From NCBI GenBank assembly GCA_001002325.1, contig LCNZ01000007.1, forward strand, positions 91,410 to 155,409: a stretch of DNA of 64,000 nucleotides, given 5' to 3'. Of the stretch, positions 1 through 64,000 are shown piece after piece. Position 1 is the first letter of the stretch, and the number at the start of each line of letters is the position of its first letter. The notes beneath the pieces were generated by a model. It had not been told where the DNA came from and ran no database searches. It saw nothing but the letters and a program-made list of their open reading frames with translations. A program made the translations under genes and the position numbers. This DNA comes from Candidatus Amesbacteria bacterium GW2011_GWB1_47_19. Its GTDB lineage: Bacteria; Patescibacteriota; Microgenomatia; CAZETR01; Amesbacteraceae.

Positions 1-389
1 AAGAGGTCCTCTTGTGCGGGGGGACGGAGACCCCTCCGAGTTCCAGAATTCATAAGGCGGCGGTGGGGACGGAAACATGGGTGCCCTGGCGGTATTTCAA
101 AAGCGCTCAGGAAGCGCTTTTTGATCTCAGATCGCAGATCCCAGATCTCAGAATAATAGCAGTCGAGCAGGATAAACGCTCCGCTTCAATTTTCAATTTT
201 CAATTTTCAATTTTCAAAAATATGCCGGCAGCTGTGGTGGTGGGGCATGAGACGGAGGGGGTATCCAAAGAAGTGCTGGAGATGGCGGATAAGATTGTGG
301 AGATCCCTATGTGGGGGGTTAATAAATCTTTGAACGTGGTGGTGAGCCTGGGGATAGTGCTGTATCAATTATTGACCCCTGGGAATTAG
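1..389 (+). CDS. SpoU/TrmH-family RNA 2'-O-methyltransferase, C-terminal part. The 5' end is truncated by the window edge; the ORF is open to nt 1.
   Basis: C-terminal SpoU motifs are present (PAAVVVGHETEGVS..IPMWGVNKSLNVVVSLGIVLYQL). An in-frame caatttt repeat insertion (FNFQFSIFKN) sits just upstream of the glycine-rich motif. Confidence 0.6.
   Translation, partial: EVLLCGGTETPPSSRIHKAAVGTETWVPWRYFKSAQEALFDLRSQIPDLRIIAVEQDKRSASIFNFQFSIFKNMPAAVVVGHETEGVSKEVLEMADKIVEIPMWGVNKSLNVVVSLGIVLYQLLTPGN
125..152 (+). repeat. cagatcN heptamer tandem repeat inside the SpoU CDS.
   Basis: ctcagatcgcagatcccagatctcagaa. Confidence 0.6.
187..217 (+). repeat. caatttt tandem repeat (4.4 units) inside the SpoU CDS, in frame.
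   Basis: caattttcaattttcaattttcaattttcaa. Confidence 0.8.
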
Positions 390-1870
390 TTGTGGAGCCG
401 GGCGAGGCGGGTAGGGGTAAGAAAACGCCAGAAGAAGGGGACGCGCAACTGGGAAAGGCGATTTTCCACCTGGATAGGGCAGCTGACAGCTTCGCACCTG
501 ATGTCGTACACACTATAAATGTAGGCGGCGTTGAAATATAAACCTACGGTGAGTAGAACCAGGAGTGTGCATTGGCGCAGACGATTGAGAAGGTGCGACG
601 GGAAAATTTCATACGAGAGAAAAGGAAGGAAAAACAGGATTACCAGAGCTTTGAAGGTTAATGAGGAGGTGGTAGGCATAAAAGCATTGTGGAGATAAAA
701 CCGGGATGACAGCCAGGTGCCGATAGCTAGAAGTGCCCACAGGAGATTGGGTTTTTTTATAGCTTCGATAACAGCGAGTGAGCCGGTGAGGGCAAATAGA
801 GGGAAGAGGGGGTATCGGTACCAACCCAGGGGATCCTGTTCACCGGAGGAGATAACTATGACTGTCATCCAAAAAACAATCGAAGTTGTTAGATACCGGA
901 CTTTGGGATGCGAATTTTTCAGGATAAGAATTGCCAAACTGCTGACTAGAATAAAAATATACCAACCGTCATAAAAGGTTTCGTTGCTGGTGCTGTAATA
1001 AGGGGTGGAGAGAACATAGCCTAATGATGACCAGCCGGAGGGACGGAAACCCTGGATGCGAAGAATGGTCCAGGCAAAGTCTCCGCCCTGCCACAAGTAA
1101 TATCCCAAAAAAGCGCCCACAAAGGGGAAGATTCCCAGGACAATGAGAAAAGCTTTTTTCCAGTGCTTATACCGGGCGAGAAAAAAAGCAAAAAGAAAAA
1201 TTATGAGAAATCCGGTGGGTTTCATGAGCCCGGCCAAACCGGAGGCAATCACTATCCCGATGAGAAGTAGGATATTGGATCTGGAGTTCTGCTTGCGATG
1301 GTCATAAAAAGTGAATAAATATAGGCTGAGAATAAAGAGGAAGGAGATACCATTTTCGGGCAGGGAGTAGCGGGAGCCGAAAAGGAAAATTGGGGTGAGG
1401 GTGTAGAGGGTGGCGGGCAATAAACCAAAACCCGGACCAAACCATTTTTTTCCCCATGAATAAAGCAAAAGGGTTGTACAGAGACCAAAAATAATCGACG
1501 GGAGACGGATGTGGCTGACTGGCAGGACAGAAAGCAGTTTGTCCCGGTATAAATGAGCGACGCCGCCTGAAAGGAGGGAGTAAAGAGGGGGTTCGTCCAA
1601 CCATGGACGAACCATTTTGACACCCACAGGGATATCCTCTTCCTTACCCAGGAGACCATCGAAGAAAGTCCATGATTTTGGGTAAATGTTGTGCTGGGAC
1701 CAACCAACCGGCCGGCCGGTTTCGATAAGACCCAGACCCGACCATCCATAGTTTTGTTCATCGGCATGGCCGGCTAACGGCCAGCGACCGTAGTTGTGAA
1801 CCCTGATGATGAACAGGAAAATTAATACCAACAAGACTGCCGCTGTTGAGAAAATTCGTTTCCGGGTCAT
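386..1870 (-). CDS. GT-C fold glycosyltransferase (ArnT/PMT-like), polytopic membrane protein.
   Basis: 494 aa with many predicted TM helices. The DEPPLY loop motif is typical of the ArnT/PMT family. Confidence 0.5.
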   Translation of the reverse strand: MTRKRIFSTAAVLLVLIFLFIIRVHNYGRWPLAGHADEQNYGWSGLGLIETGRPVGWSQHNIYPKSWTFFDGLLGKEEDIPVGVKMVRPWLDEPPLYSLLSGGVAHLYRDKLLSVLPVSHIRLPSIIFGLCTTLLLYSWGKKWFGPGFGLLPATLYTLTPIFLFGSRYSLPENGISFLFILSLYLFTFYDHRKQNSRSNILLLIGIVIASGLAGLMKPTGFLIIFLFAFFLARYKHWKKAFLIVLGIFPFVGAFLGYYLWQGGDFAWTILRIQGFRPSGWSSLGYVLSTPYYSTSNETFYDGWYIFILVSSLAILILKNSHPKVRYLTTSIVFWMTVIVISSGEQDPLGWYRYPLFPLFALTGSLAVIEAIKKPNLLWALLAIGTWLSSRFYLHNAFMPTTSSLTFKALVILFFLPFLSYEIFPSHLLNRLRQCTLLVLLTVGLYFNAAYIYSVYDIRCEAVSCPIQVENRLSQLRVPFFWRFLTPTRLARLHN

Positions 1871-1888
1871 GATACGGATGAGATGGGA

Positions 1889-3385
1889 TTAATGGCTGAC
1901 ACTGACGGCAATGTTAACATCAACGGATTCGGGTTTCTGCAATTTGATGCCGGCGGGGATGACCAGTTTCGCGGGGATGACAAAGGATTCGGTTTGACCA
2001 GACAGATCAACCAGCTCGGTAACAACGCTTTTGGGGGTGGCAAAGCCATCCGGAATCCAGAGATCTACCTGGTTCGGGGTGACAGACAGAGTTGTAATGG
2101 TGTAACCGGATGGAAGTTCACCTTTGGTTTTGATATCGATACCGACGGAAGCCGAATAATATTTTTTGGCGGTAAGAAGAATAACGTTGGGATCGATGGA
2201 GATGATAGACAGGTTGAGCGGCTGTTTTATTAATTGAGGCGAGATGTCGAATTTGTTGACGCCGTCGGTCAGAATTGAGGTGTCGAGGTCGATCTTGAAG
2301 TCGCCGGTGTCGATACCGGTAAATGCCAGGTCCCCCCGGCCGACAACGGTGACGGCAATTTCCTTGGGGCTGTAGGTTTCGATAAGGACATCCTGGGGAA
2401 GCTGGGTGAAGTTTATGGGGATACTGTAGGTTTTACTGATGATTTCGGTCCGGTACGCACTGAAAAACCAAATAATTGCCGCTGAGAACAGGGCGAGCGT
2501 TTTCAGAGTGAGATTCTTGCTGACCAAATATTTCAGGTTCCAGGAGGGGGTGGAAACGAATTTGGCTTTTATAAATTTTTCCATTTCTTTTTCCAGGTCG
2601 GAAAATTCAGTTAATGTCTTGAGTTTGCCGTCGCGACAGATTGAAATTCTGCCTTTTTCTTCGGAAACCACGATACAGAGAGCGTCGCAATTTTCGGATA
2701 AACCGAGGGCGGCACTATGTCGGGTGCCGCGTTTTCCCAATTGATTGAAATTGTTGGATAAGGGTAAATGGGCGCCGAATTTGGTGATTCGACCATTGCT
2801 GATGACCAGTGCACCGTCATGGCCCAGGGAATGGGGATCGAAGATGCTTAATAGCACTTCCTCGGAAATTATTCCATCGAGTAAAATACCGCCTTCCAGA
2901 AGGTGGTCCAGAGCGTCATGGCCCTGGACAACGATCAGGGCTCCGATTCTGGACTGGGCCATTTTGACAGTTGACTGGAGGATTTCCCCGGTAGACGGAG
3001 ATTTTGTAGTCAGGCGGCCGACTTTGATACGCCTGGTACCTAAAAGGCCCAGCAGCTCGAAATATTTTCGGATTTCCGACTGGAAAATGATAATAAAAAC
3101 CACGACTGAAACCCCGAAGAAGTATTGCAAGGCTGACGAGGTGAGATAAAGATTAAAAATCCTGGCCAGGACATACAGCAGGGAGATAATGATCAACCCA
3201 AAAAGAATGAGGAAAGTCCGGGTTCTTTTAAACAGATACAGGATTGAGTAAATAAATAGGGTGATGATGAAGATATCCAAAAGGTCTGTAGGATATATTT
3301 GGCCGGTAAAGTTGAAAATGCCTTTCGGACCGGTGAAATAGGAGAGCAGGGCCCGGAAAGTCGGGGAGCTTAACAGGAATTGCAT
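1889..3385 (-). CDS. cdaA: Diadenylate cyclase CdaA fused to YbbR-domain CdaR-like region. Start is taken at the internal Met MQFLL; the ORF track extends to 3493.
   Basis: N-terminal TM helices, then a DAC domain (DGALVI..GTRHSAALGLSE..DALCIVVSEEKGRIS). This is followed by another TM segment and repeated YbbR-like beta domains. Confidence 0.65.
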   Translation of the reverse strand: MQFLLSSPTFRALLSYFTGPKGIFNFTGQIYPTDLLDIFIITLFIYSILYLFKRTRTFLILFGLIIISLLYVLARIFNLYLTSSALQYFFGVSVVVFIIIFQSEIRKYFELLGLLGTRRIKVGRLTTKSPSTGEILQSTVKMAQSRIGALIVVQGHDALDHLLEGGILLDGIISEEVLLSIFDPHSLGHDGALVISNGRITKFGAHLPLSNNFNQLGKRGTRHSAALGLSENCDALCIVVSEEKGRISICRDGKLKTLTEFSDLEKEMEKFIKAKFVSTPSWNLKYLVSKNLTLKTLALFSAAIIWFFSAYRTEIISKTYSIPINFTQLPQDVLIETYSPKEIAVTVVGRGDLAFTGIDTGDFKIDLDTSILTDGVNKFDISPQLIKQPLNLSIISIDPNVILLTAKKYYSASVGIDIKTKGELPSGYTITTLSVTPNQVDLWIPDGFATPKSVVTELVDLSGQTESFVIPAKLVIPAGIKLQKPESVDVNIAVSVSH

Positions 3386-3494
3386 GCACCCAGAGTAATC
3401 TGAAGGACGAAAAAAGTCCAGGGTGGGAATGCCTTTACAGGTGGGGGTGATTGAGGTACAATTGCGTTTGCTTCTTGGAGATCGGTCTGGCACT

Positions 3495-3530
3495 TTGACA
3501 AGTGAGTGATTTTTGAGTAAGGAGCTACTT
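3495..3530 (+). promoter_or_regulatory. Candidate rRNA promoter (TTGACA -35 box) upstream of 16S.
   Basis: ttgaca at 3495-3500, about 65 nt upstream of the 16S 5' end. The -10 box is not clear. Confidence 0.25.
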
Positions 3531-3563
3531 CTTGTATTTCAGGAAGTGGTAGGAATTTTTTTT

Positions 3564-3599
<36 letters not shown>

Positions 3600-4569
3600 A
3601 GTGCCTTAGGCATGCAAGTGGAATGTCGATAATCCCGCAAGGGATGATCGGCATCGCAGACGGGTGAGTACAGCGTAGGAATTTGCCCAATGGTGGGGAA
3701 TAACTCGCCGAAAGGCGGGCTAATACCGCATAAGATCGCAAGATGAAAGGCCGTAACTGGCCGCCGATGGAGAAGCCTACGTCCTATCAGCTAGTTGGTG
3801 GGGTAAAAGCCTACCAAGGCTATGACGGGTAGCTGGACTGAGAGGTTGGTCAGCCACAATAGCACTGAGACACGGGCTATACATCTACGGATGGCAGCAA
3901 CCGGGAATATTGCGCAATGGACGAAAGTCTGACGCAGCGACTCCGCGTGAGGGATGACGGCCTTCGGGTCTTAAACCTCTTTTGTCCCGCTATACGGCGG
4001 GGAGAATAAGCACCTGCTAACCACGTGCCAGCAGCCGCGGTAATACGTGGGGTGCAAGCGTTATCCGGATTTACTGGGCGTAAAGAGTTCGTAGGCGTTT
4101 TGCCAAGTTTTGTTTGAAAGACCGAGGCTCAACTTCGGAAACGGACGAAATACTGGCAGAATCGAGTTAGTTAGGGGGTACTGGAACTATCAGTGTAGCA
4201 GTGAAATGCGTTGATATTGACAGGAACACCAAGGGCGAAGGCAGGTACCTGGGACTTAACTGACGCTGAGGAACGAAAGCTAGGGGAGCGAAACGGATTA
4301 GAGACCCGTGTAGTCCTAGCCGTAAACTATGTACGCTTGATCCTTGATTTCCGCCTTTGGCGGAGCTGGGGGTTGGAGCTAACGCGTGAAGCGTACCGCC
4401 TGGGGAGTACGACCGCAAGGTTAAAACTCAAAGGAATTGACGGGGAAGTGCACAACCAGGGGAGCATGTGGTTCAATTCGATACGAAGCGAAGGACCTTA
4501 CCCAGACTTGACATCTCGAAGTTCTACTTTGCAGAAATGCGAAGGAGTCCGTAAGGAGATCGAGACAGC

Positions 4570-4600
<31 letters not shown>

Positions 4601-4915
4601 GGGTGTCGACTTAAGTGTCGAAACGAGCGCAACCCTTATCGCATGTTCAATAGTCTTGCGAAACCTACAATGGGGAGTAACAACGGGTTGCCAAGCCGCA
4701 AGGCGGAGCTAATCCCATCAAACCTCCCCCCAGTTCAGATTGAGGGCTGCAACTCGCCCTCATGAAGACGGACTTGGTAGTAATCGCGGATCAGCAGGCC
4801 GCGGTGAATACGTTCTCACTTCTTGTACACACCGCCCATCAAGCCAGCAAAGTCGGCAATACCTGAAACTCTGGGTTTCCCGGGGCAAGGGTAGGGTCGG
4901 CGATGAGGGCTAAGT

Positions 4916-5640
4916 TGTAAATTGTTGCAACTTGCAGGAGTAATTCTGCAAACAAATCTCGCTGTATCGGTGGAGCCTAAATTGATTTCGGGTATATTTC
5001 GGTATACACTTAATTGACATGGGAATACCGAGGGAACCCTTCGGCTTCGCTCAGGGCAAGCCGCTGGGACGCCGTAGAGACTACACGCGAGCGCCGGTAA
5101 CAAAGGCATATTTAATGGGTATTATTCATGACGCAACCGAGAGAAAGTTAACTTTCCGTATTGCCCAGAAAAGTGAAGAATTTCTTCGCTATTTGAGCAG
5201 GGAATTGGCGCTATCGGATATCAAATCCTGGATTTATAAGGAAGGGAAAACCAGGCAAGTTTGGATTTTGGAATTTTCCAAAAAACATTTGACCGGAATA
5301 AAGATTAAATCCAGAAAAGATAAAGTTGATTATCTGAGGGGTTATTTTGACGCGGAAGGCGGAATTGCCAGAAATCCTAATGTAAGGTTTTACCTGTATT
5401 ATTGTCAAAAGAATTTTGATGAAATGGTGCAGGTGAAAACAATGCTGGAGGATATCGGGATAAGTTGCGGGAAGATTCATAACCCAAACAGGATAAAAGA
5501 CCCGGATTTTTATAGATTTTATATCAGAGCAAAATCTTATACGGATTTTGCCCGAAAAATTGGGTCGTTGCATCCTGAAAAGATGTCTTTGTTGAGGATG
5601 AAGATATAGTCCAAGCCCCGATGAAAATCGGGGAGCACCT
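4916..5640 (+). mobile_element. Group I intron in 16S rRNA (E. coli position ~1506) carrying a homing-endonuclease ORF. Boundaries are accurate to about +/-10 nt.
   Basis: Exon sequence ...gggctaagt is interrupted and resumes at ...gaacaaggtatccc..ggatcacctcc. The intron shares the motif 'tcgggtatatttcgg' with 23S intron 1. Confidence 0.7.
5019..5609 (+). CDS. LAGLIDADG homing endonuclease, intron-encoded.
   Basis: A LRGYFDAEGG motif plus a degenerate upstream motif (YLMGIIHDATE). The ORF lies wholly inside the 16S insertion. Confidence 0.7.
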   Translation: MGIPREPFGFAQGKPLGRRRDYTRAPVTKAYLMGIIHDATERKLTFRIAQKSEEFLRYLSRELALSDIKSWIYKEGKTRQVWILEFSKKHLTGIKIKSRKDKVDYLRGYFDAEGGIARNPNVRFYLYYCQKNFDEMVQVKTMLEDIGISCGKIHNPNRIKDPDFYRFYIRAKSYTDFARKIGSLHPEKMSLLRMKI

Positions 5641-5820
5641 TGAACAAGGTATCCCTAGCCGAAGCTGGGGATGGATCACCTCCTTTCTAGGAGTATCTAA
5701 TACACCCCGAGGTTACGGATAAGGTTCTCGTAAAAAAACCTATCACATGAAACGGGATTGGTTGACTAACGTCAAATCACCAACCGCCGTTTTCCTACCA
5801 CTTCTTGGAATATAATAAGA

Positions 5821-5878
5821 ATAACTCACCCCTAACCCCTCTCTTAATCTAAGAGAGGGGATAAGAAGAGGGGGAGGA
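5821..5878 (+). repeat. Nested palindromic repeat, copy A (intergenic).
   Basis: ctcacccctaacccctctcttaatctaagagagggg... is an inverted repeat. It matches copies at 30121, 41092, 42012 and 42287. Confidence 0.7.
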
Positions 5879-5882
5879 AGAA

Positions 5883-5908
5883 AGCCCGCCATACGGTGGG
5901 TTTTTTGG
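5883..5908 (+). terminator. Rho-independent terminator after 16S.
   Basis: Stem cccgcc/ggtggg with an atac loop, followed by tttttt. Confidence 0.55.
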
Positions 5909-5914
5909 TGGCTA

Positions 5915-6763
5915 TTAGAGTTTTTCGGAGGTGGATTCGGAGAGTTTTTGTTCGGCCAGTATGCGGCGGTTCATTTTGCGGGCAGCCTGAAAAATTTCAG
6001 CGGGAATTTTTTGCCGGGAGCAATAGTCTATCCAGGTGACCAGATCTTTAGGGAAGCATTTACCTTTGACGCCGCGATGTCCCCGGTGCCAGATTACCCG
6101 ATAGTGGCGGCCCATGGGAACGCCCACCCACTTTGAAGCCATGGCGGCCTTGATAACCCGTTCGTAGTCCAGTTTTTCTTTGCGGCAAACTTCCCAATAA
6201 TGATTAGATTCCAGAACTTCCAGGACTCCGTGCAGATTATTAATGTACTTTAGAAGTTCGGCTTCTTTGGCCGGAAAAATCATATCGTAAGGGCTGACGG
6301 GGAGGGAATTGAGGACTTTTATAGCCATGGATAATGATTGTCCGGTATAGCCGATAAACTGGCGGTCGGGATTGTTGAAGTCGCTATCGGCGGTGGCTTC
6401 GGACAAGAATTCCGGGTTGAACAGCAGTTTCAGACCGGGGAATTTTTTTTGCAGCCGGTCGGTGGTGCCGACAGTGACAGTGCTTTTGAGAACGACAGTT
6501 TTGCCAATCGGAATCAGGGAGAGGACTGAAATTACTGCCGAGTCATCGTAGGTTTTTTTGATCCAGAGATAGGGGGTGGGGACGCATACGAAAATCAGGT
6601 CAGCATTTAGGGCCTGTTTTTTTTGCGTTTGTTCACGGAGATCGTAGCCCCAGACCGGGTAACCCGATTTTTTGAAGTAACGGTAGACAGTACCGCCGAC
6701 CATGCCCAAATGGCCGATCACTCCTACAGATTTAAAATGTTTAAGAGAAATAATAATGCCCAT
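5915..6763 (-). CDS. UDP-glucose/GDP-mannose dehydrogenase family protein (short form).
   Basis: N-terminal GxGxxG (VGVIGHLGMVGG) and catalytic-Cys motif GKCFPKD. At 282 aa it is shorter than a typical Ugd. Confidence 0.5.
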   Translation of the reverse strand: MGIIISLKHFKSVGVIGHLGMVGGTVYRYFKKSGYPVWGYDLREQTQKKQALNADLIFVCVPTPYLWIKKTYDDSAVISVLSLIPIGKTVVLKSTVTVGTTDRLQKKFPGLKLLFNPEFLSEATADSDFNNPDRQFIGYTGQSLSMAIKVLNSLPVSPYDMIFPAKEAELLKYINNLHGVLEVLESNHYWEVCRKEKLDYERVIKAAMASKWVGVPMGRHYRVIWHRGHRGVKGKCFPKDLVTWIDYCSRQKIPAEIFQAARKMNRRILAEQKLSESTSEKL

Positions 6764-6785
6764 TATACTACGATTATTTTATGTG

Positions 6786-6814
6786 TTGACAATTTAATGC
6801 GGGGGGTGTAATCT
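6786..6814 (+). promoter_or_regulatory. Candidate sigma70-type promoter (TTGACA, 17-nt spacer, TAATCT).
   Basis: ttgacaatttaatgcggggggtgtaatct. A 47-codon ORF follows at about 6832-6975. Confidence 0.3.
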
Positions 6815-6989
6815 TCTAAGATTTACTGATTATGGAAAATAAGAAAACGAGATCTATTTTCGATAAGCCGGATAGGGAGACGGTTACTCCTGAATTGCTT
6901 AAGAGGGCAGGGCTTTTTGTGAATCAGGATTTTTTGAATGTGTGGAGAGAAGGAGCGGGGGACAAAAGTAATAGGGAGAGAAAATAAGA

Positions 6990-7214
6990 TTAGCGGAGGT
7001 AGGGATTTCTTTTGGAAAGCTGGGCCTGGGTGGTTTCGACGATATCCGCGATCCAGGAGCCGATGAGGGGTAACCCCCCGGCGGATTTAAGGAGTATTAC
7101 CAGGGTTGTTGAGACGGCGACGAAACCGAGGGTAACTCCAAATGCCCAACCGATACCCCGCAAAAATCCGTCTCTGATTAAATGTGCCACATGGGGGGAA
7201 GGAACAGAGTCCAT
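6990..7214 (-). CDS. Small membrane protein, hypothetical.
   Basis: 74 aa with two hydrophobic segments. It overlaps a plus-strand 69-aa ORF that appears less protein-like. Confidence 0.3.
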   Translation of the reverse strand: MDSVPSPHVAHLIRDGFLRGIGWAFGVTLGFVAVSTTLVILLKSAGGLPLIGSWIADIVETTQAQLSKRNPYLR

Positions 7215-7250
7215 AGTTTAATATTAGGCCAATGGAGTAAAATTTAGCAA

Positions 7251-7460
7251 ATGGATGCGAAACAAAAAACAAAAATAACCGAACTGGAAGCCAAACTGGC
7301 AAAATACATGCCGATATATTTGGAAAAAAAGAGGCAATTCAGAGGGATAAAACACGAAGATTCGTTATCGGAACTGCGCTATACACAATATATGGTCTAC
7401 AAAGATTTGGTGGAGGGATTGGAGAGGGAAATTGTGAGGTTAAAAATCGGAAAATATTGA
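7251..7460 (+). CDS. Hypothetical small protein.
   Basis: 69-aa ORF, charged and helical. It overlaps the next ORF by 4 bp. Confidence 0.3.
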   Translation: MDAKQKTKITELEAKLAKYMPIYLEKKRQFRGIKHEDSLSELRYTQYMVYKDLVEGLEREIVRLKIGKY

Positions 7461-7672
7461 TAATTATGGCTGAATTAAAAGTCAACACAGCGGAAAAAGT
7501 ATTTTGGGCGACCGGAGGTGTGTTGGTGGCAGTAGGATTGTTGGGATTGGCGGAAATGTTACGGATCAGGGACTGGGAAGCGGGATTGGTGATTTTTTGC
7601 GGTTTGGGCAGCGGGGTATTGGGATGGGTAAATTTGGTCAGCCGGAGGGATGCAGCCAAGAGCAAGCAATAA
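7457..7672 (+). CDS. Hypothetical small membrane protein.
   Basis: 71 aa with two TM-like segments. Confidence 0.3.
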   Translation: MIIMAELKVNTAEKVFWATGGVLVAVGLLGLAEMLRIRDWEAGLVIFCGLGSGVLGWVNLVSRRDAAKSKQ

Positions 7673-7675
7673 TTG

Positions 7676-7747
7676 TGGGCGGACATGGAATCGAACCATG
7701 GACCTCTTTCTTATCAGGAAAGCGTTCTACCACTGAACTATCCGCCC
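7676..7747 (-). tRNA. tRNA-Ile (anticodon GAU).
   Basis: The reverse complement folds as a cloverleaf with a GGGCGGA/TCCGCCC acceptor and anticodon loop cuGAUaa. No CCA is encoded. Confidence 0.8.
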
Positions 7748-7824
7748 GGTGTGGTTGAAATTATACTACGGAGGCGGGAATATTGGTGGTAAAATACCGG
7801 AGTTTGAGTATAATTATTGCGGAT

Positions 7825-8823
7825 ATGAAGAAGTTTTTGAGCAGAAGAAATATTATTTTGCTGGTAATAGCCGGGCTACTTTTGGGCGGATGGTGGTATC
7901 AGTCCAAGTCCAAGTCCAAGTCCAAGGACATTCGGACGGCGGAAGTGACGCGGGGGACGGTAGAGGAAGTAATCAGCGTTTCCGGGGAGGTTAAGGCTGA
8001 AAATAAGGCAATATTGAATTTTCCGGTACCGGGCAAATTAGGATATGTGAAAGTGAGTGAAGGGCAAAAAGTGGTAAAAGGCCAGGCGCTAATGGGATTG
8101 GACAGCCGGGATATTGCAGTGGCGGAGGTGGCGGCGTATTACAATTATCTAGCGGCGGACGCGAATGCCAAGGAGGTAGAAGATTCAGTAAAAGACCATG
8201 ATAAAGATGAGACGTTTGCCCAAAAGAATGACCGGGTGGCAGCTCAAACGGCACGGGATAAAGCATATGATGCCTGGCAGACTGCCAAACGTGCTTACAT
8301 CAATACCAGTTTGGTAGCGCCGTTTGCGGGAGTTGTGACGAGCCTGACTACTACCGTGGCGGGGGATACGGTGGGAGTTACCGACGGTTTGACAGTGGTA
8401 GATCCGCAGGGTTTGTATTTTGAAATAGAGGTGGATGAGTCAGATATCGGGAAAATCAAACCGGAACAGCCGGTGCAGATAAAGCTGGATGCGTTTGCCG
8501 GGGAGCAGTTTGAGGGTAAATTAGATAAAATCGGATTTGAGGCCAGGCTTTCAACCACCGGGGCGACAGTATTTCCGGTTTGGGTGGTTTTTCCCGAAAC
8601 CGCAATGGAGATGCTGAGGCTGGGGATGAACGGTGATGCGGAAATTGTGTTACAAAAGCGGGAGAACGTATTGAAACTGCCGATAGAAGCCATTGTTGAT
8701 GGAGAAGTAACATTAGCAGGCGAGCTGGCGCAGACGGTCAAGGTTGAAACAGGGCTGGAAAGTGATACGGAGGTGGAAATTACTTCGGGCCTTCAGGAAG
8801 GCGCAGAAGTTGTAATCAAGTAA
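7825..8823 (+). CDS. Efflux periplasmic adaptor (HlyD/MacA family). Start is taken at MKKFLSRR; the ORF track begins at 7783.
   Basis: N-terminal TM segment, then an SKSKSKSK linker encoded by an agtcca x4 repeat, then a biotin-lipoyl-like domain. It lies immediately upstream of ABC ATPase and permease genes. Confidence 0.65.
   Translation: MKKFLSRRNIILLVIAGLLLGGWWYQSKSKSKSKDIRTAEVTRGTVEEVISVSGEVKAENKAILNFPVPGKLGYVKVSEGQKVVKGQALMGLDSRDIAVAEVAAYYNYLAADANAKEVEDSVKDHDKDETFAQKNDRVAAQTARDKAYDAWQTAKRAYINTSLVAPFAGVVTSLTTTVAGDTVGVTDGLTVVDPQGLYFEIEVDESDIGKIKPEQPVQIKLDAFAGEQFEGKLDKIGFEARLSTTGATVFPVWVVFPETAMEMLRLGMNGDAEIVLQKRENVLKLPIEAIVDGEVTLAGELAQTVKVETGLESDTEVEITSGLQEGAEVVIK
7900..7927 (+). repeat. 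agtcca hexamer x4 (SKSKSKSK) in macA.
   Basis: cagtccaagtccaagtccaagtccaagg. Confidence 0.7.
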
Positions 8824-8825
8824 AA

Positions 8826-9554
8826 ATGAAGGTCAAAGAAACCCCGGTGGTGAAATTTAGTAATGTCTGCCGGTATTACGGAAGTACCGGCAATGGGGGA
8901 GAGGTGGTTAAGGCCTTGTGCGGGGTGTCTTTTGAAATTACCAAAGGGGAATTTTTAGCAGTTACCGGACCATCGGGGTCAGGGAAATCAACACTTTTAC
9001 ATTTAATGGGCCTTCTTGACAGGCCGAGTGAAGGAGAAATAGATATTGACGGGGTGCCGGTATCGAAAATGTCTGATACCAGTTTAGCCAAATTGCGCAA
9101 CCAGAAAATCGGATTTATTTTTCAACAGTTTAATTTGTTGCCTAAAACGTCTTCGTTGAAGCAGGTGGAATTACCACTGGTGTATGCGGGGGTGCCTGCC
9201 GGGAAAAGGCGGGAGATGGCGAAAAAAGAGTTGGAAGCGGTGGGGCTGGCGGATAAAATGAATAACCGGCCGTCACAACTTTCAGGCGGCCAGCAGCAGC
9301 GGGTGGCGATAGCCCGGGCGATGGTCACGGGACCGGCCTTGCTTCTGGCAGATGAACCTACAGGAAATCTGGACAGTAAATCCGGTGCGTCAATTCTGGA
9401 ATTATTTGAGCAGTTGCACGAAGGTGGGGTCACGGTAATAATTGTCACTCATGACCGGGATGTAGCGGCACATGCTCCCCGGCAATTGGTGATCCGGGAC
9501 GGGGAGCTGGTGGAGGACCAGCCTACGCGGAGGCTACGGCCGGCAAGTAAATAA
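8826..9554 (+). CDS. ABC transporter ATP-binding protein (MacB/LolD-like).
   Basis: Walker [10 protein letters not shown], signature [14 protein letters not shown] and Walker B LLLADEPT. Confidence 0.85.
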
Positions 9555-9556
9555 CC

Positions 9557-10756
9557 ATGGAAATAAAAGAATTATTAAGTACAGCTTTTGTGGCGATCAG
9601 GACGAACAAAACCCGGTCGGTGCTGACTACTTTGGGGATTATCATCGGGGTGGGTTCGGTGATATTGTTGGTGGCGATAGGCAGCGGACTTCAAAGTTTT
9701 GTGACAAAAGAGTTTGAAGCTTTGGGATCAAATGTATTGTTTATCTCTCCGGGTAGAGTAAGTTTTTCAGGCGGACCCCCGCAAAATGTGGAAGCCAAAT
9801 TTGATTTTGAAGATGTGCGGAAGATAGGTGAACTGGGGGCACCGATAGTCAAATCGAGCGGAATGATATCCAAGGGAGTGACTATAAAATACCGGTCCGA
9901 GTCTTTTTACGGAAACTTAGCGGGGGTGGAAGAAGACTACCAGGAATTCGGCAATGTGGAAATTGATAAGGGACGTTTTTTTACCAAGAATGCGGTAGAA
10001 AGGGGACAATTTGTAGGAGTGATAGGGCATAAGGTTTACACGGAATTGTTCGGTGAAGGCAGAGAGGCTGTGGGGAAAGAAGTGGACATCTCGGGAAGAC
10101 AAATAAAAGTTATCGGTGTCCTGAAGGAAAAAGGGGGAGGAATCGGGGGGAGCAGTAATGAAAATACTTTTGCCATAATTCCGGTTACCACGGCTTCGAA
10201 ATTGACGGGAATTAATAAACCGGCGGCGGTGATGGTCCGAACAGCTACGGCGGAAGACACAACCATCGCTACCCGGAAAGTAAAGGAATATTTTTACAGG
10301 AAAGATTTAACTGATGATGATTTTACAATCCTGGAACCCAAAGAGCTGTTGAGCACAATCAATTCGTTTTTGGGTGTGGTGACGGGAGCTTTATCGGGGA
10401 TTGCCGCAATATCGCTGGTGGTGGGTGGCATCGGGATTGCCAATATTATGCTGGTTTCCGTGACTGAAAGAACCCGGGAAATCGGTCTGAGGAAAGCTCT
10501 GGGAGCGACAAGAAGGGATATTTTGTTGCAATTTTTGATTGAGGCTGTAGTATTGTCTGTCGTAGGAGGGGGAATTGGGGTGGCCGGAGGCTGGGGACTG
10601 TCGGTATTGATGTCGCGATTCATTGAGACAGCGGTGACACCCTGGTCGGTGGGATTGGCATTCGGAATTTCTGCGGGAGTGGGGGTGGTTTCAGGGTTGG
10701 CTCCGGCAATCCGTGCCGCCAGGCTGGACCCCATTGCCGCCCTGAGGTATGAATAA
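9557..10756 (+). CDS. ABC transporter permease, FtsX/MacB family.
   Basis: 399 aa with an N-terminal TM segment, a periplasmic domain and a C-terminal FtsX-like four-helix bundle. It completes a three-gene operon with the two genes upstream. Confidence 0.75.
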   Translation: MEIKELLSTAFVAIRTNKTRSVLTTLGIIIGVGSVILLVAIGSGLQSFVTKEFEALGSNVLFISPGRVSFSGGPPQNVEAKFDFEDVRKIGELGAPIVKSSGMISKGVTIKYRSESFYGNLAGVEEDYQEFGNVEIDKGRFFTKNAVERGQFVGVIGHKVYTELFGEGREAVGKEVDISGRQIKVIGVLKEKGGGIGGSSNENTFAIIPVTTASKLTGINKPAAVMVRTATAEDTTIATRKVKEYFYRKDLTDDDFTILEPKELLSTINSFLGVVTGALSGIAAISLVVGGIGIANIMLVSVTERTREIGLRKALGATRRDILLQFLIEAVVLSVVGGGIGVAGGWGLSVLMSRFIETAVTPWSVGLAFGISAGVGVVSGLAPAIRAARLDPIAALRYE

Positions 10757-10791
10757 TTGTTTTATATAGATTTATAACCTATAATGTGTGA

Positions 10792-11019
10792 ATGGGATGC
10801 CTTAAGGAACTGGCGGGAGTGGGAGGAGCTGTTTGTCTGGGTGTGGGGACGTTGGGCGTGATTGTGTGTTTTGGGGCTGCTTTGAATCCGGAAAATTCAA
10901 TTGAAGTTCAATATGAATTATTCAATGGATTTTTGAAATTTTATGGGTTACTTGCGGTTGGACTTTTACTGTCGGTATTTGGGAGTGATGGAAAGCCGAA
11001 AAATGGGAATTTATCTTAA
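10792..11019 (+). CDS. Hypothetical small membrane protein.
   Basis: 75 aa, hydrophobic. Confidence 0.25.
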   Translation: MGCLKELAGVGGAVCLGVGTLGVIVCFGAALNPENSIEVQYELFNGFLKFYGLLAVGLLLSVFGSDGKPKNGNLS

Positions 11020-11066
11020 GAATGTGGGGATATTAACTGGTATTGGCCCGAGGTATGAATAGGGGT

Positions 11067-11095
11067 TGACAGGGGATGGGGGGACAGGTAATATC
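11067..11095 (+). promoter_or_regulatory. Candidate sigma70 promoter (TTGACA, 17-nt spacer, TAATAT) upstream of tRNA-Ala/23S.
   Basis: ttgacaggggatggggggacaggtaatat. Confidence 0.4.
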
Positions 11096-11192
11096 AGGCT
11101 ACCTTTGCGAGGCTGTATATATTTCATGGAAACTTTGCTTGTACCCAATTTTGACGAAAGCCATTAGGACTATCGGGTAGGCAAAGCTGTGG

Positions 11193-11222
11193 CCCCGCGA
11201 ATGCGGGGTTTTTTTATTTACA
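11193..11222 (+). terminator. Hairpin plus T-tract (gccccgc gaat gcggggt ttttttt), between the candidate promoter and tRNA-Ala.
   Basis: A GC-rich 7-bp stem followed by seven T residues. Confidence 0.4.
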
Positions 11223-11237
11223 ATTTATTTTATCCGG

Positions 11238-11310
11238 GGGCCCATAGCTCAGTTGGCTAGAGCGTCGCATTTGCAATGCGGAGGTCGCCGGTCCGAGCCC
11301 GGCTGGGTCC
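11238..11310 (+). tRNA. tRNA-Ala (anticodon UGC).
   Basis: Cloverleaf with anticodon loop uuUGCaa and the G3:U70 alanine identity pair. It lies immediately 5' of the 23S gene. Confidence 0.85.
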
Positions 11311-11892
11311 ACTATTGAAAGTTGACCCCGGTTTCCCTTCGCGGGAGGCCGAGGTTAGCTTTCAAAAAGTAAGGCTTGTACCTTGAAAAGTGAAGAGAAT
11401 AAAGTTAGTAGAGCCGTATTTTTTACTTCCGTAAGGCAGACAACGAATGCCTAGGATACTGAAGCCGAAGAAGGACGTACGTGGCCACGAAAGTCGTCGG
11501 GGAGCTGCCAAGAAGCTTTGATCCGGCGGTGTCCGAATGGGGAAACCCCCTCTTTATGAGGACCCCGCCTATGGCGGGGGGGGCACGCCCTGAACTGAAA
11601 CATCTAAGTAAGGGCAGGAAAAGAAATCAACGTTCGCGCAAGCGAGAGAGATTCCGTAAGTAAGCGGTGAGCGAAAGCGGAACAGCCTAAACCCCGCCGC
11701 AAGGCGAGGGTGTTGCGGGAAGGCCGAGTGACCGGCAAGGGTAGTCGAACTGTCTGGAAAGGCAGGCTATAAAACGTGACAGCCGTGTAGGCGAAACCCA
11801 AGCCGGCGTGAAGCCGAATTCCCAAGTACCATGAGGCACATACCTTGTGGGAATCCGGGGTGACCACACTCCAAGGCTAAATACTTCAGTGT

Positions 11893-11933
<41 letters not shown>

Positions 11934-13382
11934 GGGTGAGAAACCTAGTGAAATAGAACCTGAAATTGTCTGCTGTCAAGCAGACGGAGTCCCGCCTTTG
12001 GCGGGATGACGTCGTGCCTATTGAAGAATGATCCGGCGAGTTTTCGTTACATGCATGTCTAATCCGTCTAAAGCGGAGGAGGCGTAGTGAAAGCGAGGGT
12101 TAACAGCCCGTATATTGCATGTGATGGAAGACCCGAAACCTGGTGAGCTAACCATGAGCAGGGTGAACCCCGTCGAAAGACGGGGGGAGGCCCGCACTCG
12201 TCAGAGTTACAAATCTGTGAGATGACTTGTGGTTAGGGGTAATATGCCAATCGAACCAGGAGATAGCTGGCTCTCCCCGAAATATATATAGGTATAGCCT
12301 TAAGACTAACTTTCAAGAGGTAGAGCACTGGATGGGCAGGGCATCTTTAGGTGTCCTATTCAATCAAACTCCGAATTCTTGAAAGCTACATCTTAGGAGT
12401 CAGAACGACCCGGCTAAGCGGGCCGCTCTAAAGGGAAACAACCCAGACTGTCGTCTAAGGCCTCTAAATGAATGCTCAGTGTTGAACGAAGTCAAATTCC
12501 TCAGACAGCCAGGAGGTTGGCTCAGAAGCAGCCATCCTTTAAAGAAAGCGTAACAGCTCACTGGTCGACCTTGGAATTTGGCGCGGAAAATGAACCGAGG
12601 CTTAAGCATTCTGCCGAAGACACAGATTTTTTTGACGTTCGCGTCAAAAAAGTGGTAGGGGAGCGTTGAAGGAGCAGTGAAGTCCCTCTGTAAAGATCGG
12701 GATGGAGCGACTTCAAGTGAGAATGCCGGAATGAGTAGCGTAAGCCCGATGAGAATTCGGGCCGCCGAAACCCCAAGGTTTTCCCAGCCATGTTGTTCAG
12801 CTGGGAGTGAGTCGGCACCTAAGGTGAGGCCTAAGTTGGCGTAACCGATGGACGAGCCGTTAACATTCGGCTACATGATAAGTATCGTTATAAAATCAGG
12901 GATGGACAAAATGAGAATATCCGAACGCACGTAGTGAATGTGGCGTTTAAGCAGCAAGACAGTTAGGCTTGGAAAAACCGGTCTGACGTTTAATTGAGCT
13001 GTGATGAGAAGTCTGGCGAGAAATCAACGGGCAACTCGGACGGTTTTTGTTTTCCAGAAAAGATTCGTGGTGAGATATTTATTATGCCGTACCGCAAACC
13101 GACACTGGTGGGGTGGTCGAGTAGACCAAGGCGATCGGGAGAAGGTAGTTCAAGGAACTCGGCAAAAAATCTGGACGTAATCTAGAGAGATGTCCTTCCC
13201 GCCTATGGCGGGACGCAGCGAAAGATTATTCCCCGACTGTTTAACTAAAACACAGGTCTGTGCAAACTTGAAAGAGAAAGTATACAGGCTGAGGCCTGCC
13301 CAGTGCTCGTAAGTTAAGTGGATGGCTGAGATTACATCAAGGCTTGAAATGAAGCCCGAGTGAACGGCAGCAGTAACTATGA

Positions 13383-14074
13383 GCCGAAAGGCCGTTGTAG
13401 TTAAAAAAGTCGACTATATGCTGGAATATCTGGAGTATCTAGCACTAGTTTATTTCGGGTATATTTCGGAGTAGACTGAAAATGTGTCTAGTGCAGACAA
13501 TCAGCAGGAAAGGTTAAAGACAGGACATTTTTTGGCAGGATTTGTTGAAGGCGAAGGAAGTTTTAATATTTCCATACGCCGTAAAGCAGACTATAAAGTA
13601 AGTTGGCAGGTGGTGTTGAGCTTTAATGTATCTCAACGCGATCCATCACTTTTATATTTGCTAAAACAAACTCTTGATTGTGGGATTATTAAAAAACGTT
13701 TTGATGGTGTTTATTCGTTTGATGTGACAACACCTGCGGACGCGATTTATAAAGTAATTCCATTTTTCCAAGAATTTCCGCTTCGTTCAAAGGATAAAAT
13801 TCGTAACTTTAACTTATTTGTTAAAGTGGCGAATTTAATGAAGAACGGAGAACACAAAACCCAAGAAGGACTGTTTAATATTCTGAGCATCAGAGAGAAA
13901 ATAAACTTGGGTAAGGGGAGGACTAGAAAATATTCGATTTTCGATGTATTTCCCAATCTGTCTTTAGAATCCCCAGAGACTATACGTCGACTTCGGCAAT
14001 CGCCGAAATGATATAGTCCGGACTCCATGGCGACATGGAGAGACGTAACCAATCGTCCTTTGTAACAAATCGAA
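13383..14074 (+). mobile_element. Group I intron 1 in 23S (E. coli position ~1917) with a homing-endonuclease gene.
   Basis: The exon breaks after ..gtaactatga and resumes at ..ctgttctatggtagcgaagttcc. Confidence 0.7.
13484..14011 (+). CDS. LAGLIDADG homing endonuclease (single-motif type).
   Basis: LAGFVEGEGSF motif. The ORF is inside the intron. Confidence 0.75.
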   Translation: MSSADNQQERLKTGHFLAGFVEGEGSFNISIRRKADYKVSWQVVLSFNVSQRDPSLLYLLKQTLDCGIIKKRFDGVYSFDVTTPADAIYKVIPFFQEFPLRSKDKIRNFNLFVKVANLMKNGEHKTQEGLFNILSIREKINLGKGRTRKYSIFDVFPNLSLESPETIRRLRQSPK

Positions 14075-14109
14075 CTGTTCTATGGTAGCGAAGTTCCTTG
14101 TCGGGTAAG

Positions 14110-14784
14110 CGGCGGAAGCAAGCCCGACGTAAAAAACTGACTCATATCGGTGGAGCCTCTTGACCTTCGGGTTTTATAAGGTCAGGATGGTAATACCGAG
14201 GGAAGTCGTCCGGTTGATAACTGGATTGACCCCGTAACGACTTAGGATGCACGTACATCCTGGAGGCATTATGCCTAACACGTCAGTATCACGGAATGTT
14301 TGCTGGTATCTATCGGGTTACGCCGATGGAGAAGGCAGCTTTTGTGTAAGTTTTTCTCCCAGAAATAAGTTAAGGTCCAAACTTGAAGTTAGACCGAGTT
14401 TTTCGGTATCGCAAAACGCTGATAGATCCGAAGTCCTTTCTCTGTTTCAACAGATATTGGGATGCGGAACTATCAGGCCAGATAGAAGCGATAAGACTTT
14501 AAAGTTTGAAATCCGAAGTTTATCTGAACTAGTTGAAAAAGTGATACCTTTTTTTGAAAAATATCACTTGATGTCTTCTAAAAGAAAAGATTTTTCTGTA
14601 TTTTCCCAAATTTGTCATTTGATGAATGAAGGAAATAAAAGTAAATCGGAATTAGAACATATCATTAGACTGGCGATGAAGATGAATGTTTCTGGAAAAA
14701 GAAAATATAACACACATAAACTTATAAGTATTTTGTGATAAAGGTATAGTCTATCCCATTGGTGACAATGGATTTAAAGATGAA
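14110..14784 (+). mobile_element. Group I intron 2 in 23S (E. coli position ~1931). It lies only ~35 nt of exon downstream of intron 1.
   Basis: The exon breaks after ..cttgtcgggtaag and resumes at gttccgacccgcacgaa. Confidence 0.7.
14247..14738 (+). CDS. LAGLIDADG homing endonuclease (single-motif type).
   Basis: LSGYADGEGSF motif. The ORF is inside the intron. Confidence 0.75.
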   Translation: MHVHPGGIMPNTSVSRNVCWYLSGYADGEGSFCVSFSPRNKLRSKLEVRPSFSVSQNADRSEVLSLFQQILGCGTIRPDRSDKTLKFEIRSLSELVEKVIPFFEKYHLMSSKRKDFSVFSQICHLMNEGNKSKSELEHIIRLAMKMNVSGKRKYNTHKLISIL

Positions 14785-15310
14785 GTTCCGACCCGCACGA
14801 AAGGCTTAACGAGGGAATAACTGTCTTGAACTATCACCCGGCGAATTTGAAATGGCTGTGAAGATGCGGCCTAACTCTACTAGGACAAAAAGACCCTATG
14901 GAGCTTTACTGTACCCAGGCCCTGTTTTGGATTTTGAGATAGTTTAGAGTAGGAGGGAGTTCTCGGACAAAAGTGAAACACCTCCCGTTTTGGAATTTCA
15001 AAACTTACCCAGACCAGCTGGAAACGCTGGTGGGGACGAGGTCTGGATGGCAGTTTTACTGGGGAGGTATCCTGCTAAAAGGTAACGCAGGAGTACCAAG
15101 GTGCACTAGGCTCGGATGGAAATCGAGCGAGTCGTATAACGGCATAAGTGCGCTTGACTGCGAGAGCGACGGTTCGAGCAGGGACGAAAGTCGGTCGTAA
15201 TGATCCTCGTTAGCCTTGTGGGAGGCTACGAGCTTAACGGATAAAAGCTACCCTAGGGATAACAGGCTGATCGCCGCCAAGAGTCCATATCGACGCGGCG
15301 GTTTGGCACC

Positions 15311-16135
15311 TTAACCAAAAAGGTCATCGGGGTGCATGGCTAGCAATAGCTTTAGCAAGTCTGTTTTAATTGGTTATTTCTGACTCATATCGGGGAACTC
15401 CTTGAATTCGTGTTTGTTTCGGTTTAGTCTAGATTAACATGAACGAGGACAATCCCGAGGGAAGTCTTACGGAAATGGAAAAGCACATTGTTGAGGGTTG
15501 CCTATTGGGTGACGCAACGATGAGAATAAAAACTAATTCTTTGATTGAAATCAACCACTCTTTCAAACAGAAGGCCTTGGTTGATCATTTGTACTTTGTT
15601 TTGAAAAGATTTGTGATTACAAAACCAAAAATGCGGAGAGGTAATGGAACAAGGTTTGCTTATCGGTTTACTACCCGGTCTTTATCTTTGTTCAACGATT
15701 TTTTCTTTCGCTTTTATGCTGGTGGGAAAAAGAAAATTCCTCATGATCTAGATTTAACTCCTGTTCATCTGGCGTATTGGCTTATGGATGATGGGAGCAG
15801 AACTTATAATACCGTGTATTTAAATACTCAACAATTTATAAAAAGTGATCAAGAGGTATTATTAAGCAAACTCCGTGAATTACACATTGCGGCTTCGTTA
15901 AACAAAGACAAGACATATCAAAGAATAAGGATTGCCGTATCAAGCATTCCGAGATTGAAAAATGTGGTGATACCATATATTCTTCCGGAAATGCGATACA
16001 AAATTCCGTAATGACCCTGTATCGACTTGTGGTTTCAAGACCACGGACTCGCCTTTCGGCGGGTAAGACGTCAGCTCCCGATTTGCTTTATTGGGATGAA
16101 GGTATAGTCAGCGCTTCGAGTAATCGGAGTATCTA
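15311..16135 (+). mobile_element. Group I intron 3 in 23S (E. coli position ~2449).
   Basis: The exon breaks after ..ggtttggcacc and resumes at ..gcgatgtcggctcaccctatcctgg. Confidence 0.7.
15439..16011 (+). CDS. LAGLIDADG homing endonuclease (double-motif type).
   Basis: Two motifs, CLLGDATM and WLMDDGS. The ORF is inside the intron. Confidence 0.65.
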   Translation: MNEDNPEGSLTEMEKHIVEGCLLGDATMRIKTNSLIEINHSFKQKALVDHLYFVLKRFVITKPKMRRGNGTRFAYRFTTRSLSLFNDFFFRFYAGGKKKIPHDLDLTPVHLAYWLMDDGSRTYNTVYLNTQQFIKSDQEVLLSKLRELHIAASLNKDKTYQRIRIAVSSIPRLKNVVIPYILPEMRYKIP

Positions 16136-16205
16136 TGCGATGTCGGCTCACCCTATCCTGGAGGGGCAGTACCTTCCAAGGGTCCGTCTGTTCGCCGGTT
16201 AAAAG

Positions 16206-16242
<37 letters not shown>

Positions 16243-17051
16243 GACCCGCCTTAACATTTGGCGGGTGACACTGAGCTGTCCATCCTTCAAAACGTTTTGA
16301 ATGTATAAGAGGAGTCTGTTAATTGAAGGTCCCAAAATCAGTTTGGGAATAAATCTGACTAAATGCTGGAAAACCTTGTTAAGTAGTATCTACTAGTATA
16401 TGATTTGTATACTAGTAACAAAGATACCTAATTCGGTGGATACGAAGCAAGGCAATCAGCAGGAAAGGCTAGTTAAAGAAATCAGCGACGATTATTTGAG
16501 AGGTTTTGTAGAAGGCGAGGGCTGTTTCTATATAGGAATAGTTAAGTCTTCTGAAACACTTACTCATTGGCAAGTGGTCTATTTTTTCAAAGTTTCCCAA
16601 AATCCATCCGGAAGGGTGGTGTTGGAGAAGCTTAAGGAAAAACTGGGCTGCGGTTATATTAAAAGAAATAGTCTAACTGACAAAACCGATAAAAGTTTGG
16701 CATTTGTTGTGAGAGACTTGCCAAGTTTGTCCGAGAAAGTAATTCCGTTTTTTAAGGATATGCTGTTTACACAAAAGAAGGACGACTTTCAAAAGTTTTC
16801 TCAAGTTGTGGTAATAGTATCTTTGGGGAAACATCTAAAAAAGACCGGAATGAAAGAAATTCTTGACGTCGCTTATACGATGAATACAGGTAAACGCAAG
16901 TATTCAAAGGAAGAGATACTGAAGAATTTTGATGACTAGAATCCTCAACGACTATACGTCAGATCCCGCTTGGCGGGAAAGATATAGTCTGAACCCTATA
17001 GTGATATAGGGAGCGAATACTATTCGCCGTTTTTTAACGTAACAATAATGT
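16243..17051 (+). mobile_element. Group I intron 4 in 23S (E. coli position ~2593, the classical I-CreI/I-CeuI homing region).
   Basis: The exon breaks after ..cgtgagacagtt and resumes at cggtctctatccagtagag..cagtacgagaggacc. Confidence 0.7.
16400..16939 (+). CDS. LAGLIDADG homing endonuclease (single-motif type).
   Basis: LRGFVEGEGCF motif. The ORF is inside the intron. Confidence 0.75.
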   Translation: MICILVTKIPNSVDTKQGNQQERLVKEISDDYLRGFVEGEGCFYIGIVKSSETLTHWQVVYFFKVSQNPSGRVVLEKLKEKLGCGYIKRNSLTDKTDKSLAFVVRDLPSLSEKVIPFFKDMLFTQKKDDFQKFSQVVVIVSLGKHLKKTGMKEILDVAYTMNTGKRKYSKEEILKNFDD

Positions 17052-17181
17052 CGGTCTCTATCCAGTAGAGTCGTGGAGTTTTTGAGGGGGTCTGACCTCA
17101 GTACGAGAGGACCAGGTTGGAGGCACCACTGGTGTGCCGGTTGTAGCGTCAGCTGCACCGCCGGGTAGCTAAGTGCCTACG

Positions 17182-17214
<33 letters not shown>

Positions 17215-17420
17215 CTACCCAAGATAAGAAACTCGTCCCGCCGTAAGGCGGGTAAAGACACGGGGTAGACTACCCCGTATAAGAGGCTGGCGGTGTAAGT
17301 TCGGTAACGGATTTAGCCTACCAGTACTAATAAGTCTTTTCGAAGTTGATTTACGGTTTTTACTGCTTTCATTCTCTTCACCTTTCGGGGTACAAATAAA
17401 ATTCATTTAAGAGCGCATTG

Positions 17421-17540
17421 TTCTCGGTCATCTGAGCGGCGTGGAACTACTTCTTCCCATTCCGAACAGAACCGTAAAACGCGCCAGCGCCGACAATAGC
17501 TGAGGGGCAACCTTCCGTGAAGATAGGTCATGGCCGAGAA
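17421..17540 (+). rRNA. rrf: 5S rRNA.
   Basis: The CCGAACAGAACCGTAAAACGCGCCAGCGCCGA core matches 5S loop B/C. A terminal helix forms between ttctcggtcat and atggccgaga. A longer flanking stem and a T-tract follow. Confidence 0.8.
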
Positions 17541-17611
17541 TAATGCGCTTTTTTATGTTTAGAAGCTAGTTATTTTGAACTTAGGTATATTATAGGTTAT
17601 AATCTGACGTT

Positions 17612-17890
17612 ATGAGTTGGTTTGATCCTATGAACAAGAATGATCGGGAAAAGGCGGAAGAGATAATGGGTAATCCTGATGACCCGAAACACCGAGAAAT
17701 TCGGAAACTTGGATGTATTCACGTTGCGTTTTGCCTATTAGCAGTTGGTATTTCGTTTGCATTATATGAGACTATAGACAAGAATTTGCCTGTATATTTA
17801 ATGCTGGCGGTAGGCTTATCGGTTGTAGGAATGTATTTTTCAAGGAGAAATGCCGCGAAAGTGATAAGAAGACAAGATGGGGAGGAGTAA
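17612..17890 (+). CDS. Hypothetical membrane protein.
   Basis: 92 aa with two hydrophobic segments. Confidence 0.3.
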   Translation: MSWFDPMNKNDREKAEEIMGNPDDPKHREIRKLGCIHVAFCLLAVGISFALYETIDKNLPVYLMLAVGLSVVGMYFSRRNAAKVIRRQDGEE

Positions 17891-17984
17891 AATCAGTGGA
17901 TGGGACGAAAGAAAGTGGCATTGGTACTGCATGGGTATCCGGCGGTACTGTCGAATTTGAAAAAGGCTGATTTGATAAACTCAT

Positions 17985-19001
17985 GTGGTAATGATTAAGG
18001 TAATTGCGGCAGTATTAATCGGAATAGTTTTGGGGGGATTGGGGATGGGGGGATATTTTCAGCTGACGGAAAAAACGAAATTGCCGGCGGAACAAAGGGA
18101 AGAAAAACAATTGACACTTTTGAAATACAGCATTGAGAATTTGAGCCAAAGAGCCTATGGGTCGGTGATAGTTTGGGATGAGGCATCGGCAACGATGGCG
18201 GCTAACCTTGGAAAACCCGGATTTACCGCCAGGCGGTTTCATTTTGATTCAGACGGGCGGCGGGTGAACGGATTGGCGCATATTCCCGAGGGGAACGGGC
18301 CTTTTCCGGTGATAATACAGATCAGGGGGTTTATAGATCAAAGCGGCTATCTGCCTGGCGCAGGGACGTGGCGGAGCGCGGAAAAGTTTGTCCAGGCGGG
18401 ATTTTTGTCGCTGGCTCCGGACTTTTTGGGATACGGGGGATCAGATAATCCGTCAGCGAATATCTTTGAGGCCAGATTTCAGACTTACACGACTGTTTTA
18501 AATCTACTGGCTGACATATCCTCTTTACCTATGGCAGATGCGGGGAAAGTGGGTCTGTGGGGACACAGTAACGGCGGGCAAATAGCATTGACGGTTTTGG
18601 AGGCATCGGGGCGGGATTATCCCACTTCACTTTGGGCTCCGGTAACGGCTAGATTTCCCTATTCGATTCTGTATTATACCGATGACGCTGAAGACGGGGG
18701 AAAAGCGCTGAGGGAAGATCTGGCAGAATTTGAGAGCGATTATGATTCGGATGAATTTGCCATGACTCAACATCCGGATTTAATAGATGCCCCAATAATC
18801 TTACATCAAGGTACAAGGGATACCTGGGTACCGGTAAGCTGGAGCAGAAACTTGGTGAAAAGACTGAAAGATCTGGATAAAAAAATTAATTATGTTGAAT
18901 ATCCCGGAGCGGACCATAATTTATTACCCGTGTGGCAGACGGTGGTAGATAAGGACATTCAGTTTTTTAGAGAAGAGATGGGGTTGACGCAAAGCGAATA
19001 G
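17985..19001 (+). CDS. Alpha/beta-hydrolase fold protein (peptidase S9/dienelactone-hydrolase-like) with an N-terminal membrane anchor.
   Basis: GHSNGG nucleophile elbow and a C-terminal HQGTRDTWVP..YPGADHNL block. Confidence 0.55.
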   Translation: MVMIKVIAAVLIGIVLGGLGMGGYFQLTEKTKLPAEQREEKQLTLLKYSIENLSQRAYGSVIVWDEASATMAANLGKPGFTARRFHFDSDGRRVNGLAHIPEGNGPFPVIIQIRGFIDQSGYLPGAGTWRSAEKFVQAGFLSLAPDFLGYGGSDNPSANIFEARFQTYTTVLNLLADISSLPMADAGKVGLWGHSNGGQIALTVLEASGRDYPTSLWAPVTARFPYSILYYTDDAEDGGKALREDLAEFESDYDSDEFAMTQHPDLIDAPIILHQGTRDTWVPVSWSRNLVKRLKDLDKKINYVEYPGADHNLLPVWQTVVDKDIQFFREEMGLTQSE

Positions 19002-19012
19002 GTTGGTAATAA

Positions 19013-20749
19013 TTGATGGTGCGCGGAATAAAATACGTCTTCGTTTCCGGAGGAGTGATATCCGGGTTGGGAAAGGGGATAACAGCCGCCTCGACGGGGT
19101 TGCTTTTAAATTCCAAGGGGGTGAGGACAACGATGGTGAAAATTGATATGTACCTGAACGTGGATGCGGGGACGATCAGGCCGGCAGAACATGGGGAGGT
19201 ATTTGTGACCGACGACGGAATTGAAACCGATCAGGATATCGGTCACTATGAAAGATTTTTGAACCAGACTTTAAGAAGGGAAAATTATATGACCACGGGG
19301 ATGGTGTATAAGGCAGTGATAGACAGAGAGAGGGCCTTCGGATACAACGGGGAGGACGTGGAAGCGATTCCGCATGTTACGGATGAAATAATCGCCAGAA
19401 TTATTAAGGCCGGGGAAGTGAACAATGCCCAAGTGGTGATTGTCGAGCTGGGGGGGACGGTTGGTGAATATCAGAACGGATTGTTTTTTGAAGCCGGCAG
19501 GATAATGAAACTAAGACAACCCAAAGATGTGGTGCATATCCATGTTTCGTATCTACCGGTGATAAAAAGTATCGGTGAACTGAAAAGTAAACCGACCCAG
19601 CAGTCGGTGCATGTGCTCAATTCCATGGGAATACAGCAGGATTTCCTGGTGGCTAGGAGTGAGAAAGAGATAGACAAGAGACGACGGGAAAGACTGGCAT
19701 TATTCTGTAACATGCGGGATGAAGATATCATTACCAACCCCGATCTGACGAATATCTATGAAGTTCCGATTTGGCTTGAAAAACAGGACTTTTCGAATAA
19801 ATTACTGCGCAGAGCCGGCCTAAAGCCCCGGAAAAAAGATTTGAAAGAATGGCGGGAGTTTGCCGGAAAACTGGCAACAGGGGGAAAAGAATTAAGAATA
19901 GCCATGGTGGGTAAGTATTTTCAAACCGGTGATTATATGTTGTCTGATGCTTATATCTGTGTAATAGAGGCGTTAAAACATGCCGGGGTAATAATGGGAG
20001 TAAGGCCGGTGGTGGAGTGGGTGATTTCGGATAAAGTTGACAGGAAAGCGGTAGATAAACAATTGAATGGTTTTGACGGAATTATTGTACCCCAAGGATG
20101 GGGAAGCCGGGGAGTGGAAGGAAAAATTGCGGCGGTAGAATTCGCCAGGAGGAAAAAAATTCCGTACCTGGGATTGTGTTTCGGAATGCAGATGGCAGTT
20201 ATTGAATACAGCAGGAACATTCTGGGACTTGACGAAGCCAATTCGACTGAGGTGAATCCGAAAACTAAATATCCGGTGATTCATATCATGCCGGACCAAA
20301 AAAAGTATCTGGAAGCACACCATTACGGCGGAACGATCAGACTAGGTTCCTGGCCTTGCTCGGTTGAACCAGGGTCAATATTAGAGAAAGCGTATAAAAG
20401 TTATGGGAAAGAACCAAACAAAATTTTTAATGACCAATTTGAAATTTTAAATCAATTTAAAAATTTAAATTTGAATGAAAATTTGAAATTAAAAATTAGT
20501 AATTTAATTTATGAAAGACATAGGCACAGATATGAAGTGAATAATGAATATCGGGAAAAACTGGAAAAAGCAGGTTTGGTGGTGTCCGGAGTCAGCCCGG
20601 ACGGGAAGCTAGTGGAGGCGGTGGAGTTACCCCGGAAAGTACATCCGTTTTTCGTAGGCACCCAGTTTCATCCGGAATATAAATCCCGGCCGTTGTCAGC
20701 ACACCCGCTGTTTTTGAGTTTTATAAAAGCGGCCATTGACCGGAGATAG
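19013..20749 (+). CDS. pyrG: CTP synthase.
   Basis: N-terminal KYVFVSGGVISGLGKGI and C-terminal glutaminase ERHRHRYEVN..GTQFHPE. An AT-rich, low-complexity ~30-aa insertion lies at 20427-20520. Confidence 0.9.
   Translation: MMVRGIKYVFVSGGVISGLGKGITAASTGLLLNSKGVRTTMVKIDMYLNVDAGTIRPAEHGEVFVTDDGIETDQDIGHYERFLNQTLRRENYMTTGMVYKAVIDRERAFGYNGEDVEAIPHVTDEIIARIIKAGEVNNAQVVIVELGGTVGEYQNGLFFEAGRIMKLRQPKDVVHIHVSYLPVIKSIGELKSKPTQQSVHVLNSMGIQQDFLVARSEKEIDKRRRERLALFCNMRDEDIITNPDLTNIYEVPIWLEKQDFSNKLLRRAGLKPRKKDLKEWREFAGKLATGGKELRIAMVGKYFQTGDYMLSDAYICVIEALKHAGVIMGVRPVVEWVISDKVDRKAVDKQLNGFDGIIVPQGWGSRGVEGKIAAVEFARRKKIPYLGLCFGMQMAVIEYSRNILGLDEANSTEVNPKTKYPVIHIMPDQKKYLEAHHYGGTIRLGSWPCSVEPGSILEKAYKSYGKEPNKIFNDQFEILNQFKNLNLNENLKLKISNLIYERHRHRYEVNNEYREKLEKAGLVVSGVSPDGKLVEAVELPRKVHPFFVGTQFHPEYKSRPLSAHPLFLSFIKAAIDRR
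20427..20520 (+). repeat. AT-rich low-complexity in-frame insertion in pyrG.
   Basis: ccaatttgaaattttaaatcaatttaaaaatttaaatttgaatgaaaatttgaaattaaaaatt. Confidence 0.6.
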
Positions 20750-20757
20750 TATCATGG

Positions 20758-21048
20758 ATGTTCATGGGATTTTTTGAGCAGGTTTATAAATTTGTAAAAC
20801 AGATACCGGAAGGCAAGGTAATGACTTACGGGCAGGTGGCGCAGGCTATCGGGACAAGGGATGCAAGAAGAGTGGGCCAGGTACTGCATGCCAACAAGGA
20901 TTCGAAAGTACCCTGTCACCGGGTGGTTTTTGCCGACGGATCTCTGGCTCCCGGTTATGCTTTCGGTGGGGCGGAAGAGCAAAGGAAAAGACTGTTGGCC
21001 GAGGGGGTGGAGTTTGTCGGTGACAAGGTGAGCCCTGAGGCGTTATAA
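20758..21048 (+). CDS. Stand-alone MGMT/Ogt C-terminal DNA-binding-domain protein (methylated-DNA-protein-cysteine methyltransferase-like).
   Basis: PCHRVV active-site motif, and a YGQVAQAIG helix-turn-helix. Only 96 aa. Confidence 0.6.
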   Translation: MFMGFFEQVYKFVKQIPEGKVMTYGQVAQAIGTRDARRVGQVLHANKDSKVPCHRVVFADGSLAPGYAFGGAEEQRKRLLAEGVEFVGDKVSPEAL

Positions 21049-21083
21049 TATGGCTATTCTTTTAAGAAAGGCGGAAATGAATT

Positions 21084-22226
21084 TTGAAACGACAAAGTAT
21101 CCAGGCAACAAAGTTGCAGAGTAAACAGGACCCCCAGACAATGGAGGAGCTTTTGGCTTTGACCGGATATAAGCCCAAGGGTTTTAAACGGGGAGAAACG
21201 GTGAAGGGGAAAGTGGCCGAGGTGACAGGTAAGACAGTGTATGTGGATATAAACGGAAAGGCGGAGGCCGTAGTGGCCGAGCAGGAGTTTGAGCTGGCCA
21301 AGGATTATTTCCGAGCCTTAAAACCAGGGGATGAGGTGACGGGAGTGGTGCTGATTTCGGAGAATGAAGCCGGACAGGTGATTTTGTCTTTAAGGCGGGC
21401 GGCGGTGGAGAGTAAATGGAAGACTTTTGAACAGGCATTGGCTGATGACCAGGTGATTTTGGTGAGAGGAAAAGAGGCAACCCGCGGCGGAATACTGGTG
21501 GACGCGGACGGTATATATGGTTTTATCCCGACCTCGCAGGTTGGTCGGGAGCTGGAGGGTAGTTCAGGTTCTCTGGCAGGAAAGTCCATTGCGGTGAAAG
21601 TGCTGGAGGTTGATAAACTCCAGAACAGACTGGTGTTGTCTGAAAGGGCGGTGTCGGAGGCGGAGGAGATCGAGAAAAGGCGTTTAGCTCTGTCCAAGGT
21701 GACCATCGGCGGAGAATATGACGGCCGGGTGGTGGGTATGGTTCCGTTCGGAGTGTTTGTAGAGATTGAAACCAAATCTAAACCCAAGACCAAGAAGGAC
21801 GAGGAGATGAAACTAGAGGGGTTGGTGCATATCTCCGAGTTGTCCTGGGAAAAGGTGGAAGATGTAAATAAGGCTGTGAAGGAAGGTGAACCCCTGAAAG
21901 TACAGGTAATCGGAATTGATGAGGAAAACGGGAAGCTGGCATTGTCAGTAAAAAGACTGACATCCGATCCCTGGCTGATAGTCGGGAAAAAGTATAAAAC
22001 AGACAGCAAGCATAAGGGAGTTGTAACAAAGGTAGCTCCTTATGGAGTGTTGGTCAGGCTGGAACGCGGAATTGAAGGGCTGATCCATGCATCCAAGATG
22101 CCCGCCGGAGTGGCTTTTAAAGAGGGTGATGAAGTTGAGGTATTTGTGGAATCAGTCGATCTGGACAAACGCCGTCTTTCACTGGGAGTAGTATCCAAGG
22201 ATACAAAGGGAATAATCTACAAATAA
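21084..22226 (+). CDS. rpsA: 30S ribosomal protein S1.
   Basis: Four S1 domains (for example GETVKGKV..VYVDI, GGEYDGRVVGMVPFGVFVEI, HISELSW, KHKGVVTKVAPYGVLVRL..GLIHASK). Confidence 0.8.
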   Translation: MKRQSIQATKLQSKQDPQTMEELLALTGYKPKGFKRGETVKGKVAEVTGKTVYVDINGKAEAVVAEQEFELAKDYFRALKPGDEVTGVVLISENEAGQVILSLRRAAVESKWKTFEQALADDQVILVRGKEATRGGILVDADGIYGFIPTSQVGRELEGSSGSLAGKSIAVKVLEVDKLQNRLVLSERAVSEAEEIEKRRLALSKVTIGGEYDGRVVGMVPFGVFVEIETKSKPKTKKDEEMKLEGLVHISELSWEKVEDVNKAVKEGEPLKVQVIGIDEENGKLALSVKRLTSDPWLIVGKKYKTDSKHKGVVTKVAPYGVLVRLERGIEGLIHASKMPAGVAFKEGDEVEVFVESVDLDKRRLSLGVVSKDTKGIIYK

Positions 22227-22528
22227 ATCAATGTATGATTAAAGAAGGGGAATATACCATTGAATGGTCACCTACAGCCGGGAATTGTTCTGAGAAATGT
22301 GGGCCGTTCAGGTCGGCATTGCGCCTCGTAATGAAAAAACTCAAAAACAGAACCAGGTGGGAACCGGGACTTACGGGGTTGGGGTTTAGTTGCGGAGTAG
22401 AAGGATGCAAGGCTAAATTTTTTGTGGAATGGTGTCCGAGAAGGCATCTATTAACGGTCGGTAAGTCCTCTGGGAAAAACCCCGGATGTTTGGAGTAGTT
22501 GGTTTTAGGTTTGTGGTATAAGTGAGAA

Positions 22529-23842
22529 ATGGCCAGACAAAGGAGCAAGTGGATTTGCCAGCAATGCGGATTCAGCCAGAGCGGGTGGGCGGGGAGGTGT
22601 CCGGAATGCGGCGCCTGGAATAGTCTGGTGGAAACGGTGGAGAAATCTAACAACTCTAAACGTAAAACGCTAAAACCTGGGAAAATTTACAGGTCGTCTG
22701 AAGTCAAGATTTCGGAAAGAGGAAGGATAAAGACTGGTATAGGAGAATTGGATAACGTGCTGGGAGGGGGGTTGGTTGCCGGAATGGCGGTGCTGGTAGC
22801 CGGAGAACCGGGGATCGGCAAATCGACCCTTTTGACACAGGTGGCAATGGCGAATCCAGGTGTATTGTATGTGTGCGGAGAGGAGAGTGCTTCACAAGTT
22901 GTTTTACGGGTGAAACGGCTGGAAGCAATAATCCATAAGACTCGAACTCCAGGTTTTCTATTATTTGAAAGCACGAATACGGACGAGATAGAGTCTGAGG
23001 TAGAGAAACTGAAGCCGGGCCTGGTGATTGTAGACTCCATTCAGACACTGACCACACAGGATTTAGCCGGGACGGCGGGATCGGTCGGACAGGTGAGAGA
23101 ATGTGCGCACAGACTGACTTTATTGGCAAAAAGGCTTGATATCCCTGTATTTTTAGTCGGTCATGTGACTAAAGAAGGAAATATTGCCGGACCGGCGGTG
23201 TTGATGCATGTAGTAGATACAGTGCTGTGGTTTGAGGGAGAACGAGGCCAGGCATTGAGATTGGTGAGAGCTGTGAAAAACCGGTTCGGGCCGACAGACG
23301 AGACGGGGGTATTTGAAATGACCGAAACTGGGTTGTCAGGTGTGGCTAATCCATCCCGGATGCTGTTGGCAGAAAGGATGGAAAAGGTCCCCGGAAGCGT
23401 GGTATCTGTGGTGTTGGAGGGGACGAGGCCGATGCTGGTGGAAATTCAGGCGTTGACCGTATCTACCCAGTCCCCGCTACCCAGGCGGGTGGCGACAGGG
23501 ATAGATTTTTCCCGGCTGCAGACCTTGGTGGCGGTGTTGATGGCCAGAGTGGGCCTACATTTGGGGAATGTGGATATCTTTGTGAATGTGACCGGGGGTA
23601 TCAAGCTGGCAGACAGAGGTGTGGACTTGGCGATTTGTCTGGCAATCGCTTCAGCTTTTTTGGCCAGGAGTTTGCCTGCGGATGTGGCCGCGGTCGGTGA
23701 GGTGGGGCTGATGGGAGAGGTGCGCAAAGTAACAGGCTTGGAGCGACGAGTCAAGGAGGCTAAAAAGATGGGCTACAAGGTAGCATCGGCTGAGTCGGGA
23801 AGGTCGGTAGCTGCGGCGGTAAAGAAACTGCTCACAAATTGA
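22529..23842 (+). CDS. radA: DNA repair protein RadA/Sms.
   Basis: N-terminal C4 zinc finger (CQQCG..CPECG), Walker A GEPGIGKSTLL, KNRFG motif and a Lon-like C-terminal domain. Confidence 0.85.
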   Translation: MARQRSKWICQQCGFSQSGWAGRCPECGAWNSLVETVEKSNNSKRKTLKPGKIYRSSEVKISERGRIKTGIGELDNVLGGGLVAGMAVLVAGEPGIGKSTLLTQVAMANPGVLYVCGEESASQVVLRVKRLEAIIHKTRTPGFLLFESTNTDEIESEVEKLKPGLVIVDSIQTLTTQDLAGTAGSVGQVRECAHRLTLLAKRLDIPVFLVGHVTKEGNIAGPAVLMHVVDTVLWFEGERGQALRLVRAVKNRFGPTDETGVFEMTETGLSGVANPSRMLLAERMEKVPGSVVSVVLEGTRPMLVEIQALTVSTQSPLPRRVATGIDFSRLQTLVAVLMARVGLHLGNVDIFVNVTGGIKLADRGVDLAICLAIASAFLARSLPADVAAVGEVGLMGEVRKVTGLERRVKEAKKMGYKVASAESGRSVAAAVKKLLTN

Positions 23843-24359
23843 TAACAGGCAAGTGTGAAAAATATTCGGGAATATTACCAAGTTATATACTATCCACAAG
23901 AGCCTTTATATGGTCGTTATATTAGTTTGTTCTAACTTATAGGACTATCTATTTATAAGTATTAATAACTATAGGTTGCGATAGTTGACAAAAGGTGATA
24001 AACTTCCGCTTGAGGGTCACGTAGCAATGAAGAAACTGCTCAAGTTTTGGACAGGAAGGACTGCCCGCAGGCGGAAAGGTGGTCGTGCAATATTAAACCA
24101 GAGAGGTTGGATGAGAGACCAGTTGGAAAGAATGATACGTATGGAACAGGGGATTATTTCAGGCAGTGTAGGGAGGTAAAAAAAGAAAAATAGAAAAGAG
24201 CATCGCCATCGCTGGTTTGAGGGCCACGAGTAGCAATGCTCTTTGAGAGGAAATCGCCTGGACAGATCTGGCGATTTACACTTGATATAGGTGATAACAC
24301 TGCCCCCAATCTCTTGTCAAGAAAAATATTACTTGATAGATTGCTCTTTTTTTAATGTT

Positions 24360-24500
24360 TTAGCCAGGAGGAATCATCCCGAGCGGTACGGGGATGATAC
24401 TCAGCATGGAAGACCGGCAAATCCGGTGAAAACCGGTTGGTAGGTAGGGCAGGCCGACCAATTGCTACCGGGTGAGCAGGTCTTCCATACTGAGTTATAA
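24360..24500 (+). promoter_or_regulatory. Candidate structured 5' leader RNA upstream of the sortase-substrate gene. Its class is unassigned.
   Basis: A long-range closing helix (actcagcatggaagacc ... ggtcttccatactgagt) encloses internal hairpins (ccggtgaaaaccgg, ggtag..ctacc) and a GGUAGGUAG tract. Confidence 0.3.
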
Positions 24501-24524
24501 TGGACGGATTTCCTAAAGAAGAGT

Positions 24525-25328
24525 ATGAAAAAAAATCTGAAAATATGGATTGTATGGATGGCTGCGACAGCAGCGGCTTTTGCTACCGGAGCTGCTGTGA
24601 ATGCGGCAGCGATCAATTTCGGCGGGGGAGTGTATGTGAATTTGTGCGGAAGCGGAACCGCGGCTTCGTATTACAGCTGTGATCCGGGTTGCAGTATTCA
24701 GACAGGATCCTGCCAAAGCCAGAATGAGGGAGTGGTAAAGTGGATTTGCAGTGGAAAGTGGGGACAATGCCTGGAATCGGAGTCAGGGTGGAGTAATTTT
24801 GAGGATGTAGATAGCCCGGGATGTTCAAAAACCATTCAGATTTCACTGTTTGATAAGAAATGCCGCCGGCAGGATAACAGCTGGGATGAAAGCTGCAAAA
24901 TGCTGGGTTATATGGTGTGGTATTCGGGTGATTGCCGGACCTCTACCAGTCCGACAGTGACACCGAGGTTGACACCTACCCCGTCAGCAGGACCAACCAG
25001 AACTCCCACACCAACGACGGCTCCCAAACCAACCACCACCCCGGCGTCCAAGATTTCCAGTCCGGTTCCGACGCTGATTCCCGGTGTGGCAAACGTTTGC
25101 GGAAATTACTGTACCAAAGGCGAAGACTGCGGGGCGGGCTTTGCGTGCCAGGACGGAGTGTGCAGGAATCCCAGCTGCCCGGGTGACGAGAGCTGCTTTT
25201 GCGGCGATGTAGCCGGGGCTGTCACAGATAAAAATCCGAAGACGGGATGGGAGGAATGGGTATTGCTGGCGGGTGCGTTGATACTGGGACCGGCGGGATG
25301 GAAATTGAAGCGCATGGCTAAAGCATGA
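24525..25328 (+). CDS. Secreted cysteine-rich surface protein with a Thr/Pro-rich stalk and a C-terminal sortase sorting signal (NPKTG).
   Basis: Signal peptide, many Cys, and a TPTPT linker. It ends in NPKTG, then a hydrophobic stretch, then a KLKRMAKA tail. Confidence 0.7.
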   Translation: MKKNLKIWIVWMAATAAAFATGAAVNAAAINFGGGVYVNLCGSGTAASYYSCDPGCSIQTGSCQSQNEGVVKWICSGKWGQCLESESGWSNFEDVDSPGCSKTIQISLFDKKCRRQDNSWDESCKMLGYMVWYSGDCRTSTSPTVTPRLTPTPSAGPTRTPTPTTAPKPTTTPASKISSPVPTLIPGVANVCGNYCTKGEDCGAGFACQDGVCRNPSCPGDESCFCGDVAGAVTDKNPKTGWEEWVLLAGALILGPAGWKLKRMAKA

Positions 25329-25996
25329 GACTGAAAAAAAGATTTTATCTATTCACCGGAGGGAGCATGGAGGTGGCAGCGGTGTTGCTGGTGCTGATAG
25401 GGGGCGGGGCATTTTTGGGCAGGGAACTTAAATATGTCTGGATCAGGACACCTTTGGGAAGGACTGTGCAAAGATTTGAACAATTACCTCCGCCGCAACT
25501 GGTGGTGGAAAACGAATTGGGTAACACAGCCATACAAGCTGAACAACCGGGGTGGAAAGTACCTGATGATAATTATTCACTGTTTATTCCGGAAATCGGG
25601 GCTATTAGCCGGGTCATTTCAGCCGTAGATGCGGGAGATGCGAACGAGTATCTTCCGGCCTTACAACAGGGAGTAGCGGAGGCAAAAGGAATGGCGCATC
25701 CCGGTGAAAAGGGGACCACTTATCTGTTTGCCCATTCGGTAGGGAGCAGAGCCGATTTTGCCCGTTATAACGCAGTATTTTATTTGCTACATAAACTTGA
25801 AACCGGGGATAAGGTGGAAGTGGTTTACGGAGGCAGGCTGTTTAAATATGAAGTTGAAATACGGGAGATTCTGGAGCCGAAAAATGTGAAATACCTGGTG
25901 CCCCAGTCGGAGGAAGAAAAGTTGGTTTTGGCCACCTGTTATCCTCCGGGCACAACCTGGAAAAGGCTGGTGGTAGTGGCCAAACCGGCCTATTGA
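25325..25996 (+). CDS. Sortase family transpeptidase.
   Basis: N-terminal TM anchor. Catalytic His (YLFAHS), TLxTC-like Cys (LVLATCYP) and a downstream Arg. It is adjacent to the NPKTG substrate. Confidence 0.75.
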   Translation: MRLKKRFYLFTGGSMEVAAVLLVLIGGGAFLGRELKYVWIRTPLGRTVQRFEQLPPPQLVVENELGNTAIQAEQPGWKVPDDNYSLFIPEIGAISRVISAVDAGDANEYLPALQQGVAEAKGMAHPGEKGTTYLFAHSVGSRADFARYNAVFYLLHKLETGDKVEVVYGGRLFKYEVEIREILEPKNVKYLVPQSEEEKLVLATCYPPGTTWKRLVVVAKPAY

Positions 25997-26115
25997 CACC
26001 CGGATGGAGGATGCTATACTAACAGCAATTCTCCGGGTTTTTGGAAATTTCCCCTCTAATCCCGAAATTTTAATGATACTGTGATAATTGCAGCTACTTC
26101 CTAAACAGTTTTTTT

Positions 26116-27462
26116 ATGGCTGATGACCTTTCGGATGTTAACGGCAACCAGGATTTGGGGGCGGATTCCGGACCTCTGACCGGGTCGGGGGTGCGCTCGG
26201 TTATGAGACCGGGTGTAGTCAGGGTAATTGGACGGGTAACACCCCGGCAATCGTCAGGGGGTTACGGCCGAATTCAGCCAAGACAGGTAGTCAGACCGGT
26301 GGTTACTCCGGTTTCTTTTGACGGGGTGGTGGATGACAGAGTGATTCCGGATGCGGGTTTGCCGACAGAGTACGTAGAAGGGTTTTTGGACATCACACCG
26401 GACGGGCACGGTTATCTGAGGCCGAAGATGATCCCTTCGTCAAAGGATGTATATATCTCTGCTTCACAAGTCCGGCGGTTTAATTTACGGCCGGGAGATA
26501 TGGTGGGAGGACAGGCAAGAGAGCCCAAGGAGAACGAGAGGTTTTGGGGCCTTTTGAAAGTGGAAAAGGTGAACAATTTGCCGGCAGAGGAAGCTGCCAA
26601 CAGACCTGCTTTTGACAGCATGACGGCGGTTTTTCCGGAAGGACAACTGCGGCTGGAAACAGACCCGGAAATACTTTCGACCCGGATTATTGATTTAATT
26701 GCCCCGATCGGAAAGGGACAGCGCGGGCTGATTGTAGCCCAGCCAAAAGCCGGAAAAACCTGGCTACTGCGGGAAATTGCTACTGCTCTTTCAAAGAATT
26801 ATCCGGAAATGCATTTGATGGCAGTTCTGATAGGGGAACGACCGGAGGAAGTAACGGAAATTACCAGATCCCTGAAGGGGGAGGTGGCTGCTTCTCATTT
26901 TGATGAGCCGCCGCTGGAGCAGGTAAGAATTGCGGAGCTGGCATTGGAACGGGCTAAAAGACTGGTGGAGTTAAAGAAAGACGTGTTTGTGCTGCTGGAC
27001 TCTATTACCCGATTGGCCCGGGCATACAATATGATTTCTCCGGATTCAGGTAAGACGCTATCCGGAGGCTTTTCCGCGGCGGCTATTTATCCGGCTAAAA
27101 AAGCGTTCGGAGCAGCTAGAAGGTTTGAAGAAGGGGGGTCCCTGACTATCTTGGGGACTTGTTTGGTGGATACCGGTTCCCGGCAGGATGACTTGGTTTA
27201 TGAGGAATTCAAAGGAACCGGAAACATGGAATTACATCTAGACAGGCGGTTGGCCGACAGGCGGATTTTCCCGTCATTTAATTTGTTACAAAGCGGAACC
27301 AGAGGAGAAGAGAAGCTGCTGGGTGACAGGCTGGAGAAAGTGATCCAGCTGCGCCGGATGCTGGACATGCTGGACGGGGACGAGAGGACGGAACTGTTGA
27401 TTGCCAAAATGAAAAAAACCAAGGATAACGAGGACTTTTTGAAAAATCTGACGAAGTCCTGA
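26116..27462 (+). CDS. rho: Transcription termination factor Rho.
   Basis: DLIAPIGKGQRGLIVAQPKAGKTWLL Walker A, a RecA-like core and an N-terminal extension. Confidence 0.9.
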   Translation: MADDLSDVNGNQDLGADSGPLTGSGVRSVMRPGVVRVIGRVTPRQSSGGYGRIQPRQVVRPVVTPVSFDGVVDDRVIPDAGLPTEYVEGFLDITPDGHGYLRPKMIPSSKDVYISASQVRRFNLRPGDMVGGQAREPKENERFWGLLKVEKVNNLPAEEAANRPAFDSMTAVFPEGQLRLETDPEILSTRIIDLIAPIGKGQRGLIVAQPKAGKTWLLREIATALSKNYPEMHLMAVLIGERPEEVTEITRSLKGEVAASHFDEPPLEQVRIAELALERAKRLVELKKDVFVLLDSITRLARAYNMISPDSGKTLSGGFSAAAIYPAKKAFGAARRFEEGGSLTILGTCLVDTGSRQDDLVYEEFKGTGNMELHLDRRLADRRIFPSFNLLQSGTRGEEKLLGDRLEKVIQLRRMLDMLDGDERTELLIAKMKKTKDNEDFLKNLTKS

Positions 27463-27492
27463 CACGTTGCCCAGGGAGAGTAGAATTGGAGT

Positions 27493-28017
27493 ATGAATTT
27501 GATATTGCTGCCGGGGAATAATTGGCGCAATCAGGCTTGGATAGAGCAGTTAAAGCAAGCGGTAGAGCCGGATTTTGAACAGATTTGGGTGCAGTACTAC
27601 GATAATTGGAAAGCACGGACCGCGCTATTAAATATTGATTTGGAAACGGATAAATTGGCTAAAAATTCGCGGAGTCTCGGGAAATATTGCATTCTGGCAA
27701 AATCGGCGGGTACGTTATTGGCGATGAAAGCAGTGAAAGAGGGGGAAATAAAACCGGTTAAATGTATATTTGTAGGGACAGCTATCAGATGGGGACAGGA
27801 GCAAGGTTGGCCGGCGGAAAAATGGGCAGAAGGCTACTCCGTCCCGACTTTGTTTATACAGAAATCAGAAGATCCGGTGATGACATTCGGAGAACTGCGA
27901 TTTACATTGGAAAAGGCGGGGGTAAAAAAATCCAAATTGGTGGAATTGCCGGGACGGTCCCATCACTATGAAGATATAATGGGCTTGCGATTTATGGTTA
28001 AAGACTTTGTGAAATGA
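27493..28017 (+). CDS. Small alpha/beta hydrolase (RBBP9/YdeN-like), putative.
   Basis: 174 aa with an ILAKSAGT serine-elbow-like motif. The assignment is weak. Confidence 0.35.
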   Translation: MNLILLPGNNWRNQAWIEQLKQAVEPDFEQIWVQYYDNWKARTALLNIDLETDKLAKNSRSLGKYCILAKSAGTLLAMKAVKEGEIKPVKCIFVGTAIRWGQEQGWPAEKWAEGYSVPTLFIQKSEDPVMTFGELRFTLEKAGVKKSKLVELPGRSHHYEDIMGLRFMVKDFVK

Positions 28018-28982
28018 ATTCAGCTACTGCCGTTTCGCCGGCAAATATAGCCTTTATCAAATTTTGGGGGAAGACAGATTCGAACCAGAATATTCCATAT
28101 AACGATTCGATGTCGATGAATTTGAGTGGATGCCTGACAACGACGACGGTGGAATTTGACCCGAGACTGGATGACGACCGGATAGTTATCAACAAATTCG
28201 AAGCCAGCGGCAGTGGTAAACAGAGAGTGGTCAGAATATTGGATATTGTCAGGAGGGAAGCAGGGATGGGGCTGAAAGCCAAAGTGGAGTCCGCTAATAA
28301 TTTTCCGACAGCATCAGGGATTGCCTCGTCGGCAGCTGCCTTTTCCGCCCTGGCTATGGCGGCGAGTACGGCAGCGGGTTTGACGCTGTCAAAAAGGGAA
28401 CTTTCGAGATTGGCCAGATTAGGCTCCGGATCGGCCTGCCGGTCGATTTTTGACGGATTTGTGTACTGGAAAGGGGGAAAAGACGACAGGACTTCTTATG
28501 CTTACCAACTGGCTCCGGTTACCCACTGGGATCTCTGGGACATTGTGGCTGTGGTGGCCAAAGAGAGTAAAAAAGCCAGCTCCACCCAAGGGCACTCTGT
28601 TGCGACCAGCAGCCCGTATTTCCGGCAGAGACAAAGGGGATTACCGCTGCGGATTAAGCAGATGAAAGAGGCGATGTTGAAAAAAGATTTTCCTAAGTTC
28701 GGGAGGCTTTTGGAGGAGGAAGCGGTTGATTTGCATGTGATGGCGATGACATCCCGGCCGCCTATTTTTTATTGGAACAGCGGGACAATGGAGGTAATGA
28801 AAAAGATCCGGGAATGGAGGGAGGAGGGTAAGGAAGCTTACTTCACGATGGATGCGGGGGCAAACGTCCATGTAATCTGCCGGGCGAAAGATGAAGCAGA
28901 AATAAACCAGAGACTCGGGAGGATTGCCGGGATCGAAAGCACGATTGTAAACAAGCCGGGCAGAGGGACATGGTTGATATGA
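28014..28982 (+). CDS. mvaD: Diphosphomevalonate (or phosphomevalonate) decarboxylase, GHMP kinase family.
   Basis: PANIAFIKFWGK and NDSMSMNL motifs and a GHMP ATP loop (PTASGIASSAAAFSALA). Confidence 0.75.
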   Translation: MNSATAVSPANIAFIKFWGKTDSNQNIPYNDSMSMNLSGCLTTTTVEFDPRLDDDRIVINKFEASGSGKQRVVRILDIVRREAGMGLKAKVESANNFPTASGIASSAAAFSALAMAASTAAGLTLSKRELSRLARLGSGSACRSIFDGFVYWKGGKDDRTSYAYQLAPVTHWDLWDIVAVVAKESKKASSTQGHSVATSSPYFRQRQRGLPLRIKQMKEAMLKKDFPKFGRLLEEEAVDLHVMAMTSRPPIFYWNSGTMEVMKKIREWREEGKEAYFTMDAGANVHVICRAKDEAEINQRLGRIAGIESTIVNKPGRGTWLI

Positions 28983-29731
28983 AAAAAATAGTGATGATCA
29001 AATTGGGAGGTGGACTAATCGCGCCGAAGGAGTGGGCTTGGGAGACTCCGGACGGGGGAGTAATCGGCCGGCTGGTAAAAGAAATTAAATCGGGCAGCGG
29101 TGATAGGGGGATAGTTTTGGTGAGCGGGAGCGGGAACTTCGGCCACCAGGCGGTGAAAAAATACGGGATAGATACGGAAGACGGGGTGGAGAAGGTCAGG
29201 AAAAGTGCCGGTAAAATCGGAGCGATTGTCGCCGGTGATGCGGCTGCTGCCGGTTTGAAAATTGAACTGATTGTGCCCCATGAAATATGGCCAAACGGCC
29301 GCACGGAATCGGTCTCAGAATCCTTAAAAGCCGGGAATACGGTGGTACTGTATGGGGATGTGATGGGGATTGGACGGGGGGAGTGGAAAGTGTGGTCCGG
29401 GGAGAAGTTAATTTCGGAAACGGTTAAACATATGAATGAATCGGGGCGCGAGATCGGGATGATAATTCAGGTGAGCCGGGAGGAGGGGGTATGGGATAAA
29501 AACGGGAAAATAATTCCGGAAATAAATCAGAATAACTGGAGAAAAATAAGGAGTGAGGTGGGGGGAGCGACAGGGACGGATGTGACCGGAGGGATGCTGC
29601 ATAAAGTGGAGGAAAGTTTGGAAATTACCCGGAAATTCGGTATAAAAACATGGATTATCAGCGGGAGAGTGAAAGGGAGACTGGAAAAATTGTTGGCGGG
29701 GGAGAAAGTTTTTGGGACAGTGGTGGGTTAG
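28970..29731 (+). CDS. Isopentenyl phosphate kinase (amino-acid kinase fold).
   Basis: IKLGGGLI..VSGSGNFGHQ motifs typical of the IPK/FomA family. It is adjacent to the decarboxylase. Confidence 0.6.
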   Translation: MVDMKKIVMIKLGGGLIAPKEWAWETPDGGVIGRLVKEIKSGSGDRGIVLVSGSGNFGHQAVKKYGIDTEDGVEKVRKSAGKIGAIVAGDAAAAGLKIELIVPHEIWPNGRTESVSESLKAGNTVVLYGDVMGIGRGEWKVWSGEKLISETVKHMNESGREIGMIIQVSREEGVWDKNGKIIPEINQNNWRKIRSEVGGATGTDVTGGMLHKVEESLEITRKFGIKTWIISGRVKGRLEKLLAGEKVFGTVVG

Positions 29732-29997
29732 AAACCCGGTTCTCGGTTTTTTAATGCCAAGATAGCAGCTTCAGTGGGTGAAAGCGGCTGATTATTACCC
29801 AGCTTTGCTTCGATTAGTTCGATGGCTCTTCGTTCTCTACGAGGAGGTCGTCCAAGATTTGCCAAGCGAGTGATGATGGCGTAGTGTATTGGGATGGATG
29901 TATCGGCAATAATTGCTGCCAGATTGAAGAGACTCGGATTTAGAGTTGCTTCTTGGCGAAGAGCTTGAAGGGCTTGTTCTCTGAGAGTTGTAGCCAT
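29728..29997 (-). CDS. Hypothetical protein.
   Basis: 89-aa ORF with no recognisable motif. Confidence 0.25.
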   Translation of the reverse strand: MATTLREQALQALRQEATLNPSLFNLAAIIADTSIPIHYAIITRLANLGRPPRRERRAIELIEAKLGNNQPLSPTEAAILALKNREPGF

Positions 29998-30120
29998 GAG
30001 ATTAAAAATCCGGCTGAGCCGGATCAGACCTCCTCAAAGCTGTCTAATTGCAGCTTATATTTTGTATTATACCCGGGGGCTTGAAGCAAGTCAATTTTGG
30101 AGAATAGAATACTCAGATAA

Positions 30121-30175
30121 ATAACTCACCCCTAGCCCCTCCCTTAACTTAAGGGAGGGGAATAAAAGAGGAGAG
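30121..30175 (+). repeat. Nested palindromic repeat, copy B (intergenic).
   Basis: ctcacccctagcccctcccttaacttaagggagggg... Confidence 0.7.
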
Positions 30176-30191
30176 TTGATAATAAATAAAT

Positions 30192-30440
30192 ATGAATTTA
30201 TATCAATTGGAGGAAAAGTTAGCCCGGTTGCGGGAGAGGTTGCGCGCACTGGAAACGGTTGAGGCGGAAAAGATCCGCCGGAAGCGGATATTGGCTGATA
30301 TGGGTGATGACTATCGGGAGAATGAAGGGGCAAAACTGGTAATGGAGGACCACAATCTATTTCACCAACGGGTTTTGAGCCTGAAGAAAGAAATTTACGA
30401 AGTCAAAAAGCAGATTATGAAATTGAAGCATTTTGGGTAA
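30192..30440 (+). CDS. GreA/GreB N-terminal coiled-coil-domain-like small protein.
   Basis: 82 aa. The MGDDYRENEGAKL block resembles the GreA GDLSENAEY finger. There is no C-terminal FKBP-like domain. Confidence 0.35.
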   Translation: MNLYQLEEKLARLRERLRALETVEAEKIRRKRILADMGDDYRENEGAKLVMEDHNLFHQRVLSLKKEIYEVKKQIMKLKHFG

Positions 30441-31668
30441 GGGACTCTACGATGGTTTCGAAGTGGAAGGAGCGGGAGGCCTTGATAAGAATGCAGAGAT
30501 GAGAGTTGCGAGAGGAGAAATCTATGACACGTTGGGATAGGGTTTCGACGGTGTCGAAATACTGCCCGGTGCCGGCGGCGGCAATGGTGTATTTGGTAGC
30601 CGGACCGGTACACAATAAATTCTCTATTTTCAATTTACGAATTTTCAGACCGACTTCTTCATGAGCAGATTGTTCGTATTGACCCAGCTCGTTCATTTGT
30701 CCGAAAACAAAAACCGGAGTATTGCCTGTTAAGCGGGAAATTTCGATTAGTGTGTCCAATGAAGCAGCGACTGCCAGAGGATTGGCATTGTGGGTGTCGT
30801 CTAAAAGCAGCGGTCCGTTTTTGACTGGGATGAGATAGAGGCGTCGGGAGGGGACCGGGGAATGCTCCAATCCATAGACTATATTTTGCGGATGAACATT
30901 AAACAGAATGGCAATTGTGGCGGCAGCAGCAGCAGGATAGGCAAAGTGGCGTCCCAGAAACGGGAGATGAATGGTAAATGATTTTTGATTGATGACTAGT
31001 TCGACTTTGGTTTTGAGGTCGGAGGAGATGACAGAAGATTTGATTTGGGTGAAGCAATTCGGTGAAGCACCAAATTTGAAGACTGAGCCAGAGACCGGGA
31101 GGTTAATATTCGGATCGTCGGCATTGATGACTGCCGGGGCAGACGGTACTAATGCATCAATGAGCTTAGCTTTTTCCGAGGCGACGACAGAAACATCTTT
31201 CAGATACTGGGTGTGGGTGCGGTTGGCATTGAGATAGACAGCCCCGTCAGGCCGGGCTAGCCAAGTATAAAAGTCCATATCACCGGGATACTCAATGCTC
31301 ATTTCCAGGATAAGATAGCGAGTGCGCATGGAACAGCGGAGAATTGTGGTGGGCAGGTTGTAGGTGGAGGTAATATTGTCCAGGGTGGAGACGGTTGGTC
31401 CTTCCAGGGAAAAGACGGAAGTGAGCATATTTTTGGTGATGGTTTTACCGGCAGAGCCGGTAACGGCGATGACCTTGAGTCCGGAAATACGCTGTAGAAA
31501 CAGCAGGTAGTATTTGGCGATACGGCGCTTCAACGGGTGAATGAACCAGTGGAGAAGGGGATTGATTTGCCGGTCCGGAAAAAGTTCCTGGTGGGGAAGA
31601 GGTCCGGTCCAAAGCCGAAGCAAATAATTCGTATCAGTCATAGACTTTACCGCGGTAATCGACATCAT
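30415..31668 (-). CDS. murF: UDP-N-acetylmuramoyl-tripeptide--D-alanyl-D-alanine ligase.
   Basis: Mur ligase P-loop VIAVTGSAGKTITK and the MurF signature DDTHNANP. Confidence 0.75.
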   Translation of the reverse strand: MMSITAVKSMTDTNYLLRLWTGPLPHQELFPDRQINPLLHWFIHPLKRRIAKYYLLFLQRISGLKVIAVTGSAGKTITKNMLTSVFSLEGPTVSTLDNITSTYNLPTTILRCSMRTRYLILEMSIEYPGDMDFYTWLARPDGAVYLNANRTHTQYLKDVSVVASEKAKLIDALVPSAPAVINADDPNINLPVSGSVFKFGASPNCFTQIKSSVISSDLKTKVELVINQKSFTIHLPFLGRHFAYPAAAAATIAILFNVHPQNIVYGLEHSPVPSRRLYLIPVKNGPLLLDDTHNANPLAVAASLDTLIEISRLTGNTPVFVFGQMNELGQYEQSAHEEVGLKIRKLKIENLLCTGPATKYTIAAAGTGQYFDTVETLSQRVIDFSSRNSHLCILIKASRSFHFETIVESLTQNASIS

Positions 31669-31882
31669 AAATATATAAAGTTTGGTTTGGGGGATCGAAG
31701 GAATAGATTATTCTTAGTGGCCAGGCATAGTAACTTCGGTAGCCTAACAAAACACCACCCAGCTGCTTACCGAGGAGTGGGTTGTCTTTTAGTATACCGA
31801 TTTTTTTTCTGGCCTTTTTCTTTTCCACCGGACCTATTTTTTGGAGGTGTTTGACTGCCGTCGGGGAGAAAATAATCTCCAT
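31634..31882 (-). CDS. Type II toxin, RelE/ParE family.
   Basis: 82 aa with a C-terminal YRIIY..IYDVDYRGKVY pattern. It lies downstream of a Phd/YefM-like gene. Confidence 0.6.
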   Translation of the reverse strand: MEIIFSPTAVKHLQKIGPVEKKKARKKIGILKDNPLLGKQLGGVLLGYRSYYAWPLRIIYSFDPPNQTLYIYDVDYRGKVYD

Positions 31883-31892
31883 GAATTAGAGT

Positions 31893-32171
31893 TTACCATC
31901 CGATAAGTTTGTCGGCTTTAGCAGCGGGGATACCTTTGCCTGATTTAATCTCTTTGATTCCCTTTTTGATAGATGTAACAAATTCTTTATCAGACATTAT
32001 TTTCATAGTCTCTAACCACCCTTCGTATTCTTCAAACGGCATAATGACAACTTTGGTTTTACCGCGTAGAGTAATGGTGAATTGGCGGAGTTTATCCGAA
32101 GCTTCATCCAAAAGCTGATAGAAATTAGCTCTAGCTTCGTGGGCTTGGAGAGTGGAACTTAATTGGGTCAC
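31893..32171 (-). CDS. Type II antitoxin, Phd/YefM family.
   Basis: 92-aa acidic protein with a Phd-like N-terminus (ARANFYQLLDEA). It is adjacent to the RelE-like gene. Confidence 0.55.
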   Translation of the reverse strand: MTQLSSTLQAHEARANFYQLLDEASDKLRQFTITLRGKTKVVIMPFEEYEGWLETMKIMSDKEFVTSIKKGIKEIKSGKGIPAAKADKLIGW

Positions 32172-32195
32172 GATATAATGGTACTACTAGTGGTA

Positions 32196-33281
32196 CTACT
32201 TTGTCAAGAGGCGGGGGATAAACGGGGAGAGGCGGGTGAGAACTTCGTAAGCGATATTACCCGTGGATTTTGCCAAGTCCCAGGCACTCTGATTAGAACC
32301 CAATATTTCTACTGTTTTTCCCAATGGATTGGCCACATTAGATAAGTCCAAAGAGATAAAGTTCATAGCAACTCTGCCAATAATCGGGGTGGATTTATTA
32401 TTTATATACACCAGGCCTTTATTTGCCAGACGGATATCTAAGCCGTCACTATACCCTAAGGGTATCAGACCCATAACCTTTTTTTGATTCGTGGTATAGG
32501 TTGCACCATATCCCACCGTTTCTTCTGTGGATAAGTTACGGACTAAAACAATTTTAGATTTCCATAGGATAGCTGGTTTTAGAGCAGGAATAATGGTGAG
32601 GCTAGGGTTTGGAGAAAGACCATAAATTGTAATTCCCGGGCGGACGAGATCCAGGTGGGTTTGGGAATAGTTGAAAATGGCGGCAGAGTTGGCGCAGTGG
32701 GCCAAAACGGCGGGAAAAAGATATTTGGTTTGGGAGACGGTTTGGAGGAAAACATCGAGTTGTTTGAGGGTGGCTATTTTGTTTGTATCGGCGCTGTGAA
32801 AATGAGTGTAAATACCTTCAAGAGTCAGATGGGGGGATCTTTTGATTAAAGCCAGAGCTGATAGCAGTTCGATGGGGGAAAGACCTAAGCGGTTCATGCC
32901 GGTATTGACTTTGAGATGAATGGAGATAGAGGATCGAGATAGAGATAGAGATTGAAGAAAATCGAGTGAGTGGACACATAAGGAGATGTGATGTTTGGCG
33001 ACGAGGAGAAAGTCTGACGGAGAAACCGGGGCAGTGATCAAGATGGGTGTTTTTAAACCTAATTTTCTGATAGTTAGAGCTTCTGAAATGGTGTTTACGC
33101 CAAAGAAATCGACGTGGGGTGCAAGCACCGGAGCGGCGATGTTCAGTCCGTGGCCATAGGCGTTGGCTTTGACCATAGCCATAATTTTGGCGGATTTGGG
33201 AATTTTCCGGCGGAGCACGTGCAGGTTGTGACGGAGAGCAGAGGCAGAAATTTCTATCCAATGGAGAGGGGAATCTCCCAT
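32196..33281 (-). CDS. alr: Alanine racemase.
   Basis: PLP-binding motif AMVKANAYGHG, 361 aa. Confidence 0.85.
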   Translation of the reverse strand: MGDSPLHWIEISASALRHNLHVLRRKIPKSAKIMAMVKANAYGHGLNIAAPVLAPHVDFFGVNTISEALTIRKLGLKTPILITAPVSPSDFLLVAKHHISLCVHSLDFLQSLSLSRSSISIHLKVNTGMNRLGLSPIELLSALALIKRSPHLTLEGIYTHFHSADTNKIATLKQLDVFLQTVSQTKYLFPAVLAHCANSAAIFNYSQTHLDLVRPGITIYGLSPNPSLTIIPALKPAILWKSKIVLVRNLSTEETVGYGATYTTNQKKVMGLIPLGYSDGLDIRLANKGLVYINNKSTPIIGRVAMNFISLDLSNVANPLGKTVEILGSNQSAWDLAKSTGNIAYEVLTRLSPFIPRLLTK

Positions 33282-34335
33282 GCTTGCGTATTATAATGCA
33301 GGCATGACAAAAATGAGAGTAGGGTTGGTGTTTGGGGGCAGATCCGGAGAGCATGAGGTGAGTGTAAGGTCGGCGAAATCCATTTATGAAGCGCTGGATA
33401 AGAATAAATATGAAGTGGAACTTTTGGGAGTGGATAAGACCGGGCAGTGGCACAGAATGGACCAGAAATGGCTACCGAAAGGGGCGGAGATGAAAGCGTT
33501 GCCCAGCGGGGAAAAGGGGTTGGCGGTGCAGGAAGAGAAGGTGGATATATTTTTTCCGATTATCCACGGAACTTTCGGAGAGGATGGGACACTACAAGGT
33601 CTCTTTGAACTTTTGGATGTGGCATATGTGGGGGCGGGGGTGCTGGGGTCGGCGGTCGGGATGGATAAGGATGTGCAAAAGAGATTGTTGATTCAGGCCG
33701 GGATACCGGTAGCAAATTATGTCAGTCTAAGTTTAAGTACAAGTTCAGGAAACCCAAAGATTCCTTTTAAATTCCCGGTGTTTGTGAAACCGGCGAATAT
33801 GGGATCGTCGGTGGGGATAAGTAAGATAGAGAAAGAGATAGAGGTAGAGAAAGCGATAAAATTGGCTTTTCAGTATGACACTAAAGTGATTGTTGAGGAG
33901 GCGGTAGAGGGCAGGGAGATTGAAATATCAGTGTTAGGAAATGAGGAGCCGACAGCATCGTTACCGGGGGAAGTGATACCCCGGGGGCATGAGTTTTATG
34001 ACTATGAGGCCAAATATATTGATGAGAATGGGGCGGAATTGGTGATTCCGGCCAGATTGTCAGCAGAACAGATAAAGATATGTCAGGAATTAGCGGTTAA
34101 AACATTTAAAGTTTTGGAATGTTCCTGTATGGCACGGGTGGACATGTTCCTGACTCCGGAGGGTAAATTTGTGGTTAACGAAATTAACACCTTACCGGGA
34201 TTTACCAATATTTCGATGTACCCTAAGTTGTGGGAAGCGACGGGAATAAAATATGCCGATTTATTGGATAAACTTATCCGACTGGCGTTGGAAAAGAAGA
34301 AGGAAAAGGATAAATTGAAGAGAAGTTATTCTTGA
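33280..34335 (+). CDS. ddl: D-alanine--D-alanine ligase.
   Basis: N-terminal VGLVFGGRSGEHEVSVRSA and an ATP-grasp core (FVKPANMGSSVGIS). It contains an in-frame agtNNa x4 hexamer repeat (SLSLSTSS). Confidence 0.85.
   Translation: MLAYYNAGMTKMRVGLVFGGRSGEHEVSVRSAKSIYEALDKNKYEVELLGVDKTGQWHRMDQKWLPKGAEMKALPSGEKGLAVQEEKVDIFFPIIHGTFGEDGTLQGLFELLDVAYVGAGVLGSAVGMDKDVQKRLLIQAGIPVANYVSLSLSTSSGNPKIPFKFPVFVKPANMGSSVGISKIEKEIEVEKAIKLAFQYDTKVIVEEAVEGREIEISVLGNEEPTASLPGEVIPRGHEFYDYEAKYIDENGAELVIPARLSAEQIKICQELAVKTFKVLECSCMARVDMFLTPEGKFVVNEINTLPGFTNISMYPKLWEATGIKYADLLDKLIRLALEKKKEKDKLKRSYS
33724..33747 (+). repeat. agtNNa hexamer x4 (SLSLSTSS) in ddl.
   Basis: agtctaagtttaagtacaagttca. Confidence 0.5.
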
Positions 34336-34383
34336 GTAATGAACTTGACAAGTATTTAATGTGGTTATATACTTTGCATTATT

Positions 34384-34665
34384 ATGTATACAGTTACATT
34401 AACTCGGCAGGGACAGATTACCATACCATCGGGGATGAGGAAGAGTATGGACATTAAGGGGGGTGATAAATTGAACTTTATTGTTCGGGGAAAGGGAATT
34501 GAGGTGTCCAAAGCGACCGGTTGGGAGTCCTTAAGGGGCGTGCTGGTGGAATTTAAAGGAAATTATCCGACTAAGAGACAACTTGCCAGGGCTCATATAT
34601 CCGGTTTGAATCTAAGAACCCGAAAGGATGCAAAAAATACTAGTCGATACCAACGTTTTGCTTAG
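34384..34665 (+). CDS. AbrB/MazE/SpoVT-family antitoxin (VapB-like).
   Basis: Swapped-hairpin motif GQITIPSGMRKSMDIKGGDKL. It lies upstream of a PIN gene. Confidence 0.6.
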   Translation: MYTVTLTRQGQITIPSGMRKSMDIKGGDKLNFIVRGKGIEVSKATGWESLRGVLVEFKGNYPTKRQLARAHISGLNLRTRKDAKNTSRYQRFA

Positions 34666-34993
34666 GTATCTGGTAGACGGTGATACGTTACTAGAAAAAA
34701 TAGCTGATAAGGGTGTTGTGTGGCTGGTTGAGGAAGTCGTGATAGAGCTGGTGTTTGCGTTACAGGAGCACTATGGTCAATCCAGAGAGAAAATATTTGG
34801 ATGGGTAGTGGATTTACTTATGAAGCCAAATTGCGAAAGTAACAGAACTTTATTATTTAATACCTTGGCCGTTTACAGAGATCAAACTAACTTGAGTATT
34901 GTTGATGCATATTTATTTGCCTTGTCAGAAGAAAATAAAGTTGAATTGGTAACTTACGACAAGAAGCTTAAACGGAAATTGATTAAACAATAA
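34628..34993 (+). CDS. PIN-domain toxin (VapC-like).
   Basis: N-terminal ILVDTNVLL acidic motif, 121 aa. It overlaps the antitoxin gene. Confidence 0.6.
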   Translation: MQKILVDTNVLLRYLVDGDTLLEKIADKGVVWLVEEVVIELVFALQEHYGQSREKIFGWVVDLLMKPNCESNRTLLFNTLAVYRDQTNLSIVDAYLFALSEENKVELVTYDKKLKRKLIKQ

Positions 34994-36020
34994 CGACTTC
35001 GTATTCCAGATCAATTGAGAAATGTTTTTTGATGTCGGCGCGCATGGCCTCGGCGAATTCGTAAACTTCGGCACCCGTGGCACCGGGGTAGGTTACGATG
35101 ACTAAGGCGTGTTGATCGAAAGTGCCGACGTTACCGACTCTTTTGCCTTTCCAACCCAATTCATCGAGGAGTCTTCCGGCCGGTATTTTGACATAGTCGG
35201 AGGTAGCCAGGGCAGGATCGGTAAGTTTAGGGTAGTCCATGCCCGTAGTGGGGTAGTACTGAATATCCGGGATTTTATTTTGGAGATCGGCTAATTTGGT
35301 TTTGGTAATAAAAGGGTTTTTGAAGAAACTGCCGGCGGTACCCTGTTTGTGCCAATCGGGCATTTTTTGGGTACGGATGTTAATTACTGCACGGCTGACA
35401 TCCTGGACGGCGTAGGGAGGTTCAGCAATTTTTGCAATTTCCGTCTGAAGAGATTCGTAACGGGAATAATAGTCGAGTTTGGAGTGAGAAGATTTGGAAA
35501 GTCTGAAGGTAACTGAGGTAATTAAGAATTGATTTTTCAGTTCGTGTTTAAAGGTGCTATTCCGATATTTGAATTGACAATCGGAATTGGAGAGGATGTA
35601 AGATTTTTGGGCTGAGAGATTGAAATAATTTACAGAATCGATTGTTTGATCCACGGATTGGCCGTAGGCCCCGATATTTTGAATGGGAGCGGCTCCAACA
35701 CAGCCGGGGATAAGAGCCAGGTTTTCGATTCCCGACCAACTGTTTTCTGCGGTGTACATGACAAATTTGTGCCAGTTTTCACCGGCACCAACCTCGATGA
35801 CGACGGAATCTGCGGATTCTTTGAGGACATTTATCCCAGGAAGATTAATTTTGGCAACAGTTCCGGGAAAGTCTTTTGTAAATAGCACGTTTGCCCCCTC
35901 GCCCAGGAAAAAGACATTTTCGGAAGGGAGTTTTTTAATATCAGCCAAAGTATTTATTTCTATCAACTTTTCGGTTTTGGCGGGTACACGCAAAGTAGTA
36001 TATGGGGAGAGGTCAACCAT
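34983..36020 (-). CDS. murB: UDP-N-acetylenolpyruvoylglucosamine reductase.
   Basis: FAD-binding N-terminus (FLGEGANVLF) and the TAGSFFKNP motif. Confidence 0.75.
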   Translation of the reverse strand: MVDLSPYTTLRVPAKTEKLIEINTLADIKKLPSENVFFLGEGANVLFTKDFPGTVAKINLPGINVLKESADSVVIEVGAGENWHKFVMYTAENSWSGIENLALIPGCVGAAPIQNIGAYGQSVDQTIDSVNYFNLSAQKSYILSNSDCQFKYRNSTFKHELKNQFLITSVTFRLSKSSHSKLDYYSRYESLQTEIAKIAEPPYAVQDVSRAVINIRTQKMPDWHKQGTAGSFFKNPFITKTKLADLQNKIPDIQYYPTTGMDYPKLTDPALATSDYVKIPAGRLLDELGWKGKRVGNVGTFDQHALVIVTYPGATGAEVYEFAEAMRADIKKHFSIDLEYEVVIV

Positions 36021-36178
36021 TAGGGTTTAAATTCGATGATGAGGAAATTCTTTCTGGCGATTAATTTGAGTTTATCACCAATCTTTAGGCGAAACCTTTG
36101 CTTGATTTGTTGAGGTATTGCGAAAGTACCATTTTGGAAATGGATGGGGATTTCAAATGGAAGAGCTTTGTTAATCAT
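36020..36178 (-). CDS. Orphan AbrB/SpoVT-like small DNA-binding protein. Start is taken at the internal Met; the ORF track extends to 36262 and overlaps murA.
   Basis: C-terminal IPQQIKQRFRLKIGDKLKL swapped-hairpin motif. Confidence 0.35.
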   Translation of the reverse strand: MINKALPFEIPIHFQNGTFAIPQQIKQRFRLKIGDKLKLIARKNFLIIEFKP

Positions 36179-37463
36179 GGCGGTCGACGCGTTCGATTTT
36201 GGCTCCAAGGGAAGCAAAGCGGGAGGCGGGGTCTTCGTAACCGCGCTCGATGATTTCCGCATGGTCTATGATGCTTTCCCCTTCGGCGGCCAGAGCAGCG
36301 ATGAGTATGGACATGCCGGCCCGGATATCCGGGGAAGCCAGATGGCGGCCGACCAGGGGGGTGGGACCGGTAACCAGACAGCGGTGCGGGTCGCAGAGAG
36401 TGATATTAGCACCCATTGCCACCAGTTTGTCGGTGAAGAACATCCGGGTTTCGTACATCCAATCGTGCATCAAAACAGTTCCTTGGGTTTGGGTGGCCAG
36501 TACGATCAGAGGACTGAGCAGATCTGTGGGGAAACCCGGCCAGGGACGGGTCTGGAATTTTTGGCGGATGCCCAACTTCTCCGGATCGACTGAGAGCCGG
36601 GAAGGCAGGATTTTGAGGGTGTCACTTTTGGGCCAGGAATATTTAACGCCGAAGCGGGATAAGTAGAGCAGAATCATGCGCAGATCTTTGGGATCTACTG
36701 GAGAAATGGTGATAGTACCGCCGGTGGCGGCAGCCGCAATAGCGAAGGTGCCGGCGTCTATATAATCCGGGGAGACCGGATAGGTTACGGCTTTGAGATT
36801 GGGCGTGCCCAGGACGCTGATGATACCTGATCCCAAACCGGTGATTTCGGCTCCCATACGGGTCAGGAATTGCCCCAGATCGCCCACATGCGGCTCGCAG
36901 GCGGCATCTTCGATGGTAGTAGTGTTGGGTTGAGTAGAGGCCAGAATAAGGGCATTTTCTGTGGCTGTGACGGAAGCCTCGTCCAGAAAGACGGCGACGG
37001 GTTGTTTCGGGGGGGTGAAGCTGCCGGAGACGGTGTCATTGAGGATATCGAATTTTGCTCCCAGACGGGTCAGGGCATCCAGATGGGTGCCGATAGCCCT
37101 TTTGCCAATGACGTCACCACCGGGAAAGCCGATTTTGACCCGTCCGAATTTGGCCAGCAGGGGAGACAGGAACATGACGGAGGAGCGGACTTTGCGGGAT
37201 AATTCCGGGCTGACTTCCCAGTTGTTGCATCCGCGGGGATCGATAGTGATTTTAGGGGTGGCAAGGCCGGTGACTTTTGCCCCCAGAGATTCCAGAATTT
37301 CGGCCATGGCGGAGACGTCACGGATGACCGGGGCCCGGGTCAGAGTTACCGGACCGTCTGCCAAAAGAGAAGCAGCCATGAGTTTGAGAACGGAGTTTTT
37401 ATTACCGGAGATGGTAATGTGACCTGAGAGCGGCGTCCCTCCGGTAACAAAAAATTGGCCCAT
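36171..37463 (-). CDS. murA: UDP-N-acetylglucosamine 1-carboxyvinyltransferase.
   Basis: N-terminal ISGNKNSVLKLMAASLLA, EPT-fold, 430 aa. Confidence 0.85.
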   Translation of the reverse strand: MGQFFVTGGTPLSGHITISGNKNSVLKLMAASLLADGPVTLTRAPVIRDVSAMAEILESLGAKVTGLATPKITIDPRGCNNWEVSPELSRKVRSSVMFLSPLLAKFGRVKIGFPGGDVIGKRAIGTHLDALTRLGAKFDILNDTVSGSFTPPKQPVAVFLDEASVTATENALILASTQPNTTTIEDAACEPHVGDLGQFLTRMGAEITGLGSGIISVLGTPNLKAVTYPVSPDYIDAGTFAIAAAATGGTITISPVDPKDLRMILLYLSRFGVKYSWPKSDTLKILPSRLSVDPEKLGIRQKFQTRPWPGFPTDLLSPLIVLATQTQGTVLMHDWMYETRMFFTDKLVAMGANITLCDPHRCLVTGPTPLVGRHLASPDIRAGMSILIAALAAEGESIIDHAEIIERGYEDPASRFASLGAKIERVDRHD

Positions 37464-38051
37464 GCCAGGGTATTATACCGGGATAGGGCAAGGTATAATC
37501 AAGCAGTGAAAGTCAAAAGAGGGCCGTGGGTAGTGACCGGGACAAAGACTGTTTACAAAAATCCCTGGATATCGGTAAGAGAAGATGAGGTGATCCGTCC
37601 GGATGGAAAGCCCGGGATTTTCGGGGTGGTAACTATGAAGGCCGGGGTGACAGTATTACCTGTAGATAATAAGGGGAAGGTATATTTAACACGGGAATTT
37701 CATTATGGGATAGGAAGAATAACAGCAGAAGCCATAAGTGGGGGAATATACTCTGGAGAAGATAAGTTGGCGGCTGCGAAACGGGAGTTGGAGGAAGAAA
37801 CAGGACTTAAAGCAGCCAGGTGGCAATATCTGGACTGGATTGATCCATTTACTACTGCTGTGGTATCCCCCAACTATTTGTATCTGGCTTGTGGACTGAC
37901 TGAAGGACAAAGTCATCCGGAAGGTACGGAAACGATACGCGTGATAAAAGTGCCATATGAAAAAGCATTAGAAATGGTAGAAGAAGGCGAAATTACGCAT
38001 TCGGCTACAGTGGTGTTGCTGTTGAAAGCAAAAGATATTTTGGGGAAATAA
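37455..38051 (+). CDS. NUDIX hydrolase (ADP-ribose pyrophosphatase-like). The true start may lie downstream of 37455.
   Basis: Nudix box SGGIYSGEDKLAAAKRELEEETGL. Confidence 0.65.
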   Translation: MAHARVLYRDRARYNQAVKVKRGPWVVTGTKTVYKNPWISVREDEVIRPDGKPGIFGVVTMKAGVTVLPVDNKGKVYLTREFHYGIGRITAEAISGGIYSGEDKLAAAKRELEEETGLKAARWQYLDWIDPFTTAVVSPNYLYLACGLTEGQSHPEGTETIRVIKVPYEKALEMVEEGEITHSATVVLLLKAKDILGK

Positions 38052-38777
38052 ATGTATAGACTTAAAACTTTGGCGAAATTCCCGGAGTTGATGCATGGGG
38101 TGTCGACGGCGGAGGAGGGGAATATGGCTGAGAAATGGGGAAACAAAGAAGAGGTAAACAGGAACAGGAGAAGATTTTTAGATAAATTAAATATTAAGAT
38201 TGGGGACTGTGTGATGGCCAGTCTGGAATTGGGTATCCGGGTTATGCGGGTGGGGGGCAAAGATAAAGGAATGTATGTTGATGGTGATGTGTTGATAACC
38301 TCTGAGACGGGAGTCGGTTTGTGGATGGTGACAGCGGATTGTCATGCGACGGTGGTATATGATCCGGCAAAGAAGATTTTGGCACTGGCACACTTGGGAA
38401 GACAGGGGCTGGACGGGGGGTTGCCCGGTTTGGTAATCAATAAATTCAGGCAGTTGGGGTCAGATACGGGGGAAATTACCGTAGCGGCGGGACCGGGGAT
38501 AAAGAAGGAATCGTATACCTGGATCGGGAAGTTACCATTTAAAAGAGACTGGGGGAGATTTGCGGAAAAGACAGGTGAAGATGGATATTTACTTGATACC
38601 GGAGAGTTTTTGAAACAGCAATTTATTGAAGCAGAGATAACGAAGCAGAATATAGGGGTAAGTGAAGCGGACGTGTTTTCCGACCGGAGATTTTTTTCCC
38701 ACGTGCGTTCTGTGAAAAACGGTGAACCCGAAGGCCGATTTGCGACGGTGGTGATGATGAACTGGTTAGGGAATTAA
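38052..38777 (+). CDS. pgeF: Peptidoglycan editing factor PgeF / YfiH (DUF152) family.
   Basis: VTADCHATVVYDP..LAHLGRQGL block typical of YfiH/LACC1. Confidence 0.65.
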   Translation: MYRLKTLAKFPELMHGVSTAEEGNMAEKWGNKEEVNRNRRRFLDKLNIKIGDCVMASLELGIRVMRVGGKDKGMYVDGDVLITSETGVGLWMVTADCHATVVYDPAKKILALAHLGRQGLDGGLPGLVINKFRQLGSDTGEITVAAGPGIKKESYTWIGKLPFKRDWGRFAEKTGEDGYLLDTGEFLKQQFIEAEITKQNIGVSEADVFSDRRFFSHVRSVKNGEPEGRFATVVMMNWLGN

Positions 38778-38789
38778 CTTCCGAAAATT

Positions 38790-39773
38790 CTAATTCGGGA
38801 TTCTACAACGGCGACAGATTTCAGGCAGTAAGTCGTATTTGCCATGCCTCAGGGCGCGGCGCATCTGACGGTAGTATTTATTATCCCAAACGTCATGGAA
38901 TCCCGATTTGGAAATATTACCCAGAGGTGTTTTAATGAGCGCATCACTGGCGCAAAGTATAGTTGTGCCATCTACGGTGATCTCCATTGTAAAAGACGGA
39001 TGAACACAGCGGTTGGTCGGGCTTTGCAGAAGTGCTTCGGCAACATTAATGTTACCCCCTCTATTTGACAACTTTGTTAGCGGAGGATTTAGCTTTAAAA
39101 TTCCATCCTCAAAATATTTTTCACCCAAGTCTTGGAGCCGGGAACTGAATTTTCCATCGTGCGGGGTCATGATTATTTCGTTGATGCCTACGTTTCTGAG
39201 CTGCAAGTAAAGATCTTCTGTCAGGTTATCACCATTGGAGTAAAAGCCGATCGTGGCCTCTGGCAATTTTTTTCTGGCATACTCGGTTCTTTGGACAATT
39301 TTTTTATCAATAGTCGGTTCTCCATAGCCATTCAGATGTAATACTCCGTTAAACCCCTTTTGGTTTGCACGCCGGGGGATTTCGCTCAAGGTATCTATAA
39401 TAGAGTTATATATTTCGTCCCGCATGACCCTATATGGTCGTGTTTCGGGAAATTCTTGTTTACTTACCGGACAATAGGAACATTTTCGGGTGCAGGAGGC
39501 TACAGTCTCCACTCCAACGGCTAATGGCATGTCTGTTCTGCCATATGTGATAAATGAGGAAAATTCGGAGGCGGCCAGCTTTAGGAGCGGGAGCCAGCTT
39601 TCATGTCCGGGAATAGCGTACAGGACATTATTGTTTCTGATTTTTAACCTGGCAGTTTGTACCAGCTCTATTGGAGCAGATTTGAGTTTGTCATGAAGAC
39701 GGGAAAAGAAACCAGAGATGTTTTTTTCGGGAGTAATGGCAGTATCCGCTTGTATTTCAAATTGTTGATCCAT
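38790..39773 (-). CDS. Radical SAM protein with a SPASM/twitch-like C-terminal Cys cluster.
   Basis: CTRKCSYC (Cx3Cx2C). C-terminal cysteines in CVHPSF..ILCASD..EICRRCR. An ~90-aa N-terminal extension precedes the core. Confidence 0.6.
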   Translation of the reverse strand: MDQQFEIQADTAITPEKNISGFFSRLHDKLKSAPIELVQTARLKIRNNNVLYAIPGHESWLPLLKLAASEFSSFITYGRTDMPLAVGVETVASCTRKCSYCPVSKQEFPETRPYRVMRDEIYNSIIDTLSEIPRRANQKGFNGVLHLNGYGEPTIDKKIVQRTEYARKKLPEATIGFYSNGDNLTEDLYLQLRNVGINEIIMTPHDGKFSSRLQDLGEKYFEDGILKLNPPLTKLSNRGGNINVAEALLQSPTNRCVHPSFTMEITVDGTTILCASDALIKTPLGNISKSGFHDVWDNKYYRQMRRALRHGKYDLLPEICRRCRIPN

Positions 39774-39794
39774 GAACTTTTATACTATATAAGA

Positions 39795-41078
39795 TCAGCC
39801 AGCAATAGTAGATCCAGTAATAAACTTTATATATTGTTCTGCTTCGTCGCGGTAGTCTTTGAAAAGGGTGAAACTGGGAGCGGCGGGGGAGAGGAGGCAA
39901 ATTTCCCCTGATGCAGTATGATCCAGTGCCAGTTTGACTGCATCCTGCATACTTTCAGTGTAATAGTACCCGATGTTCGGGTTTTGTTTAACAGAGATAA
40001 TTTCACTCCAAATCCGGGGTCCGGTGGCGGGGAAAGCAATAAGTGTCTTTATACCTGAAGATAGTATCTTTTTTGCTAATTCGGAGTAATTTTGTTTGCG
40101 ATCATGGCCGCCGGCGATAAGAGTGGTGACTTTGGGGTGTAATGCGTCTATAGCAGCGATTGTCGCTTCAGGAATGGTCGCCAGAGTGTCGGAGTAAAAC
40201 TCAATTCCTTTTTTTGTACCTACCGGTTGCAGGCGGGTATCCAGGGGGGTGAATTCTTTGACCGCGGCGTAGAGTTTATCCTTCGGGAGATTAAGAATTT
40301 CAGCGACTTTCAGGGCGGGAATGATATTGAGCCGATTGTGTTTGCCAAGGAGTTTGGTTTTTGTAGCCGGACCGAAGTCATTAAAGGAAAATATAATTTT
40401 TTTGGCAAGGGTGGGAATATCTGTTTGAGTGATCAGATAATCTTTGGCAGATTGGAAATTGGTAATATTGTATTTGGCATTTTTATATTCCTCGAAGCCT
40501 GTGTGGTAGTCCAAATGATCCGAATAAATGGCCTGCAAAACTGCGATATGTGGGCTGGTTTGCAGATCCATCAGCTGGTAAGAAGACAGCTCTAACACGA
40601 CCCAGGTGTCTGGGGTGATTTCCGGCAGGAAATCCAGCGCTGGACGACCGATATTGCCTACCAATACTACCGGTAAACTCGATTTTTTGATAACTTCATA
40701 TATCAGACTGGTAGTAGTAGATTTACCCTTTGTGCCGGTAATACCGATAGTATTTTTGCTGGGGCAGACCTCAAAGAATATTTCCGTATGGGAAGTGAAA
40801 ACTGCACCCCTTTTTTTAGCGGCTACTAATTCAGGTTTATGGGGAGAGATACCGGGACTTTTAATTACCAATTTCCAATTTTCAATTTTCAAATAATTTT
40901 CACCAAACTGTATATGTATCAGGGGGTCGTCGGGGAGCCAGTCGGGGGTTTTTTGATCGGCCAGACCGATAATCAGTTCAGGAAATTTCGCACGCAGATA
41001 TTTGTAAGTGGATTGGCCTTCCCGGGCAAAACCCAATATGAGAACTTTATCGGATTGGGAAATTTTATCGATAATCAT
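39795..41078 (-). CDS. murD: UDP-N-acetylmuramoylalanine--D-glutamate ligase.
   Basis: Mur ligase P-loop IGITGTKGKSTTTS. It contains an in-frame caatttt-family insertion (LKIENWKL) near the N-terminus. Confidence 0.7.
   Translation of the reverse strand: MIIDKISQSDKVLILGFAREGQSTYKYLRAKFPELIIGLADQKTPDWLPDDPLIHIQFGENYLKIENWKLVIKSPGISPHKPELVAAKKRGAVFTSHTEIFFEVCPSKNTIGITGTKGKSTTTSLIYEVIKKSSLPVVLVGNIGRPALDFLPEITPDTWVVLELSSYQLMDLQTSPHIAVLQAIYSDHLDYHTGFEEYKNAKYNITNFQSAKDYLITQTDIPTLAKKIIFSFNDFGPATKTKLLGKHNRLNIIPALKVAEILNLPKDKLYAAVKEFTPLDTRLQPVGTKKGIEFYSDTLATIPEATIAAIDALHPKVTTLIAGGHDRKQNYSELAKKILSSGIKTLIAFPATGPRIWSEIISVKQNPNIGYYYTESMQDAVKLALDHTASGEICLLSPAAPSFTLFKDYRDEAEQYIKFITGSTIAG
40868..40893. repeat. 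caatttt-family repeat inside murD (coding on the minus strand as LKIENWKL).
   Basis: ccaatttccaattttcaattttcaaa. Confidence 0.7.
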
Positions 41079-41091
41079 ATTAAGTTTTTAA

Positions 41092-41147
41092 AACCTCACC
41101 TCTAACCCCTCTCCTAATTCAGGAGAGGGGAACCGAAGGGGTGAGGT
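41092..41147 (+). repeat. Nested palindromic repeat, copy C. It overlaps the 3' end of the PP-loop gene, and the TGA stop lies in its loop.
   Basis: cctcacctctaacccctctcctaattcaggagaggggaaccgaaggggtgagg, with inner and outer inverted repeats. Confidence 0.7.
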
Positions 41148-42477
41148 ATTGGGATTTTAATATATCTTCGAATTCCTTTGGCATGTTGGGATTATCCTGC
41201 CAGGAGGAGAGGATCCGGTCTAGTCCTTTTCCGGTAAAAGCCGCATTGGCTTCGGCGCGGGTGAGGACGCATTCGAAAGGTTTGACGGGGTTTTTGCCCA
41301 GCAGGTCATCCATAATACTTATATTTTCGGGCAGGTCAGGGGGATATGAGCCCATTATTTCCGACACTTTATCTTTACCTATAAAACAAGCCAGCATCAT
41401 GGCGGTGGAAACGCATTTGGGACAGTGTTGACACCATAAGCCTTTGGGATGGCTTTTGGGATCCAGTTTGAAGTTGGTGTTGCAGCTGGAAAAGATTTTG
41501 AAATATTGTGGATAGCGGGAAAAGATTTTGGTAATTTGGATTTCGTAGAGAGGACGGAGGAAGGAAAAATATGAGATATGAGAATTGAGAAATAAGAGAT
41601 ATTGGTTGAAATCAGTTTCAAATTCCAGTGACTTGGAATATTGATGGTTGATGGTGTGGTCCAAATATTCGGTGTTACCTTCATCACTGCTGCGCTCGTT
41701 ACTGAAGGTGATATATTTGCATTCGGTAATTTGGGCTGCCAATAATGCTTCAAATGAATGTGTAGCAGTGATAGGGACATGACCATTCAAATAGCCTAGT
41801 GAATTAAGTTCATGGAGATGGGGATCGATGGTGCTGGTCAGGATAAAAGGCGACAGGCTTGCGGTCTTGCAGACGTTTAACATCAGAGGGACAGGGTCGA
41901 CCAGGAAGGGAATAACATTGTAGTGGGGTTTGAGGAGTTCGAGGGTGACGATGGAGTCTTTGCCCCCACCGACTGGAACCAGAACTTTGTTATTCCCCCA
42001 TATTTTCTTAAATACCTCACCCTCTTCTCCCTCTCCTAATCTAGGAGAGGGATGGGGAGAGGTTTTAAAAGCGCTTAATGCCAGAAAATCCTTTTCGGTA
42101 AAATCAATTTGATTCTTGTAAAAATATTCCCCCATGCCTTTTAAAAACAATTTTTCCCAAAAAGAAATTTGAGAGGCAGACAGGTTTCCGGCCCGGATTT
42201 CGATGACGGGGGAGCAGGTGGATTTCCAGTAGGAGGGCATTAAAGACAGACCCATATGGAAGATGAGATTATCCAGGGTTGGTAGTACCTCACCCCTTTG
42301 ATTCCCCTCTCCTAATTTAGGAGAGGGGTTAGGGGAGAGGTTAATTTTATGGGTGAAGTGGTGATCAGGTGGGATGGAATAGAAAAATTTAATTTCCAAA
42401 TCCCCGTTTACTATTTCGTACTCAAACTTCTCGTAAATAAATTTGGGGTATTTATGGCGAAGTTCCTGATACTTCAT
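41119..42477 (-). CDS. PP-loop (SGGxDS-type) ATP pyrophosphatase family protein of unknown specificity, embedded between murD and murC.
   Basis: VLVPVGGGKDS PP-loop at about residue 165 and a downstream CQHCPKC. Two in-frame copies of the palindromic repeat encode SP(H/N)PSP(R/K)LGEG..GEV. Confidence 0.5.
   Translation of the reverse strand: MKYQELRHKYPKFIYEKFEYEIVNGDLEIKFFYSIPPDHHFTHKINLSPNPSPKLGEGNQRGEVLPTLDNLIFHMGLSLMPSYWKSTCSPVIEIRAGNLSASQISFWEKLFLKGMGEYFYKNQIDFTEKDFLALSAFKTSPHPSPRLGEGEEGEVFKKIWGNNKVLVPVGGGKDSIVTLELLKPHYNVIPFLVDPVPLMLNVCKTASLSPFILTSTIDPHLHELNSLGYLNGHVPITATHSFEALLAAQITECKYITFSNERSSDEGNTEYLDHTINHQYSKSLEFETDFNQYLLFLNSHISYFSFLRPLYEIQITKIFSRYPQYFKIFSSCNTNFKLDPKSHPKGLWCQHCPKCVSTAMMLACFIGKDKVSEIMGSYPPDLPENISIMDDLLGKNPVKPFECVLTRAEANAAFTGKGLDRILSSWQDNPNMPKEFEDILKSQYLTPSVPLS
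42012..42065 (+). repeat. Nested palindromic repeat, copy D (inside the PP-loop CDS, in frame).
   Basis: cctcaccctcttctccctctcctaatctaggagagggatggggagagg. Confidence 0.7.
42287..42342 (+). repeat. Nested palindromic repeat, copy E (inside the PP-loop CDS, in frame).
   Basis: cctcacccctttgattcccctctcctaatttaggagaggggttaggggagagg. Confidence 0.7.
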
Positions 42478-43826
42478 AGAGATTCAAATATCTGCCGGGA
42501 GAGTTTGTGGGAGAGGCCACTGCCCATCACCAGGATAACCGTGTTAGATAGAGATATTCGCGCTTCGCTAAGAGAGCGGAGATAGAGAATAATATCATTA
42601 AATTCTGGAATATAGCGGCAATTATCGTGTTTGGAGGCGGCGGTGATATCCGCGCCGGAAAAATCACCGGGGTCGGTTTCTCGGGAGGCGAATATTTTTG
42701 AAATGATAACCTTATCGGCAGCTCTAAGACTTTCGGGTAGTTGGGGGAGGAGGGTGCGCAATCGGGTGAAGGTGTGGGGTTCGATGACGGCAATAACCTG
42801 GTCCTGTGGGTGGAGTTGTTTGACGCCATTGATGGTGGCAGCGAAGGCTGTCGGGTGGTTGGCATAATCATCGTAGATCTTAACCCCATTTTTTTCTCCG
42901 ATTAATTCCAGCCGACGTCCGATACCGGAGAATTGTTTAAGAGTTGAGTTTAAGTCTGAGTGATTAATATTCAGAATTTCGGCCAGTTTTATGATACCCA
43001 GAGCATTAGATATGTTGTGGCGGCCGGGAATTTTCAGTGAGTACTTGTGTCTGTGGTATTCGAAAGAAGTTGAGTCGGGGGTAGGCTCGATATTATTAGT
43101 ATCTTTGAGTGAGTAGTAGTGGGTGGCGGGGGGTAATCGGAGCTGGGTGATAAGGGGAGAATCGCGATTAACAATAATGTGCCCTCCGGGTTTGAGGCTG
43201 TTAATAAAATTTTGATACGTATCCAAAAGATTTTCCTCGCTGGTGAAAAATTCGGGGTGATCCATTTCGATATTGTTAAGAATGATGATATCCGGGCGGT
43301 AAGAGGCGAAATTTTCGTGAAATTCGTCTGCTTCGGATATGAAATAATCGGATTTGCCCAGACGAAAATTGTTGTGCCAGACAAGGACAGTGGCACCGAC
43401 CTCTACCGTGGGGTCTAAGCCGGCAGTTTCCAATAATATTCCCGCCAAAGCAGTGGTGGTGGATTTGCCATGTGTGCCGGCAATACAAATCACGAATTTG
43501 TTTTTGTGCAGATATTTACCCATAAATTCCTGCCATTTCATGAGAATGCTTTTCTCCCGTCCCAGAGCGGTTTCGGGGTGATCGTCGTTTTGGTAAAACA
43601 CGGCAGGCGTCACAGCGAGGATGTCAATATCTTTAAGATGGCCGGAATTGTGGCCCATTGAGACAGTGATGCCAAGTTTCTTGACCTTTTCAATATAGGG
43701 TGTATCGGTTTGAAGATCACAACCGGTGACGATGTATCCCCGGGCATGAGCAATCTGGGCTACAGCTGACATACCGGAGCCGCCGATACCCATAAAATGG
43801 ATTCTGAGGGGGCGTTTTTCTTGCAC
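42474..43826 (-). CDS. murC: UDP-N-acetylmuramate--L-alanine ligase.
   Basis: N-terminal IHFMGIGGSGMSAVA and Mur ligase P-loop IAGTHGKSTTTA. Confidence 0.85.
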   Translation of the reverse strand: MQEKRPLRIHFMGIGGSGMSAVAQIAHARGYIVTGCDLQTDTPYIEKVKKLGITVSMGHNSGHLKDIDILAVTPAVFYQNDDHPETALGREKSILMKWQEFMGKYLHKNKFVICIAGTHGKSTTTALAGILLETAGLDPTVEVGATVLVWHNNFRLGKSDYFISEADEFHENFASYRPDIIILNNIEMDHPEFFTSEENLLDTYQNFINSLKPGGHIIVNRDSPLITQLRLPPATHYYSLKDTNNIEPTPDSTSFEYHRHKYSLKIPGRHNISNALGIIKLAEILNINHSDLNSTLKQFSGIGRRLELIGEKNGVKIYDDYANHPTAFAATINGVKQLHPQDQVIAVIEPHTFTRLRTLLPQLPESLRAADKVIISKIFASRETDPGDFSGADITAASKHDNCRYIPEFNDIILYLRSLSEARISLSNTVILVMGSGLSHKLSRQIFESL

Positions 43827-43839
43827 TGAGGGTATTATA

Positions 43840-44880
43840 ATGGATAACGTGCACTTCTATTTCGGTCTGATAATCCTGGCTTTCGTTATTACGTTCTTAT
43901 TGATGATACCGTTTATCGGTTTTTTGTACCGGATGAAATTCCAGCGTTCGGCGGAAACGCAGGAAGTGAGAAAGTCTGCCACCAGGGCTTTTTATAAGAT
44001 CAGAGAAATGCACGCCGTTAAAGTAGGTGTACCGACGGGTGGTGGAATTCTGGTTTCTGCAGTGGTGATCGTAATATTCGGTGTAGTTTTTTTGATTCGT
44101 AACGGTCAAATGATCTCCGGGCATGAGTTGTGGCGCGAACTCGGAGTGATACTGCTGACTTTTTCAGGTTTCGGAGCTTTGGGTTTTTATGACGATGTAA
44201 TAAAGATTTTCGGATTTGCAAAAACCGGCTTTTTCGGATTGAGAATGCGGCAAAAGTTTCTATTGCAGTTATTGGTGGGACTGGCTGTGGGGGCGTTTTT
44301 ATATTTTGGGTTGGGAATTGATATAATAAATATTCCCATTGTGGGAAGATATTTTCATCTGGAATGGGGGATAATTCCCCTGGCTGCATTTCTGATTGTG
44401 GGTTTTGCTAATTCTTTTGATTTTACTGACGGTCTGGACGGACTTTCCGGCGGACTTTTGATGATTTGCTTAATGGCGTTTGTGGTGATCGCCTCGAGGG
44501 AGTTGGATGAAGTGCTGCTGACTTTTATTGTTTTGTGGTTGGGTGCCCTGATGGCGTATTTATATTTCAACATCTTTCCTGCGAGGATAATGCTGGGTAA
44601 TGTGGGAGGTCTGGCTTTCGGAGCCACGCTGGCAGTTATTGGACTGCTGTCAGGAAAGACGGTGGCATTACTGGTTATAGGAGGCATCTTTCTGGCTGAG
44701 GGGATGAGCAGTCTGTTGCAGCTTTTCAGCAAGAAGTTTATGAAAAAAAGGATTTTTCCCATTGCCCCATTTCACCATTGGTTACAGCTTCTGGGTTGGG
44801 AGGAACCAAAGATCGTGGCCAGAGCCTGGCTGGCGGGATTTATTTTGGCGGTATTCGGTGTGTGGCTGGCAGTGCTATAA
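43840..44880 (+). CDS. mraY: Phospho-N-acetylmuramoyl-pentapeptide transferase.
   Basis: Polytopic membrane protein with NSFDFTDGLDGLSGG and a HHW motif. Confidence 0.85.
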   Translation: MDNVHFYFGLIILAFVITFLLMIPFIGFLYRMKFQRSAETQEVRKSATRAFYKIREMHAVKVGVPTGGGILVSAVVIVIFGVVFLIRNGQMISGHELWRELGVILLTFSGFGALGFYDDVIKIFGFAKTGFFGLRMRQKFLLQLLVGLAVGAFLYFGLGIDIINIPIVGRYFHLEWGIIPLAAFLIVGFANSFDFTDGLDGLSGGLLMICLMAFVVIASRELDEVLLTFIVLWLGALMAYLYFNIFPARIMLGNVGGLAFGATLAVIGLLSGKTVALLVIGGIFLAEGMSSLLQLFSKKFMKKRIFPIAPFHHWLQLLGWEEPKIVARAWLAGFILAVFGVWLAVL

Positions 44881-44917
44881 GTATTGACATTGTATATATA
44901 TTGTATATACTCGTCGT

Positions 44918-45205
44918 ATGGACACGGCGGTGATTAATGTCAGAACGGATCCCAAACTGAAGCGGGCTGCTATGCAAACTGCCCGGGAGTTGGGGTTTAG
45001 CTTAAGTGCTTTGGTGAATGCATATTTAATGAATCTGATAAAAACCAGGACTATTCATATTTCTGATTCGGAAGAACCGAGTGAATATTTGATTCAGGCT
45101 ATTAGGGAAGCGGAGGAAGAACGAAAAAGGGGAAAATATTATTCTTTCGATTCTGCTGATAAGGCGTTGAAGTTTTTGGATAAGGTAATTGCAGGGAAGA
45201 AATAA
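44918..45205 (+). CDS. Type II antitoxin, RelB/DinJ family.
   Basis: Ribbon-helix-helix-like N-terminus (INVRTDPKLKRAAMQTARELGFSLSALV). It lies upstream of a YafQ-like gene. Confidence 0.55.
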   Translation: MDTAVINVRTDPKLKRAAMQTARELGFSLSALVNAYLMNLIKTRTIHISDSEEPSEYLIQAIREAEEERKRGKYYSFDSADKALKFLDKVIAGKK

Positions 45206-45207
45206 AT

Positions 45208-45468
45208 ATGCATGTTGACTATGCGGAGAAGTTTATTAAACAATTAAAAAAGGCTTCGAAACCAGTGCAAAAATCGGTACGGGAAAGAGTTGAAATATAT
45301 ATATCTGACAAGTTTCACCCGCTCCTGAATAACCATGCACTGTCCGGAAAATATCAGGGATACAGAAGTATTAATGTTACTGGTGACTGGCAAGCGGTTT
45401 TTCGGATGATCGATGATGACACGGTATATTTTGAAATGCTCGGTACACACAGTCGGTTGTACAAATAG
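45208..45468 (+). CDS. Type II toxin, YafQ/RelE family mRNA interferase.
   Basis: 86 aa ending ...FRMIDDDTVYFEMLGTHSRLYK. Confidence 0.6.
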   Translation: MHVDYAEKFIKQLKKASKPVQKSVRERVEIYISDKFHPLLNNHALSGKYQGYRSINVTGDWQAVFRMIDDDTVYFEMLGTHSRLYK

Positions 45469-45492
45469 GGAGATATTAGTAGAATTGGGGCG

Positions 45493-46368
45493 GTGGAAAT
45501 TGAGAAGGTGATCAAGGAGTTTGTGGACGAGTTTTGTGATTTGGTATGGAAGGAGTTGGGAGGAAAGGGAATAAAGGGAATTGGAGTAACCGGAAGTTAT
45601 GCTCGGGGTGATTACTCCAAAACAAGACCTGATGTTAATTTTGCAGTATTTGGGACATCGGATGCTGCGGTTTCATGGAAAATAGGCCGGGTGGCATCCG
45701 GTTTAAATAAAAAATATTCCCAGTGGGTAAATTTGCGTCCGGAATATCATCCGGAAAGATTTGCAGCTCCGTGGGGGAGAGATATAAATAAAACCGATTT
45801 GTTTTTTAAAATAGCGTTTTTTGATGTTAAGGAGAGGGATTTATTAATGCCCTTCGGGCGGCCGGGATATGTATTGGAAGGTCACAAATTGTCGATAAAA
45901 ATGTGGCATGGTAGAAATTTATTTGAGGATATCATTGTTACATCGAGTAATGATGAAGTAATTAAGGGGTGCAATTATATGTATTCACAGTGGGTGAGAG
46001 CAATAAAACTTACCCCTTTGGCATATGACTTGGAGCAGGATGCGGATCTGTTCTTTGGCGAAGCATTAGTATGGGGAAAAATTGCGGTTCAGCAGTATGC
46101 TTGGGTACAGGGGATAAAAAACGGACTGGATTATGTGAATGATGAGGATAGGATGAAAATATTTAGTCGGGTGCATGACAAAGAAAAACTCCGGGGTTTT
46201 TTTAAGCTACCCAGGAAAGAGCAGGAGATGGTGAATTTAATATTAGATGCAAGGAAGAAATATCAGGAATGGAAGACAGATTCCAAGATGGCAGAAAAGC
46301 TATATCAAAGTTCATATCACCTTCTAAATTATTTCTGGGATGAGACAAAGAAATTGATGCCTAAATAA
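45493..46368 (+). CDS. Nucleotidyltransferase-domain protein (pol-beta superfamily, MNT/KNTase-like).
   Basis: GSYARGDYSKTRPDVNF matches hG[GS]x9-13Dh[DE]h, but the second acidic residue is replaced by N. At 291 aa it is larger than a minimal MNT. Confidence 0.45.
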   Translation: MEIEKVIKEFVDEFCDLVWKELGGKGIKGIGVTGSYARGDYSKTRPDVNFAVFGTSDAAVSWKIGRVASGLNKKYSQWVNLRPEYHPERFAAPWGRDINKTDLFFKIAFFDVKERDLLMPFGRPGYVLEGHKLSIKMWHGRNLFEDIIVTSSNDEVIKGCNYMYSQWVRAIKLTPLAYDLEQDADLFFGEALVWGKIAVQQYAWVQGIKNGLDYVNDEDRMKIFSRVHDKEKLRGFFKLPRKEQEMVNLILDARKKYQEWKTDSKMAEKLYQSSYHLLNYFWDETKKLMPK

Positions 46369-46396
46369 TACTGAAGAGGGATGACTTTTTGGTAAG

Positions 46397-47641
46397 ATGG
46401 GGGATATGGATAAAGTGAAACTGAAAAAGGAAATTAGGTGGTGGGGACAGAGGGTGAAGAATGTGTATCATTTCCTGGTATCGGCGGCGATGGTAATAAA
46501 ATACGGATATCCGGCGGGAAAACTGACAGTAATCGGAGTGACGGGGACGGACGGAAAGACGACGACATGCACTCTGATATACGAAATACTCAAGGCTGCA
46601 GGGTACAAAACAGCTTTGATTTCCACCGTGGTAGCGAAAATAGGTGATCAGGAGATAGAAACCGGTCTGCATACGACGAATCCGGATGCGAGACAGATGC
46701 AGCCTTTGTTAGCGCGAATGGTAAAGGCGGGAGTGACGCATCTGGTGATGGAGGTGACAGCGCACGGACTGGACCAATACCGGGTATGGGGGTGCAATTT
46801 TTATATCGGGGTACTGACGAATATAACCCATGAACATCTGGATGATTTTGTGGATATGAGGAGATATATATCTGCTAAAGCCAAGTTGTTTAGGGGAGTA
46901 AAGTTTGCCGTATTGAATGGGGATGATCTGTCGTTTAGGAATTTACAATTTTCAATTTACAATTTTCAATCAAATTCAAAACCCCAAATAATTAAATATT
47001 CAAAAACAAAATTAAAAAATATCAGTCCAGCGCTTTTTGGGGGATACAATTTATATAATATCGGCGCGGCGGAAGCGGTGTGCCGAATATTAGAAATTAG
47101 AAGTGAGATAGTAGAATTGACAGTAGGTAATTTTTCAGGAGTACCGGGGAGGAGGGAAGAAGTGAAGGTGGGGCAAAAATTCAGGATATACGTTGATTTT
47201 GCTCATACTCCCAATGCTTTGGAACAGATGCTAAGGACACTTCAAGCGGAGCAGGCACAGCAGGCAAAGAAAGGTAAAATAATTCTGGTTTTTGGGTGCA
47301 CGGGGGAGAGAGATAAAGATAAAAGACCTATGATGGGAGAGATTGCCGCGAGGCTGGCGGATGTGGTGATAGTTACTTCGGACGATACGAGGATGGAAGA
47401 TCAAAATGAGATTGCCCGGCAAATTGTCGCCGGGATAGAAAAGAGAGACAGAAACAGAGTAATTATTGAAAATGACAGGCGGAAAGCGATTGAAATGGCA
47501 GTGGGTAAGGCCAAACCCGGCGACGCTGTATTATTGGCAGGAAAAGGGCATGAAAAGTCTATTCTGATAGGTAAAACCGAGAGACATTGGTCGGACAAAG
47601 AAGAGGTAATACAGGCTTTTGAAAAGCAGGTTTGTCTGTGA
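46397..47641 (+). CDS. murE: UDP-N-acetylmuramoyl-L-alanyl-D-glutamate--2,6-diaminopimelate (or L-Lys) ligase.
   Basis: P-loop VIGVTGTDGKTTT and the MurE DFAHTPNAL motif. An AT-rich in-frame insertion (NLQFSIYNFQSNSKPQIIKYSKTKLKN) lies at 46941-47030. Confidence 0.7.
   Translation: MGDMDKVKLKKEIRWWGQRVKNVYHFLVSAAMVIKYGYPAGKLTVIGVTGTDGKTTTCTLIYEILKAAGYKTALISTVVAKIGDQEIETGLHTTNPDARQMQPLLARMVKAGVTHLVMEVTAHGLDQYRVWGCNFYIGVLTNITHEHLDDFVDMRRYISAKAKLFRGVKFAVLNGDDLSFRNLQFSIYNFQSNSKPQIIKYSKTKLKNISPALFGGYNLYNIGAAEAVCRILEIRSEIVELTVGNFSGVPGRREEVKVGQKFRIYVDFAHTPNALEQMLRTLQAEQAQQAKKGKIILVFGCTGERDKDKRPMMGEIAARLADVVIVTSDDTRMEDQNEIARQIVAGIEKRDRNRVIIENDRRKAIEMAVGKAKPGDAVLLAGKGHEKSILIGKTERHWSDKEEVIQAFEKQVCL
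46941..47030 (+). repeat. caatttt-family AT-rich module inside murE, in frame.
   Basis: aatttacaattttcaatttacaattttcaatcaaattcaaaacccc... Confidence 0.7.
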
Positions 47642-48752
47642 TAAGGTGGGGAAGCTTATGAGGAGATATTTTCGGTTATATCGAACTGATCTGGGAGAGT
47701 ATATTTATGCCTGGTATCGGTATGTTTACCGCCGGCTGTACGGGGTTTTTTCCAAGTTTGAAAGGATCAAGGGCCTGATTACAGTTGTGTTGTACCGACA
47801 GCGGGGAAGATTTACCAGGCCGTTTGTGCATACCGCAATGGGCGGGTTGGTGGCCATGTCTGTGGTTCTGGCACCGGTTCTGGCCAGTTCGTTTCCCGGG
47901 GTGGATAAGGAAAGCCTGACAGACCAACAACCGGAAACGGAAATAATGCGTACGACGGAAACGGATACGGCAACCCAGGTGTCCGAGAAGGTGCGGGATA
48001 AAGTTATGGATTACCAGGTTCAAACCGGGGATACAGCATCGGAGATTGCCGATAAATTCGGGATATCTGTGGATACCATCCGTTGGGAAAACAACCTGAC
48101 CTCGGTAAATCAGATTAAACCCGGTCAAACTCTGAAGATTCTACCAGTGACGGGAGTGAAACATAAAGTCGGCAGGGGGGAAACGATTTATTCCATTGCC
48201 AAGAAATACAACGCCAATCCTCAGGGTGTGGTAGATTTTCCGTTTAATACCTTTGCGGATAATGAGGTTTTTTCTTTAGCGGTGGGTCAGGAATTGATTA
48301 TTCCCGATGGTGTAAAACCGGCAGAAATACAATGGTCTCCGGCCAGGAGTGTTGCCCAACAGACTCCGAATGCGGGTGTGGTATCAGCGCTGGGTAATTT
48401 TGTATGGCCAATCGGAGGCAGGATAACCCAGGGTTACAGGTTTTATCATCAGGGGATCGATATAGCTACAGCTTTCGGGACTCCGGTTGTAGCTGCAGAC
48501 TCGGGGAGGGTTGTTGTGTCCGGGTGGCCTGACGGATCCGGGTATGGGATACGGGTGGAAATTGACCACGGCAACGGCTACATTACCAGGTATGGCCATT
48601 TGTCAAAAACACTGGTGGGAACAGGTCAGACAGTAAACAGGGGAGACAGGATCGGGCTGGAAGGGTCAACGGGGAGGTCGACAGGGCCGCATTTGCATTT
48701 TGAAATAGTCAGAGGAGGAGTCAAACTGAACCCCCTGAATTTCCTGAAATAG
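47619..48752 (+). CDS. M23 family metallopeptidase with two LysM domains.
   Basis: LysM (YQVQTGDTASEIADKFGISV; HKVGRGETIYSIAKKY). The M23 core contains HQGIDIA and HLHFEI. Confidence 0.8.
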   Translation: MKSRFVCDKVGKLMRRYFRLYRTDLGEYIYAWYRYVYRRLYGVFSKFERIKGLITVVLYRQRGRFTRPFVHTAMGGLVAMSVVLAPVLASSFPGVDKESLTDQQPETEIMRTTETDTATQVSEKVRDKVMDYQVQTGDTASEIADKFGISVDTIRWENNLTSVNQIKPGQTLKILPVTGVKHKVGRGETIYSIAKKYNANPQGVVDFPFNTFADNEVFSLAVGQELIIPDGVKPAEIQWSPARSVAQQTPNAGVVSALGNFVWPIGGRITQGYRFYHQGIDIATAFGTPVVAADSGRVVVSGWPDGSGYGIRVEIDHGNGYITRYGHLSKTLVGTGQTVNRGDRIGLEGSTGRSTGPHLHFEIVRGGVKLNPLNFLK

Positions 48753-48920
48753 GGGTGGCTATGCTATAATCAGTGCAACCCAGTTCCAAGTCCTTCTGGA
48801 ATAAATTCCCGGAAGTGAAATAAACAGGGATTTTTAACTAGAAGGAGGTGATAAAAAAAGATAATACAATTGGTTAGGGTCCTTTTTACGGGGCCTTTTT
48901 TAATTGATTAACGAATTTAT

Positions 48921-49208
48921 ATGAGCGATGCTAAATTAGCAGACCAAACTTTGACATGTAAGGATTGCGGAAATCAGTTTGTATGGACGGTCGGGGAACA
49001 AAAGTTCTATCAGGAGAAAGGGTTTACCAACCCTCCCACCAGATGTCCGGATTGCCGTGCAAAAAAGAAATCCGAATCCATGGGTCAACGCAGAGACTTT
49101 CCGATTACCTGCAGTAATTGCGGTAAACAGGATACAGTACCGTTTGAACCCAGAGGAGATAAGCCGGTATTGTGCCGGGACTGTTTCCGAAACAGCCGCA
49201 AGGCTTAA
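48921..49208 (+). CDS. Zinc-ribbon protein (two CxxC pairs, twice).
   Basis: CKDCG..CPDCR and CSNCG..CRDCF. Confidence 0.45.
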   Translation: MSDAKLADQTLTCKDCGNQFVWTVGEQKFYQEKGFTNPPTRCPDCRAKKKSESMGQRRDFPITCSNCGKQDTVPFEPRGDKPVLCRDCFRNSRKA

Positions 49209-49210
49209 AT

Positions 49211-49243
49211 AAAAAAAGCGCCTTTTTTAAGGCGCTTTTTTTA
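49211..49243. terminator. Bidirectional rho-independent terminator between convergent genes.
   Basis: aaagcgcctt / aaggcgcttt perfect hairpin with A/T tracts on both sides. Confidence 0.65.
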
Positions 49244-50719
49244 ACGATATTTATCAGTAAGAGTTTGGGCCAATATATATTCGGCCGGGTTGTAGTTGTC
49301 GGTGAAAACCGGATACGCGGAGAGATTTACCGCGGAAGTATTTATAAAGGTATCAGCATGGGAGGATGTGTCAAACTCAGCCGGAGAATCGGAGTTGATA
49401 CCCACAATAAGGATGTTTTGGACAGAGTCAGGCCGGGAGGGGTTCAGGGCAAAAACCCAGGTTTGGGGAAAAACATAAGTAAATGTTTTTAACTGTGAGT
49501 AAAAATAGGAAGGGATTACTGGGGTCAGGTTGCCGACAAAATTACCAATAAACATGCCCCCGGGATTGAGGCGGGATCTGGCCAGGGAGAAAAACTCCAC
49601 GGTGGTCAGATGCGCAGGAATGGAAAGAAGCGAGTAATAGGCATCTGAAAATATCAGGTCATATTTTTTTGAGTTGCGAGTGAGAAAATAGCGGCCGTCA
49701 GAGATAAAGTTGCGTAAACGGTTAGATGGCTTCAGCCGGAAATACTTTTCGGACAGTTCGTAGAGGCCAGGTTCGATGTCAATCACGTCTACCCGGAATG
49801 ACGGATCGGAATTCAATAAGGCTTTGGGGATGGTGTAAGCCCCGGCTCCGATAACCAAAGCGGTACGGGCGGAGGGGTTGAATATACGATAGAGGTCTGC
49901 GTATCGGGTGTAAGGAAAGACATGATCGTCTGATTCAAGGTAGGTGGCCGCGGAGACATTACGATCCTGGATAAGGTATCTGACTGCCGGTGTGGAATGA
50001 GGCTGTGAGACGGAGATTTTTTGGTAAAAGCCATCGGCAGAATAGATCAGGGGATTGTCGGGGGAGGGAGAAAGGGAACTGACCAGCAGGATTTGGAGAA
50101 GGAGAATCAGGACGGCAAAGATGGGAAGGGGATGGAATTTCAGCCTGGTACCGGCCAAGCCAAGCAGTGTGAGGCCGATGGCAGTACCATAGATTATTTT
50201 GTCGATACCGAAGTTCGGAATCAGTAAAAATCCGGTCGAGAGACTGCCGATAATGCTTCCCAGGGTTGACCAGAAAAAAACTATACCGGAAGCCTGACCG
50301 ATTTTTTCCGGAGGGAAGAAACCGGAACTGAGCTTGATGGCAAAAGGGGAGAGGGTACCGAGAATGAAGGCCGGAAGGAGGAATAGCAGGAGGGAACTAA
50401 CCAACGGACCTACCGCCAGCGAAAAGATGGAAGAAAAAACAGGCAGGAGAACCACACCGATAATTTTGATAAAAAAGGTAGCCAGACCGGAGACAGTGAT
50501 GAAGAAGTAGAAAATCCGAGGGTGCGGGAAACGATCGGCAATCCTGCCGCCGAAATAATACCCCAGGCTGAGAGCTGTGAGAATGACGGTAAGAACGCTG
50601 GAGAGGCTGAAGATAGTGTTGCCGAAAAAGGGTGCCAGAATCCGGGTGGCCGTAACTTCGAGGATAAGGACAGCTGCACCAGTGAGAAATATGGTGAGAT
50701 AGAGAAAAATCCGGCTCAT
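49241..50719 (-). CDS. Fused polytopic membrane domain plus spermidine-synthase-like (class I SAM-MTase fold) protein.
   Basis: ~8 TM helices, then LVIGAGAYT..VDVIDIEP..DLIFSDAY, the spermidine synthase family pattern. Confidence 0.55.
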   Translation of the reverse strand: MSRIFLYLTIFLTGAAVLILEVTATRILAPFFGNTIFSLSSVLTVILTALSLGYYFGGRIADRFPHPRIFYFFITVSGLATFFIKIIGVVLLPVFSSIFSLAVGPLVSSLLLFLLPAFILGTLSPFAIKLSSGFFPPEKIGQASGIVFFWSTLGSIIGSLSTGFLLIPNFGIDKIIYGTAIGLTLLGLAGTRLKFHPLPIFAVLILLLQILLVSSLSPSPDNPLIYSADGFYQKISVSQPHSTPAVRYLIQDRNVSAATYLESDDHVFPYTRYADLYRIFNPSARTALVIGAGAYTIPKALLNSDPSFRVDVIDIEPGLYELSEKYFRLKPSNRLRNFISDGRYFLTRNSKKYDLIFSDAYYSLLSIPAHLTTVEFFSLARSRLNPGGMFIGNFVGNLTPVIPSYFYSQLKTFTYVFPQTWVFALNPSRPDSVQNILIVGINSDSPAEFDTSSHADTFINTSAVNLSAYPVFTDNYNPAEYILAQTLTDKYR

Positions 50720-50997
50720 AAAATTTCAGGAGGTACGGGCCTGGAGAATTTGACTGAGAATGGGCCATTTCCGGCCAAATTGTTTGGTCAGACTGATAAG
50801 TATAGAAATTTGGCAACCGATCCCAAAAAGTTCGATATGCTGATTCATATTTGCCTTTAGAGGGGGTGGTTGTTGGTTAAGTGAGGTTTTAAGGGCACAC
50901 TGGGCGTCGGGATTGATACTTCTGGCACAAAGAGCTGCCCTGCAGGGGCCGGAATCCACAGGTTGAAGTTCAAGATTTCTCATAGGATATTTATTGG

Positions 50998-51068
50998 TGG
51001 ACCCGAGGGGAATTGAACCCCTTTCTACTCCATGCCATGGAGTTATTCTACCGGTGAACTACGGGCCC
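50998..51068 (-). tRNA. tRNA-Ala (anticodon GGC).
   Basis: Cloverleaf on the minus strand. Anticodon loop auGGCau and the G3:U70 pair. Confidence 0.75.
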
Positions 51069-51350
51069 GACCGGACTACGGAATTATAAGTCATATTAAA
51101 GCAAGTTTGAAGCGGACGTTTACGGGTTGAATCTACGCTTATAATCAGGCTCATGGAAATCGTCTAGGGCCAGGGATAGCTGCCGCGATGGCACATGAAA
51201 TTGAGCATCTCAGGCAACCTGTTGGGTTCCCGGAACAAAGTTGTCCGGTCGAAGTCGGAGCCGGTGCCAACGGGCATGCTGATTGTAGAAAGGTAGATTA
51301 AGACGTTTGAGATCGGAGGAGTGGCGGGGTAGACTTAAGCCAGGAGGGAT

Positions 51351-52016
51351 GTGACGAAAAAGAAACTGGGCTTGTTTAAACGGTTGGTAATAGGGGGATT
51401 GGTGGCCGGTCTGGTGGTATCGGGGACTGTGAATGCGTATTTTTGGAAAACCAAACAGGAAGAGATGCGGGTAATACATGTGCTGGATGGGGATACCTTT
51501 ACCCTGAAAAGGGGAGTGAGAGTGAGGCTGATCGGAGCCGACGCCCCGGCGTATGACGCTTGTCTGGGCCAGGAAGCAACCAAAAAATTAGAGGAGTTCG
51601 TGTTGGGGAAAACGGTGAGGCTGGAAGGAATTAAATGGGACCAGTGGGGGCGGCAGATGGCGTTGGTTTATGCAGACGGGGTGTGGGTGGATGAGGCGAT
51701 GATTAAAGCCGGGCTGGCCAAGGCTGAGTATCCGGACTCGAAGGTGAACGCCGGACTGCGGGCAGCCCACAATGAATCCTCTGAAAAGAAAGTCGGAATA
51801 TTCGGCCCCGAATGTAATCAGAAATACAATGCAGAAGAAGTGAATTGCCAGATTAAGGGTAATTTTGATCAAACCAAATGGACGAAAAAATATTACTTGC
51901 CGGAATGTCCGCATTACAACACGGTCAGGGTGAATCTGGCGGCCGGGGACAAGTTTTTCTGCAACGAAGATGAAGCCCAAAAAGCAGGATTCCTATTGGC
52001 TGAAGATTGCAAATAA
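51351..52016 (+). CDS. Thermonuclease (staphylococcal nuclease-like) with an N-terminal membrane anchor and a Cys-containing C-terminal extension.
   Basis: VLDGDTFTL..VRLIGADAP..GRQMALVY SNase motifs. Confidence 0.7.
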   Translation: MTKKKLGLFKRLVIGGLVAGLVVSGTVNAYFWKTKQEEMRVIHVLDGDTFTLKRGVRVRLIGADAPAYDACLGQEATKKLEEFVLGKTVRLEGIKWDQWGRQMALVYADGVWVDEAMIKAGLAKAEYPDSKVNAGLRAAHNESSEKKVGIFGPECNQKYNAEEVNCQIKGNFDQTKWTKKYYLPECPHYNTVRVNLAAGDKFFCNEDEAQKAGFLLAEDCK

Positions 52017-52021
52017 ATGTG

Positions 52022-52092
52022 TGGACTCACCGGGAATTGAACCCGGATCTCGTCGATGCGAACGACGTGTTCTACCGTTTAACTATGAGCCC
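52022..52092 (-). tRNA. tRNA-Ala (anticodon CGC).
   Basis: Cloverleaf on the minus strand. Anticodon loop uuCGCau and the G3:U70 pair. Confidence 0.75.
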
Positions 52093-52118
52093 GAGAATGT
52101 ATTTGAATTTTATCATTT

Positions 52119-52511
52119 GTGGGTGATAATCCGGTAATGAATACGGAGCTCAATTGTCGGAGGGATTGCTTGGCTGCTTGCTGCAGGAGGATTAACATAA
52201 GATTGCATACAACTGAAGCGGAGATTTTGACAAAACACGGGGCAAGATTAAGATTACTCGAAGATCTACCAGACGGGATGGGGCGGCATTTATATTATAT
52301 GCCGGGATGCCCGTTTCTGCGGTTTCGAAGTCGGGGTGAGCAAGGTGTTAAAGGTGTTATAGATTGTGGAGTGTATACAGCACCTCAAAAGATGCAAATT
52401 TGTGAGCAAGTACCCGTGGGAGGGAGGGTGTGTCTGGCAATGAGAAATACCTCGGGAGGTGTCAAAAAAAGAGAAACTGAGGCGGATAGAAGGTTTTGGG
52501 AGAGAATTTAA
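52119..52511 (+). CDS. Cysteine-rich hypothetical protein.
   Basis: CRRDCLAACC cluster plus further Cys residues. 130 aa. Confidence 0.35.
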   Translation: MGDNPVMNTELNCRRDCLAACCRRINIRLHTTEAEILTKHGARLRLLEDLPDGMGRHLYYMPGCPFLRFRSRGEQGVKGVIDCGVYTAPQKMQICEQVPVGGRVCLAMRNTSGGVKKRETEADRRFWERI

Positions 52512-54586
52512 CGGGCGGGAGTGGGAGTAGCACTCACGGGGGAGGGAGCAGGTGTACCGCTGGTTTCAGGACCCAGTTCGGAAGGAAGTTCAATAGGAGG
52601 CGTAATTTTGGGAGAAGGGAGGGCTTTGGGGGCGACCAGCTCGGTTTGAGCAGGAGCCTGAACCGGGGTTTGGGGTTGAGCGGAGGTCTCACCCAATTTC
52701 TTGCGCAGTTCTTCCAGTTCGGCTGAGGCTTTGGTAAAGTCCGCGGAACCCTTGTCGATCAGGTTGACCACTGCCTGCATGGCTGTGAAAGCGTTTCTGT
52801 TATCTCCTTTTTCGCGGTAAGCGGCAGCCAGATTGTAATAAGCGTTGGCTTGGTCGGGTTTGAGATCAACAGCCTGTTGGAAGAAACGGATAGCCTCGTC
52901 GTAGTTCTTGGTGGCGTAAAGAACACCTCCCAGGGAAATTCTCAAATTGGGGTTGACGGGATCCAGAAGTATGGCCTGGCGATAGGAGGCTACAGTCCAG
53001 ACATCTGCACCCTGGGCGAAATTGACCAGATTGCGATAAACATTAGCCAGATTTTCCACATTGGTGACTTTGACCGGGTTTAAGGAAACGGCGTTTTTAG
53101 CCTCACGGATCGACTGCTGAATGAGCTGGGTGATAGTATTGCGGTCTTCGGGAGTTAGTTCCTGCTTGGCTGCGGCAGTATTGGCCAAGAGTAAATTGGT
53201 TTGAGAATAAGCTACCCGGTATGAGTCCCTATAAGGATTGGTGCGCATGGCGGCAATCAGGTTGTCGTAAGTTCCTTTGCCCTGGTTGGCTGCAGCAGAC
53301 CTGAGAGCATTCTGGAAGTAAATTTCTGCAATATAACCCCGGATGCCCAGGTAAACGATAGGGACAACCAGGGTCAAAGCTAAACCGAAACTGACTATGG
53401 GCAAAATGGGTGAATGTATTCCGGAATCCGAGGCAGCTACAATGTCGATATTGGCTTCGTGTACCATGGATGACCCCATTTGTTTGAAAGACTGAACCAG
53501 AATGAGTATCAGGGTAAAGATCAGAAACAGAGATACCAGGGAGACGGGAGTGAATAGCTGAAGGGTGAAGGCGGCTATAAGGGAAAGTCCGGAACCCAAG
53601 GCTAATATACGGAAAGGGGATTCCGAGGTTGATTTTACGGCTTGCACAAACAGATTGAGGGATTTGATGATGACAAAGACGTAGGCCAGAAGCCCGAGTA
53701 TTCCCAAGGTGGACATGATTTGCAGGTAATAGTTACTAGCGCTGGTAAACCGGACGTTCCACAGGGGACTCAAATTGAAACTAATTGGTCGGAAGCGGCT
53801 AAAATTAACCAGGTATGTTGCAGGGCCGGTACCGAGCAGCGGGGATGATTTCAGAGATTCCAACGCTATAGCCCAACTGACGGATTGGGGAAGAAACGCC
53901 GGACGGGAAGCAATACCCTGACCAAAAAGGCGGTAGGTAAGTAAGCCACCGGCAATAATCGAACCCAAAAGGGACAGGGAGAGAAGCAAAGTTTTTGTGG
54001 AGTTACTTTTATCTTTGAGGATGAGGACAATATGAAGAGGCAAAAGGGTAGCCAGGAAAATAACGGTAGCCAACGAATTGCCGGTGGGGGACCAGAGAGG
54101 AGTTTTCATAAAGTTGAAAGGGATGATCTGAGGAAGAAGTCCGGAAGAAAAAAGAATCGTGACAATAGATAAAACTCCAGTGGATAGTATGAGACCATAA
54201 ATCAAAAACTCCAGCTCCTTTTTGTGCCGGATCAGGTTGACGGAAGTGAAAAAGAATAAGACCAAACCCAGCATGGTGGCTGTCTGCCCGGGTTCAATCA
54301 GAGCGTCGAATTTGTTCGGGGTACGTAAAACAGTAGACAGGACCCAGGTAGCTAAAAGTGCCAGTAGAGGCAGACCCAGAGGGCTTCTCACTAATCGTAC
54401 CTGACGGTTGATGACAAAACTGGCAGTCCAGATGACCAGTAGAACAAGAGAAGAGAGAACAAGCAGGTACTGCTTGTTAAACTCGTAGAATTCAGAGGTA
54501 ACGGGGGCAAAAAAGAGGGGAATTACAACTATGGTTCCCAGAATTACAAAGTAGCCGATTTTTTGCAGGGTGGAGGCGAGTTTCAT
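52508..54586 (-). CDS. O-antigen ligase/polymerase-like (Wzy_C) polytopic membrane protein with C-terminal TPR repeats and a Pro/Thr/Ala-rich tail.
   Basis: ~12 TM helices, then TPR-like YYNLAAAYREKGD repeats, then a low-complexity PAPSPVSATPTPA tail. Confidence 0.55.
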   Translation of the reverse strand: MKLASTLQKIGYFVILGTIVVIPLFFAPVTSEFYEFNKQYLLVLSSLVLLVIWTASFVINRQVRLVRSPLGLPLLALLATWVLSTVLRTPNKFDALIEPGQTATMLGLVLFFFTSVNLIRHKKELEFLIYGLILSTGVLSIVTILFSSGLLPQIIPFNFMKTPLWSPTGNSLATVIFLATLLPLHIVLILKDKSNSTKTLLLSLSLLGSIIAGGLLTYRLFGQGIASRPAFLPQSVSWAIALESLKSSPLLGTGPATYLVNFSRFRPISFNLSPLWNVRFTSASNYYLQIMSTLGILGLLAYVFVIIKSLNLFVQAVKSTSESPFRILALGSGLSLIAAFTLQLFTPVSLVSLFLIFTLILILVQSFKQMGSSMVHEANIDIVAASDSGIHSPILPIVSFGLALTLVVPIVYLGIRGYIAEIYFQNALRSAAANQGKGTYDNLIAAMRTNPYRDSYRVAYSQTNLLLANTAAAKQELTPEDRNTITQLIQQSIREAKNAVSLNPVKVTNVENLANVYRNLVNFAQGADVWTVASYRQAILLDPVNPNLRISLGGVLYATKNYDEAIRFFQQAVDLKPDQANAYYNLAAAYREKGDNRNAFTAMQAVVNLIDKGSADFTKASAELEELRKKLGETSAQPQTPVQAPAQTELVAPKALPSPKITPPIELPSELGPETSGTPAPSPVSATPTPAR

Positions 54587-54654
54587 ATATGTGTGATTGT
54601 ATTAAGTAAAATATTTTTGTGGCGAATAGTCAAGATGATAAATGAATGAGCTGT

Positions 54655-54670
54655 TTCCTATTGCGCAATA
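54655..54670. promoter_or_regulatory. Perfect 16-bp palindrome upstream of the RAYT-like gene.
   Basis: cctattgcgcaatagg equals its own reverse complement. Confidence 0.4.
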
Positions 54671-54695
54671 GGTGGCTCCTTGATATTGTTGGGTT

Positions 54696-55391
54696 ATGGA
54701 GCCTCGCTGGTACCATATATATAATAGAGGCATTGACGGAAGGCAGGTGTTTACTTCTTCCGGCGACTACGACAAATTTATTTGGGTTCTGAAAACATAC
54801 TTAGGAGAATTCAAAATAAAACAAGATCCGAGATTTAAGACCGACAGACCGTATATCAGCAGACATAAGCAAAGAATGAATTTACATGACAAAGTTTGTC
54901 TGGCAGCTTATTGCTTGATGCCTAATCATTTTCATCTGCTGGTACAACCGGAATCTGCCGGTCGGGTGACATATCTGATGAGAAGGGCTATGACAAATTA
55001 CGGAATGTATTTTAATCAGAAATATCAGCGGAGGGGTACATTATGGGAAGGAAGTTACAGATGTGTTGAAGTCTGGGGGGAAGAGAGGATTGTCCATCTT
55101 TCCAGATGGATTCATCTAAATCCGTTGCAGCAGGAAATACGAAGGTTTGGTTTAGTGACTACGGTAACCGGAGCTCGCCCTGAGGAATATTTGTACTCAA
55201 GTTATCATTGGTATCTGCATACCGGAGAAATTGATGACTGGATAAGACCTGACCTGGTACTGGATATCTTTAAAGGATTTAACCAAGGACGCTGGGGTAG
55301 TTATCAACAGTTTATAGAGGACTCCAGATTAAACACGGTCAGCATCATAGGATCCATGGCTATTGATACGGGGAGAGAAAAAATTTCTTAG
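54696..55391 (+). CDS. IS200-like / REP-associated tyrosine transposase (RAYT) family HUH protein.
   Basis: N-terminal YHIYNRG, HuH motif PNHFHLL, and downstream Tyr-containing region (YSSYHWY). Confidence 0.6.
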   Translation: MEPRWYHIYNRGIDGRQVFTSSGDYDKFIWVLKTYLGEFKIKQDPRFKTDRPYISRHKQRMNLHDKVCLAAYCLMPNHFHLLVQPESAGRVTYLMRRAMTNYGMYFNQKYQRRGTLWEGSYRCVEVWGEERIVHLSRWIHLNPLQQEIRRFGLVTTVTGARPEEYLYSSYHWYLHTGEIDDWIRPDLVLDIFKGFNQGRWGSYQQFIEDSRLNTVSIIGSMAIDTGREKIS

Positions 55392-55486
55392 TCAACCGTA
55401 TTTTTTCGACCCGCTGTAGGGCTGTCTGCCGGGCGTTTTTTCAGACGGATAATATAAGACATATTGAAGAAATCAGAGGAGGCAGT

Positions 55487-56062
55487 TTATTTAAGGAGGA
55501 AGTAAGTGAGAAAGAAGCTGCCGATAAAGATTATCAAAAGCAGGGGGTAGACGATTGCCGGAGCAAATGATGATACCCTATTTTTAACGGGAGTTGTGTG
55601 AACCACCTCCGGCATGAGTTTTATCAAATCGAAATGATTTGGAGTGGATGAGTCCAACGGCCTGATAGGTTCTGATAACGGTGGAGAATAGGAAGGGGTC
55701 GGGGGAGTTGGCGCCGGTGGAGGAGGAGAAAAAGTAACATCGGGGGTTTGAATCGGGGGAATAGGGGCAGGCTGGAGCAGATTGGTCTGATGACAAAAGT
55801 CTATAAATTTTCTCATTGAAGACAAGCGACGTTTTACCGTAGCCGGAGGATTGGTACTGGTGAGGTATTCCTCGTATTTTTTTGCCACTTCAGGTTGTGT
55901 GATTGTGGATAAGCTTTCGGGGGTAAGAGGCTGGTATTGAGTGGAGACAAAGAAGAGAAGAACCCTTAAGTCGGATACATAGTTTTTTAAAGTATTGGGT
56001 GAAACTGACTGGCTGATCAGCTGTTGCCGAAATTGAGAGAGTAAATCCTGAGTATAATCCAT
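55487..56062 (-). CDS. Membrane-anchored protein with a phage-integrase N-terminal SAM-like (core-binding) domain and a Pro-rich linker.
   Basis: N-terminal LSQFRQQL..NTLKNYVSDLRVLL..VKRRLSSMRKF resembles the XerC/D N-domain. There is a PPPPAPTPPTP linker and a C-terminal TM helix, but no catalytic domain. Confidence 0.35.
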   Translation of the reverse strand: MDYTQDLLSQFRQQLISQSVSPNTLKNYVSDLRVLLFFVSTQYQPLTPESLSTITQPEVAKKYEEYLTSTNPPATVKRRLSSMRKFIDFCHQTNLLQPAPIPPIQTPDVTFSPPPPAPTPPTPSYSPPLSEPIRPLDSSTPNHFDLIKLMPEVVHTTPVKNRVSSFAPAIVYPLLLIIFIGSFFLTYFLLK

Positions 56063-56436
56063 ATTATAAGTTTGGATTATATCAATAATTAAACATTATA
56101 CAAGTGTATACCTTCATGAAATAATAATGAAAAACATGTAATTAGCGAAAGGTAAAAGTGTATTCAGAACTGTGAGAAAAGTGTGAAAAATAGGTCATTA
56201 TTGTATATTATTAAATACTATAAGGTTAGTAAAATATGAAGATAGCAAACATGTCTTTGGAATGCCAAGGGATGAAATGATTAAAAATTATAGATAAATT
56301 GATTGTTATTTAAAAATTATAAAAAAATATTTTAATAATTTTTTAGATTGTATAATTTAAATAGAGGATAGTCAGATTAAAATATATAATATGTGTAATA
56401 ATTGAGAATGACATTTAAAGGAATTAAAATATAGGA
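56063..56436. promoter_or_regulatory. Markedly AT-rich divergent intergenic region upstream of leuS.
   Basis: About 375 bp that is compositionally distinct from the flanking DNA. Confidence 0.4.
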
Positions 56437-58863
56437 ATGAATAAAAATAAGCTTGAAACGGGACAAGGCTTCATAAGGAAGTGGGAGGAAAAGCAACTTT
56501 ATAAGGCTGAAGAAAATAAAAATAATAAGAAATATATTTTAATCGAGTTCCCGTATCCTTCAGGAGAGAGACTTCATGTAGGGCATGCCAGAAGCTACTG
56601 TTGTCTGGATGCGGTGGCAAGGTGGCTGAGAATGAAAGGGAGCAATGTTTTGTTTCCTTTCGGGTGGGACGCTTTCGGACTGCCGGCAGAAAATTACGCT
56701 ATCAAGACAGGAGTACATCCGTCTGTTACTACCAGGGAAAATATTGACAACTCCAGCAAGCAGGCTAAAGATTGGGGACTATCATTTGACTGGAGCCGAG
56801 AGATAAACACTACCGATCCCGGGTACTACAAATGGACACAGTGGATTTTTGTGCAGATGTTTAAGAAGGGACTGGCTTACAAGGCTGAAATTCCGGTTAA
56901 CTGGTGCCCATCCTGCAAGATTAACCAGGCTAACGAGGAGGTGATAGACGGAAAGTGCGAAAGATGCGGAACTCCGGTAACCAGAAGAAATCAGTCACAA
57001 TGGTTGCTGGCTATTACCAAATATGCAGACAGACTGCTGGATGGCTTGAAAACCGTGAATTACAGGAGTGATATAGCTGCGCAGCAAGTGAATTGGATAG
57101 GGAGGAAAGAGGGAGCACAAATAAGATTCAAAATTCTGACGCAGTCAACGCTACGCGAGCAAAATTCAAATGACAAATATTTGGAAGCATTTACTACCAG
57201 GATTGATACTTTGTTCGGGGTAACGTTTGTAGTAATAGCCCCCGAAGTGGCGGATACCCTGGCGGAGATGGTGCCTGAAAGCAGGAAAGAGGAGGTGAAG
57301 GAGTATATAAGAGCGGCATTGAATAAAAGCGAAAGGGAGAGGAAACAAAAGAAGGAAAATACTGGGGTGGATACGGGACTTGTGGCGGAGAATCCGGCTG
57401 ACGGGAAGAAGATTCCGGTATGGGTGGCCGAGTATGTAATGACAGATGTAGGGACCGGAGTGGTGATGGGGGTTCCGGCACATGACGCCCGGGACTTGGA
57501 GTTTGCCCGCACATTCAAACTCCCGGTTATACCTGTAATCGAAGCCGGGAGGAGCGGGGAGTTATACGAGGGGGAGGGGAAGCTGGTTAATTCCGGCAGG
57601 TATAACGGAATGGACAGCATCCTGGCCAGAAGACAGATGACGAAAGACGGTTTGGGAAAATCCAGTGTGACATACCATTTGCGGGATTGGGTCTTTTCCA
57701 GACAACATTATTGGGGGGAACCGATACCCATGATTGAGTGTAAAAAGTGCGGATGGGTGCCCGTGCCTGAAAATCAGTTACCGGTAAAACTGCCTGAAGT
57801 AGAGAAATATCTGCCTACGGATACCGGGGAATCACCACTGGCACACATAGAGGAATGGGTAAATACCACCTGTCCCAATTGCGGCGGGCCAGCTGAGAGA
57901 GAGACGGATACCATGCCTAACTGGGCTGGTTCATCCTGGTATTTCCTGAGGTTTTGTGATCCGCACAATGATAATCAGCTGGCCGACAAGAAGAAGCTGA
58001 AATACTGGCTGCCGGTCGATTTGTATAACGGGGGAATGGAACATACGACATTGCATTTGCTGTACTCGAGGTTTTGGCATAAGTTTCTGTTTGATATCGG
58101 AGTAGTGCCGATCCCGGAACCTTTTGATAAGCGGACCAGCCATGGTGTAATTTTGGGCTCTGACAACCGGAAGATGAGTAAAAGCCGGGGGAACGTAATT
58201 AACCCTGATGAGATTGTCTCCAAATATGGCGCAGATACACTTAGGATGTATGAAATGTTTATCGGCCCTTTTGAGCAAACGGTAGTGTGGAGTATCGAGT
58301 CCCTTGAGGGGGTATACAGGTTTTTGAAAAGGATCAGGGTGCTGGCGGAGGGAACCGGGCACAAGAGCGGGTCTGAGGAAGCGGGATCCAAATTGGCAGA
58401 ATTAGCTGTCAGGATAGGCAGAGATTTAGAGGTGATGAAATTTAATACGGCAGTGGCTGCGATGATGGAGTTTGCCAACTGGTGGGGAGAACATAAGGCT
58501 GAAATGGGGATTGATGAAGCCAGGGATTTCATAAAAATACTGGCACCGATGGCTCCGTTCATGGCAGAAGAGTTGTGGCAGCGCTTGAATGGGGAGAGTG
58601 ATAAAAAGATGTTTGTGTCGGTACACCAACAGGGATGGCCTGAATCAACAGTGGTTCGCGACTTTAATATAACGGTAACGTTGGCAGTTCAAGTGAACGG
58701 AAAAGTAAGAGCTCTGATGGAAAGCCACAAAGCGGACGAGGAGGAGAGGGTAAGAGAGAAGGCACTGCAATTGGAGAATGTCAGAAAATACACTGAAGGC
58801 AAGAAGTGTAAAGTGATATTTGTGCCCGGGAAGGTAATCAATTTTGTAATTTCCGATGATTGA
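56437..58863 (+). CDS. leuS: Leucyl-tRNA synthetase.
   Basis: HVGHARSY (HIGH) and KMSKSRGN motifs. 808 aa. Confidence 0.9.
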   Translation: MNKNKLETGQGFIRKWEEKQLYKAEENKNNKKYILIEFPYPSGERLHVGHARSYCCLDAVARWLRMKGSNVLFPFGWDAFGLPAENYAIKTGVHPSVTTRENIDNSSKQAKDWGLSFDWSREINTTDPGYYKWTQWIFVQMFKKGLAYKAEIPVNWCPSCKINQANEEVIDGKCERCGTPVTRRNQSQWLLAITKYADRLLDGLKTVNYRSDIAAQQVNWIGRKEGAQIRFKILTQSTLREQNSNDKYLEAFTTRIDTLFGVTFVVIAPEVADTLAEMVPESRKEEVKEYIRAALNKSERERKQKKENTGVDTGLVAENPADGKKIPVWVAEYVMTDVGTGVVMGVPAHDARDLEFARTFKLPVIPVIEAGRSGELYEGEGKLVNSGRYNGMDSILARRQMTKDGLGKSSVTYHLRDWVFSRQHYWGEPIPMIECKKCGWVPVPENQLPVKLPEVEKYLPTDTGESPLAHIEEWVNTTCPNCGGPAERETDTMPNWAGSSWYFLRFCDPHNDNQLADKKKLKYWLPVDLYNGGMEHTTLHLLYSRFWHKFLFDIGVVPIPEPFDKRTSHGVILGSDNRKMSKSRGNVINPDEIVSKYGADTLRMYEMFIGPFEQTVVWSIESLEGVYRFLKRIRVLAEGTGHKSGSEEAGSKLAELAVRIGRDLEVMKFNTAVAAMMEFANWWGEHKAEMGIDEARDFIKILAPMAPFMAEELWQRLNGESDKKMFVSVHQQGWPESTVVRDFNITVTLAVQVNGKVRALMESHKADEEERVREKALQLENVRKYTEGKKCKVIFVPGKVINFVISDD

Positions 58864-59401
58864 TGTCAGGAAATGGGAGATACTACTGGCTGTAATAGGT
58901 GTAACTTTGGTGGGAGCGGGGGTATTTTGGTGGAAAGGCGGGGGAAATACCCAACCCGAGGTGGAGATAATTACCGAGTCGGAGACAACCGGGGTAACTG
59001 TAGACGTGTCAGGGGCGGTGGTGAAGCCCGGAGTTTACCAGCTTAACGCACAATCAAGAGTGGAAGAAGCTCTGACAGCTGCCGGCGGGTTAACTTCTGA
59101 GGCTGATTTGGTGTGGGTGGATAAGAATGTCAACAGGTCTGCCAAGCTGGTAGACGGGGCCAAGATATATATTCCACCGGCCGGAGAGCAGTCGGGACTT
59201 CAGATCCGGATGAGCCAGGAGCAGGTGAATTTGAACTCGGCTTCTCAATCGCAACTTGAGGAGTTGCCGGGGATAGGGCCGGTGACAGCGGAAAAAATTA
59301 TTTCCGGCCGGCCGTACATGAGACCGGAGGAGTTGATAGAGCGAAAAATACTGACTAGAAAGGTGTGGGACCAAATTCAGGATAAAATAAGTTTGTGGTG
59401 A
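58856..59401 (+). CDS. comEA: ComEA-like DNA-binding competence protein.
   Basis: N-terminal TM, an SLBB-like domain and a C-terminal helix-hairpin-helix (LEELPGIGPVTAEKII). Confidence 0.65.
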   Translation: MIDVRKWEILLAVIGVTLVGAGVFWWKGGGNTQPEVEIITESETTGVTVDVSGAVVKPGVYQLNAQSRVEEALTAAGGLTSEADLVWVDKNVNRSAKLVDGAKIYIPPAGEQSGLQIRMSQEQVNLNSASQSQLEELPGIGPVTAEKIISGRPYMRPEELIERKILTRKVWDQIQDKISLW

Positions 59402-60603
59402 AATGGCTGTTTTTAACGGGGTTGGTGATTCTGGCCGGGGTACGGGTGTTTATAGCAGACAGAGGCAGGTCTGTGGTAAAGGAAGGGGACAAAATAAGAA
59501 TCAGGTTTGTCCTGACGAGTGAGCCTTACTCCAGGTATGGAAAAAGTTATGTGAGGTACAAAACCGGTTTTGAATCGGGTGTGGAAATAGAAATACCGAA
59601 GAATGCGGAATATGCAGACAGAATTGTGGCTGAAGGCAGATTGGAAGGAGGGAAGCTGCGGGATGTAAAATCGGCAGTTGTCACAAGCACCGGGGGGTGG
59701 ATAAAAAGGGTATATGATCTGAGGATAAAATTATCCGGAAGGATCCAGTCCTGGTTGGGGGGAGATGAAGGGGCTTTGGCGGCGGGGATATTGATGGGGG
59801 GGAGCGGCAGCTTTACGGCTGAAGGCAAAGAAAATTTCAGAAAGACGGGATTACTACACGTGGTAGCGGCCTCCGGTTATAATGTAAGTGTAGTGGCCGG
59901 GTGGGCAATGGTGGCGGGTGCAGGCTGGCTGGGGAGGCGACGGGTGATTATATTTGTTATATTAAGTATTGTTTTGTATGTAATTATGGCAGGAGCAGGA
60001 GCTGCTGTGATCAGGGCGGGGATTATGGGTATTTTGACTTGGACAGGATTGGCTTACGGGCGAAAAAGTGATGCGGGGTGGATGCTGGTCCTGGCAGCAT
60101 TGGGAATGGTGATGGTAAAACCGGAGTGGTGGTGGGATGTCGGATTTCAATTGTCGGTGACAGCAACGGCCGGACTGGTGTGGCTGTATCCGGTATTTGA
60201 CCGACGCAGGATGATCAGAGCGCGATGGTTGGAATGGTTGGAAAAGGATATTAAGGTATCTATGGCTGCATATATAGCTACACTACCTCTGATACTGCAT
60301 CATTTTGGGAACGTGAGCGTCATAGCACCGGCTATTAATGCGCTGGTGTTGTGGGTGGTACCACCGGTGATGCAGTTAACTGCGCTGGCTGTGGCAATAG
60401 GGTTTTTTATACCCACTGCCGGACAGGTGATTTCCTGGTTGTGCTGGCCGCTGGTCAGATATATGACGGGAGTGGTTAACATGGCTGCCGGATGGGAATG
60501 GGCCGGTTGGGAAAGGGGCAGTCTGGATTGGTTATGGGTAGCGGGGTATTATCTGGTGCTGTTGTTAATGATCAGAATTGCCCGGCCGCTTAATCGGGAA
60601 TGA
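59395..60603 (+). CDS. comEC: ComEC/Rec2 competence channel, membrane part.
   Basis: Polytopic, with the LLHVVAASGYNVSVVAG competence-domain motif. Confidence 0.65.
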   Translation: MVKWLFLTGLVILAGVRVFIADRGRSVVKEGDKIRIRFVLTSEPYSRYGKSYVRYKTGFESGVEIEIPKNAEYADRIVAEGRLEGGKLRDVKSAVVTSTGGWIKRVYDLRIKLSGRIQSWLGGDEGALAAGILMGGSGSFTAEGKENFRKTGLLHVVAASGYNVSVVAGWAMVAGAGWLGRRRVIIFVILSIVLYVIMAGAGAAVIRAGIMGILTWTGLAYGRKSDAGWMLVLAALGMVMVKPEWWWDVGFQLSVTATAGLVWLYPVFDRRRMIRARWLEWLEKDIKVSMAAYIATLPLILHHFGNVSVIAPAINALVLWVVPPVMQLTALAVAIGFFIPTAGQVISWLCWPLVRYMTGVVNMAAGWEWAGWERGSLDWLWVAGYYLVLLLMIRIARPLNRE

Positions 60604-61445
60604 GCAGTCAAATTTTGAAGTTACTGATCTTGGCGGCTGTCACCGTGTGGACTGCGGTGGGGGTAATGCCGGACGGAAAACTTCATGTAGTGGTTTGCGA
60701 TGTGGGTCAGGGGGATGCCATTTTAATCATCCGGGGCACATCACAAATACTGGTAGACGGTGGTCCGGGGAGGGAAGTATTGGGGTGCCTGGCGGATCAT
60801 ATACCTTTTTATGACCGGAGATTGGAAGCGGTGGTGCTGACACATCCCCAGTCGGACCATTATGGCGGCCTATCTTATGTCTTTGAAAGTTATAGAGTGT
60901 TACTGTTTGTTAGTGGTCCGGAGGGGAGTAATTCGGGTGAATTTGAAAAATTGACTAAAATGATCAGGGATTCGGGAGCGAAACAGGCAAATTTATACGC
61001 GGGCGAGGAGATGAAAGTTGACGGGATAAATTTTACGGTAGTGTGGCCGACGCGGGAGTATATGGTTTTGGGGGCGGAAAGTGACGGGACAGATGTGAAT
61101 GCTTTCGCGATAACCGGAGTAGTGAAATACGGTGATTTTGACATGCTATTGACCGGGGATGCAGATAGCCAAGTGCAAGATGACCAGCTGAGGGGGGGGA
61201 GAATCGGGGACGTGGATGTACTGAAAGTGCCGCATCATGGGGGAAAAGCGGCAATGAACGGAAACTGGCTGGGACGGATAAGTCCGGAGCTGGCTGTGAT
61301 TTCGGTAGGTAAAAATAACAGTTATGGCCACCCCAGGCAGGAAACATTAAAATTGTTGACCGAAGCGGGAGTAAAAGTGATGAGAACAGATTCAGACGGA
61401 GATGTGGAAGTGGTCAGTGACGGCAAAAGGTGGTGGGTGAAATAG
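60600..61445 (+). CDS. ComEC C-terminal metallo-beta-lactamase domain, encoded as a separate ORF (4-bp overlap).
   Basis: VVCDVGQGDA..THPQSDHYGG..VPHHGG MBL motifs. Confidence 0.6.
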   Translation: MSSQILKLLILAAVTVWTAVGVMPDGKLHVVVCDVGQGDAILIIRGTSQILVDGGPGREVLGCLADHIPFYDRRLEAVVLTHPQSDHYGGLSYVFESYRVLLFVSGPEGSNSGEFEKLTKMIRDSGAKQANLYAGEEMKVDGINFTVVWPTREYMVLGAESDGTDVNAFAITGVVKYGDFDMLLTGDADSQVQDDQLRGGRIGDVDVLKVPHHGGKAAMNGNWLGRISPELAVISVGKNNSYGHPRQETLKLLTEAGVKVMRTDSDGDVEVVSDGKRWWVK

Positions 61446-61459
61446 TATAATTATTAAGT

Positions 61460-61954
61460 ATGCGTGTTTGGGCTAAGTGGGTGAGGGTGACAGGAATGAT
61501 ATTCGGAATCGGTTTTTGCGGTTTTCTTTTCAGTAAATATGTGTTTGATTTGCGGGGTTTGGTGGGATTGTTGGGGCGTGAATCCTGTTCCAGACGAGTG
61601 AACTTTGATTTGGATAAGAAATATCCGGTGACTGACATTTGGGATAAAGCCCGGATGGCTGGTTATAGTTTGGAAGAAGGTGATACAGAGCCGATGATGA
61701 GGAATTTGGCTACGTTGGGTGCGAGTATCGTGGTGGAGTTGTCCGGTAAAAGATATGATTTGGGTTTTTGGCATAAAGGCGGGATGACAGTCAGGGATGT
61801 GACAGGAGATGTTGAGGGGAAATATATCTGCTTCGTTCCGGAATGGATTATCAGATCTGACTTGAACGGGATATTCCGTAAAATGGGGGTGGGGTTGGAT
61901 ATGCGATTGGGGATTGAGGTCGAGCATTTTTATAAAATCCTGCCTTTACTTTAG
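61460..61954 (+). CDS. Hypothetical protein with an N-terminal TM segment.
   Basis: 164-aa ORF with no recognisable motif. Confidence 0.3.
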   Translation: MRVWAKWVRVTGMIFGIGFCGFLFSKYVFDLRGLVGLLGRESCSRRVNFDLDKKYPVTDIWDKARMAGYSLEEGDTEPMMRNLATLGASIVVELSGKRYDLGFWHKGGMTVRDVTGDVEGKYICFVPEWIIRSDLNGIFRKMGVGLDMRLGIEVEHFYKILPLL

Positions 61955-61957
61955 GGT

Positions 61958-63079
61958 ATGAGGATCGGGGTTGATGCCAGCAGGGCGTTTGTGCCTGACA
62001 GGACCGGGACGGAGGAGTATTCGTGGCAGATAATAAAGCATATTTTAGCTTTGCCGGAGGCGCGGAAGCATGAGTGGATACTTTATGTTAAACCAAATTT
62101 TCAATTTTCAATTTTCAATTTTCAATCAATTCCAAATGTTCAAATTTTGAAAATTCAAATCCCGTATTTGTGGACGCAGGTGGGGTTGGTATGGCGGACG
62201 TGGGTGGACAGGCTGGATGTGCTATGGATTCCGGCACATACCTTGCCCGTACTGCGAAAACCAGGGATAAAAACCATTGTTACCATCCACGGGATTGAGT
62301 ATGAATGGCTGCCGGCGTATGAAAATGCCCTACAGCGATGGTATTTACCGCTCAGTACTCAGTACGCAGTGCTCAGTGCTCATAAAATAATAGCCGTGAG
62401 TGAATTTACCAAGCGGCAGTTAGTGGAAAGGTTGGGGGCGGAGGAAAGGAAGATTGAGGTTGTTTACGAAGGAGTTGAGACAAATTTTCAATTTTCAATT
62501 ACCAATTTTCAATCAATTTTGAAAAAATTCAAATTACAAAGTAAAAAGTACCTGTTGTTTGTGGGGACGATACAGCCGAGGAAAAATTTGGAAAGACTTA
62601 TTGAGGCATTTTCAGTACTCAGTACTCAGTGCTCAGTGCTCAATCTCAAGTTAGCCATAGCTGGGAAGTGGGGGTGGAATTATGATGGCGTGAAGCAGGC
62701 TCCGGTTAAGTTTGGGGTGGAGGACCAGGTGGAGTTCACCGGCTTTGTGGATGAACAGGAGAAGAAAATACTTCTGCAGAATTGCCTGGTATATGTCCAG
62801 CCGAGTATTACTGAAGGGTTCGGATTGCCGGTGTTGGAGGCTTTTGCAGCCGGGGTACCCGTTGTGTCCTCGTCCGGCGGGGCTTTAGGAGAGATAACGG
62901 CTGACAGCGGGCAGCTGTTTGACCCCGAATCGGCGGTAGACATGGCAGAAAAATTGAAGGCAGTGGTAAGAAACGGAAAGCTCCGGCGGGAATTGGTCCG
63001 GAAGGGGAGGGAAAGAATCAAAAAGTTCAGTTGGTCAATGGCTGCAGAAAAAACCTTAAAGATTATCGATGGCTTATAG
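61958..63079 (+). CDS. GT4-family glycosyltransferase carrying four in-frame short-repeat insertions.
   Basis: GT4 core (IGVDA..LLFVGTIQPRKNLERLIEAF..EGFGLPVLEAFAAGVPVVSS). Repeats lie at 62095-62160 and 62483-62550 (caatttt type) and at 62351-62382 and 62610-62650 (ctcagtN type). Confidence 0.75.
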   Translation: MRIGVDASRAFVPDRTGTEEYSWQIIKHILALPEARKHEWILYVKPNFQFSIFNFQSIPNVQILKIQIPYLWTQVGLVWRTWVDRLDVLWIPAHTLPVLRKPGIKTIVTIHGIEYEWLPAYENALQRWYLPLSTQYAVLSAHKIIAVSEFTKRQLVERLGAEERKIEVVYEGVETNFQFSITNFQSILKKFKLQSKKYLLFVGTIQPRKNLERLIEAFSVLSTQCSVLNLKLAIAGKWGWNYDGVKQAPVKFGVEDQVEFTGFVDEQEKKILLQNCLVYVQPSITEGFGLPVLEAFAAGVPVVSSSGGALGEITADSGQLFDPESAVDMAEKLKAVVRNGKLRRELVRKGRERIKKFSWSMAAEKTLKIIDGL

Positions 63080-63278
63080 TCAGTTATTAGCATCCTGTAG
63101 TATATATCAATTATAATACCTAAATTTTGTGGTTTATCTGTGTATATCTGTATCATTTAGATTAGAATGTTTGTAGAAGGAATTGTGTACAAGACTTTTG
63201 ACATCAGATGATGGATGTTAAATATTAAGGGCCGATAGTTAATCATTGAAATTGTGCTTTTCAGGGTAGGTAACTATA

Positions 63279-64000
63279 ATGGGAAGGGATATGACCTTTG
63301 GAGGTAAAAAACGCGAAGCTGGGGGGGATGTAATGGGCCTTGCCATGGCAAATTTATGGGGGTGGAAGATATCTGGCGCTCCTATAGATAGAGTGATAAA
63401 TAATATTGTTTATGAATTAAGTAAAAAAGACTATGTAAAGCCATATTTTGTGGTTACAGCTTATTCAGAGACTTTTTTAGAAACAGAGAAGAATCCGGAG
63501 TTTAAGAAAGCCATAGCGGGAGCGGACCTGGTACTGGCTGACGGGGTAAGTTTGCGGGCGGCGATGGATTTTAACAGGCATCGAACAGGTGACCTAGCAG
63601 GTGATTTTTTCCGGGGACTTCAGGTAGGAAGAGATATTTTGTCGGGAAAGTACCGGGGAGGGACGACGGGAGTGGAGTTAATGCGGCAGCTGATAAAATT
63701 GTCCGGAAAAAAGAGGCTGAAGGTGTTTATGCTGGGTGGTTGGGGCGGAGTGGCCGGTAGACTGGTGAAGCGATTAACGATTAACGATTCTCGATTAACG
63801 ATTGACTGGGAAGGGGGGCCGGAGAAGATAGAGATGGAGAAAGAGATAGAGAACAGCAGAATTATGGATAGGATAAATAAGTTCAGACCGGATTTGTTGT
63901 TTGTGAGCTTCGGTAGATTCAAACAGGAGGTGTGGATTGCCAATAACCTGGTGAAGTTGAAGACGAAAGTGGTAATGGGGGTGGGAAGCAGCTTTGACGA
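63279..64000 (+). CDS. WecB/TagA/CpsF-family glycosyltransferase. The 3' end is truncated by the window, and the alternative start is 63333.
   Basis: C-terminal PDLLFVSFGRFKQEVWI..VMGVGSSFD motif. It contains a cgattaa heptamer repeat (RLTINDSRLTID). Confidence 0.55.
   Translation, partial: MGRDMTFGGKKREAGGDVMGLAMANLWGWKISGAPIDRVINNIVYELSKKDYVKPYFVVTAYSETFLETEKNPEFKKAIAGADLVLADGVSLRAAMDFNRHRTGDLAGDFFRGLQVGRDILSGKYRGGTTGVELMRQLIKLSGKKRLKVFMLGGWGGVAGRLVKRLTINDSRLTIDWEGGPEKIEMEKEIENSRIMDRINKFRPDLLFVSFGRFKQEVWIANNLVKLKTKVVMGVGSSFD
63771..63806 (+). repeat. cgattaa heptamer tandem repeat inside the WecB/TagA CDS.
   Basis: cgattaacgattaacgattctcgattaacgattgac. Confidence 0.7.

What the first reader, a model, noticed from the sequence alone, without database searches (positions are those of the whole stretch)
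54655..55391. RAYT/IS200-like HUH transposase gene with a perfect 16-bp palindrome at its 5' end: a candidate mobiliser of the palindromic repeats
The ORF at 54696-55391 has the Y1-transposase hallmarks: N-terminal YHIYNRG, HuH (PNHFHLL) and a downstream Tyr-containing region (YSSYHWY). Immediately upstream is cctattgcgcaatagg, a perfect 16-bp palindrome, and the hairpin ggctcc..ggagcc spans the start codon. REP-associated tyrosine transposases are the enzymes proposed to spread REP-type palindromes. The same window holds a five-copy palindromic repeat family.
Basis: partly seen in the sequence, partly recalled or inferred. Interest (0 to 1): 0.55.

Follow-up and report, generated by a model that had tools for sequence, protein, structure and literature searches.

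The report
Transposase-like gene missing its catalytic tyrosine
This gene from an uncultured Candidatus Amesbacteria has the fold of a REP-associated (RAYT/IS200-type) transposase and a conserved palindrome in front of it, but the tyrosine these enzymes use to cut DNA is replaced by tryptophan, so it is most likely a long-retained DNA-binding relative and not a working mobiliser of the window's palindromic repeats.

Summary
The ORF (54696-55391), the HUH motif and the perfect 16-bp palindrome (54657-54672) are real. The protein is a class-2 (RAYT-like) Y1 HUH protein: it passes the Pfam Y1_Tnp cut-off and its best fold match is E. coli RAYT 4er8. The catalytic Tyr of the class-2 Y---NP motif is Trp138 here, which corresponds to Y115 of E. 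coli TnpA_REP and Y132 of ISDra2 TnpA. All closest orthologues (51-100% identity) share the Trp. They sit in the same Wzy_C/TPR-Y1-LeuRS synteny and are under purifying selection, so this is a resident, non-mobile gene and not a pseudogene. The palindrome alone is barely above chance, but it is conserved at orthologous loci. It is a shortened version of a strong hairpin found 5' of the gene family-wide. In many Tyr-bearing CPR relatives the same hairpin flanks both ends of the gene, a REPtron-like layout. The five-copy palindrome family lies at least 12 kb away, is unrelated in sequence, and its copies have diverged. Verdict: the family assignment is right and the mobiliser role is not supported. 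Best reading: an immobilised RAYT-like protein without a nucleophile that probably still binds its 5' hairpin.

The parts
54696..55391 (+). Gene for a 231-aa class-2 (RAYT-like, subclass-2.1-like) Y1 HUH-fold protein that lacks the nucleophile Tyr
   Evidence: ORF. Pfam PF01797 scores 35.9 bits against a cut-off of 23. The AF2 model has pLDDT 90.2. Top Foldseek hits are 4er8, 2xm3 and 2vjv. It is single-copy in the window.
54927..54935 (+). Codons for HUH (H78-F79-H80), retained
   Evidence: Direct reading; nearly invariant in the family.
55107..55124 (+). Codons for W138-I-H-L-N142-P143. This is the class-2 'Y---NP' motif with Trp (TGG, 55107-55109) in place of the catalytic Tyr. Asn142 (metal ligand) is retained.
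   Evidence: Family consensus is RYIHLNP. It aligns with ISDra2 'KYI' Y132 and E. coli TnpA_REP 'DYIYINP' Y115/N119. Motif definition is in PMC6006769.
55194..55202 (+).
   Evidence: S168/S169 are invariant or nearly so. They align with 'FST' of 4er8. The SS motif of subclasses 2.1/2.2/2.6 is described in PMC6006769.
54657..54672 (.). Perfect 16-bp palindrome CCTATTGCGCAATAGG in the 5' leader. It is a shortened relic of the family's 5' cognate hairpin. An imperfect extension, GAGC...GCTC, spans 54648-54678.
   Evidence: Conserved as CCTATTGCGC[A/T]AT[A/T/G]GG in L020, L007, L011/L012 and as CCTGTTGCGCAATAGG in L016. It is the centre of the 30-32-nt palindrome of L016/L007.
54674..54703 (+). 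Weak hairpin GGCTCC / GGAGCC (6-bp stem, 18-nt loop) enclosing the start codon. It is not conserved, so its significance is doubtful.
   Evidence: Predicted in the MFE fold; absent from L020, L011 and L007.
55407..55421 (+). Conserved non-coding 15-mer CGACCCGCTGTAGGG, 16 nt after the stop. It is specific to the Trp clade and may be a relic of a 3' cognate hairpin. Function unknown.
   Evidence: Identity is 13-15 of 15 in L001-L006, L007, L009/L010, L020 and L011/L012, although synonymous sites are saturated. There is no significant fold (z +0.45). L008 lacks it through a clean 118-bp indel.

Best explanation
The gene encodes an immobilised, vertically inherited descendant of a REPtron-type RAYT-like (TnpA_Y1 class 2, subclass-2.1-like) protein. 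SHOWN: it has the Y1 HUH fold and keeps the HUH histidines and the metal-binding Asn. The nucleophilic Tyr of the Y---NP motif is Trp138. The same substitution is fixed in all Amesbacteria-type orthologues. The gene stays in one syntenic slot (Wzy_C/TPR | Y1-like | LeuRS-ComEA-ComEC), is single-copy in the window, and is under purifying selection. Only a shortened 5' hairpin remains of the two matching flanking hairpins seen in many Tyr-bearing relatives. INFERRED: without the Tyr it cannot form the 5'-phosphotyrosyl intermediate, so it cannot cut and rejoin DNA as a transposase. What is selected is a non-catalytic activity. The most likely one is strand- or structure-specific binding of hairpin (or dyad) DNA, with the conserved palindrome in its own 5' leader as the best candidate site. 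That would allow autoregulation or some other DNA-structure-dependent host role. It does not mobilise the window's five-copy palindromes.
For: Fold and family: Pfam Y1_Tnp is above the cut-off. The AF2 model has pLDDT 90, with 4er8 (E. coli RAYT + REP) as the top Foldseek hit, then ISDra2, IS608 and IS200 TnpA. The motifs NHFH, WE, (W)IHLNP and YSS match subclass 2.1 in Table 1 of PMC6006769. Nucleophile: the family 'RYIHLNP' Tyr aligns with ISDra2 Y132 (2xo6 is the Y132F mutant) and with E. coli TnpA_REP Y115, and the Asn aligns with N119. Y115F and Y130F mutants do not cleave (PMC8266576). Trp is fixed in P0001-P0005 and L020. Not a pseudogene: ORFs are intact in at least 4 diverged lineages, with pS 0.71-0.84 (saturated) against pN 0.28-0.36 and dN/dS about 0.23. 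Loss of catalysis: across 254 relatives, Tyr loss goes with HUH loss (5/25 vs 2/229, p=1e-4) and Asn loss (8/25 vs 10/229, p=6e-5), with about 13 independent changes. Sister P0003 has lost Tyr, HUH and Asn yet keeps synteny and the 5' motif. Residency: synteny is conserved down to about 43% identity. Hairpin: the 5' palindrome is conserved at orthologous loci. Family-wide, the 70 nt before the ATG fold much better than control upstreams (median z -2.64 vs -0.38, p=3e-12). The same palindrome lies on both flanks in 22/61 non-syntenic Tyr-bearing loci against 0/9 syntenic loci.
Against: No binding has been shown, so the palindrome-protein link is by analogy with RAYT/REP and IS200/IS605 hairpin recognition. 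Retention of both His residues and the Asn in window, L020 and L007 long after Tyr loss is unexplained, and could mean a metal-dependent activity survives. The window's own palindrome is short (6-8 bp stem) and folds only marginally better than shuffles. It could act instead as an mRNA leader structure or as the site of another regulator. The sequence alignments to solved structures are weak (E 0.004-0.07), although they agree with each other, with the fold search and with the published motif. Only 64 kb of the genome was examined, so dispersed copies of the palindrome elsewhere cannot be excluded.
Confidence: 0.6

Rival explanations
1. One reading: an active RAYT that spreads the window's five-copy palindromic repeat family.
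For: The protein is RAYT-like in fold. Related Tyr-bearing CPR genes are flanked by their own palindromes, with occasional extra copies nearby. The window does hold a REP-like nested hairpin family.
Against: The nucleophile Tyr is absent, and Y-to-F mutants of real RAYTs do not cleave. The repeat family is at least 12 kb away, shares no sequence with either flank, and has no hit in any of about 100 Y1-bearing loci. Its copies are only 61-89% alike, with compensatory stem changes, so it has not spread recently. The protein scores 37 bits against a cut-off of 80 for the NCBIfam RAYT equivalog.
Confidence: 0.04
2. The protein is still a nuclease or nickase that uses the intact HUH/Asn metal site with water or another residue as nucleophile. 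It would be a hydrolytic, non-religating enzyme acting at hairpins.
For: His78, His80 and Asn142 are kept in window, L020 and L007 despite long divergence. 20 of 25 Tyr-less relatives keep HUH.
Against: No other conserved Tyr lies on the alphaD helix. Tyr loss is statistically tied to erosion of HUH and Asn. Sister orthologue P0003 lost all catalytic residues yet is conserved in place. I know of no HUH enzyme that works without a Tyr nucleophile (my own knowledge; not tested here).
Confidence: 0.12
3. The palindrome works independently of the protein. It could be an mRNA 5'-leader stem-loop that limits translation or blocks read-through (as in IS200), or an operator for another regulator of the divergent Wzy_C/Y1 promoter region.
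For: It lies in the 109-bp divergent intergenic region between the two starts. In relatives the 3' arm abuts the ATG (L013, L017, L022) or abuts a TTGACA box 35-38 nt before the ATG in 8/49 loci. G:T wobbles in L016 and L007 favour the sense strand (direct reading). IS200 is known to use such leader hairpins (my own knowledge).
Against: In many relatives the same palindrome is also present after the stop codon, inside the CDS, and occasionally kilobases away. A pure leader or operator role would not predict that. There is no Rfam match and no significant sigma-70-type promoter on the + strand. This reading is not exclusive of protein binding.
Confidence: 0.2
4. A functionless relic: a dead transposase gene drifting towards loss, with a chance palindrome nearby.
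For: The nucleophile is lost, the 3' hairpin is lost, and the N-terminus is about 11-16 aa shorter than the family consensus. A 16-bp palindrome is not rare in 64 kb.
Against: There is purifying selection at saturated dS. ORFs are intact and synteny is kept across lineages 51-58% identical. The model is confident and well folded. The palindrome and the 3' 15-mer are conserved at orthologous loci.
Confidence: 0.04

Closest known systems
TnpA_Y1 subclass 2.1 (Quentin et al. 2018, PMC6006769) = Bertels group 1 RAYT = 'TIRYT' of Di Nocera et al. 2013 (PMC3733652)
   Same: HuH motif NH[YF]H, W[EQ]/FQ motif, [Y]IHLNP context, SS motif and length around 230-240 aa. Low copy number and no high-copy REP family. 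The gene is flanked by inverted or self-complementary repeats. Some relatives' boxes resemble the TIR motif GGGGWSAS (L021 GGGGAGAC; L007/L016/L022 GGTC[T/A]GAC).
   Different: The catalytic Tyr is Trp here, whereas both papers report Tyr and HUH conserved in all members they analysed. No member has a Pfam-detectable C-terminal HTH/Bac_DnaA_C domain. The host is Patescibacteria, which neither study sampled (0 mentions). The window has only a reduced 5' palindrome and no matching 3' repeat.
E. coli TnpA_REP / RAYT (group 2; PDB 4er8) and REPtrons
   Same: Best structural match. Shares the Y---NP-type active-site helix and the Ser motif. The gene is housekeeping-like, single-copy and vertically inherited (PMC5581495). 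Tyr-bearing CPR relatives have the gene bracketed by cognate hairpins, as in a REPtron.
   Different: W138 replaces Y115. The protein fails the NCBIfam RAYT equivalog (37 vs 80 bits). No GTAG-tagged REP flanks the gene on both sides, and the window holds no dispersed family matching the flanks.
IS200/IS605 TnpA (IS608, ISDra2, IS200; subclass 1.1)
   Same: Same HUH/Y1 fold. A hairpin lies just 5' of the gene, close to the translation start, as in IS200.
   Different: These have a Y---Q motif, not ---NP. They are about 130-150 aa with no tail, multi-copy, mobile, and often paired with tnpB. None of that applies here.
Engineered catalytic mutants TnpA_Ec Y115F, TnpA_Sm Y130F, ISDra2 Y132F
   Same: The nucleophile is replaced by an aromatic residue without a hydroxyl. 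These mutants lose cleavage and strand transfer (PMC8266576), and Y132F still crystallises bound to its DNA hairpin (2xo6). The window protein looks like a natural counterpart.
   Different: Those are laboratory constructs. Here the substitution is fixed in a natural clade and maintained under selection.

Membership tests
Y1 HUH transposase superfamily (Pfam PF01797, TnpA_Y1) | Sequence match to the Y1_Tnp profile above the curated cut-off | tested here: met
   35.9 bits vs cut-off 23, residues 55-139; all 43 aligned relatives also match.
Y1 HUH transposase superfamily (Pfam PF01797, TnpA_Y1) | HUH-type fold (beta-sheet with the HUH strand, plus the alphaD helix) | tested here: met
   AF2 pLDDT 90.2. 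Foldseek top 28 hits are RAYT, ISDra2, IS608, IS200 and S. tokodaii TnpA, E 2e-5 to 2e-3.
Y1 HUH transposase superfamily (Pfam PF01797, TnpA_Y1) | HUH metal-binding histidine pair | tested here: met
   H78-F-H80 is present.
Y1 HUH transposase superfamily (Pfam PF01797, TnpA_Y1) | Catalytic Tyr on helix alphaD | tested here: not met
   Trp138 occupies the column aligned with ISDra2 Y132 and E. coli TnpA_REP Y115. It is Tyr in 229 of 254 relatives.
RAYT / TnpA_REP (REP-associated tyrosine transposase) | Match to the NCBIfam equivalog NF047646 at its cut-off | tested here: not met
   37 bits vs cut-off 80.
RAYT / TnpA_REP (REP-associated tyrosine transposase) | Class-2 active-site context Y---NP, with Asn as metal ligand | tested here: inconclusive
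   ---NP (I-H-L-N142-P143) is present, but the first position is Trp, not Tyr.
RAYT / TnpA_REP (REP-associated tyrosine transposase) | Gene flanked on both sides by cognate REP/REPIN hairpins (REPtron) | tested here: not met
   The window has a short 5' palindrome and an unrelated 3' 15-mer. 0/9 syntenic loci have matching 5' and 3' palindromes, against 22/61 non-syntenic relatives.
RAYT / TnpA_REP (REP-associated tyrosine transposase) | Flanking sequence over-represented across the genome (REP family) | tested here: inconclusive
   The palindrome is unique in the 64-kb window at up to 3 mismatches. The rest of the genome was not available, and the metagenome scan returned only chance matches.
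RAYT / TnpA_REP (REP-associated tyrosine transposase) | Single or low copy, vertically inherited, housekeeping-like distribution | tested here: met
   One copy in the window. Synteny is conserved over 43-100% identity. Only 3 of 80 species genomes contributed two loci.
TnpA_Y1 subclass 2.1 / TIRYT | Motifs NH[YF]H, W[EQ] or FQ, Y[IV]HLNP, SS; median length about 238 aa | tested here: inconclusive
   NHFH, WE, IHLNP and YSS are present and the length is 231 aa, but the Y of Y[IV]HLNP is W.
TnpA_Y1 subclass 2.1 / TIRYT | C-terminal HTH-like domain (Bac_DnaA_C, HTH_23 or HTH_28) | tested here: not met
   No such Pfam hit at E<=0.1 in any of 43 family members. The C-terminal tail is helical in the model, but no fold match covered it.
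TnpA_Y1 subclass 2.1 / TIRYT | Flanking terminal inverted repeats, many with GGGGWSAS | tested here: not met
   The window flanks have no inverted pair and no GGGGWSAS. Relatives L021, L007, L016 and L022 have GGGGAGAC / GGTC[T/A]GAC boxes, but only on the 5' side.
IS200/IS605 insertion sequence | Y---Q motif, about 150-aa core-only protein, multicopy, subterminal hairpins at both ends, often with tnpB | tested here: not met
   The protein has an NP-type motif and is 231 aa with a tail. It is single-copy with conserved synteny, and no tnpB-like neighbour is present.

The most novel reading that the evidence does not exclude
Across Patescibacteria there is a large, undescribed branch of RAYT-like genes with REPtron-like cognate hairpins. 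Within it, several lineages, including all Amesbacteria-type orthologues, have lost the nucleophile Tyr (and sometimes HUH) yet keep the protein under purifying selection at a fixed locus next to a conserved hairpin relic. If so, the benefit that keeps RAYT-like genes in genomes would be a non-catalytic, hairpin-DNA-binding function and not DNA cleavage or REP mobilisation. These natural 'dead' variants would then be a handle on the long-unknown housekeeping role of RAYTs.
Probability: 0.3. Interest if true: 0.65.

Novelty: new variant of a known kind. Interest (0 to 1): 0.45.

Why it matters
RAYTs are the textbook case of domesticated bacterial transposases, but the host function that keeps them has never been identified (PMC5581495). 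Earlier surveys set aside sequences lacking the core motifs as probably non-functional (PMC6006769). Here a clade without the nucleophile is conserved in sequence, synteny and flanking motif over deep divergence, in organisms with tiny genomes that tolerate little junk. That argues that something other than DNA cleavage is being selected, and it gives a concrete protein/DNA pair (this protein plus CCTATTGCGCAATAGG) to test. It also shows that CPR genomes carry REPtron-like hairpin-gene-hairpin units that the literature I could search does not describe. Practically, 'transposase' or 'RAYT' annotations of this gene should not be read as evidence of mobility.

Tried and rejected
(1) A single-sequence phmmer search against PDB gave 0 hits; profiles were needed. 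With only 14 specified bases it was swamped by chance matches and says nothing about dispersal. (3) Sigma-70 promoter and terminator scans around the gene found nothing above shuffles on the + strand and no terminator, so the palindrome could not be placed relative to a transcription start. (4) Rfam at a permissive threshold gave no match in 54300-55700. (5) PADLOC gave no hit for the Y1-like protein or its Phage_int_SAM_1 neighbour, so a known defence system is not indicated. (6) No C-terminal HTH/DnaA_C domain was detected. (7) An integrated-island reading was considered. The nearest tRNA genes are 2.6 kb or more away, beyond the Wzy gene, and GC is only mildly lower (0.41-0.43 vs 0.47-0.52), so I rejected it in favour of conserved synteny. 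(8) dN/dS between Trp-clade lineages mostly cannot be corrected because dS is saturated, and near-identical pairs carry 0-2 differences. Selection is therefore argued from pN much lower than pS and from one correctable pair. (9) A search of all fetched loci for the five-copy core found no hits. (10) A literature search for RAYT/TnpA_REP/TIRYT together with Patescibacteria or Candidate Phyla Radiation found nothing relevant.
Full report
WHAT IS IN THE SEQUENCE. The window carries a 231-aa ORF at 54696-55391 (+). It lies between a divergently transcribed Wzy_C/TPR membrane-protein gene (52508-54586, -) and a convergent 191-aa gene that has only a Phage_int_SAM_1 domain (55487-56062, -). LeuRS, ComEA and ComEC follow. 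The identical protein is deposited as a hypothetical protein of Candidatus Amesbacteria RIFOXYB1_FULL_47_13. The perfect palindrome CCTATTGCGCAATAGG is at 54657-54672. GGCTCC (54674-54679) pairs with GGAGCC (54698-54703) across the ATG. On its own the palindrome is not remarkable. The window has three perfect 16-bp palindromes against 0.8 +/- 0.8 in shuffles. The leader folds only marginally better than shuffles (z -1.9). The palindrome is unique in the window even at three mismatches.

WHAT THE PROTEIN IS. It passes the Pfam Y1_Tnp cut-off (35.9 vs 23 bits). It fails the NCBIfam RAYT equivalog (37 vs 80 bits). An AlphaFold2 model built on 43 homologues is confident (pLDDT 90.2, pTM 0.88). Its best PDB matches are E. 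coli RAYT bound to a REP hairpin (4er8), then the ISDra2, IS608 and IS200 transposases. Its motifs are NHFH, WE, IHLNP and YSS, and its length is 231 aa. These are the motifs of TnpA_Y1 subclass 2.1 (Bertels group 1, 'TIRYT') as tabulated by Quentin et al. 2018 (PMC6006769). Unlike that subclass, no member has a Pfam-detectable C-terminal HTH.

THE KEY RESULT: NO NUCLEOPHILE. The family consensus around the active-site helix is LSRYIHLNP. That is the class-2 'Y---NP' signature, in which the Tyr is the nucleophile and the Asn a metal ligand (PMC6006769). Family profiles align this Tyr with Y132 of ISDra2 TnpA (PDB 2xo6 is the Y132F mutant). They also align it with Y115 of E. coli TnpA_REP ('DYIYINP'), and the Asn with N119. 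In the window protein this residue is Trp138 (TGG, 55107-55109). Y115F and Y130F mutants of real RAYTs do not cleave (PMC8266576).

NOT AN ERROR AND NOT A PSEUDOGENE. All of the closest homologues (P0001-P0005 and L020; 51-100% identity, from several named Amesbacteria genomes and independent metagenomes) carry Trp at this position. Neighbouring lineages carry Leu, Phe, Ile, His or Met. Between Trp-clade lineages, synonymous sites are saturated (pS 0.71-0.84) while pN is 0.28-0.36. The one pair that can be corrected gives dN/dS of about 0.23. Among 254 near-full-length relatives, 25 lack the Tyr. Tyr loss is associated with loss of the HUH histidines (5/25 vs 2/229, p=1e-4) and of the Asn (8/25 vs 10/229, p=6e-5). 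Parsimony on a rough NJ tree gives about 13 independent changes. The sample is biased towards relatives of the query, so these fractions are not family-wide frequencies. One orthologue, P0003, has lost Tyr, HUH and Asn. It is still intact, syntenic, and preceded by the same motif. Catalysis has therefore been given up, but the protein has not.

RESIDENT, NOT MOBILE. The arrangement Wzy_C/TPR(-) | Y1-like(+) | (SAM_1-only gene) | LeuRS | ComEA | ComEC is conserved for every homologue down to about 43% identity. This holds whether the homologue has Trp, Leu or Tyr. There is one copy in the window. There is no adjacent tRNA gene and no island-like composition. The wider family is very large, with 39,135 representatives at E<=1e-3. 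It is spread over Patescibacteria: Microgenomates lineages, Saccharibacteria, Parcubacteria lineages and Doudnabacteria. More distant members sit in other contexts, and a Wzy_C/TPR gene is the only strongly recurrent neighbour (17 of about 85 loci).

THE PALINDROME IS REAL BIOLOGY, BY COMPARISON. At the orthologous loci the same motif recurs. L020 has CCTATTGCGCAATAGG, L007 has ...CAATGGG, L011/L012 have ...GCTATTGG, and L016 has CCTGTTGCGCAATAGG. In L016 and L007 it forms the centre of a 30-32-nt palindrome. Other syntenic loci have a different sequence with the same architecture: two inverted boxes of about 11 bp with centres 21-22 bp apart, just before the ATG. Examples are L022 AGGTCTGACCT/AGGTCAGACCT, L013 GGATTCAATCC/GGATTGAATCC and L021 GGGGAGACCC/GGGTCTCACC. 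These fold strongly (z -4.7 to -5.6; 0 of 200 shuffles as good). Family-wide, the 70 nt before the start codon fold far better than the upstreams of control genes in the same loci (median z -2.64 vs -0.38; Mann-Whitney p=3e-12). In many Tyr-bearing, non-syntenic members the same palindrome also sits at or over the stop codon. With stems of at least 10 bp this holds for 22/61 non-syntenic loci against 0/9 syntenic loci. Sometimes it also lies inside the coding sequence at about +150 and +450 nt, or a few kb away (L085, L097, L073). That is a REPtron/TIRtron-like organisation. The window lineage has kept only a shortened 5' copy. Downstream it has a different conserved 15-mer, CGACCCGCTGTAGGG (55407-55421), which is specific to the Trp clade, does not fold significantly, and is of unknown function. 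In L007 it reads GACCC-gctgtagt-GGGTC, built from the same half-sites as that locus's 5' boxes. It may therefore be a relic of the 3' hairpin, but that is inference. The GGCTCC/GGAGCC hairpin over the ATG is not conserved.

THE FIVE-COPY REPEAT. It is a nested hairpin of about 57 nt (core CCCCTCTCCTAATNTAGGAGAGGGG; -19 kcal/mol, z -5.7) at about 5836, 30136, 41106, 42028 and 42304. It lies at least 12 kb from the gene. It shares nothing with either flank and has no hit in any Y1-bearing locus fetched. Its copies are only 61-89% alike, with compensatory stem changes. Nothing links it to this gene. A Tyr-bearing paralogue elsewhere in the genome cannot be excluded.

HOW IT MOST LIKELY WORKS. Shown: the protein has the HUH fold with its metal site intact and the nucleophile missing, it is selected and immobile, and it is preceded by a conserved hairpin relic. 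Inferred: the protein cannot make the 5'-phosphotyrosyl intermediate, so it neither transposes nor mobilises repeats. It probably retains the family's structure-specific recognition of hairpin or dyad DNA, with the palindrome in its own leader as the prime candidate site. That would allow autoregulation or another role that depends on DNA structure. In 8 of 49 non-syntenic relatives the hairpin abuts a TTGACA box 35-38 nt before the ATG. I estimate about one such case by chance, from my own arithmetic. This fits control of the gene's own expression. It fits equally well an IS200-like RNA or terminator role that needs no protein, and that is the main live rival. Retention of HUH and Asn after Tyr loss is unexplained and leaves a small chance of a hydrolytic activity.

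COMPARISON AND NOVELTY. The protein resembles RAYT/TnpA_REP and subclass 2.1/TIRYT proteins in fold, motifs and housekeeping-like behaviour. It fails defining features of each: the catalytic Tyr, the RAYT equivalog score, matching flanking repeats and a C-terminal HTH. Both reference surveys state that Tyr and HUH are conserved in their sets, and they set aside sequences lacking those motifs as probably non-functional. The searchable literature has nothing on this family in Patescibacteria. I therefore rate it a new variant of a known kind. The interest is moderate, not high, because the inactivation is clear but the positive function is only inferred.

Noticed in passing
window 41119-42477 (-), with repeat copies at about 41092-41148, 42012-42068 and 42286-42344: A 452-aa ORF with no Pfam hit and a GGGKDS PP-loop-like motif lies between two Mur-ligase genes. 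It reads through two copies of the five-copy nested palindrome in frame ('SPNPSPKLGEGN..GEV' and 'SPHPSPRLGEGE..GEV'), and a third copy overlaps its stop codon. This resembles the in-frame palindromic insertions (RPEs) of Rickettsia.
   Followed up: partly
window 55487-56062 (-): A 191-aa protein made only of a Phage_int_SAM_1 core-binding domain, a Pro-rich linker and a C-terminal hydrophobic helix, with no recombinase catalytic domain. It is the conserved convergent neighbour of the Y1-like gene in window, L020, L011, L017 and L021. So two adjacent genes derive from mobile-element enzymes, and neither has the catalytic part.
   Followed up: partly
L008:570-600 vs L009:570-717 (also L010, L020): In otherwise identical DNA there is a clean 118-bp indel immediately after the Y1-like stop codon. 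The segment carries the conserved CGACCCGCTGTAGGG motif. It is either a real polymorphism or an assembly difference.
   Followed up: partly
L035 (+149, +459), L044 (+152), L088 (+156), L025 (+451), positions relative to the Y1 start: In Tyr-bearing relatives, copies of the gene's own flanking palindrome lie inside the coding sequence. The positions correspond to the two variable, lower-confidence loops of the protein (about aa 40-60 and 145-165).
   Followed up: partly
L085 (-3077), L097 (+865/+880), L073 (+1697), positions relative to the Y1 start: Additional copies of the cognate palindrome lie away from the gene, with compensatory stem changes in L085. This hints at low-level REP-like dispersal in some CPR genomes.
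   Followed up: partly
window 174-217, 40863-40906, 46926-46969, 62096-62125, 62483-62512: Short tandem arrays of the heptamer AATTTTC occur at five places, some followed by a shared 'AATCAAT...' tail (families D1-D3).
   Followed up: no
window 5019-5606 (+); repeats at about 4982-5047, 13449-13480, 14187-14215, 15402-15472: A LAGLIDADG_3 homing-endonuclease-like ORF, with short repeated sequences shared between its surroundings and two other sites 8-10 kb away. These may be intron or homing-endonuclease-associated copies.
   Followed up: no
syntenic loci, 13-27 nt 5' of the hairpin (window 54629-54634): An invariant GTCAA(G/T) block is present in all nine syntenic loci (reverse complement CTTGAC, -35-like on the Wzy strand). 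In 8/49 non-syntenic loci a perfect TTGACA abuts the 3' foot of the hairpin instead.
   Followed up: partly
about 85 Y1-bearing loci (L007-L099): A Wzy_C/TPR (O-antigen-ligase-like) membrane protein gene is the only strongly recurrent neighbour of this family (17 loci). It appears in four different relative orientations, so this is not simple inherited synteny.
   Followed up: partly
window 50995-51068 (-), 52021-52092 (-): Two tRNA-Ala genes (GGC and CGC anticodons). The mechanical ORF at 51970-52137 overlaps the second one and is probably spurious.
   Followed up: no
window 49210-49243; 1706-1721; 16286-16301: A perfect hairpin with a 15-bp stem and 4-nt loop (TAAAAAAAGCGCCTT/TTTT), likely a bidirectional terminator, and the two other perfect 16-bp palindromes of the window (AACCGGCCGGCCGGTT, TTCAAAACGTTTTGAA).
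   Followed up: no
L004:3501-8830 vs window 56063 onward: One assembly encoding the identical Y1-like protein keeps the Wzy, Y1 and SAM_1 trio. It then continues into different genes (PNPOx, DUF5678, a YafQ/PhdYeFM toxin-antitoxin pair) in place of LeuRS, which marks a strain-level rearrangement boundary right after the SAM_1 gene.
   Followed up: no

Follow-up and report, generated by a model that had tools for sequence, protein, structure and literature searches.

Heptanucleotide repeat arrays within the reading frame of a GT4 glycosyltransferase gene from Candidatus Amesbacteria

Introduction

For decades, tandem arrays of four seven-nucleotide units have been known from several phyla without gaining an accepted origin or function. 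Among the closest described systems are the heptanucleotide long simple-sequence repeats (LSSRs), which include the cyanobacterial STRRs and for which Mrazek et al. (2007), as quoted in PMC4679880, proposed slippage in a 7-nt register determined by polymerase contact; heptamers of Calothrix and Nostoc are cited in PMC4692102. Geobacter metallireducens carries elements built of four heptanucleotides in tandem (GGACCGG; 49 copies) and others built of five (PMC2700814), and precedents for four-unit heptamer arrays, inside genes too, can be found across three studies (PMC2700814, PMC4692102, PMC4679880). A limited literature search found no report linking heptamer repeats with CPR/Patescibacteria.

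Repeat-mediated switching in Haemophilus, Neisseria and Campylobacter classically acts on glycosyltransferase genes, and heptanucleotide tracts in H. influenzae have reportedly been treated in an earlier study. Rickettsia palindromic elements, which are selfish or neutral palindromes of 100–150 bp, lie in frame within genes at surface-exposed, tolerant segments. Here we analysed a window of 64,000 nt from Candidatus Amesbacteria, an uncultured lineage from groundwater, in which an initial annotation had described four repeat insertions from two families within a single glycosyltransferase gene.

Results

A predicted GT-B glycosyltransferase with four period-7 arrays

The host of the gene is Candidatus Amesbacteria GW2011_GWB1_47_19, where it corresponds to locus UX91_C0007G0188 (P0001, 100% identical). 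In Pfam, its open reading frame matched glycosyltransferase families only, namely Glycos_transf_1 (PF00534; 4.6e-36, 124.4 bits against a cut-off of 26.4) and Glyco_transf_4 (PF13439; 5.8e-14, 52.9 bits against a cut-off of 28.5). The true start is MRIGVDASRAF, and this N-terminus is conserved across homologues. An AF2 model (pLDDT 88.7, pTM 0.86) consisted of two Rossmann domains in a GT-B fold, for which Foldseek returned BshA, MshA and GlgM at TM 0.75–0.79; PimA and MshA were also matched at the sequence level. The motifs E286-x7-E294, GG..E (307–312) and QPRKN (206–210) were whole and invariant in the homologue alignment (invariant residues E286, E294, G307, G308, E312, R208 and K209), which bears out the initial statement that the catalytic motifs between the repeats are intact. 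By domain scores, fold and motifs, the product is thus a predicted GT-B glycosyltransferase. The same protein with all four repeats was present in independent assemblies (KKT57915, KKU31965, KKU66901, OGD05956, HBC72241 and JGI contigs), and such identity across several independent metagenome assemblies rules out an assembly artefact.

Tandem Repeats Finder (TRF) detected four period-7 arrays in the gene, all of them head-to-tail direct repeats with 83–100% matches, arranged in the order A-B-A-B with start-to-start spacings of 255, 132 and 129 nt:

61958–63079, plus strand: GT4 (GT-B fold) glycosyltransferase coding sequence, 373 aa (Pfam, model, homologue alignment)
62096–62126, plus strand: site 1, (AATTTTC)×4.4, 100% matches, NFQFSIFNFQS (TRF, model, homologues)
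62351–62382, plus strand: site 2, quasi-array CTCAGTA CTCAGTA CGCAGTG CTCAGTG CTCA, LSTQYAVLSAH (TRF, CTCAGTA×4.6)
62483–62513, plus strand: site 3, (AATTTTC)×4.4 with one AATTACC unit, NFQFSITNFQS (TRF, direct repeat, model)
62612–62642, plus strand: site 4, (TCAGTRC)×4.4, (F)SVLSTQCSVL(N) (TRF, codon alignment with P0002/L135, model)
Predicted GT4 peptides spanning arrays: PNFQFSIFNFQSIPNVQILK, VETNFQFSITNFQSILK, LIEAFSVLSTQCSVLNLK

TRF therefore recovered four in-frame repeats of two alternating families where they had initially been placed, and the peptides given for them were correct. With up to two mismatches allowed, CAATTTTCAATTTTCAAT had 14 matches in the window against 0.01 expected, and CTCAGTRCTCAGTR had 9 against 0.56 expected; with counts so far above expectation, the GT4 repeats are not due to chance. 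All CTCAGTR matches of the window fell inside the GT4 gene, in agreement with the earlier remark that the ctcagtN family has no other copies there. A half-gene segmental duplication was rejected as the source of the A-B-A-B order because the spacings misfit (255 versus 129 nt; 387 versus 260 nt).

Three arrays occupy permissive, indel-prone segments

Three of the four arrays lie in structurally permissive, indel-prone segments, namely a strand-to-strand loop, an inter-domain linker and a helix end. In the AF2 model, site 1 falls in the N-domain loop joining strands 39–44 and 61–65, site 3 in the linker loop (169–183) joining the two Rossmann domains, and site 4 at the C-terminal end of helix 211–224 and in the loop that follows. 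At these three sites about 7–13 residues were added or overwritten, with the catalytic motifs untouched. The 'regular spacing' that had been remarked upon simply reflects the positions of permissive loops.

The site-1 segment is missing from the shortest homologues and is occupied by other repeats in others. Its array was identical to that of homologue L094 at 34/34 nt, although third-codon-position identity between the two genes was only 42%. Site 3 is the strongest heptamer hot spot among the homologues, where many different units occur; the sequence of one GT4 cluster member ends inside the site-3 array. Positions 62087–62131 and 62474–62518, which comprise the modules of sites 1 and 3, form a direct repeat of 45 nt that is 89% identical with flanks included, and on this sequence match site 3 appears to be a copy of the site-1 module. 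NFQFS-like peptides at sites 1 and 3 were also found in the distant lineages Daviesbacteria and Moranbacteria. The initial annotation had delimited two longer 'caatttt modules' here, and of these the 5' arrays do lie in indel-prone segments, whereas the 3' halves (NVQILKIQ and ILKKFKLQSKKY) are not inserted: they are a strand and a helix found in most family members, and the tail of the site-1 module, which had been extended to 62160, is the conserved next strand (62138–62160).

The counterpart of site 4 in P0002, the nearest homologue (~70% identity), is gcc ttt tca gtg ctc aac; compared with it, the window carries 21 nt more (62612–62632), an exact three heptamers or 7 codons. The difference can equally be read as three units having been lost from the lineage of P0002. 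Other homologues carry arrays of CTTAGCA, CAAATCY, AAATTGW or ACTCAAW at the same position.

Site 2 is a conserved helix with heptamer-like codons

Site 2 lies inside a conserved core helix (residues 124–140 of the AF2 model) in which no indel was found among ~130 homologues and in which L130, S133, T134 and A141 are invariant. A conserved helix without indels is not an insertion, and the proposal that the first ctcagtN repeat (62351–62382) had been inserted is contradicted by the very pattern, conservation across homologues without indels, that its authors had taken as evidence against it. Their 'four insertions' hold only in part, sites 1, 3 and 4 being the ones that fall in segments of varying length among homologues. 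At site 2 the number of lag-7 matches (22/25) is the maximum attainable for the peptide LSTQYAVLSAH (exact P = 6.7e-7), and the codons used include the rarest for Ser (AGT, twice) and the rarest for Ala (GCA). Its periodicity is purely a matter of synonymous codon choice. Likewise, 14 of 38 distinct homologue sequences at this site had P < 0.05 for 7-nt periodicity.

Sites 2 and 4 (62352–62382 and 62612–62642) are identical at 30/31 nt. Given that the unit variants follow the same order (AC, AC, GC, GC) and that the addition at site 4 is a clean 21 nt, site 2, which lies 260 nt upstream, is the most probable template of the site-4 array in this lineage. As a general rule such templating was rejected, since, with the window left out, the sites were no more similar within genes than between genes (permutation P = 0.23); the relationship between the two sites is specific to this lineage.

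Heptamer arrays elsewhere in the window and in related loci

Arrays of the same class occurred in other genes of the window, and all arrays of the window lay within open reading frames:

123–152, plus strand: (GATCTCA)×4.3, inside a SpoU/TrmH-type methylase ORF (TRF, Pfam)
185–217, plus strand: (TTCAATT)×4.7, inside a SpoU/TrmH-type methylase ORF (TRF, Pfam)
40863–40892, plus strand: CAATTTY×4.3, inside the minus-strand MurD gene (TRF)
46940–46970, plus strand: (AATTTAC/AATTTTC)×4.4, inside a MurE-like ligase gene (TRF)
63771–63803, plus strand: (CGATTAA)×4.7, in frame (KRLTINDSRLTID), in the next gene, a WecG/TagA/CpsF-family glycosyltransferase (TRF)

CAATTTT arrays numbered five in four genes within 64 kb, each made of four units plus 3 nt in register, and CTCAGTR was confined to the GT4 gene. 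The coding strand of MurD reads the reverse complement of its array (ENYLKIENWKLVIK), in which TGG stands where a perfect array would have TGA, and the array shares the variant unit AATTACC with site 3; a 3' extension, CAATCAAWTT...TTCAAAT, is common to the MurE-like array and GT4 sites 1 and 3. Compared with solved structures, the MurE-like and TrmH-like arrays overlie native variable segments and are not pure additions; in the TrmH-like protein the array covers a native loop, with only 4 residues more than in the solved TrmH. In a scan of viral contigs, (CAATTTT)3.5 had 16 scattered matches.

A census over 728 kb (the window and related loci, a sample biased by having been gathered around this one GT4 gene family) yielded 143 arrays of period 7; periods 6, 8 and 9 had 6, 17 and 19, respectively, and shuffled sequence contained no period-7 array. 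There were also 53 arrays of period 14 and 14 of period 21, and the window alone held 7 of period 7. About 40 distinct units were represented, most of them singletons. Array size was narrowly distributed, with a median of 4.4 copies, 4–5 copies in 123/143 and a mode of 31 nt, and the 36 non-coding arrays had the same 31-nt mode as the coding ones. This shared mode led us to reject a reading-frame quantum (1.4 copies plus three units) as the general cause of the 4.4-copy size.

Of the 143 arrays, 98 fell in open frames of 450 nt or longer. The unit was stop-free on the coding strand in 77 of these 98, as against 35/98 for the complement, and units that would create a stop carried point changes (TGG in MurD, ACT AAG in CTTAGCA arrays). 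Stop-free units on the coding strand and altered stop-creating units argue that the arrays are translated, and for the GT4 gene the sequence evidence indicates arrays that would be transcribed and translated within the enzyme. An intron, an intein or another removed sequence was accordingly rejected: Rfam gave no match at E ≤ 1 across 60000–64000, Pfam returned glycosyltransferases only, the frame is kept and coding-strand stops are avoided. With their period-7 excess, preference for about four units and direct-repeat form, the GT4 arrays fit the heptanucleotide simple-sequence class; the mainly intergenic location described for Xanthomonas, Nostoc and Beggiatoaceae is not shared by the census arrays.

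Array turnover among GT4 homologues

Among the homologues, array positions clustered at 10–20%, 45–55% and 55–70% of GT4 length, which correspond to loops or helix ends in the model, and different units occupied the same three sites. Several comparisons between relatives captured changes at individual arrays. L105 and L115 differ by the presence or absence of 42 nt, and L104 and L105 by a concerted unit change (TTTTCAA versus TTTCCAA, throughout). L109 and L111 are 91% identical, but at the same site one has an array and the other a palindromic module, and in near relatives the content of site 3 has been swapped between two repeat families. Alongside the arrays, this genome also has an in-frame palindromic family, which in homologues is found at the same GT4 sites. 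In a dozen relatives an array occupies a conserved position right after the GT4 stop codon, and some relatives have arrays that overlap the stop codon.

The assembly sequences on record were all identical in copy number at the GT4 arrays, and none of 136 homologues had an array at which the frame was shifted by ±7 or ±14 nt; phase variation of the repeats, which had been suggested, found no backing in either comparison. Only two homologues were broken (L119 and L123), by non-heptamer deletions of 26 and 31 nt. A hairpin or MITE nature was rejected from DNA folding of six array regions (z-scores −0.6 to +1.7 relative to shuffles). The GT4 arrays held a single inverted repeat, 73% complementary, at site 1, and a search for terminal inverted repeats and target-site duplications at the arrays found none. 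Known RNA families, introns and riboswitches were likewise rejected, with no Rfam match at E ≤ 1 in 60000–64000.

Discussion

We lean, with moderate confidence, towards the view that the GT4 repeats are translated heptanucleotide simple-sequence arrays of ~4.4 copies and ~31 nt, of a kind pervasive in Candidatus Amesbacteria and other CPR/Patescibacteria, and that they are not domains, mobile hairpins or phase switches. The arrays would arise in a 7-nt register through slippage during replication or through transient switching of template, as in the polymerase-contact proposal of Mrazek (2007), and would then be repeatedly homogenised by the same process; loops of 7 nt are expected to escape bacterial mismatch repair. 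In reading frames, the survivors would be three-unit changes (21 nt = 7 codons) and units that are stop-free on the coding strand, and the loops of the GT4 family would serve as recurrent landing or retention sites since almost any peptide is tolerated there. The same process may also 'correct' a proto-periodic coding stretch at its silent sites with no change in length, which would explain site 2. In favour of simple-sequence arrays of this origin are the period-7 excess, the clustering at 4–5 copies, the stop-free units, the loop positions and the exact 21-nt difference from P0002, together with the concerted units, the 42-nt L105/L115 difference, the site-2 codons and the identity of sites 2 and 4. 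Plain slippage, however, would be expected to produce a roughly geometric and broad spread of copy numbers, whereas the arrays are held at ~4.1–4.9 copies even in non-coding DNA, and to produce copy-number differences between relatives, whereas the array after the GT4 stop codon is kept in a dozen of them. It also sits poorly with a site-1 array that stays perfect between genes with saturated silent sites and with a site 2 built on the rarest codons, and simple slippage does not add three units to 1.4 copies in one step. Fixed size, site-1 conservation and site-2 rare codons are explained equally well or better by selection on the DNA or RNA sequence.

Such selection is the core of a possible, if somewhat doubtful, alternative in which the arrays are cis-acting four-unit sites for a multimeric or multi-domain DNA- or RNA-binding factor, kept by purifying selection and not by mutation bias, with proposed roles in regulation, pausing, nucleoid organisation or replication, and superimposed on coding sequence where the protein tolerates it. 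It would account for a size of ~31 nt in coding and non-coding DNA alike, for the common register of the window's five CAATTTT arrays, each of four units and a further 3 nt, for the constant periodicity and length of differing units at site 4 and after the stop codon, for the identity of the site-1 array across saturated genes and for the overriding of codon preference at site 2 and in 14/38 homologue sequences. Unrelated units in Xanthomonas and Nostoc have the same four-unit preference and near-stop position (PMC4692102), and in Geobacter the arrays carry an annotation as putative regulatory sites (PMC2700814). The factor is hypothetical, though, and ~40 distinct units between and within genomes are hard to fit to one sequence-specific binder; presence and absence turn over fast, as between L109 and L111, and there is neither a secondary-structure signal nor an Rfam family. 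A bolder reading, which we regard as rather doubtful, is that four-unit heptamer arrays form a distinct, actively maintained class of CPR elements, probably represented also in Chloroflexi, cyanobacteria, Geobacter and Xanthomonas, in which the periodicity and the ~31-nt size are enforced at the DNA or RNA level and of which the GT4 gene would be a dual-coding carrier with four. If so, enforcement could come from a 'writer' or homogenising activity specific to the period, or else from a factor recognising four heptamers in phase, and it would overwrite the silent sites of a conserved helix (site 2) and keep arrays perfect while the gene around them saturates.

It is unlikely that arrays, or modules of ~45–60 nt, were copied between loci by ectopic gene conversion or mobilisation, so that one module reached the GT4 gene twice and another was duplicated inside it. 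The 45-nt match between sites 1 and 3, non-repeat flanks included, the 3' extension common to these sites and the MurE-like array, the AATTACC unit common to site 3 and MurD, the five CAATTTT arrays in 64 kb and the swapped content of site 3 would all follow from dispersal; terminal inverted repeats, target-site duplications and hairpins, on the other hand, were not seen, most census units are singletons, CTCAGTR is found in one gene only, and site 2, which has no indel, cannot be an inserted copy. That one 7-nt unit toggles the frame of a surface-polysaccharide glycosyltransferase is suggested by a unit length that is not a multiple of three and by the kind of gene involved, but we consider it highly improbable when the protein is identical in at least five independent assemblies, array-associated frame shifts of ±7 or ±14 nt occur in 0/136 homologues, the arrays are as short as 4.4 units and the same class occurs in the essential MurD and MurE-like genes and in a tRNA/rRNA methylase. 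We give as little credence to the repeat peptides (NFQFSIFNFQS, STQCSVL) being adaptive protein features, such as interaction loops, under selection at the amino-acid level: NFQFS-like peptides do recur at sites 1 and 3 in Daviesbacteria and Moranbacteria, yet the recurrence is at the DNA level with perfect 7-nt periodicity where protein selection would permit silent changes, homologues have unrelated peptides or nothing at the same sites, and elsewhere, MurD being an example, the same DNA unit is used in a different frame or on the other strand.

Whichever of these holds, the GT4 family offers a clean natural experiment, in which the same three loops bear different units across many CPR lineages. 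It adds one 21-nt gain or loss between near relatives, a concerted unit change and a site 2 whose silent sites are maximally 7-nt periodic, and so allows a test between selected elements and a mutational signature left by replication or repair in these reduced genomes. In practical terms, heptamer arrays inflate and diversify CPR proteins, break assemblies and can mislead homology searches and annotation.

Set against known systems, the arrays resemble Rickettsia palindromic elements in keeping the frame at tolerant segments, but are direct repeats of 31 nt without a hairpin signal. Like the phase-variable glycosyltransferase tracts of pathogens, they are non-triplet repeats in a glycosyltransferase frame; in contrast to those tracts, they are short, occur also in essential genes and yielded neither length polymorphism nor off-phase copies. 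The TAACTGA repeats of marine Beggiatoaceae (PMC4679880) are similar in being heptamer direct repeats of 2–6 copies that, within genes, are peripheral or in a stop-free orientation and encode 7-residue periodic peptides, but they consist of one unit only, lie overwhelmingly just 5' of start codons and are few in conserved enzymes. The GGGNATC arrays of Xanthomonas and Nostoc share the four-unit preference and the near-stop position, the arrays of some GT4 relatives overlapping the stop codon, although GGGNATC is under-represented in coding regions (PMC4692102), unlike the present class. Their four-unit preference was ascribed to a G-quadruplex (PMC4692102), whereas CAATTTT, CTCAGTR and CGATTAA lack the needed G runs and have the same preference; the sole mechanistic proposal for the four-unit rule thus cannot apply to these AT-rich units. 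Geobacter, with four to five heptamers and one dominant unit per genome, provides the closest precedent for several arrays in one gene, but it concerns GC-rich arrays, annotated as putative binding sites or regulatory RNA; protein-structural position, filtering by frame and stop codons, and comparison of homologous sites, which that study (PMC2700814) did not cover, are included here. With the LSSRs and STRRs, finally, our arrays have in common the 7-nt tandem unit, the period-7 excess, many dispersed arrays per genome and lineage-specific units. Those repeats, as far as the sources cited describe them, are mainly intergenic, multiples of three being tolerated in genes, whereas about two thirds of the census arrays are within open reading frames that continue through them, and the arrays recur, in CPR/Patescibacteria hosts, at homologous loops of one enzyme family.

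Four heptamer arrays in one glycosyltransferase gene

The ORF at 61958..63079 (+) encodes a 373-residue GT4 glycosyltransferase (Pfam Glycos_transf_1, 4.6e-36; Glyco_transf_4, 5.8e-14) identical in sequence to a Candidatus Amesbacteria GW2011_GWB1_47_19 protein, which assigns the window to a CPR/Microgenomates genome. The ORF's start at 61958 is supported by the N-terminus MRIGVDASRAF, conserved in all homologues; P0001, the protein derived from GenBank, begins 11 codons further 3' (region 61958-61990), at MPDRTG. Within this ORF, Tandem Repeats Finder (TRF) reported four arrays of period 7, numbered here 5' to 3'.

Period-7 arrays in the plus-strand GT4 gene
62096-62126, site 1, AATTTTC x4.4
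62351-62382, site 2, CTCAGTA x4.6
62483-62513, site 3, AATTTTC x4.4
62612-62642, site 4, TCAGTAC x4.4

Sites 1 and 3 (CAATTTT family) form a direct repeat of 45 nt at 89% identity, flanks included, and sites 2 and 4 (CTCAGTR family) one of 30/31 nt; pattern searches of the window found both families far above chance. The initial annotation had described four in-frame repeats here, with the ctcagtN family confined to this gene, and both points were borne out: CTCAGTR had no other match in the window, and several independent assemblies carry an identical GT4 protein with all four repeats, which rules out an assembly artefact as their source. One public contig, encoding a 174-aa member of the GT4 protein's cluster (P0123), ends within the site-3 array (...TNFQFSITNFH), which suggests that short-read assemblies are broken by such repeats.

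Variable loops and a conserved core

We aligned 24 database homologues, 80 loci of species-representative genomes and ~50 metagenomic relatives with DNA. An AlphaFold2 model of the window GT4 (pLDDT 88.7; GT-B fold as in BshA/MshA, TM 0.75-0.79) places site 1 in the loop joining strands 39-44 and 61-65, site 2 within the core (helix 124-140), site 3 in the loop that links the two domains (169-183) and site 4 where helix 211-224 ends. In P0002, the nearest homologue (~70% identity), site 4 has the sequence gcc ttt tca gtg ctc aac; the window sequence is longer there by exactly 21 nt, that is, three heptamers or seven codons. Given this difference and the length variation in the alignments, three of the repeats belong to loops of variable length and one to the conserved core. 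The proposal that all four were insertions is thus supported at sites 1, 3 and 4, whose segments vary in length among homologues, but fails for site 2, where no aligned homologue has an indel in the stretch WYLPLSTQYAV.SA..IIAVS and residues L130, S133, T134 and A141 are invariant.

Site 2 is nevertheless a cryptic array whose period resides in synonymous positions. The codons for its peptide, LSTQYAVLSAH, are ctc agt act cag tac gca gtg ctc agt gct cat, in which AGT recurs every 7 nt and 22 of 25 positions match at lag 7. When all synonymous encodings were enumerated and weighted by the window's own codon usage, 22 matches proved to be the maximum attainable for this peptide (probability 6.7e-7); the rarest serine codon is used twice, together with the rarest alanine codon. 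Among 38 distinct homologue sequences, which are related and do not constitute independent trials, the periodicity reached P < 0.05 in 14 (~2 expected) and P < 0.01 in 8 (~0.4 expected).

Within their direct repeat, sites 2 and 4 have their unit variants in the same order (TAC, TAC, TGC, TGC), a resemblance specific to the window lineage. Site 4 probably gained its 21 nt by templating from site 2; a loss of three units in the lineage of P0002 could also account for the difference.

Turnover at GT4 sites

Loops of GT4 act as hot spots in which arrays turn over rapidly. Array density in GT4 genes was 2.5 times that of their flanks, with clusters at 10-20%, 45-55%, 55-70% and 90-95% along the gene; of 136 genes, that of the window alone has four arrays. 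Units vary among homologues, both at site 3 (CAATTTC, GAATTTC, GTTCAAA, AAATTCA, GTATCAA, CAAATCC, and TTGCGAG in a Caldilineaceae locus) and at site 4 (CTTAGCA, CAAATCY, AAATTGW, ACTCAAW), and in other homologues two palindromic in-frame repeat families replace the arrays. Among loci carrying GT4 homologues, site 3 holds a CAAAACT array in L109 and a palindromic module in L111, these two being 91% identical; 42 nt present at site 1 of L105 are absent from L115; and in the site-1 array, one T/C difference between L104 and L105 recurs in three of the four units. The site-1 array of the window matches that of L094 at 34/34 nt, in genes with 59% protein identity and only 42% identity at third positions of conserved codons.

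One palindromic module, CCCTCTCCTAATYTAGGAGAGGG, is present in the window in two copies (42029-42068 and 42305-42344; 80% identical over 40 nt), in frame as SPxPSPxLGEG..GEV in the minus-strand ORF 41119..42477 (452 aa), which has no Pfam match. Its peptide family (SPSNPSPKLGEGRKGEV) also occupies site 3 in GT4 homologues, among them L089, L096 and L111, and the second palindromic family (SLIPPLNLRGG / NSPPAAADPSLNLREGRGVSYK) occurs at sites 1, 3 and 4 of L081, L089, L092 and L098. Site 1 of L037 (2600-2870) holds tandem ~57-nt units (ctcaagaaccttgagttttgctgatgcaaaacataagaacccttcgtctaa) with a run of N between them; this loop is thus a place of expansion for longer repeats as well.

The GT4 stop codon of relatives is overlapped or immediately followed by a heptamer array (4.4-4.7 copies), with TAA-containing units supplying the stop; the 31-nt array size is constant at this conserved position in a dozen relatives. 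A second array lies ~80 nt 3', the two being separated by a conserved motif, TGGGGATAAAATGTGTACAAAA, and the pair is followed by CTTGTAG. The window lacks these arrays yet retains CCTGTAGTATATATCAATTATAAT at ~63095-63118.

Stop-codon array regions in relatives
L001, 3573-3684
L094, 3055-3163
L104, 3058-3167
L113, 1777-1892
L114, 3088-3200
L115, 1798-1904

Heptamer arrays across the window and lineage

Other 7-nt arrays of the window have 4.3-4.7 copies each, and the window-wide density is 0.16 per kb.

Period-7 arrays in other genes of the window
123-152 and 185-217, TrmH-like methylase ORF
40863-40892, MurD, read on the opposite strand
46940-46970, MurE-like ligase
63771-63803, (CGATTAA)x4.7, in frame (KRLTINDSRLTID), WecG/TagA/CpsF-family transferase gene, next after GT4

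The five CAATTTT arrays of the window align in register, each with exactly four units plus 3 nt, and three share a further 25-nt extension. All five lie on the plus strand, a number too small for a test of replication-strand bias; the one in MurD is so oriented in a minus-strand gene. In the MurE-like ligase, the array and its AT-rich tail (46897-47035, residues 167-212; NLQFSIYNFQSNSKPQIIKYSKTKLKN) do not align to solved MurE structures, which have a 71-residue segment in their place. The WecG/TagA/CpsF-family gene starts at 63279 and runs past the window end; ~20 nt after its array is a hexamer stretch, AGATAG x4.5 (63826-63852; EKIEMEKEIEN), and further AGATAG/GAGATA arrays lie at 32923-32952 and 33824-33858.

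A census of non-overlapping TRF arrays in the window and 134 loci (728 kb), collected around one gene family, gave 143 arrays of period 7, with a further 53 and 14 of periods 14 and 21; neighbouring periods 6, 8 and 9 gave 6, 17 and 19, and a shuffled control gave no period-7 array. Period-7 arrays peak at 4.4 copies and 31 nt, in long open frames (87 non-redundant arrays) as in non-coding-like DNA (36). Densities of 0.2-0.46 per kb in Ames-, Davies- and Moranbacteria loci are indicative only, because of this sampling; loci labelled Chloroflexi also contain such arrays. Arrays of periods 8 and 9, much rarer across all loci, are yet mostly of four copies (11/17 and 10/19).

The arrays are translated and filtered by reading frame. 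Of the 143 period-7 arrays, 98 fall in open frames that span 450 nt or more, and the consensus unit is stop-free in all three phases for 77/98 on the coding strand and 35/98 on the complement, compared to 64% of random heptamers. A single unit departs from the repeat where a stop would otherwise arise: MurD has TGG where a perfect array would give the stop TGA, and CTTAGCA arrays have ACT AAG in place of ACT TAG. We found neither an Rfam family nor a hairpin signal for the arrays, which makes their removal at the RNA or protein level unlikely.

Proposed origin and maintenance of the arrays

These results show heptanucleotide tandem repeats of fixed small size, common in the lineage and read by the ribosome, which in GT4 are kept at positions that the fold can accommodate. 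Loops of seven nucleotides are probably missed by mismatch repair. Arrays would be created and homogenised by slippage, or by transient switching of template, in a 7-nt register, and within genes only three-unit steps and stop-free units would survive; slippage in such a register was put forward by Mrazek et al. 2007 to explain heptamer repeats of bacteria (quoted in PMC4679880). Correction from a template at constant length would yield the periodicity of site 2, and also arrays that overwrite native segments rather than add to them. Two examples of such overwriting are the TrmH-like loop, longer by a net 4 residues only, and the strand NFQFSILNFQF of Daviesbacteria. Three observations do not obviously follow from mutation alone: the tight 31-nt size in non-coding DNA, the constancy of this size at the GT4 stop codon in a dozen relatives, and perfect array conservation across saturated divergence. 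Thus, selection on a DNA or RNA element and copying between loci both stay live rivals to slippage and template switching.

Length polymorphism with phase variation of GT4, also raised by the initial annotation, is disfavoured: recorded assemblies showed no copy-number differences (consensus assemblies could hide minority variants), no homologue had a 7- or 14-nt shift at an array, and essential genes also carry heptamer arrays. Two GT4 copies are disrupted and out of frame relative to near-identical L089: L119 (335-345) has lost 26 nt of its palindromic site-1 insert, and L123 (2715-2725) has lost 31 nt at site 4. They could be pseudogenes, variants within the population or errors of assembly.

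Comparison with known heptamer repeats

In many bacteria the commonest long simple-sequence repeats are heptamers, mostly intergenic, as reported in PMC4679880 and PMC4692102. The literature searched contained no report of such arrays in CPR bacteria. The closest precedent is the four or five tandem heptanucleotides of Geobacter metallireducens (PMC2700814), and the four-copy arrays of periods 8 and 9 echo the four tandem octanucleotides reported in Geobacter. GGGNATC arrays of Xanthomonas and Nostoc favour four units and positions near stop codons, and PMC4692102 attributes that preference to G-quadruplexes. The arrays described here share with them unit length, four-unit preference and stop-codon association. 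Unlike GGGNATC, however, they are without the G runs needed for a G-quadruplex, and they are mostly intragenic, translated and recurrent at homologous protein loops.
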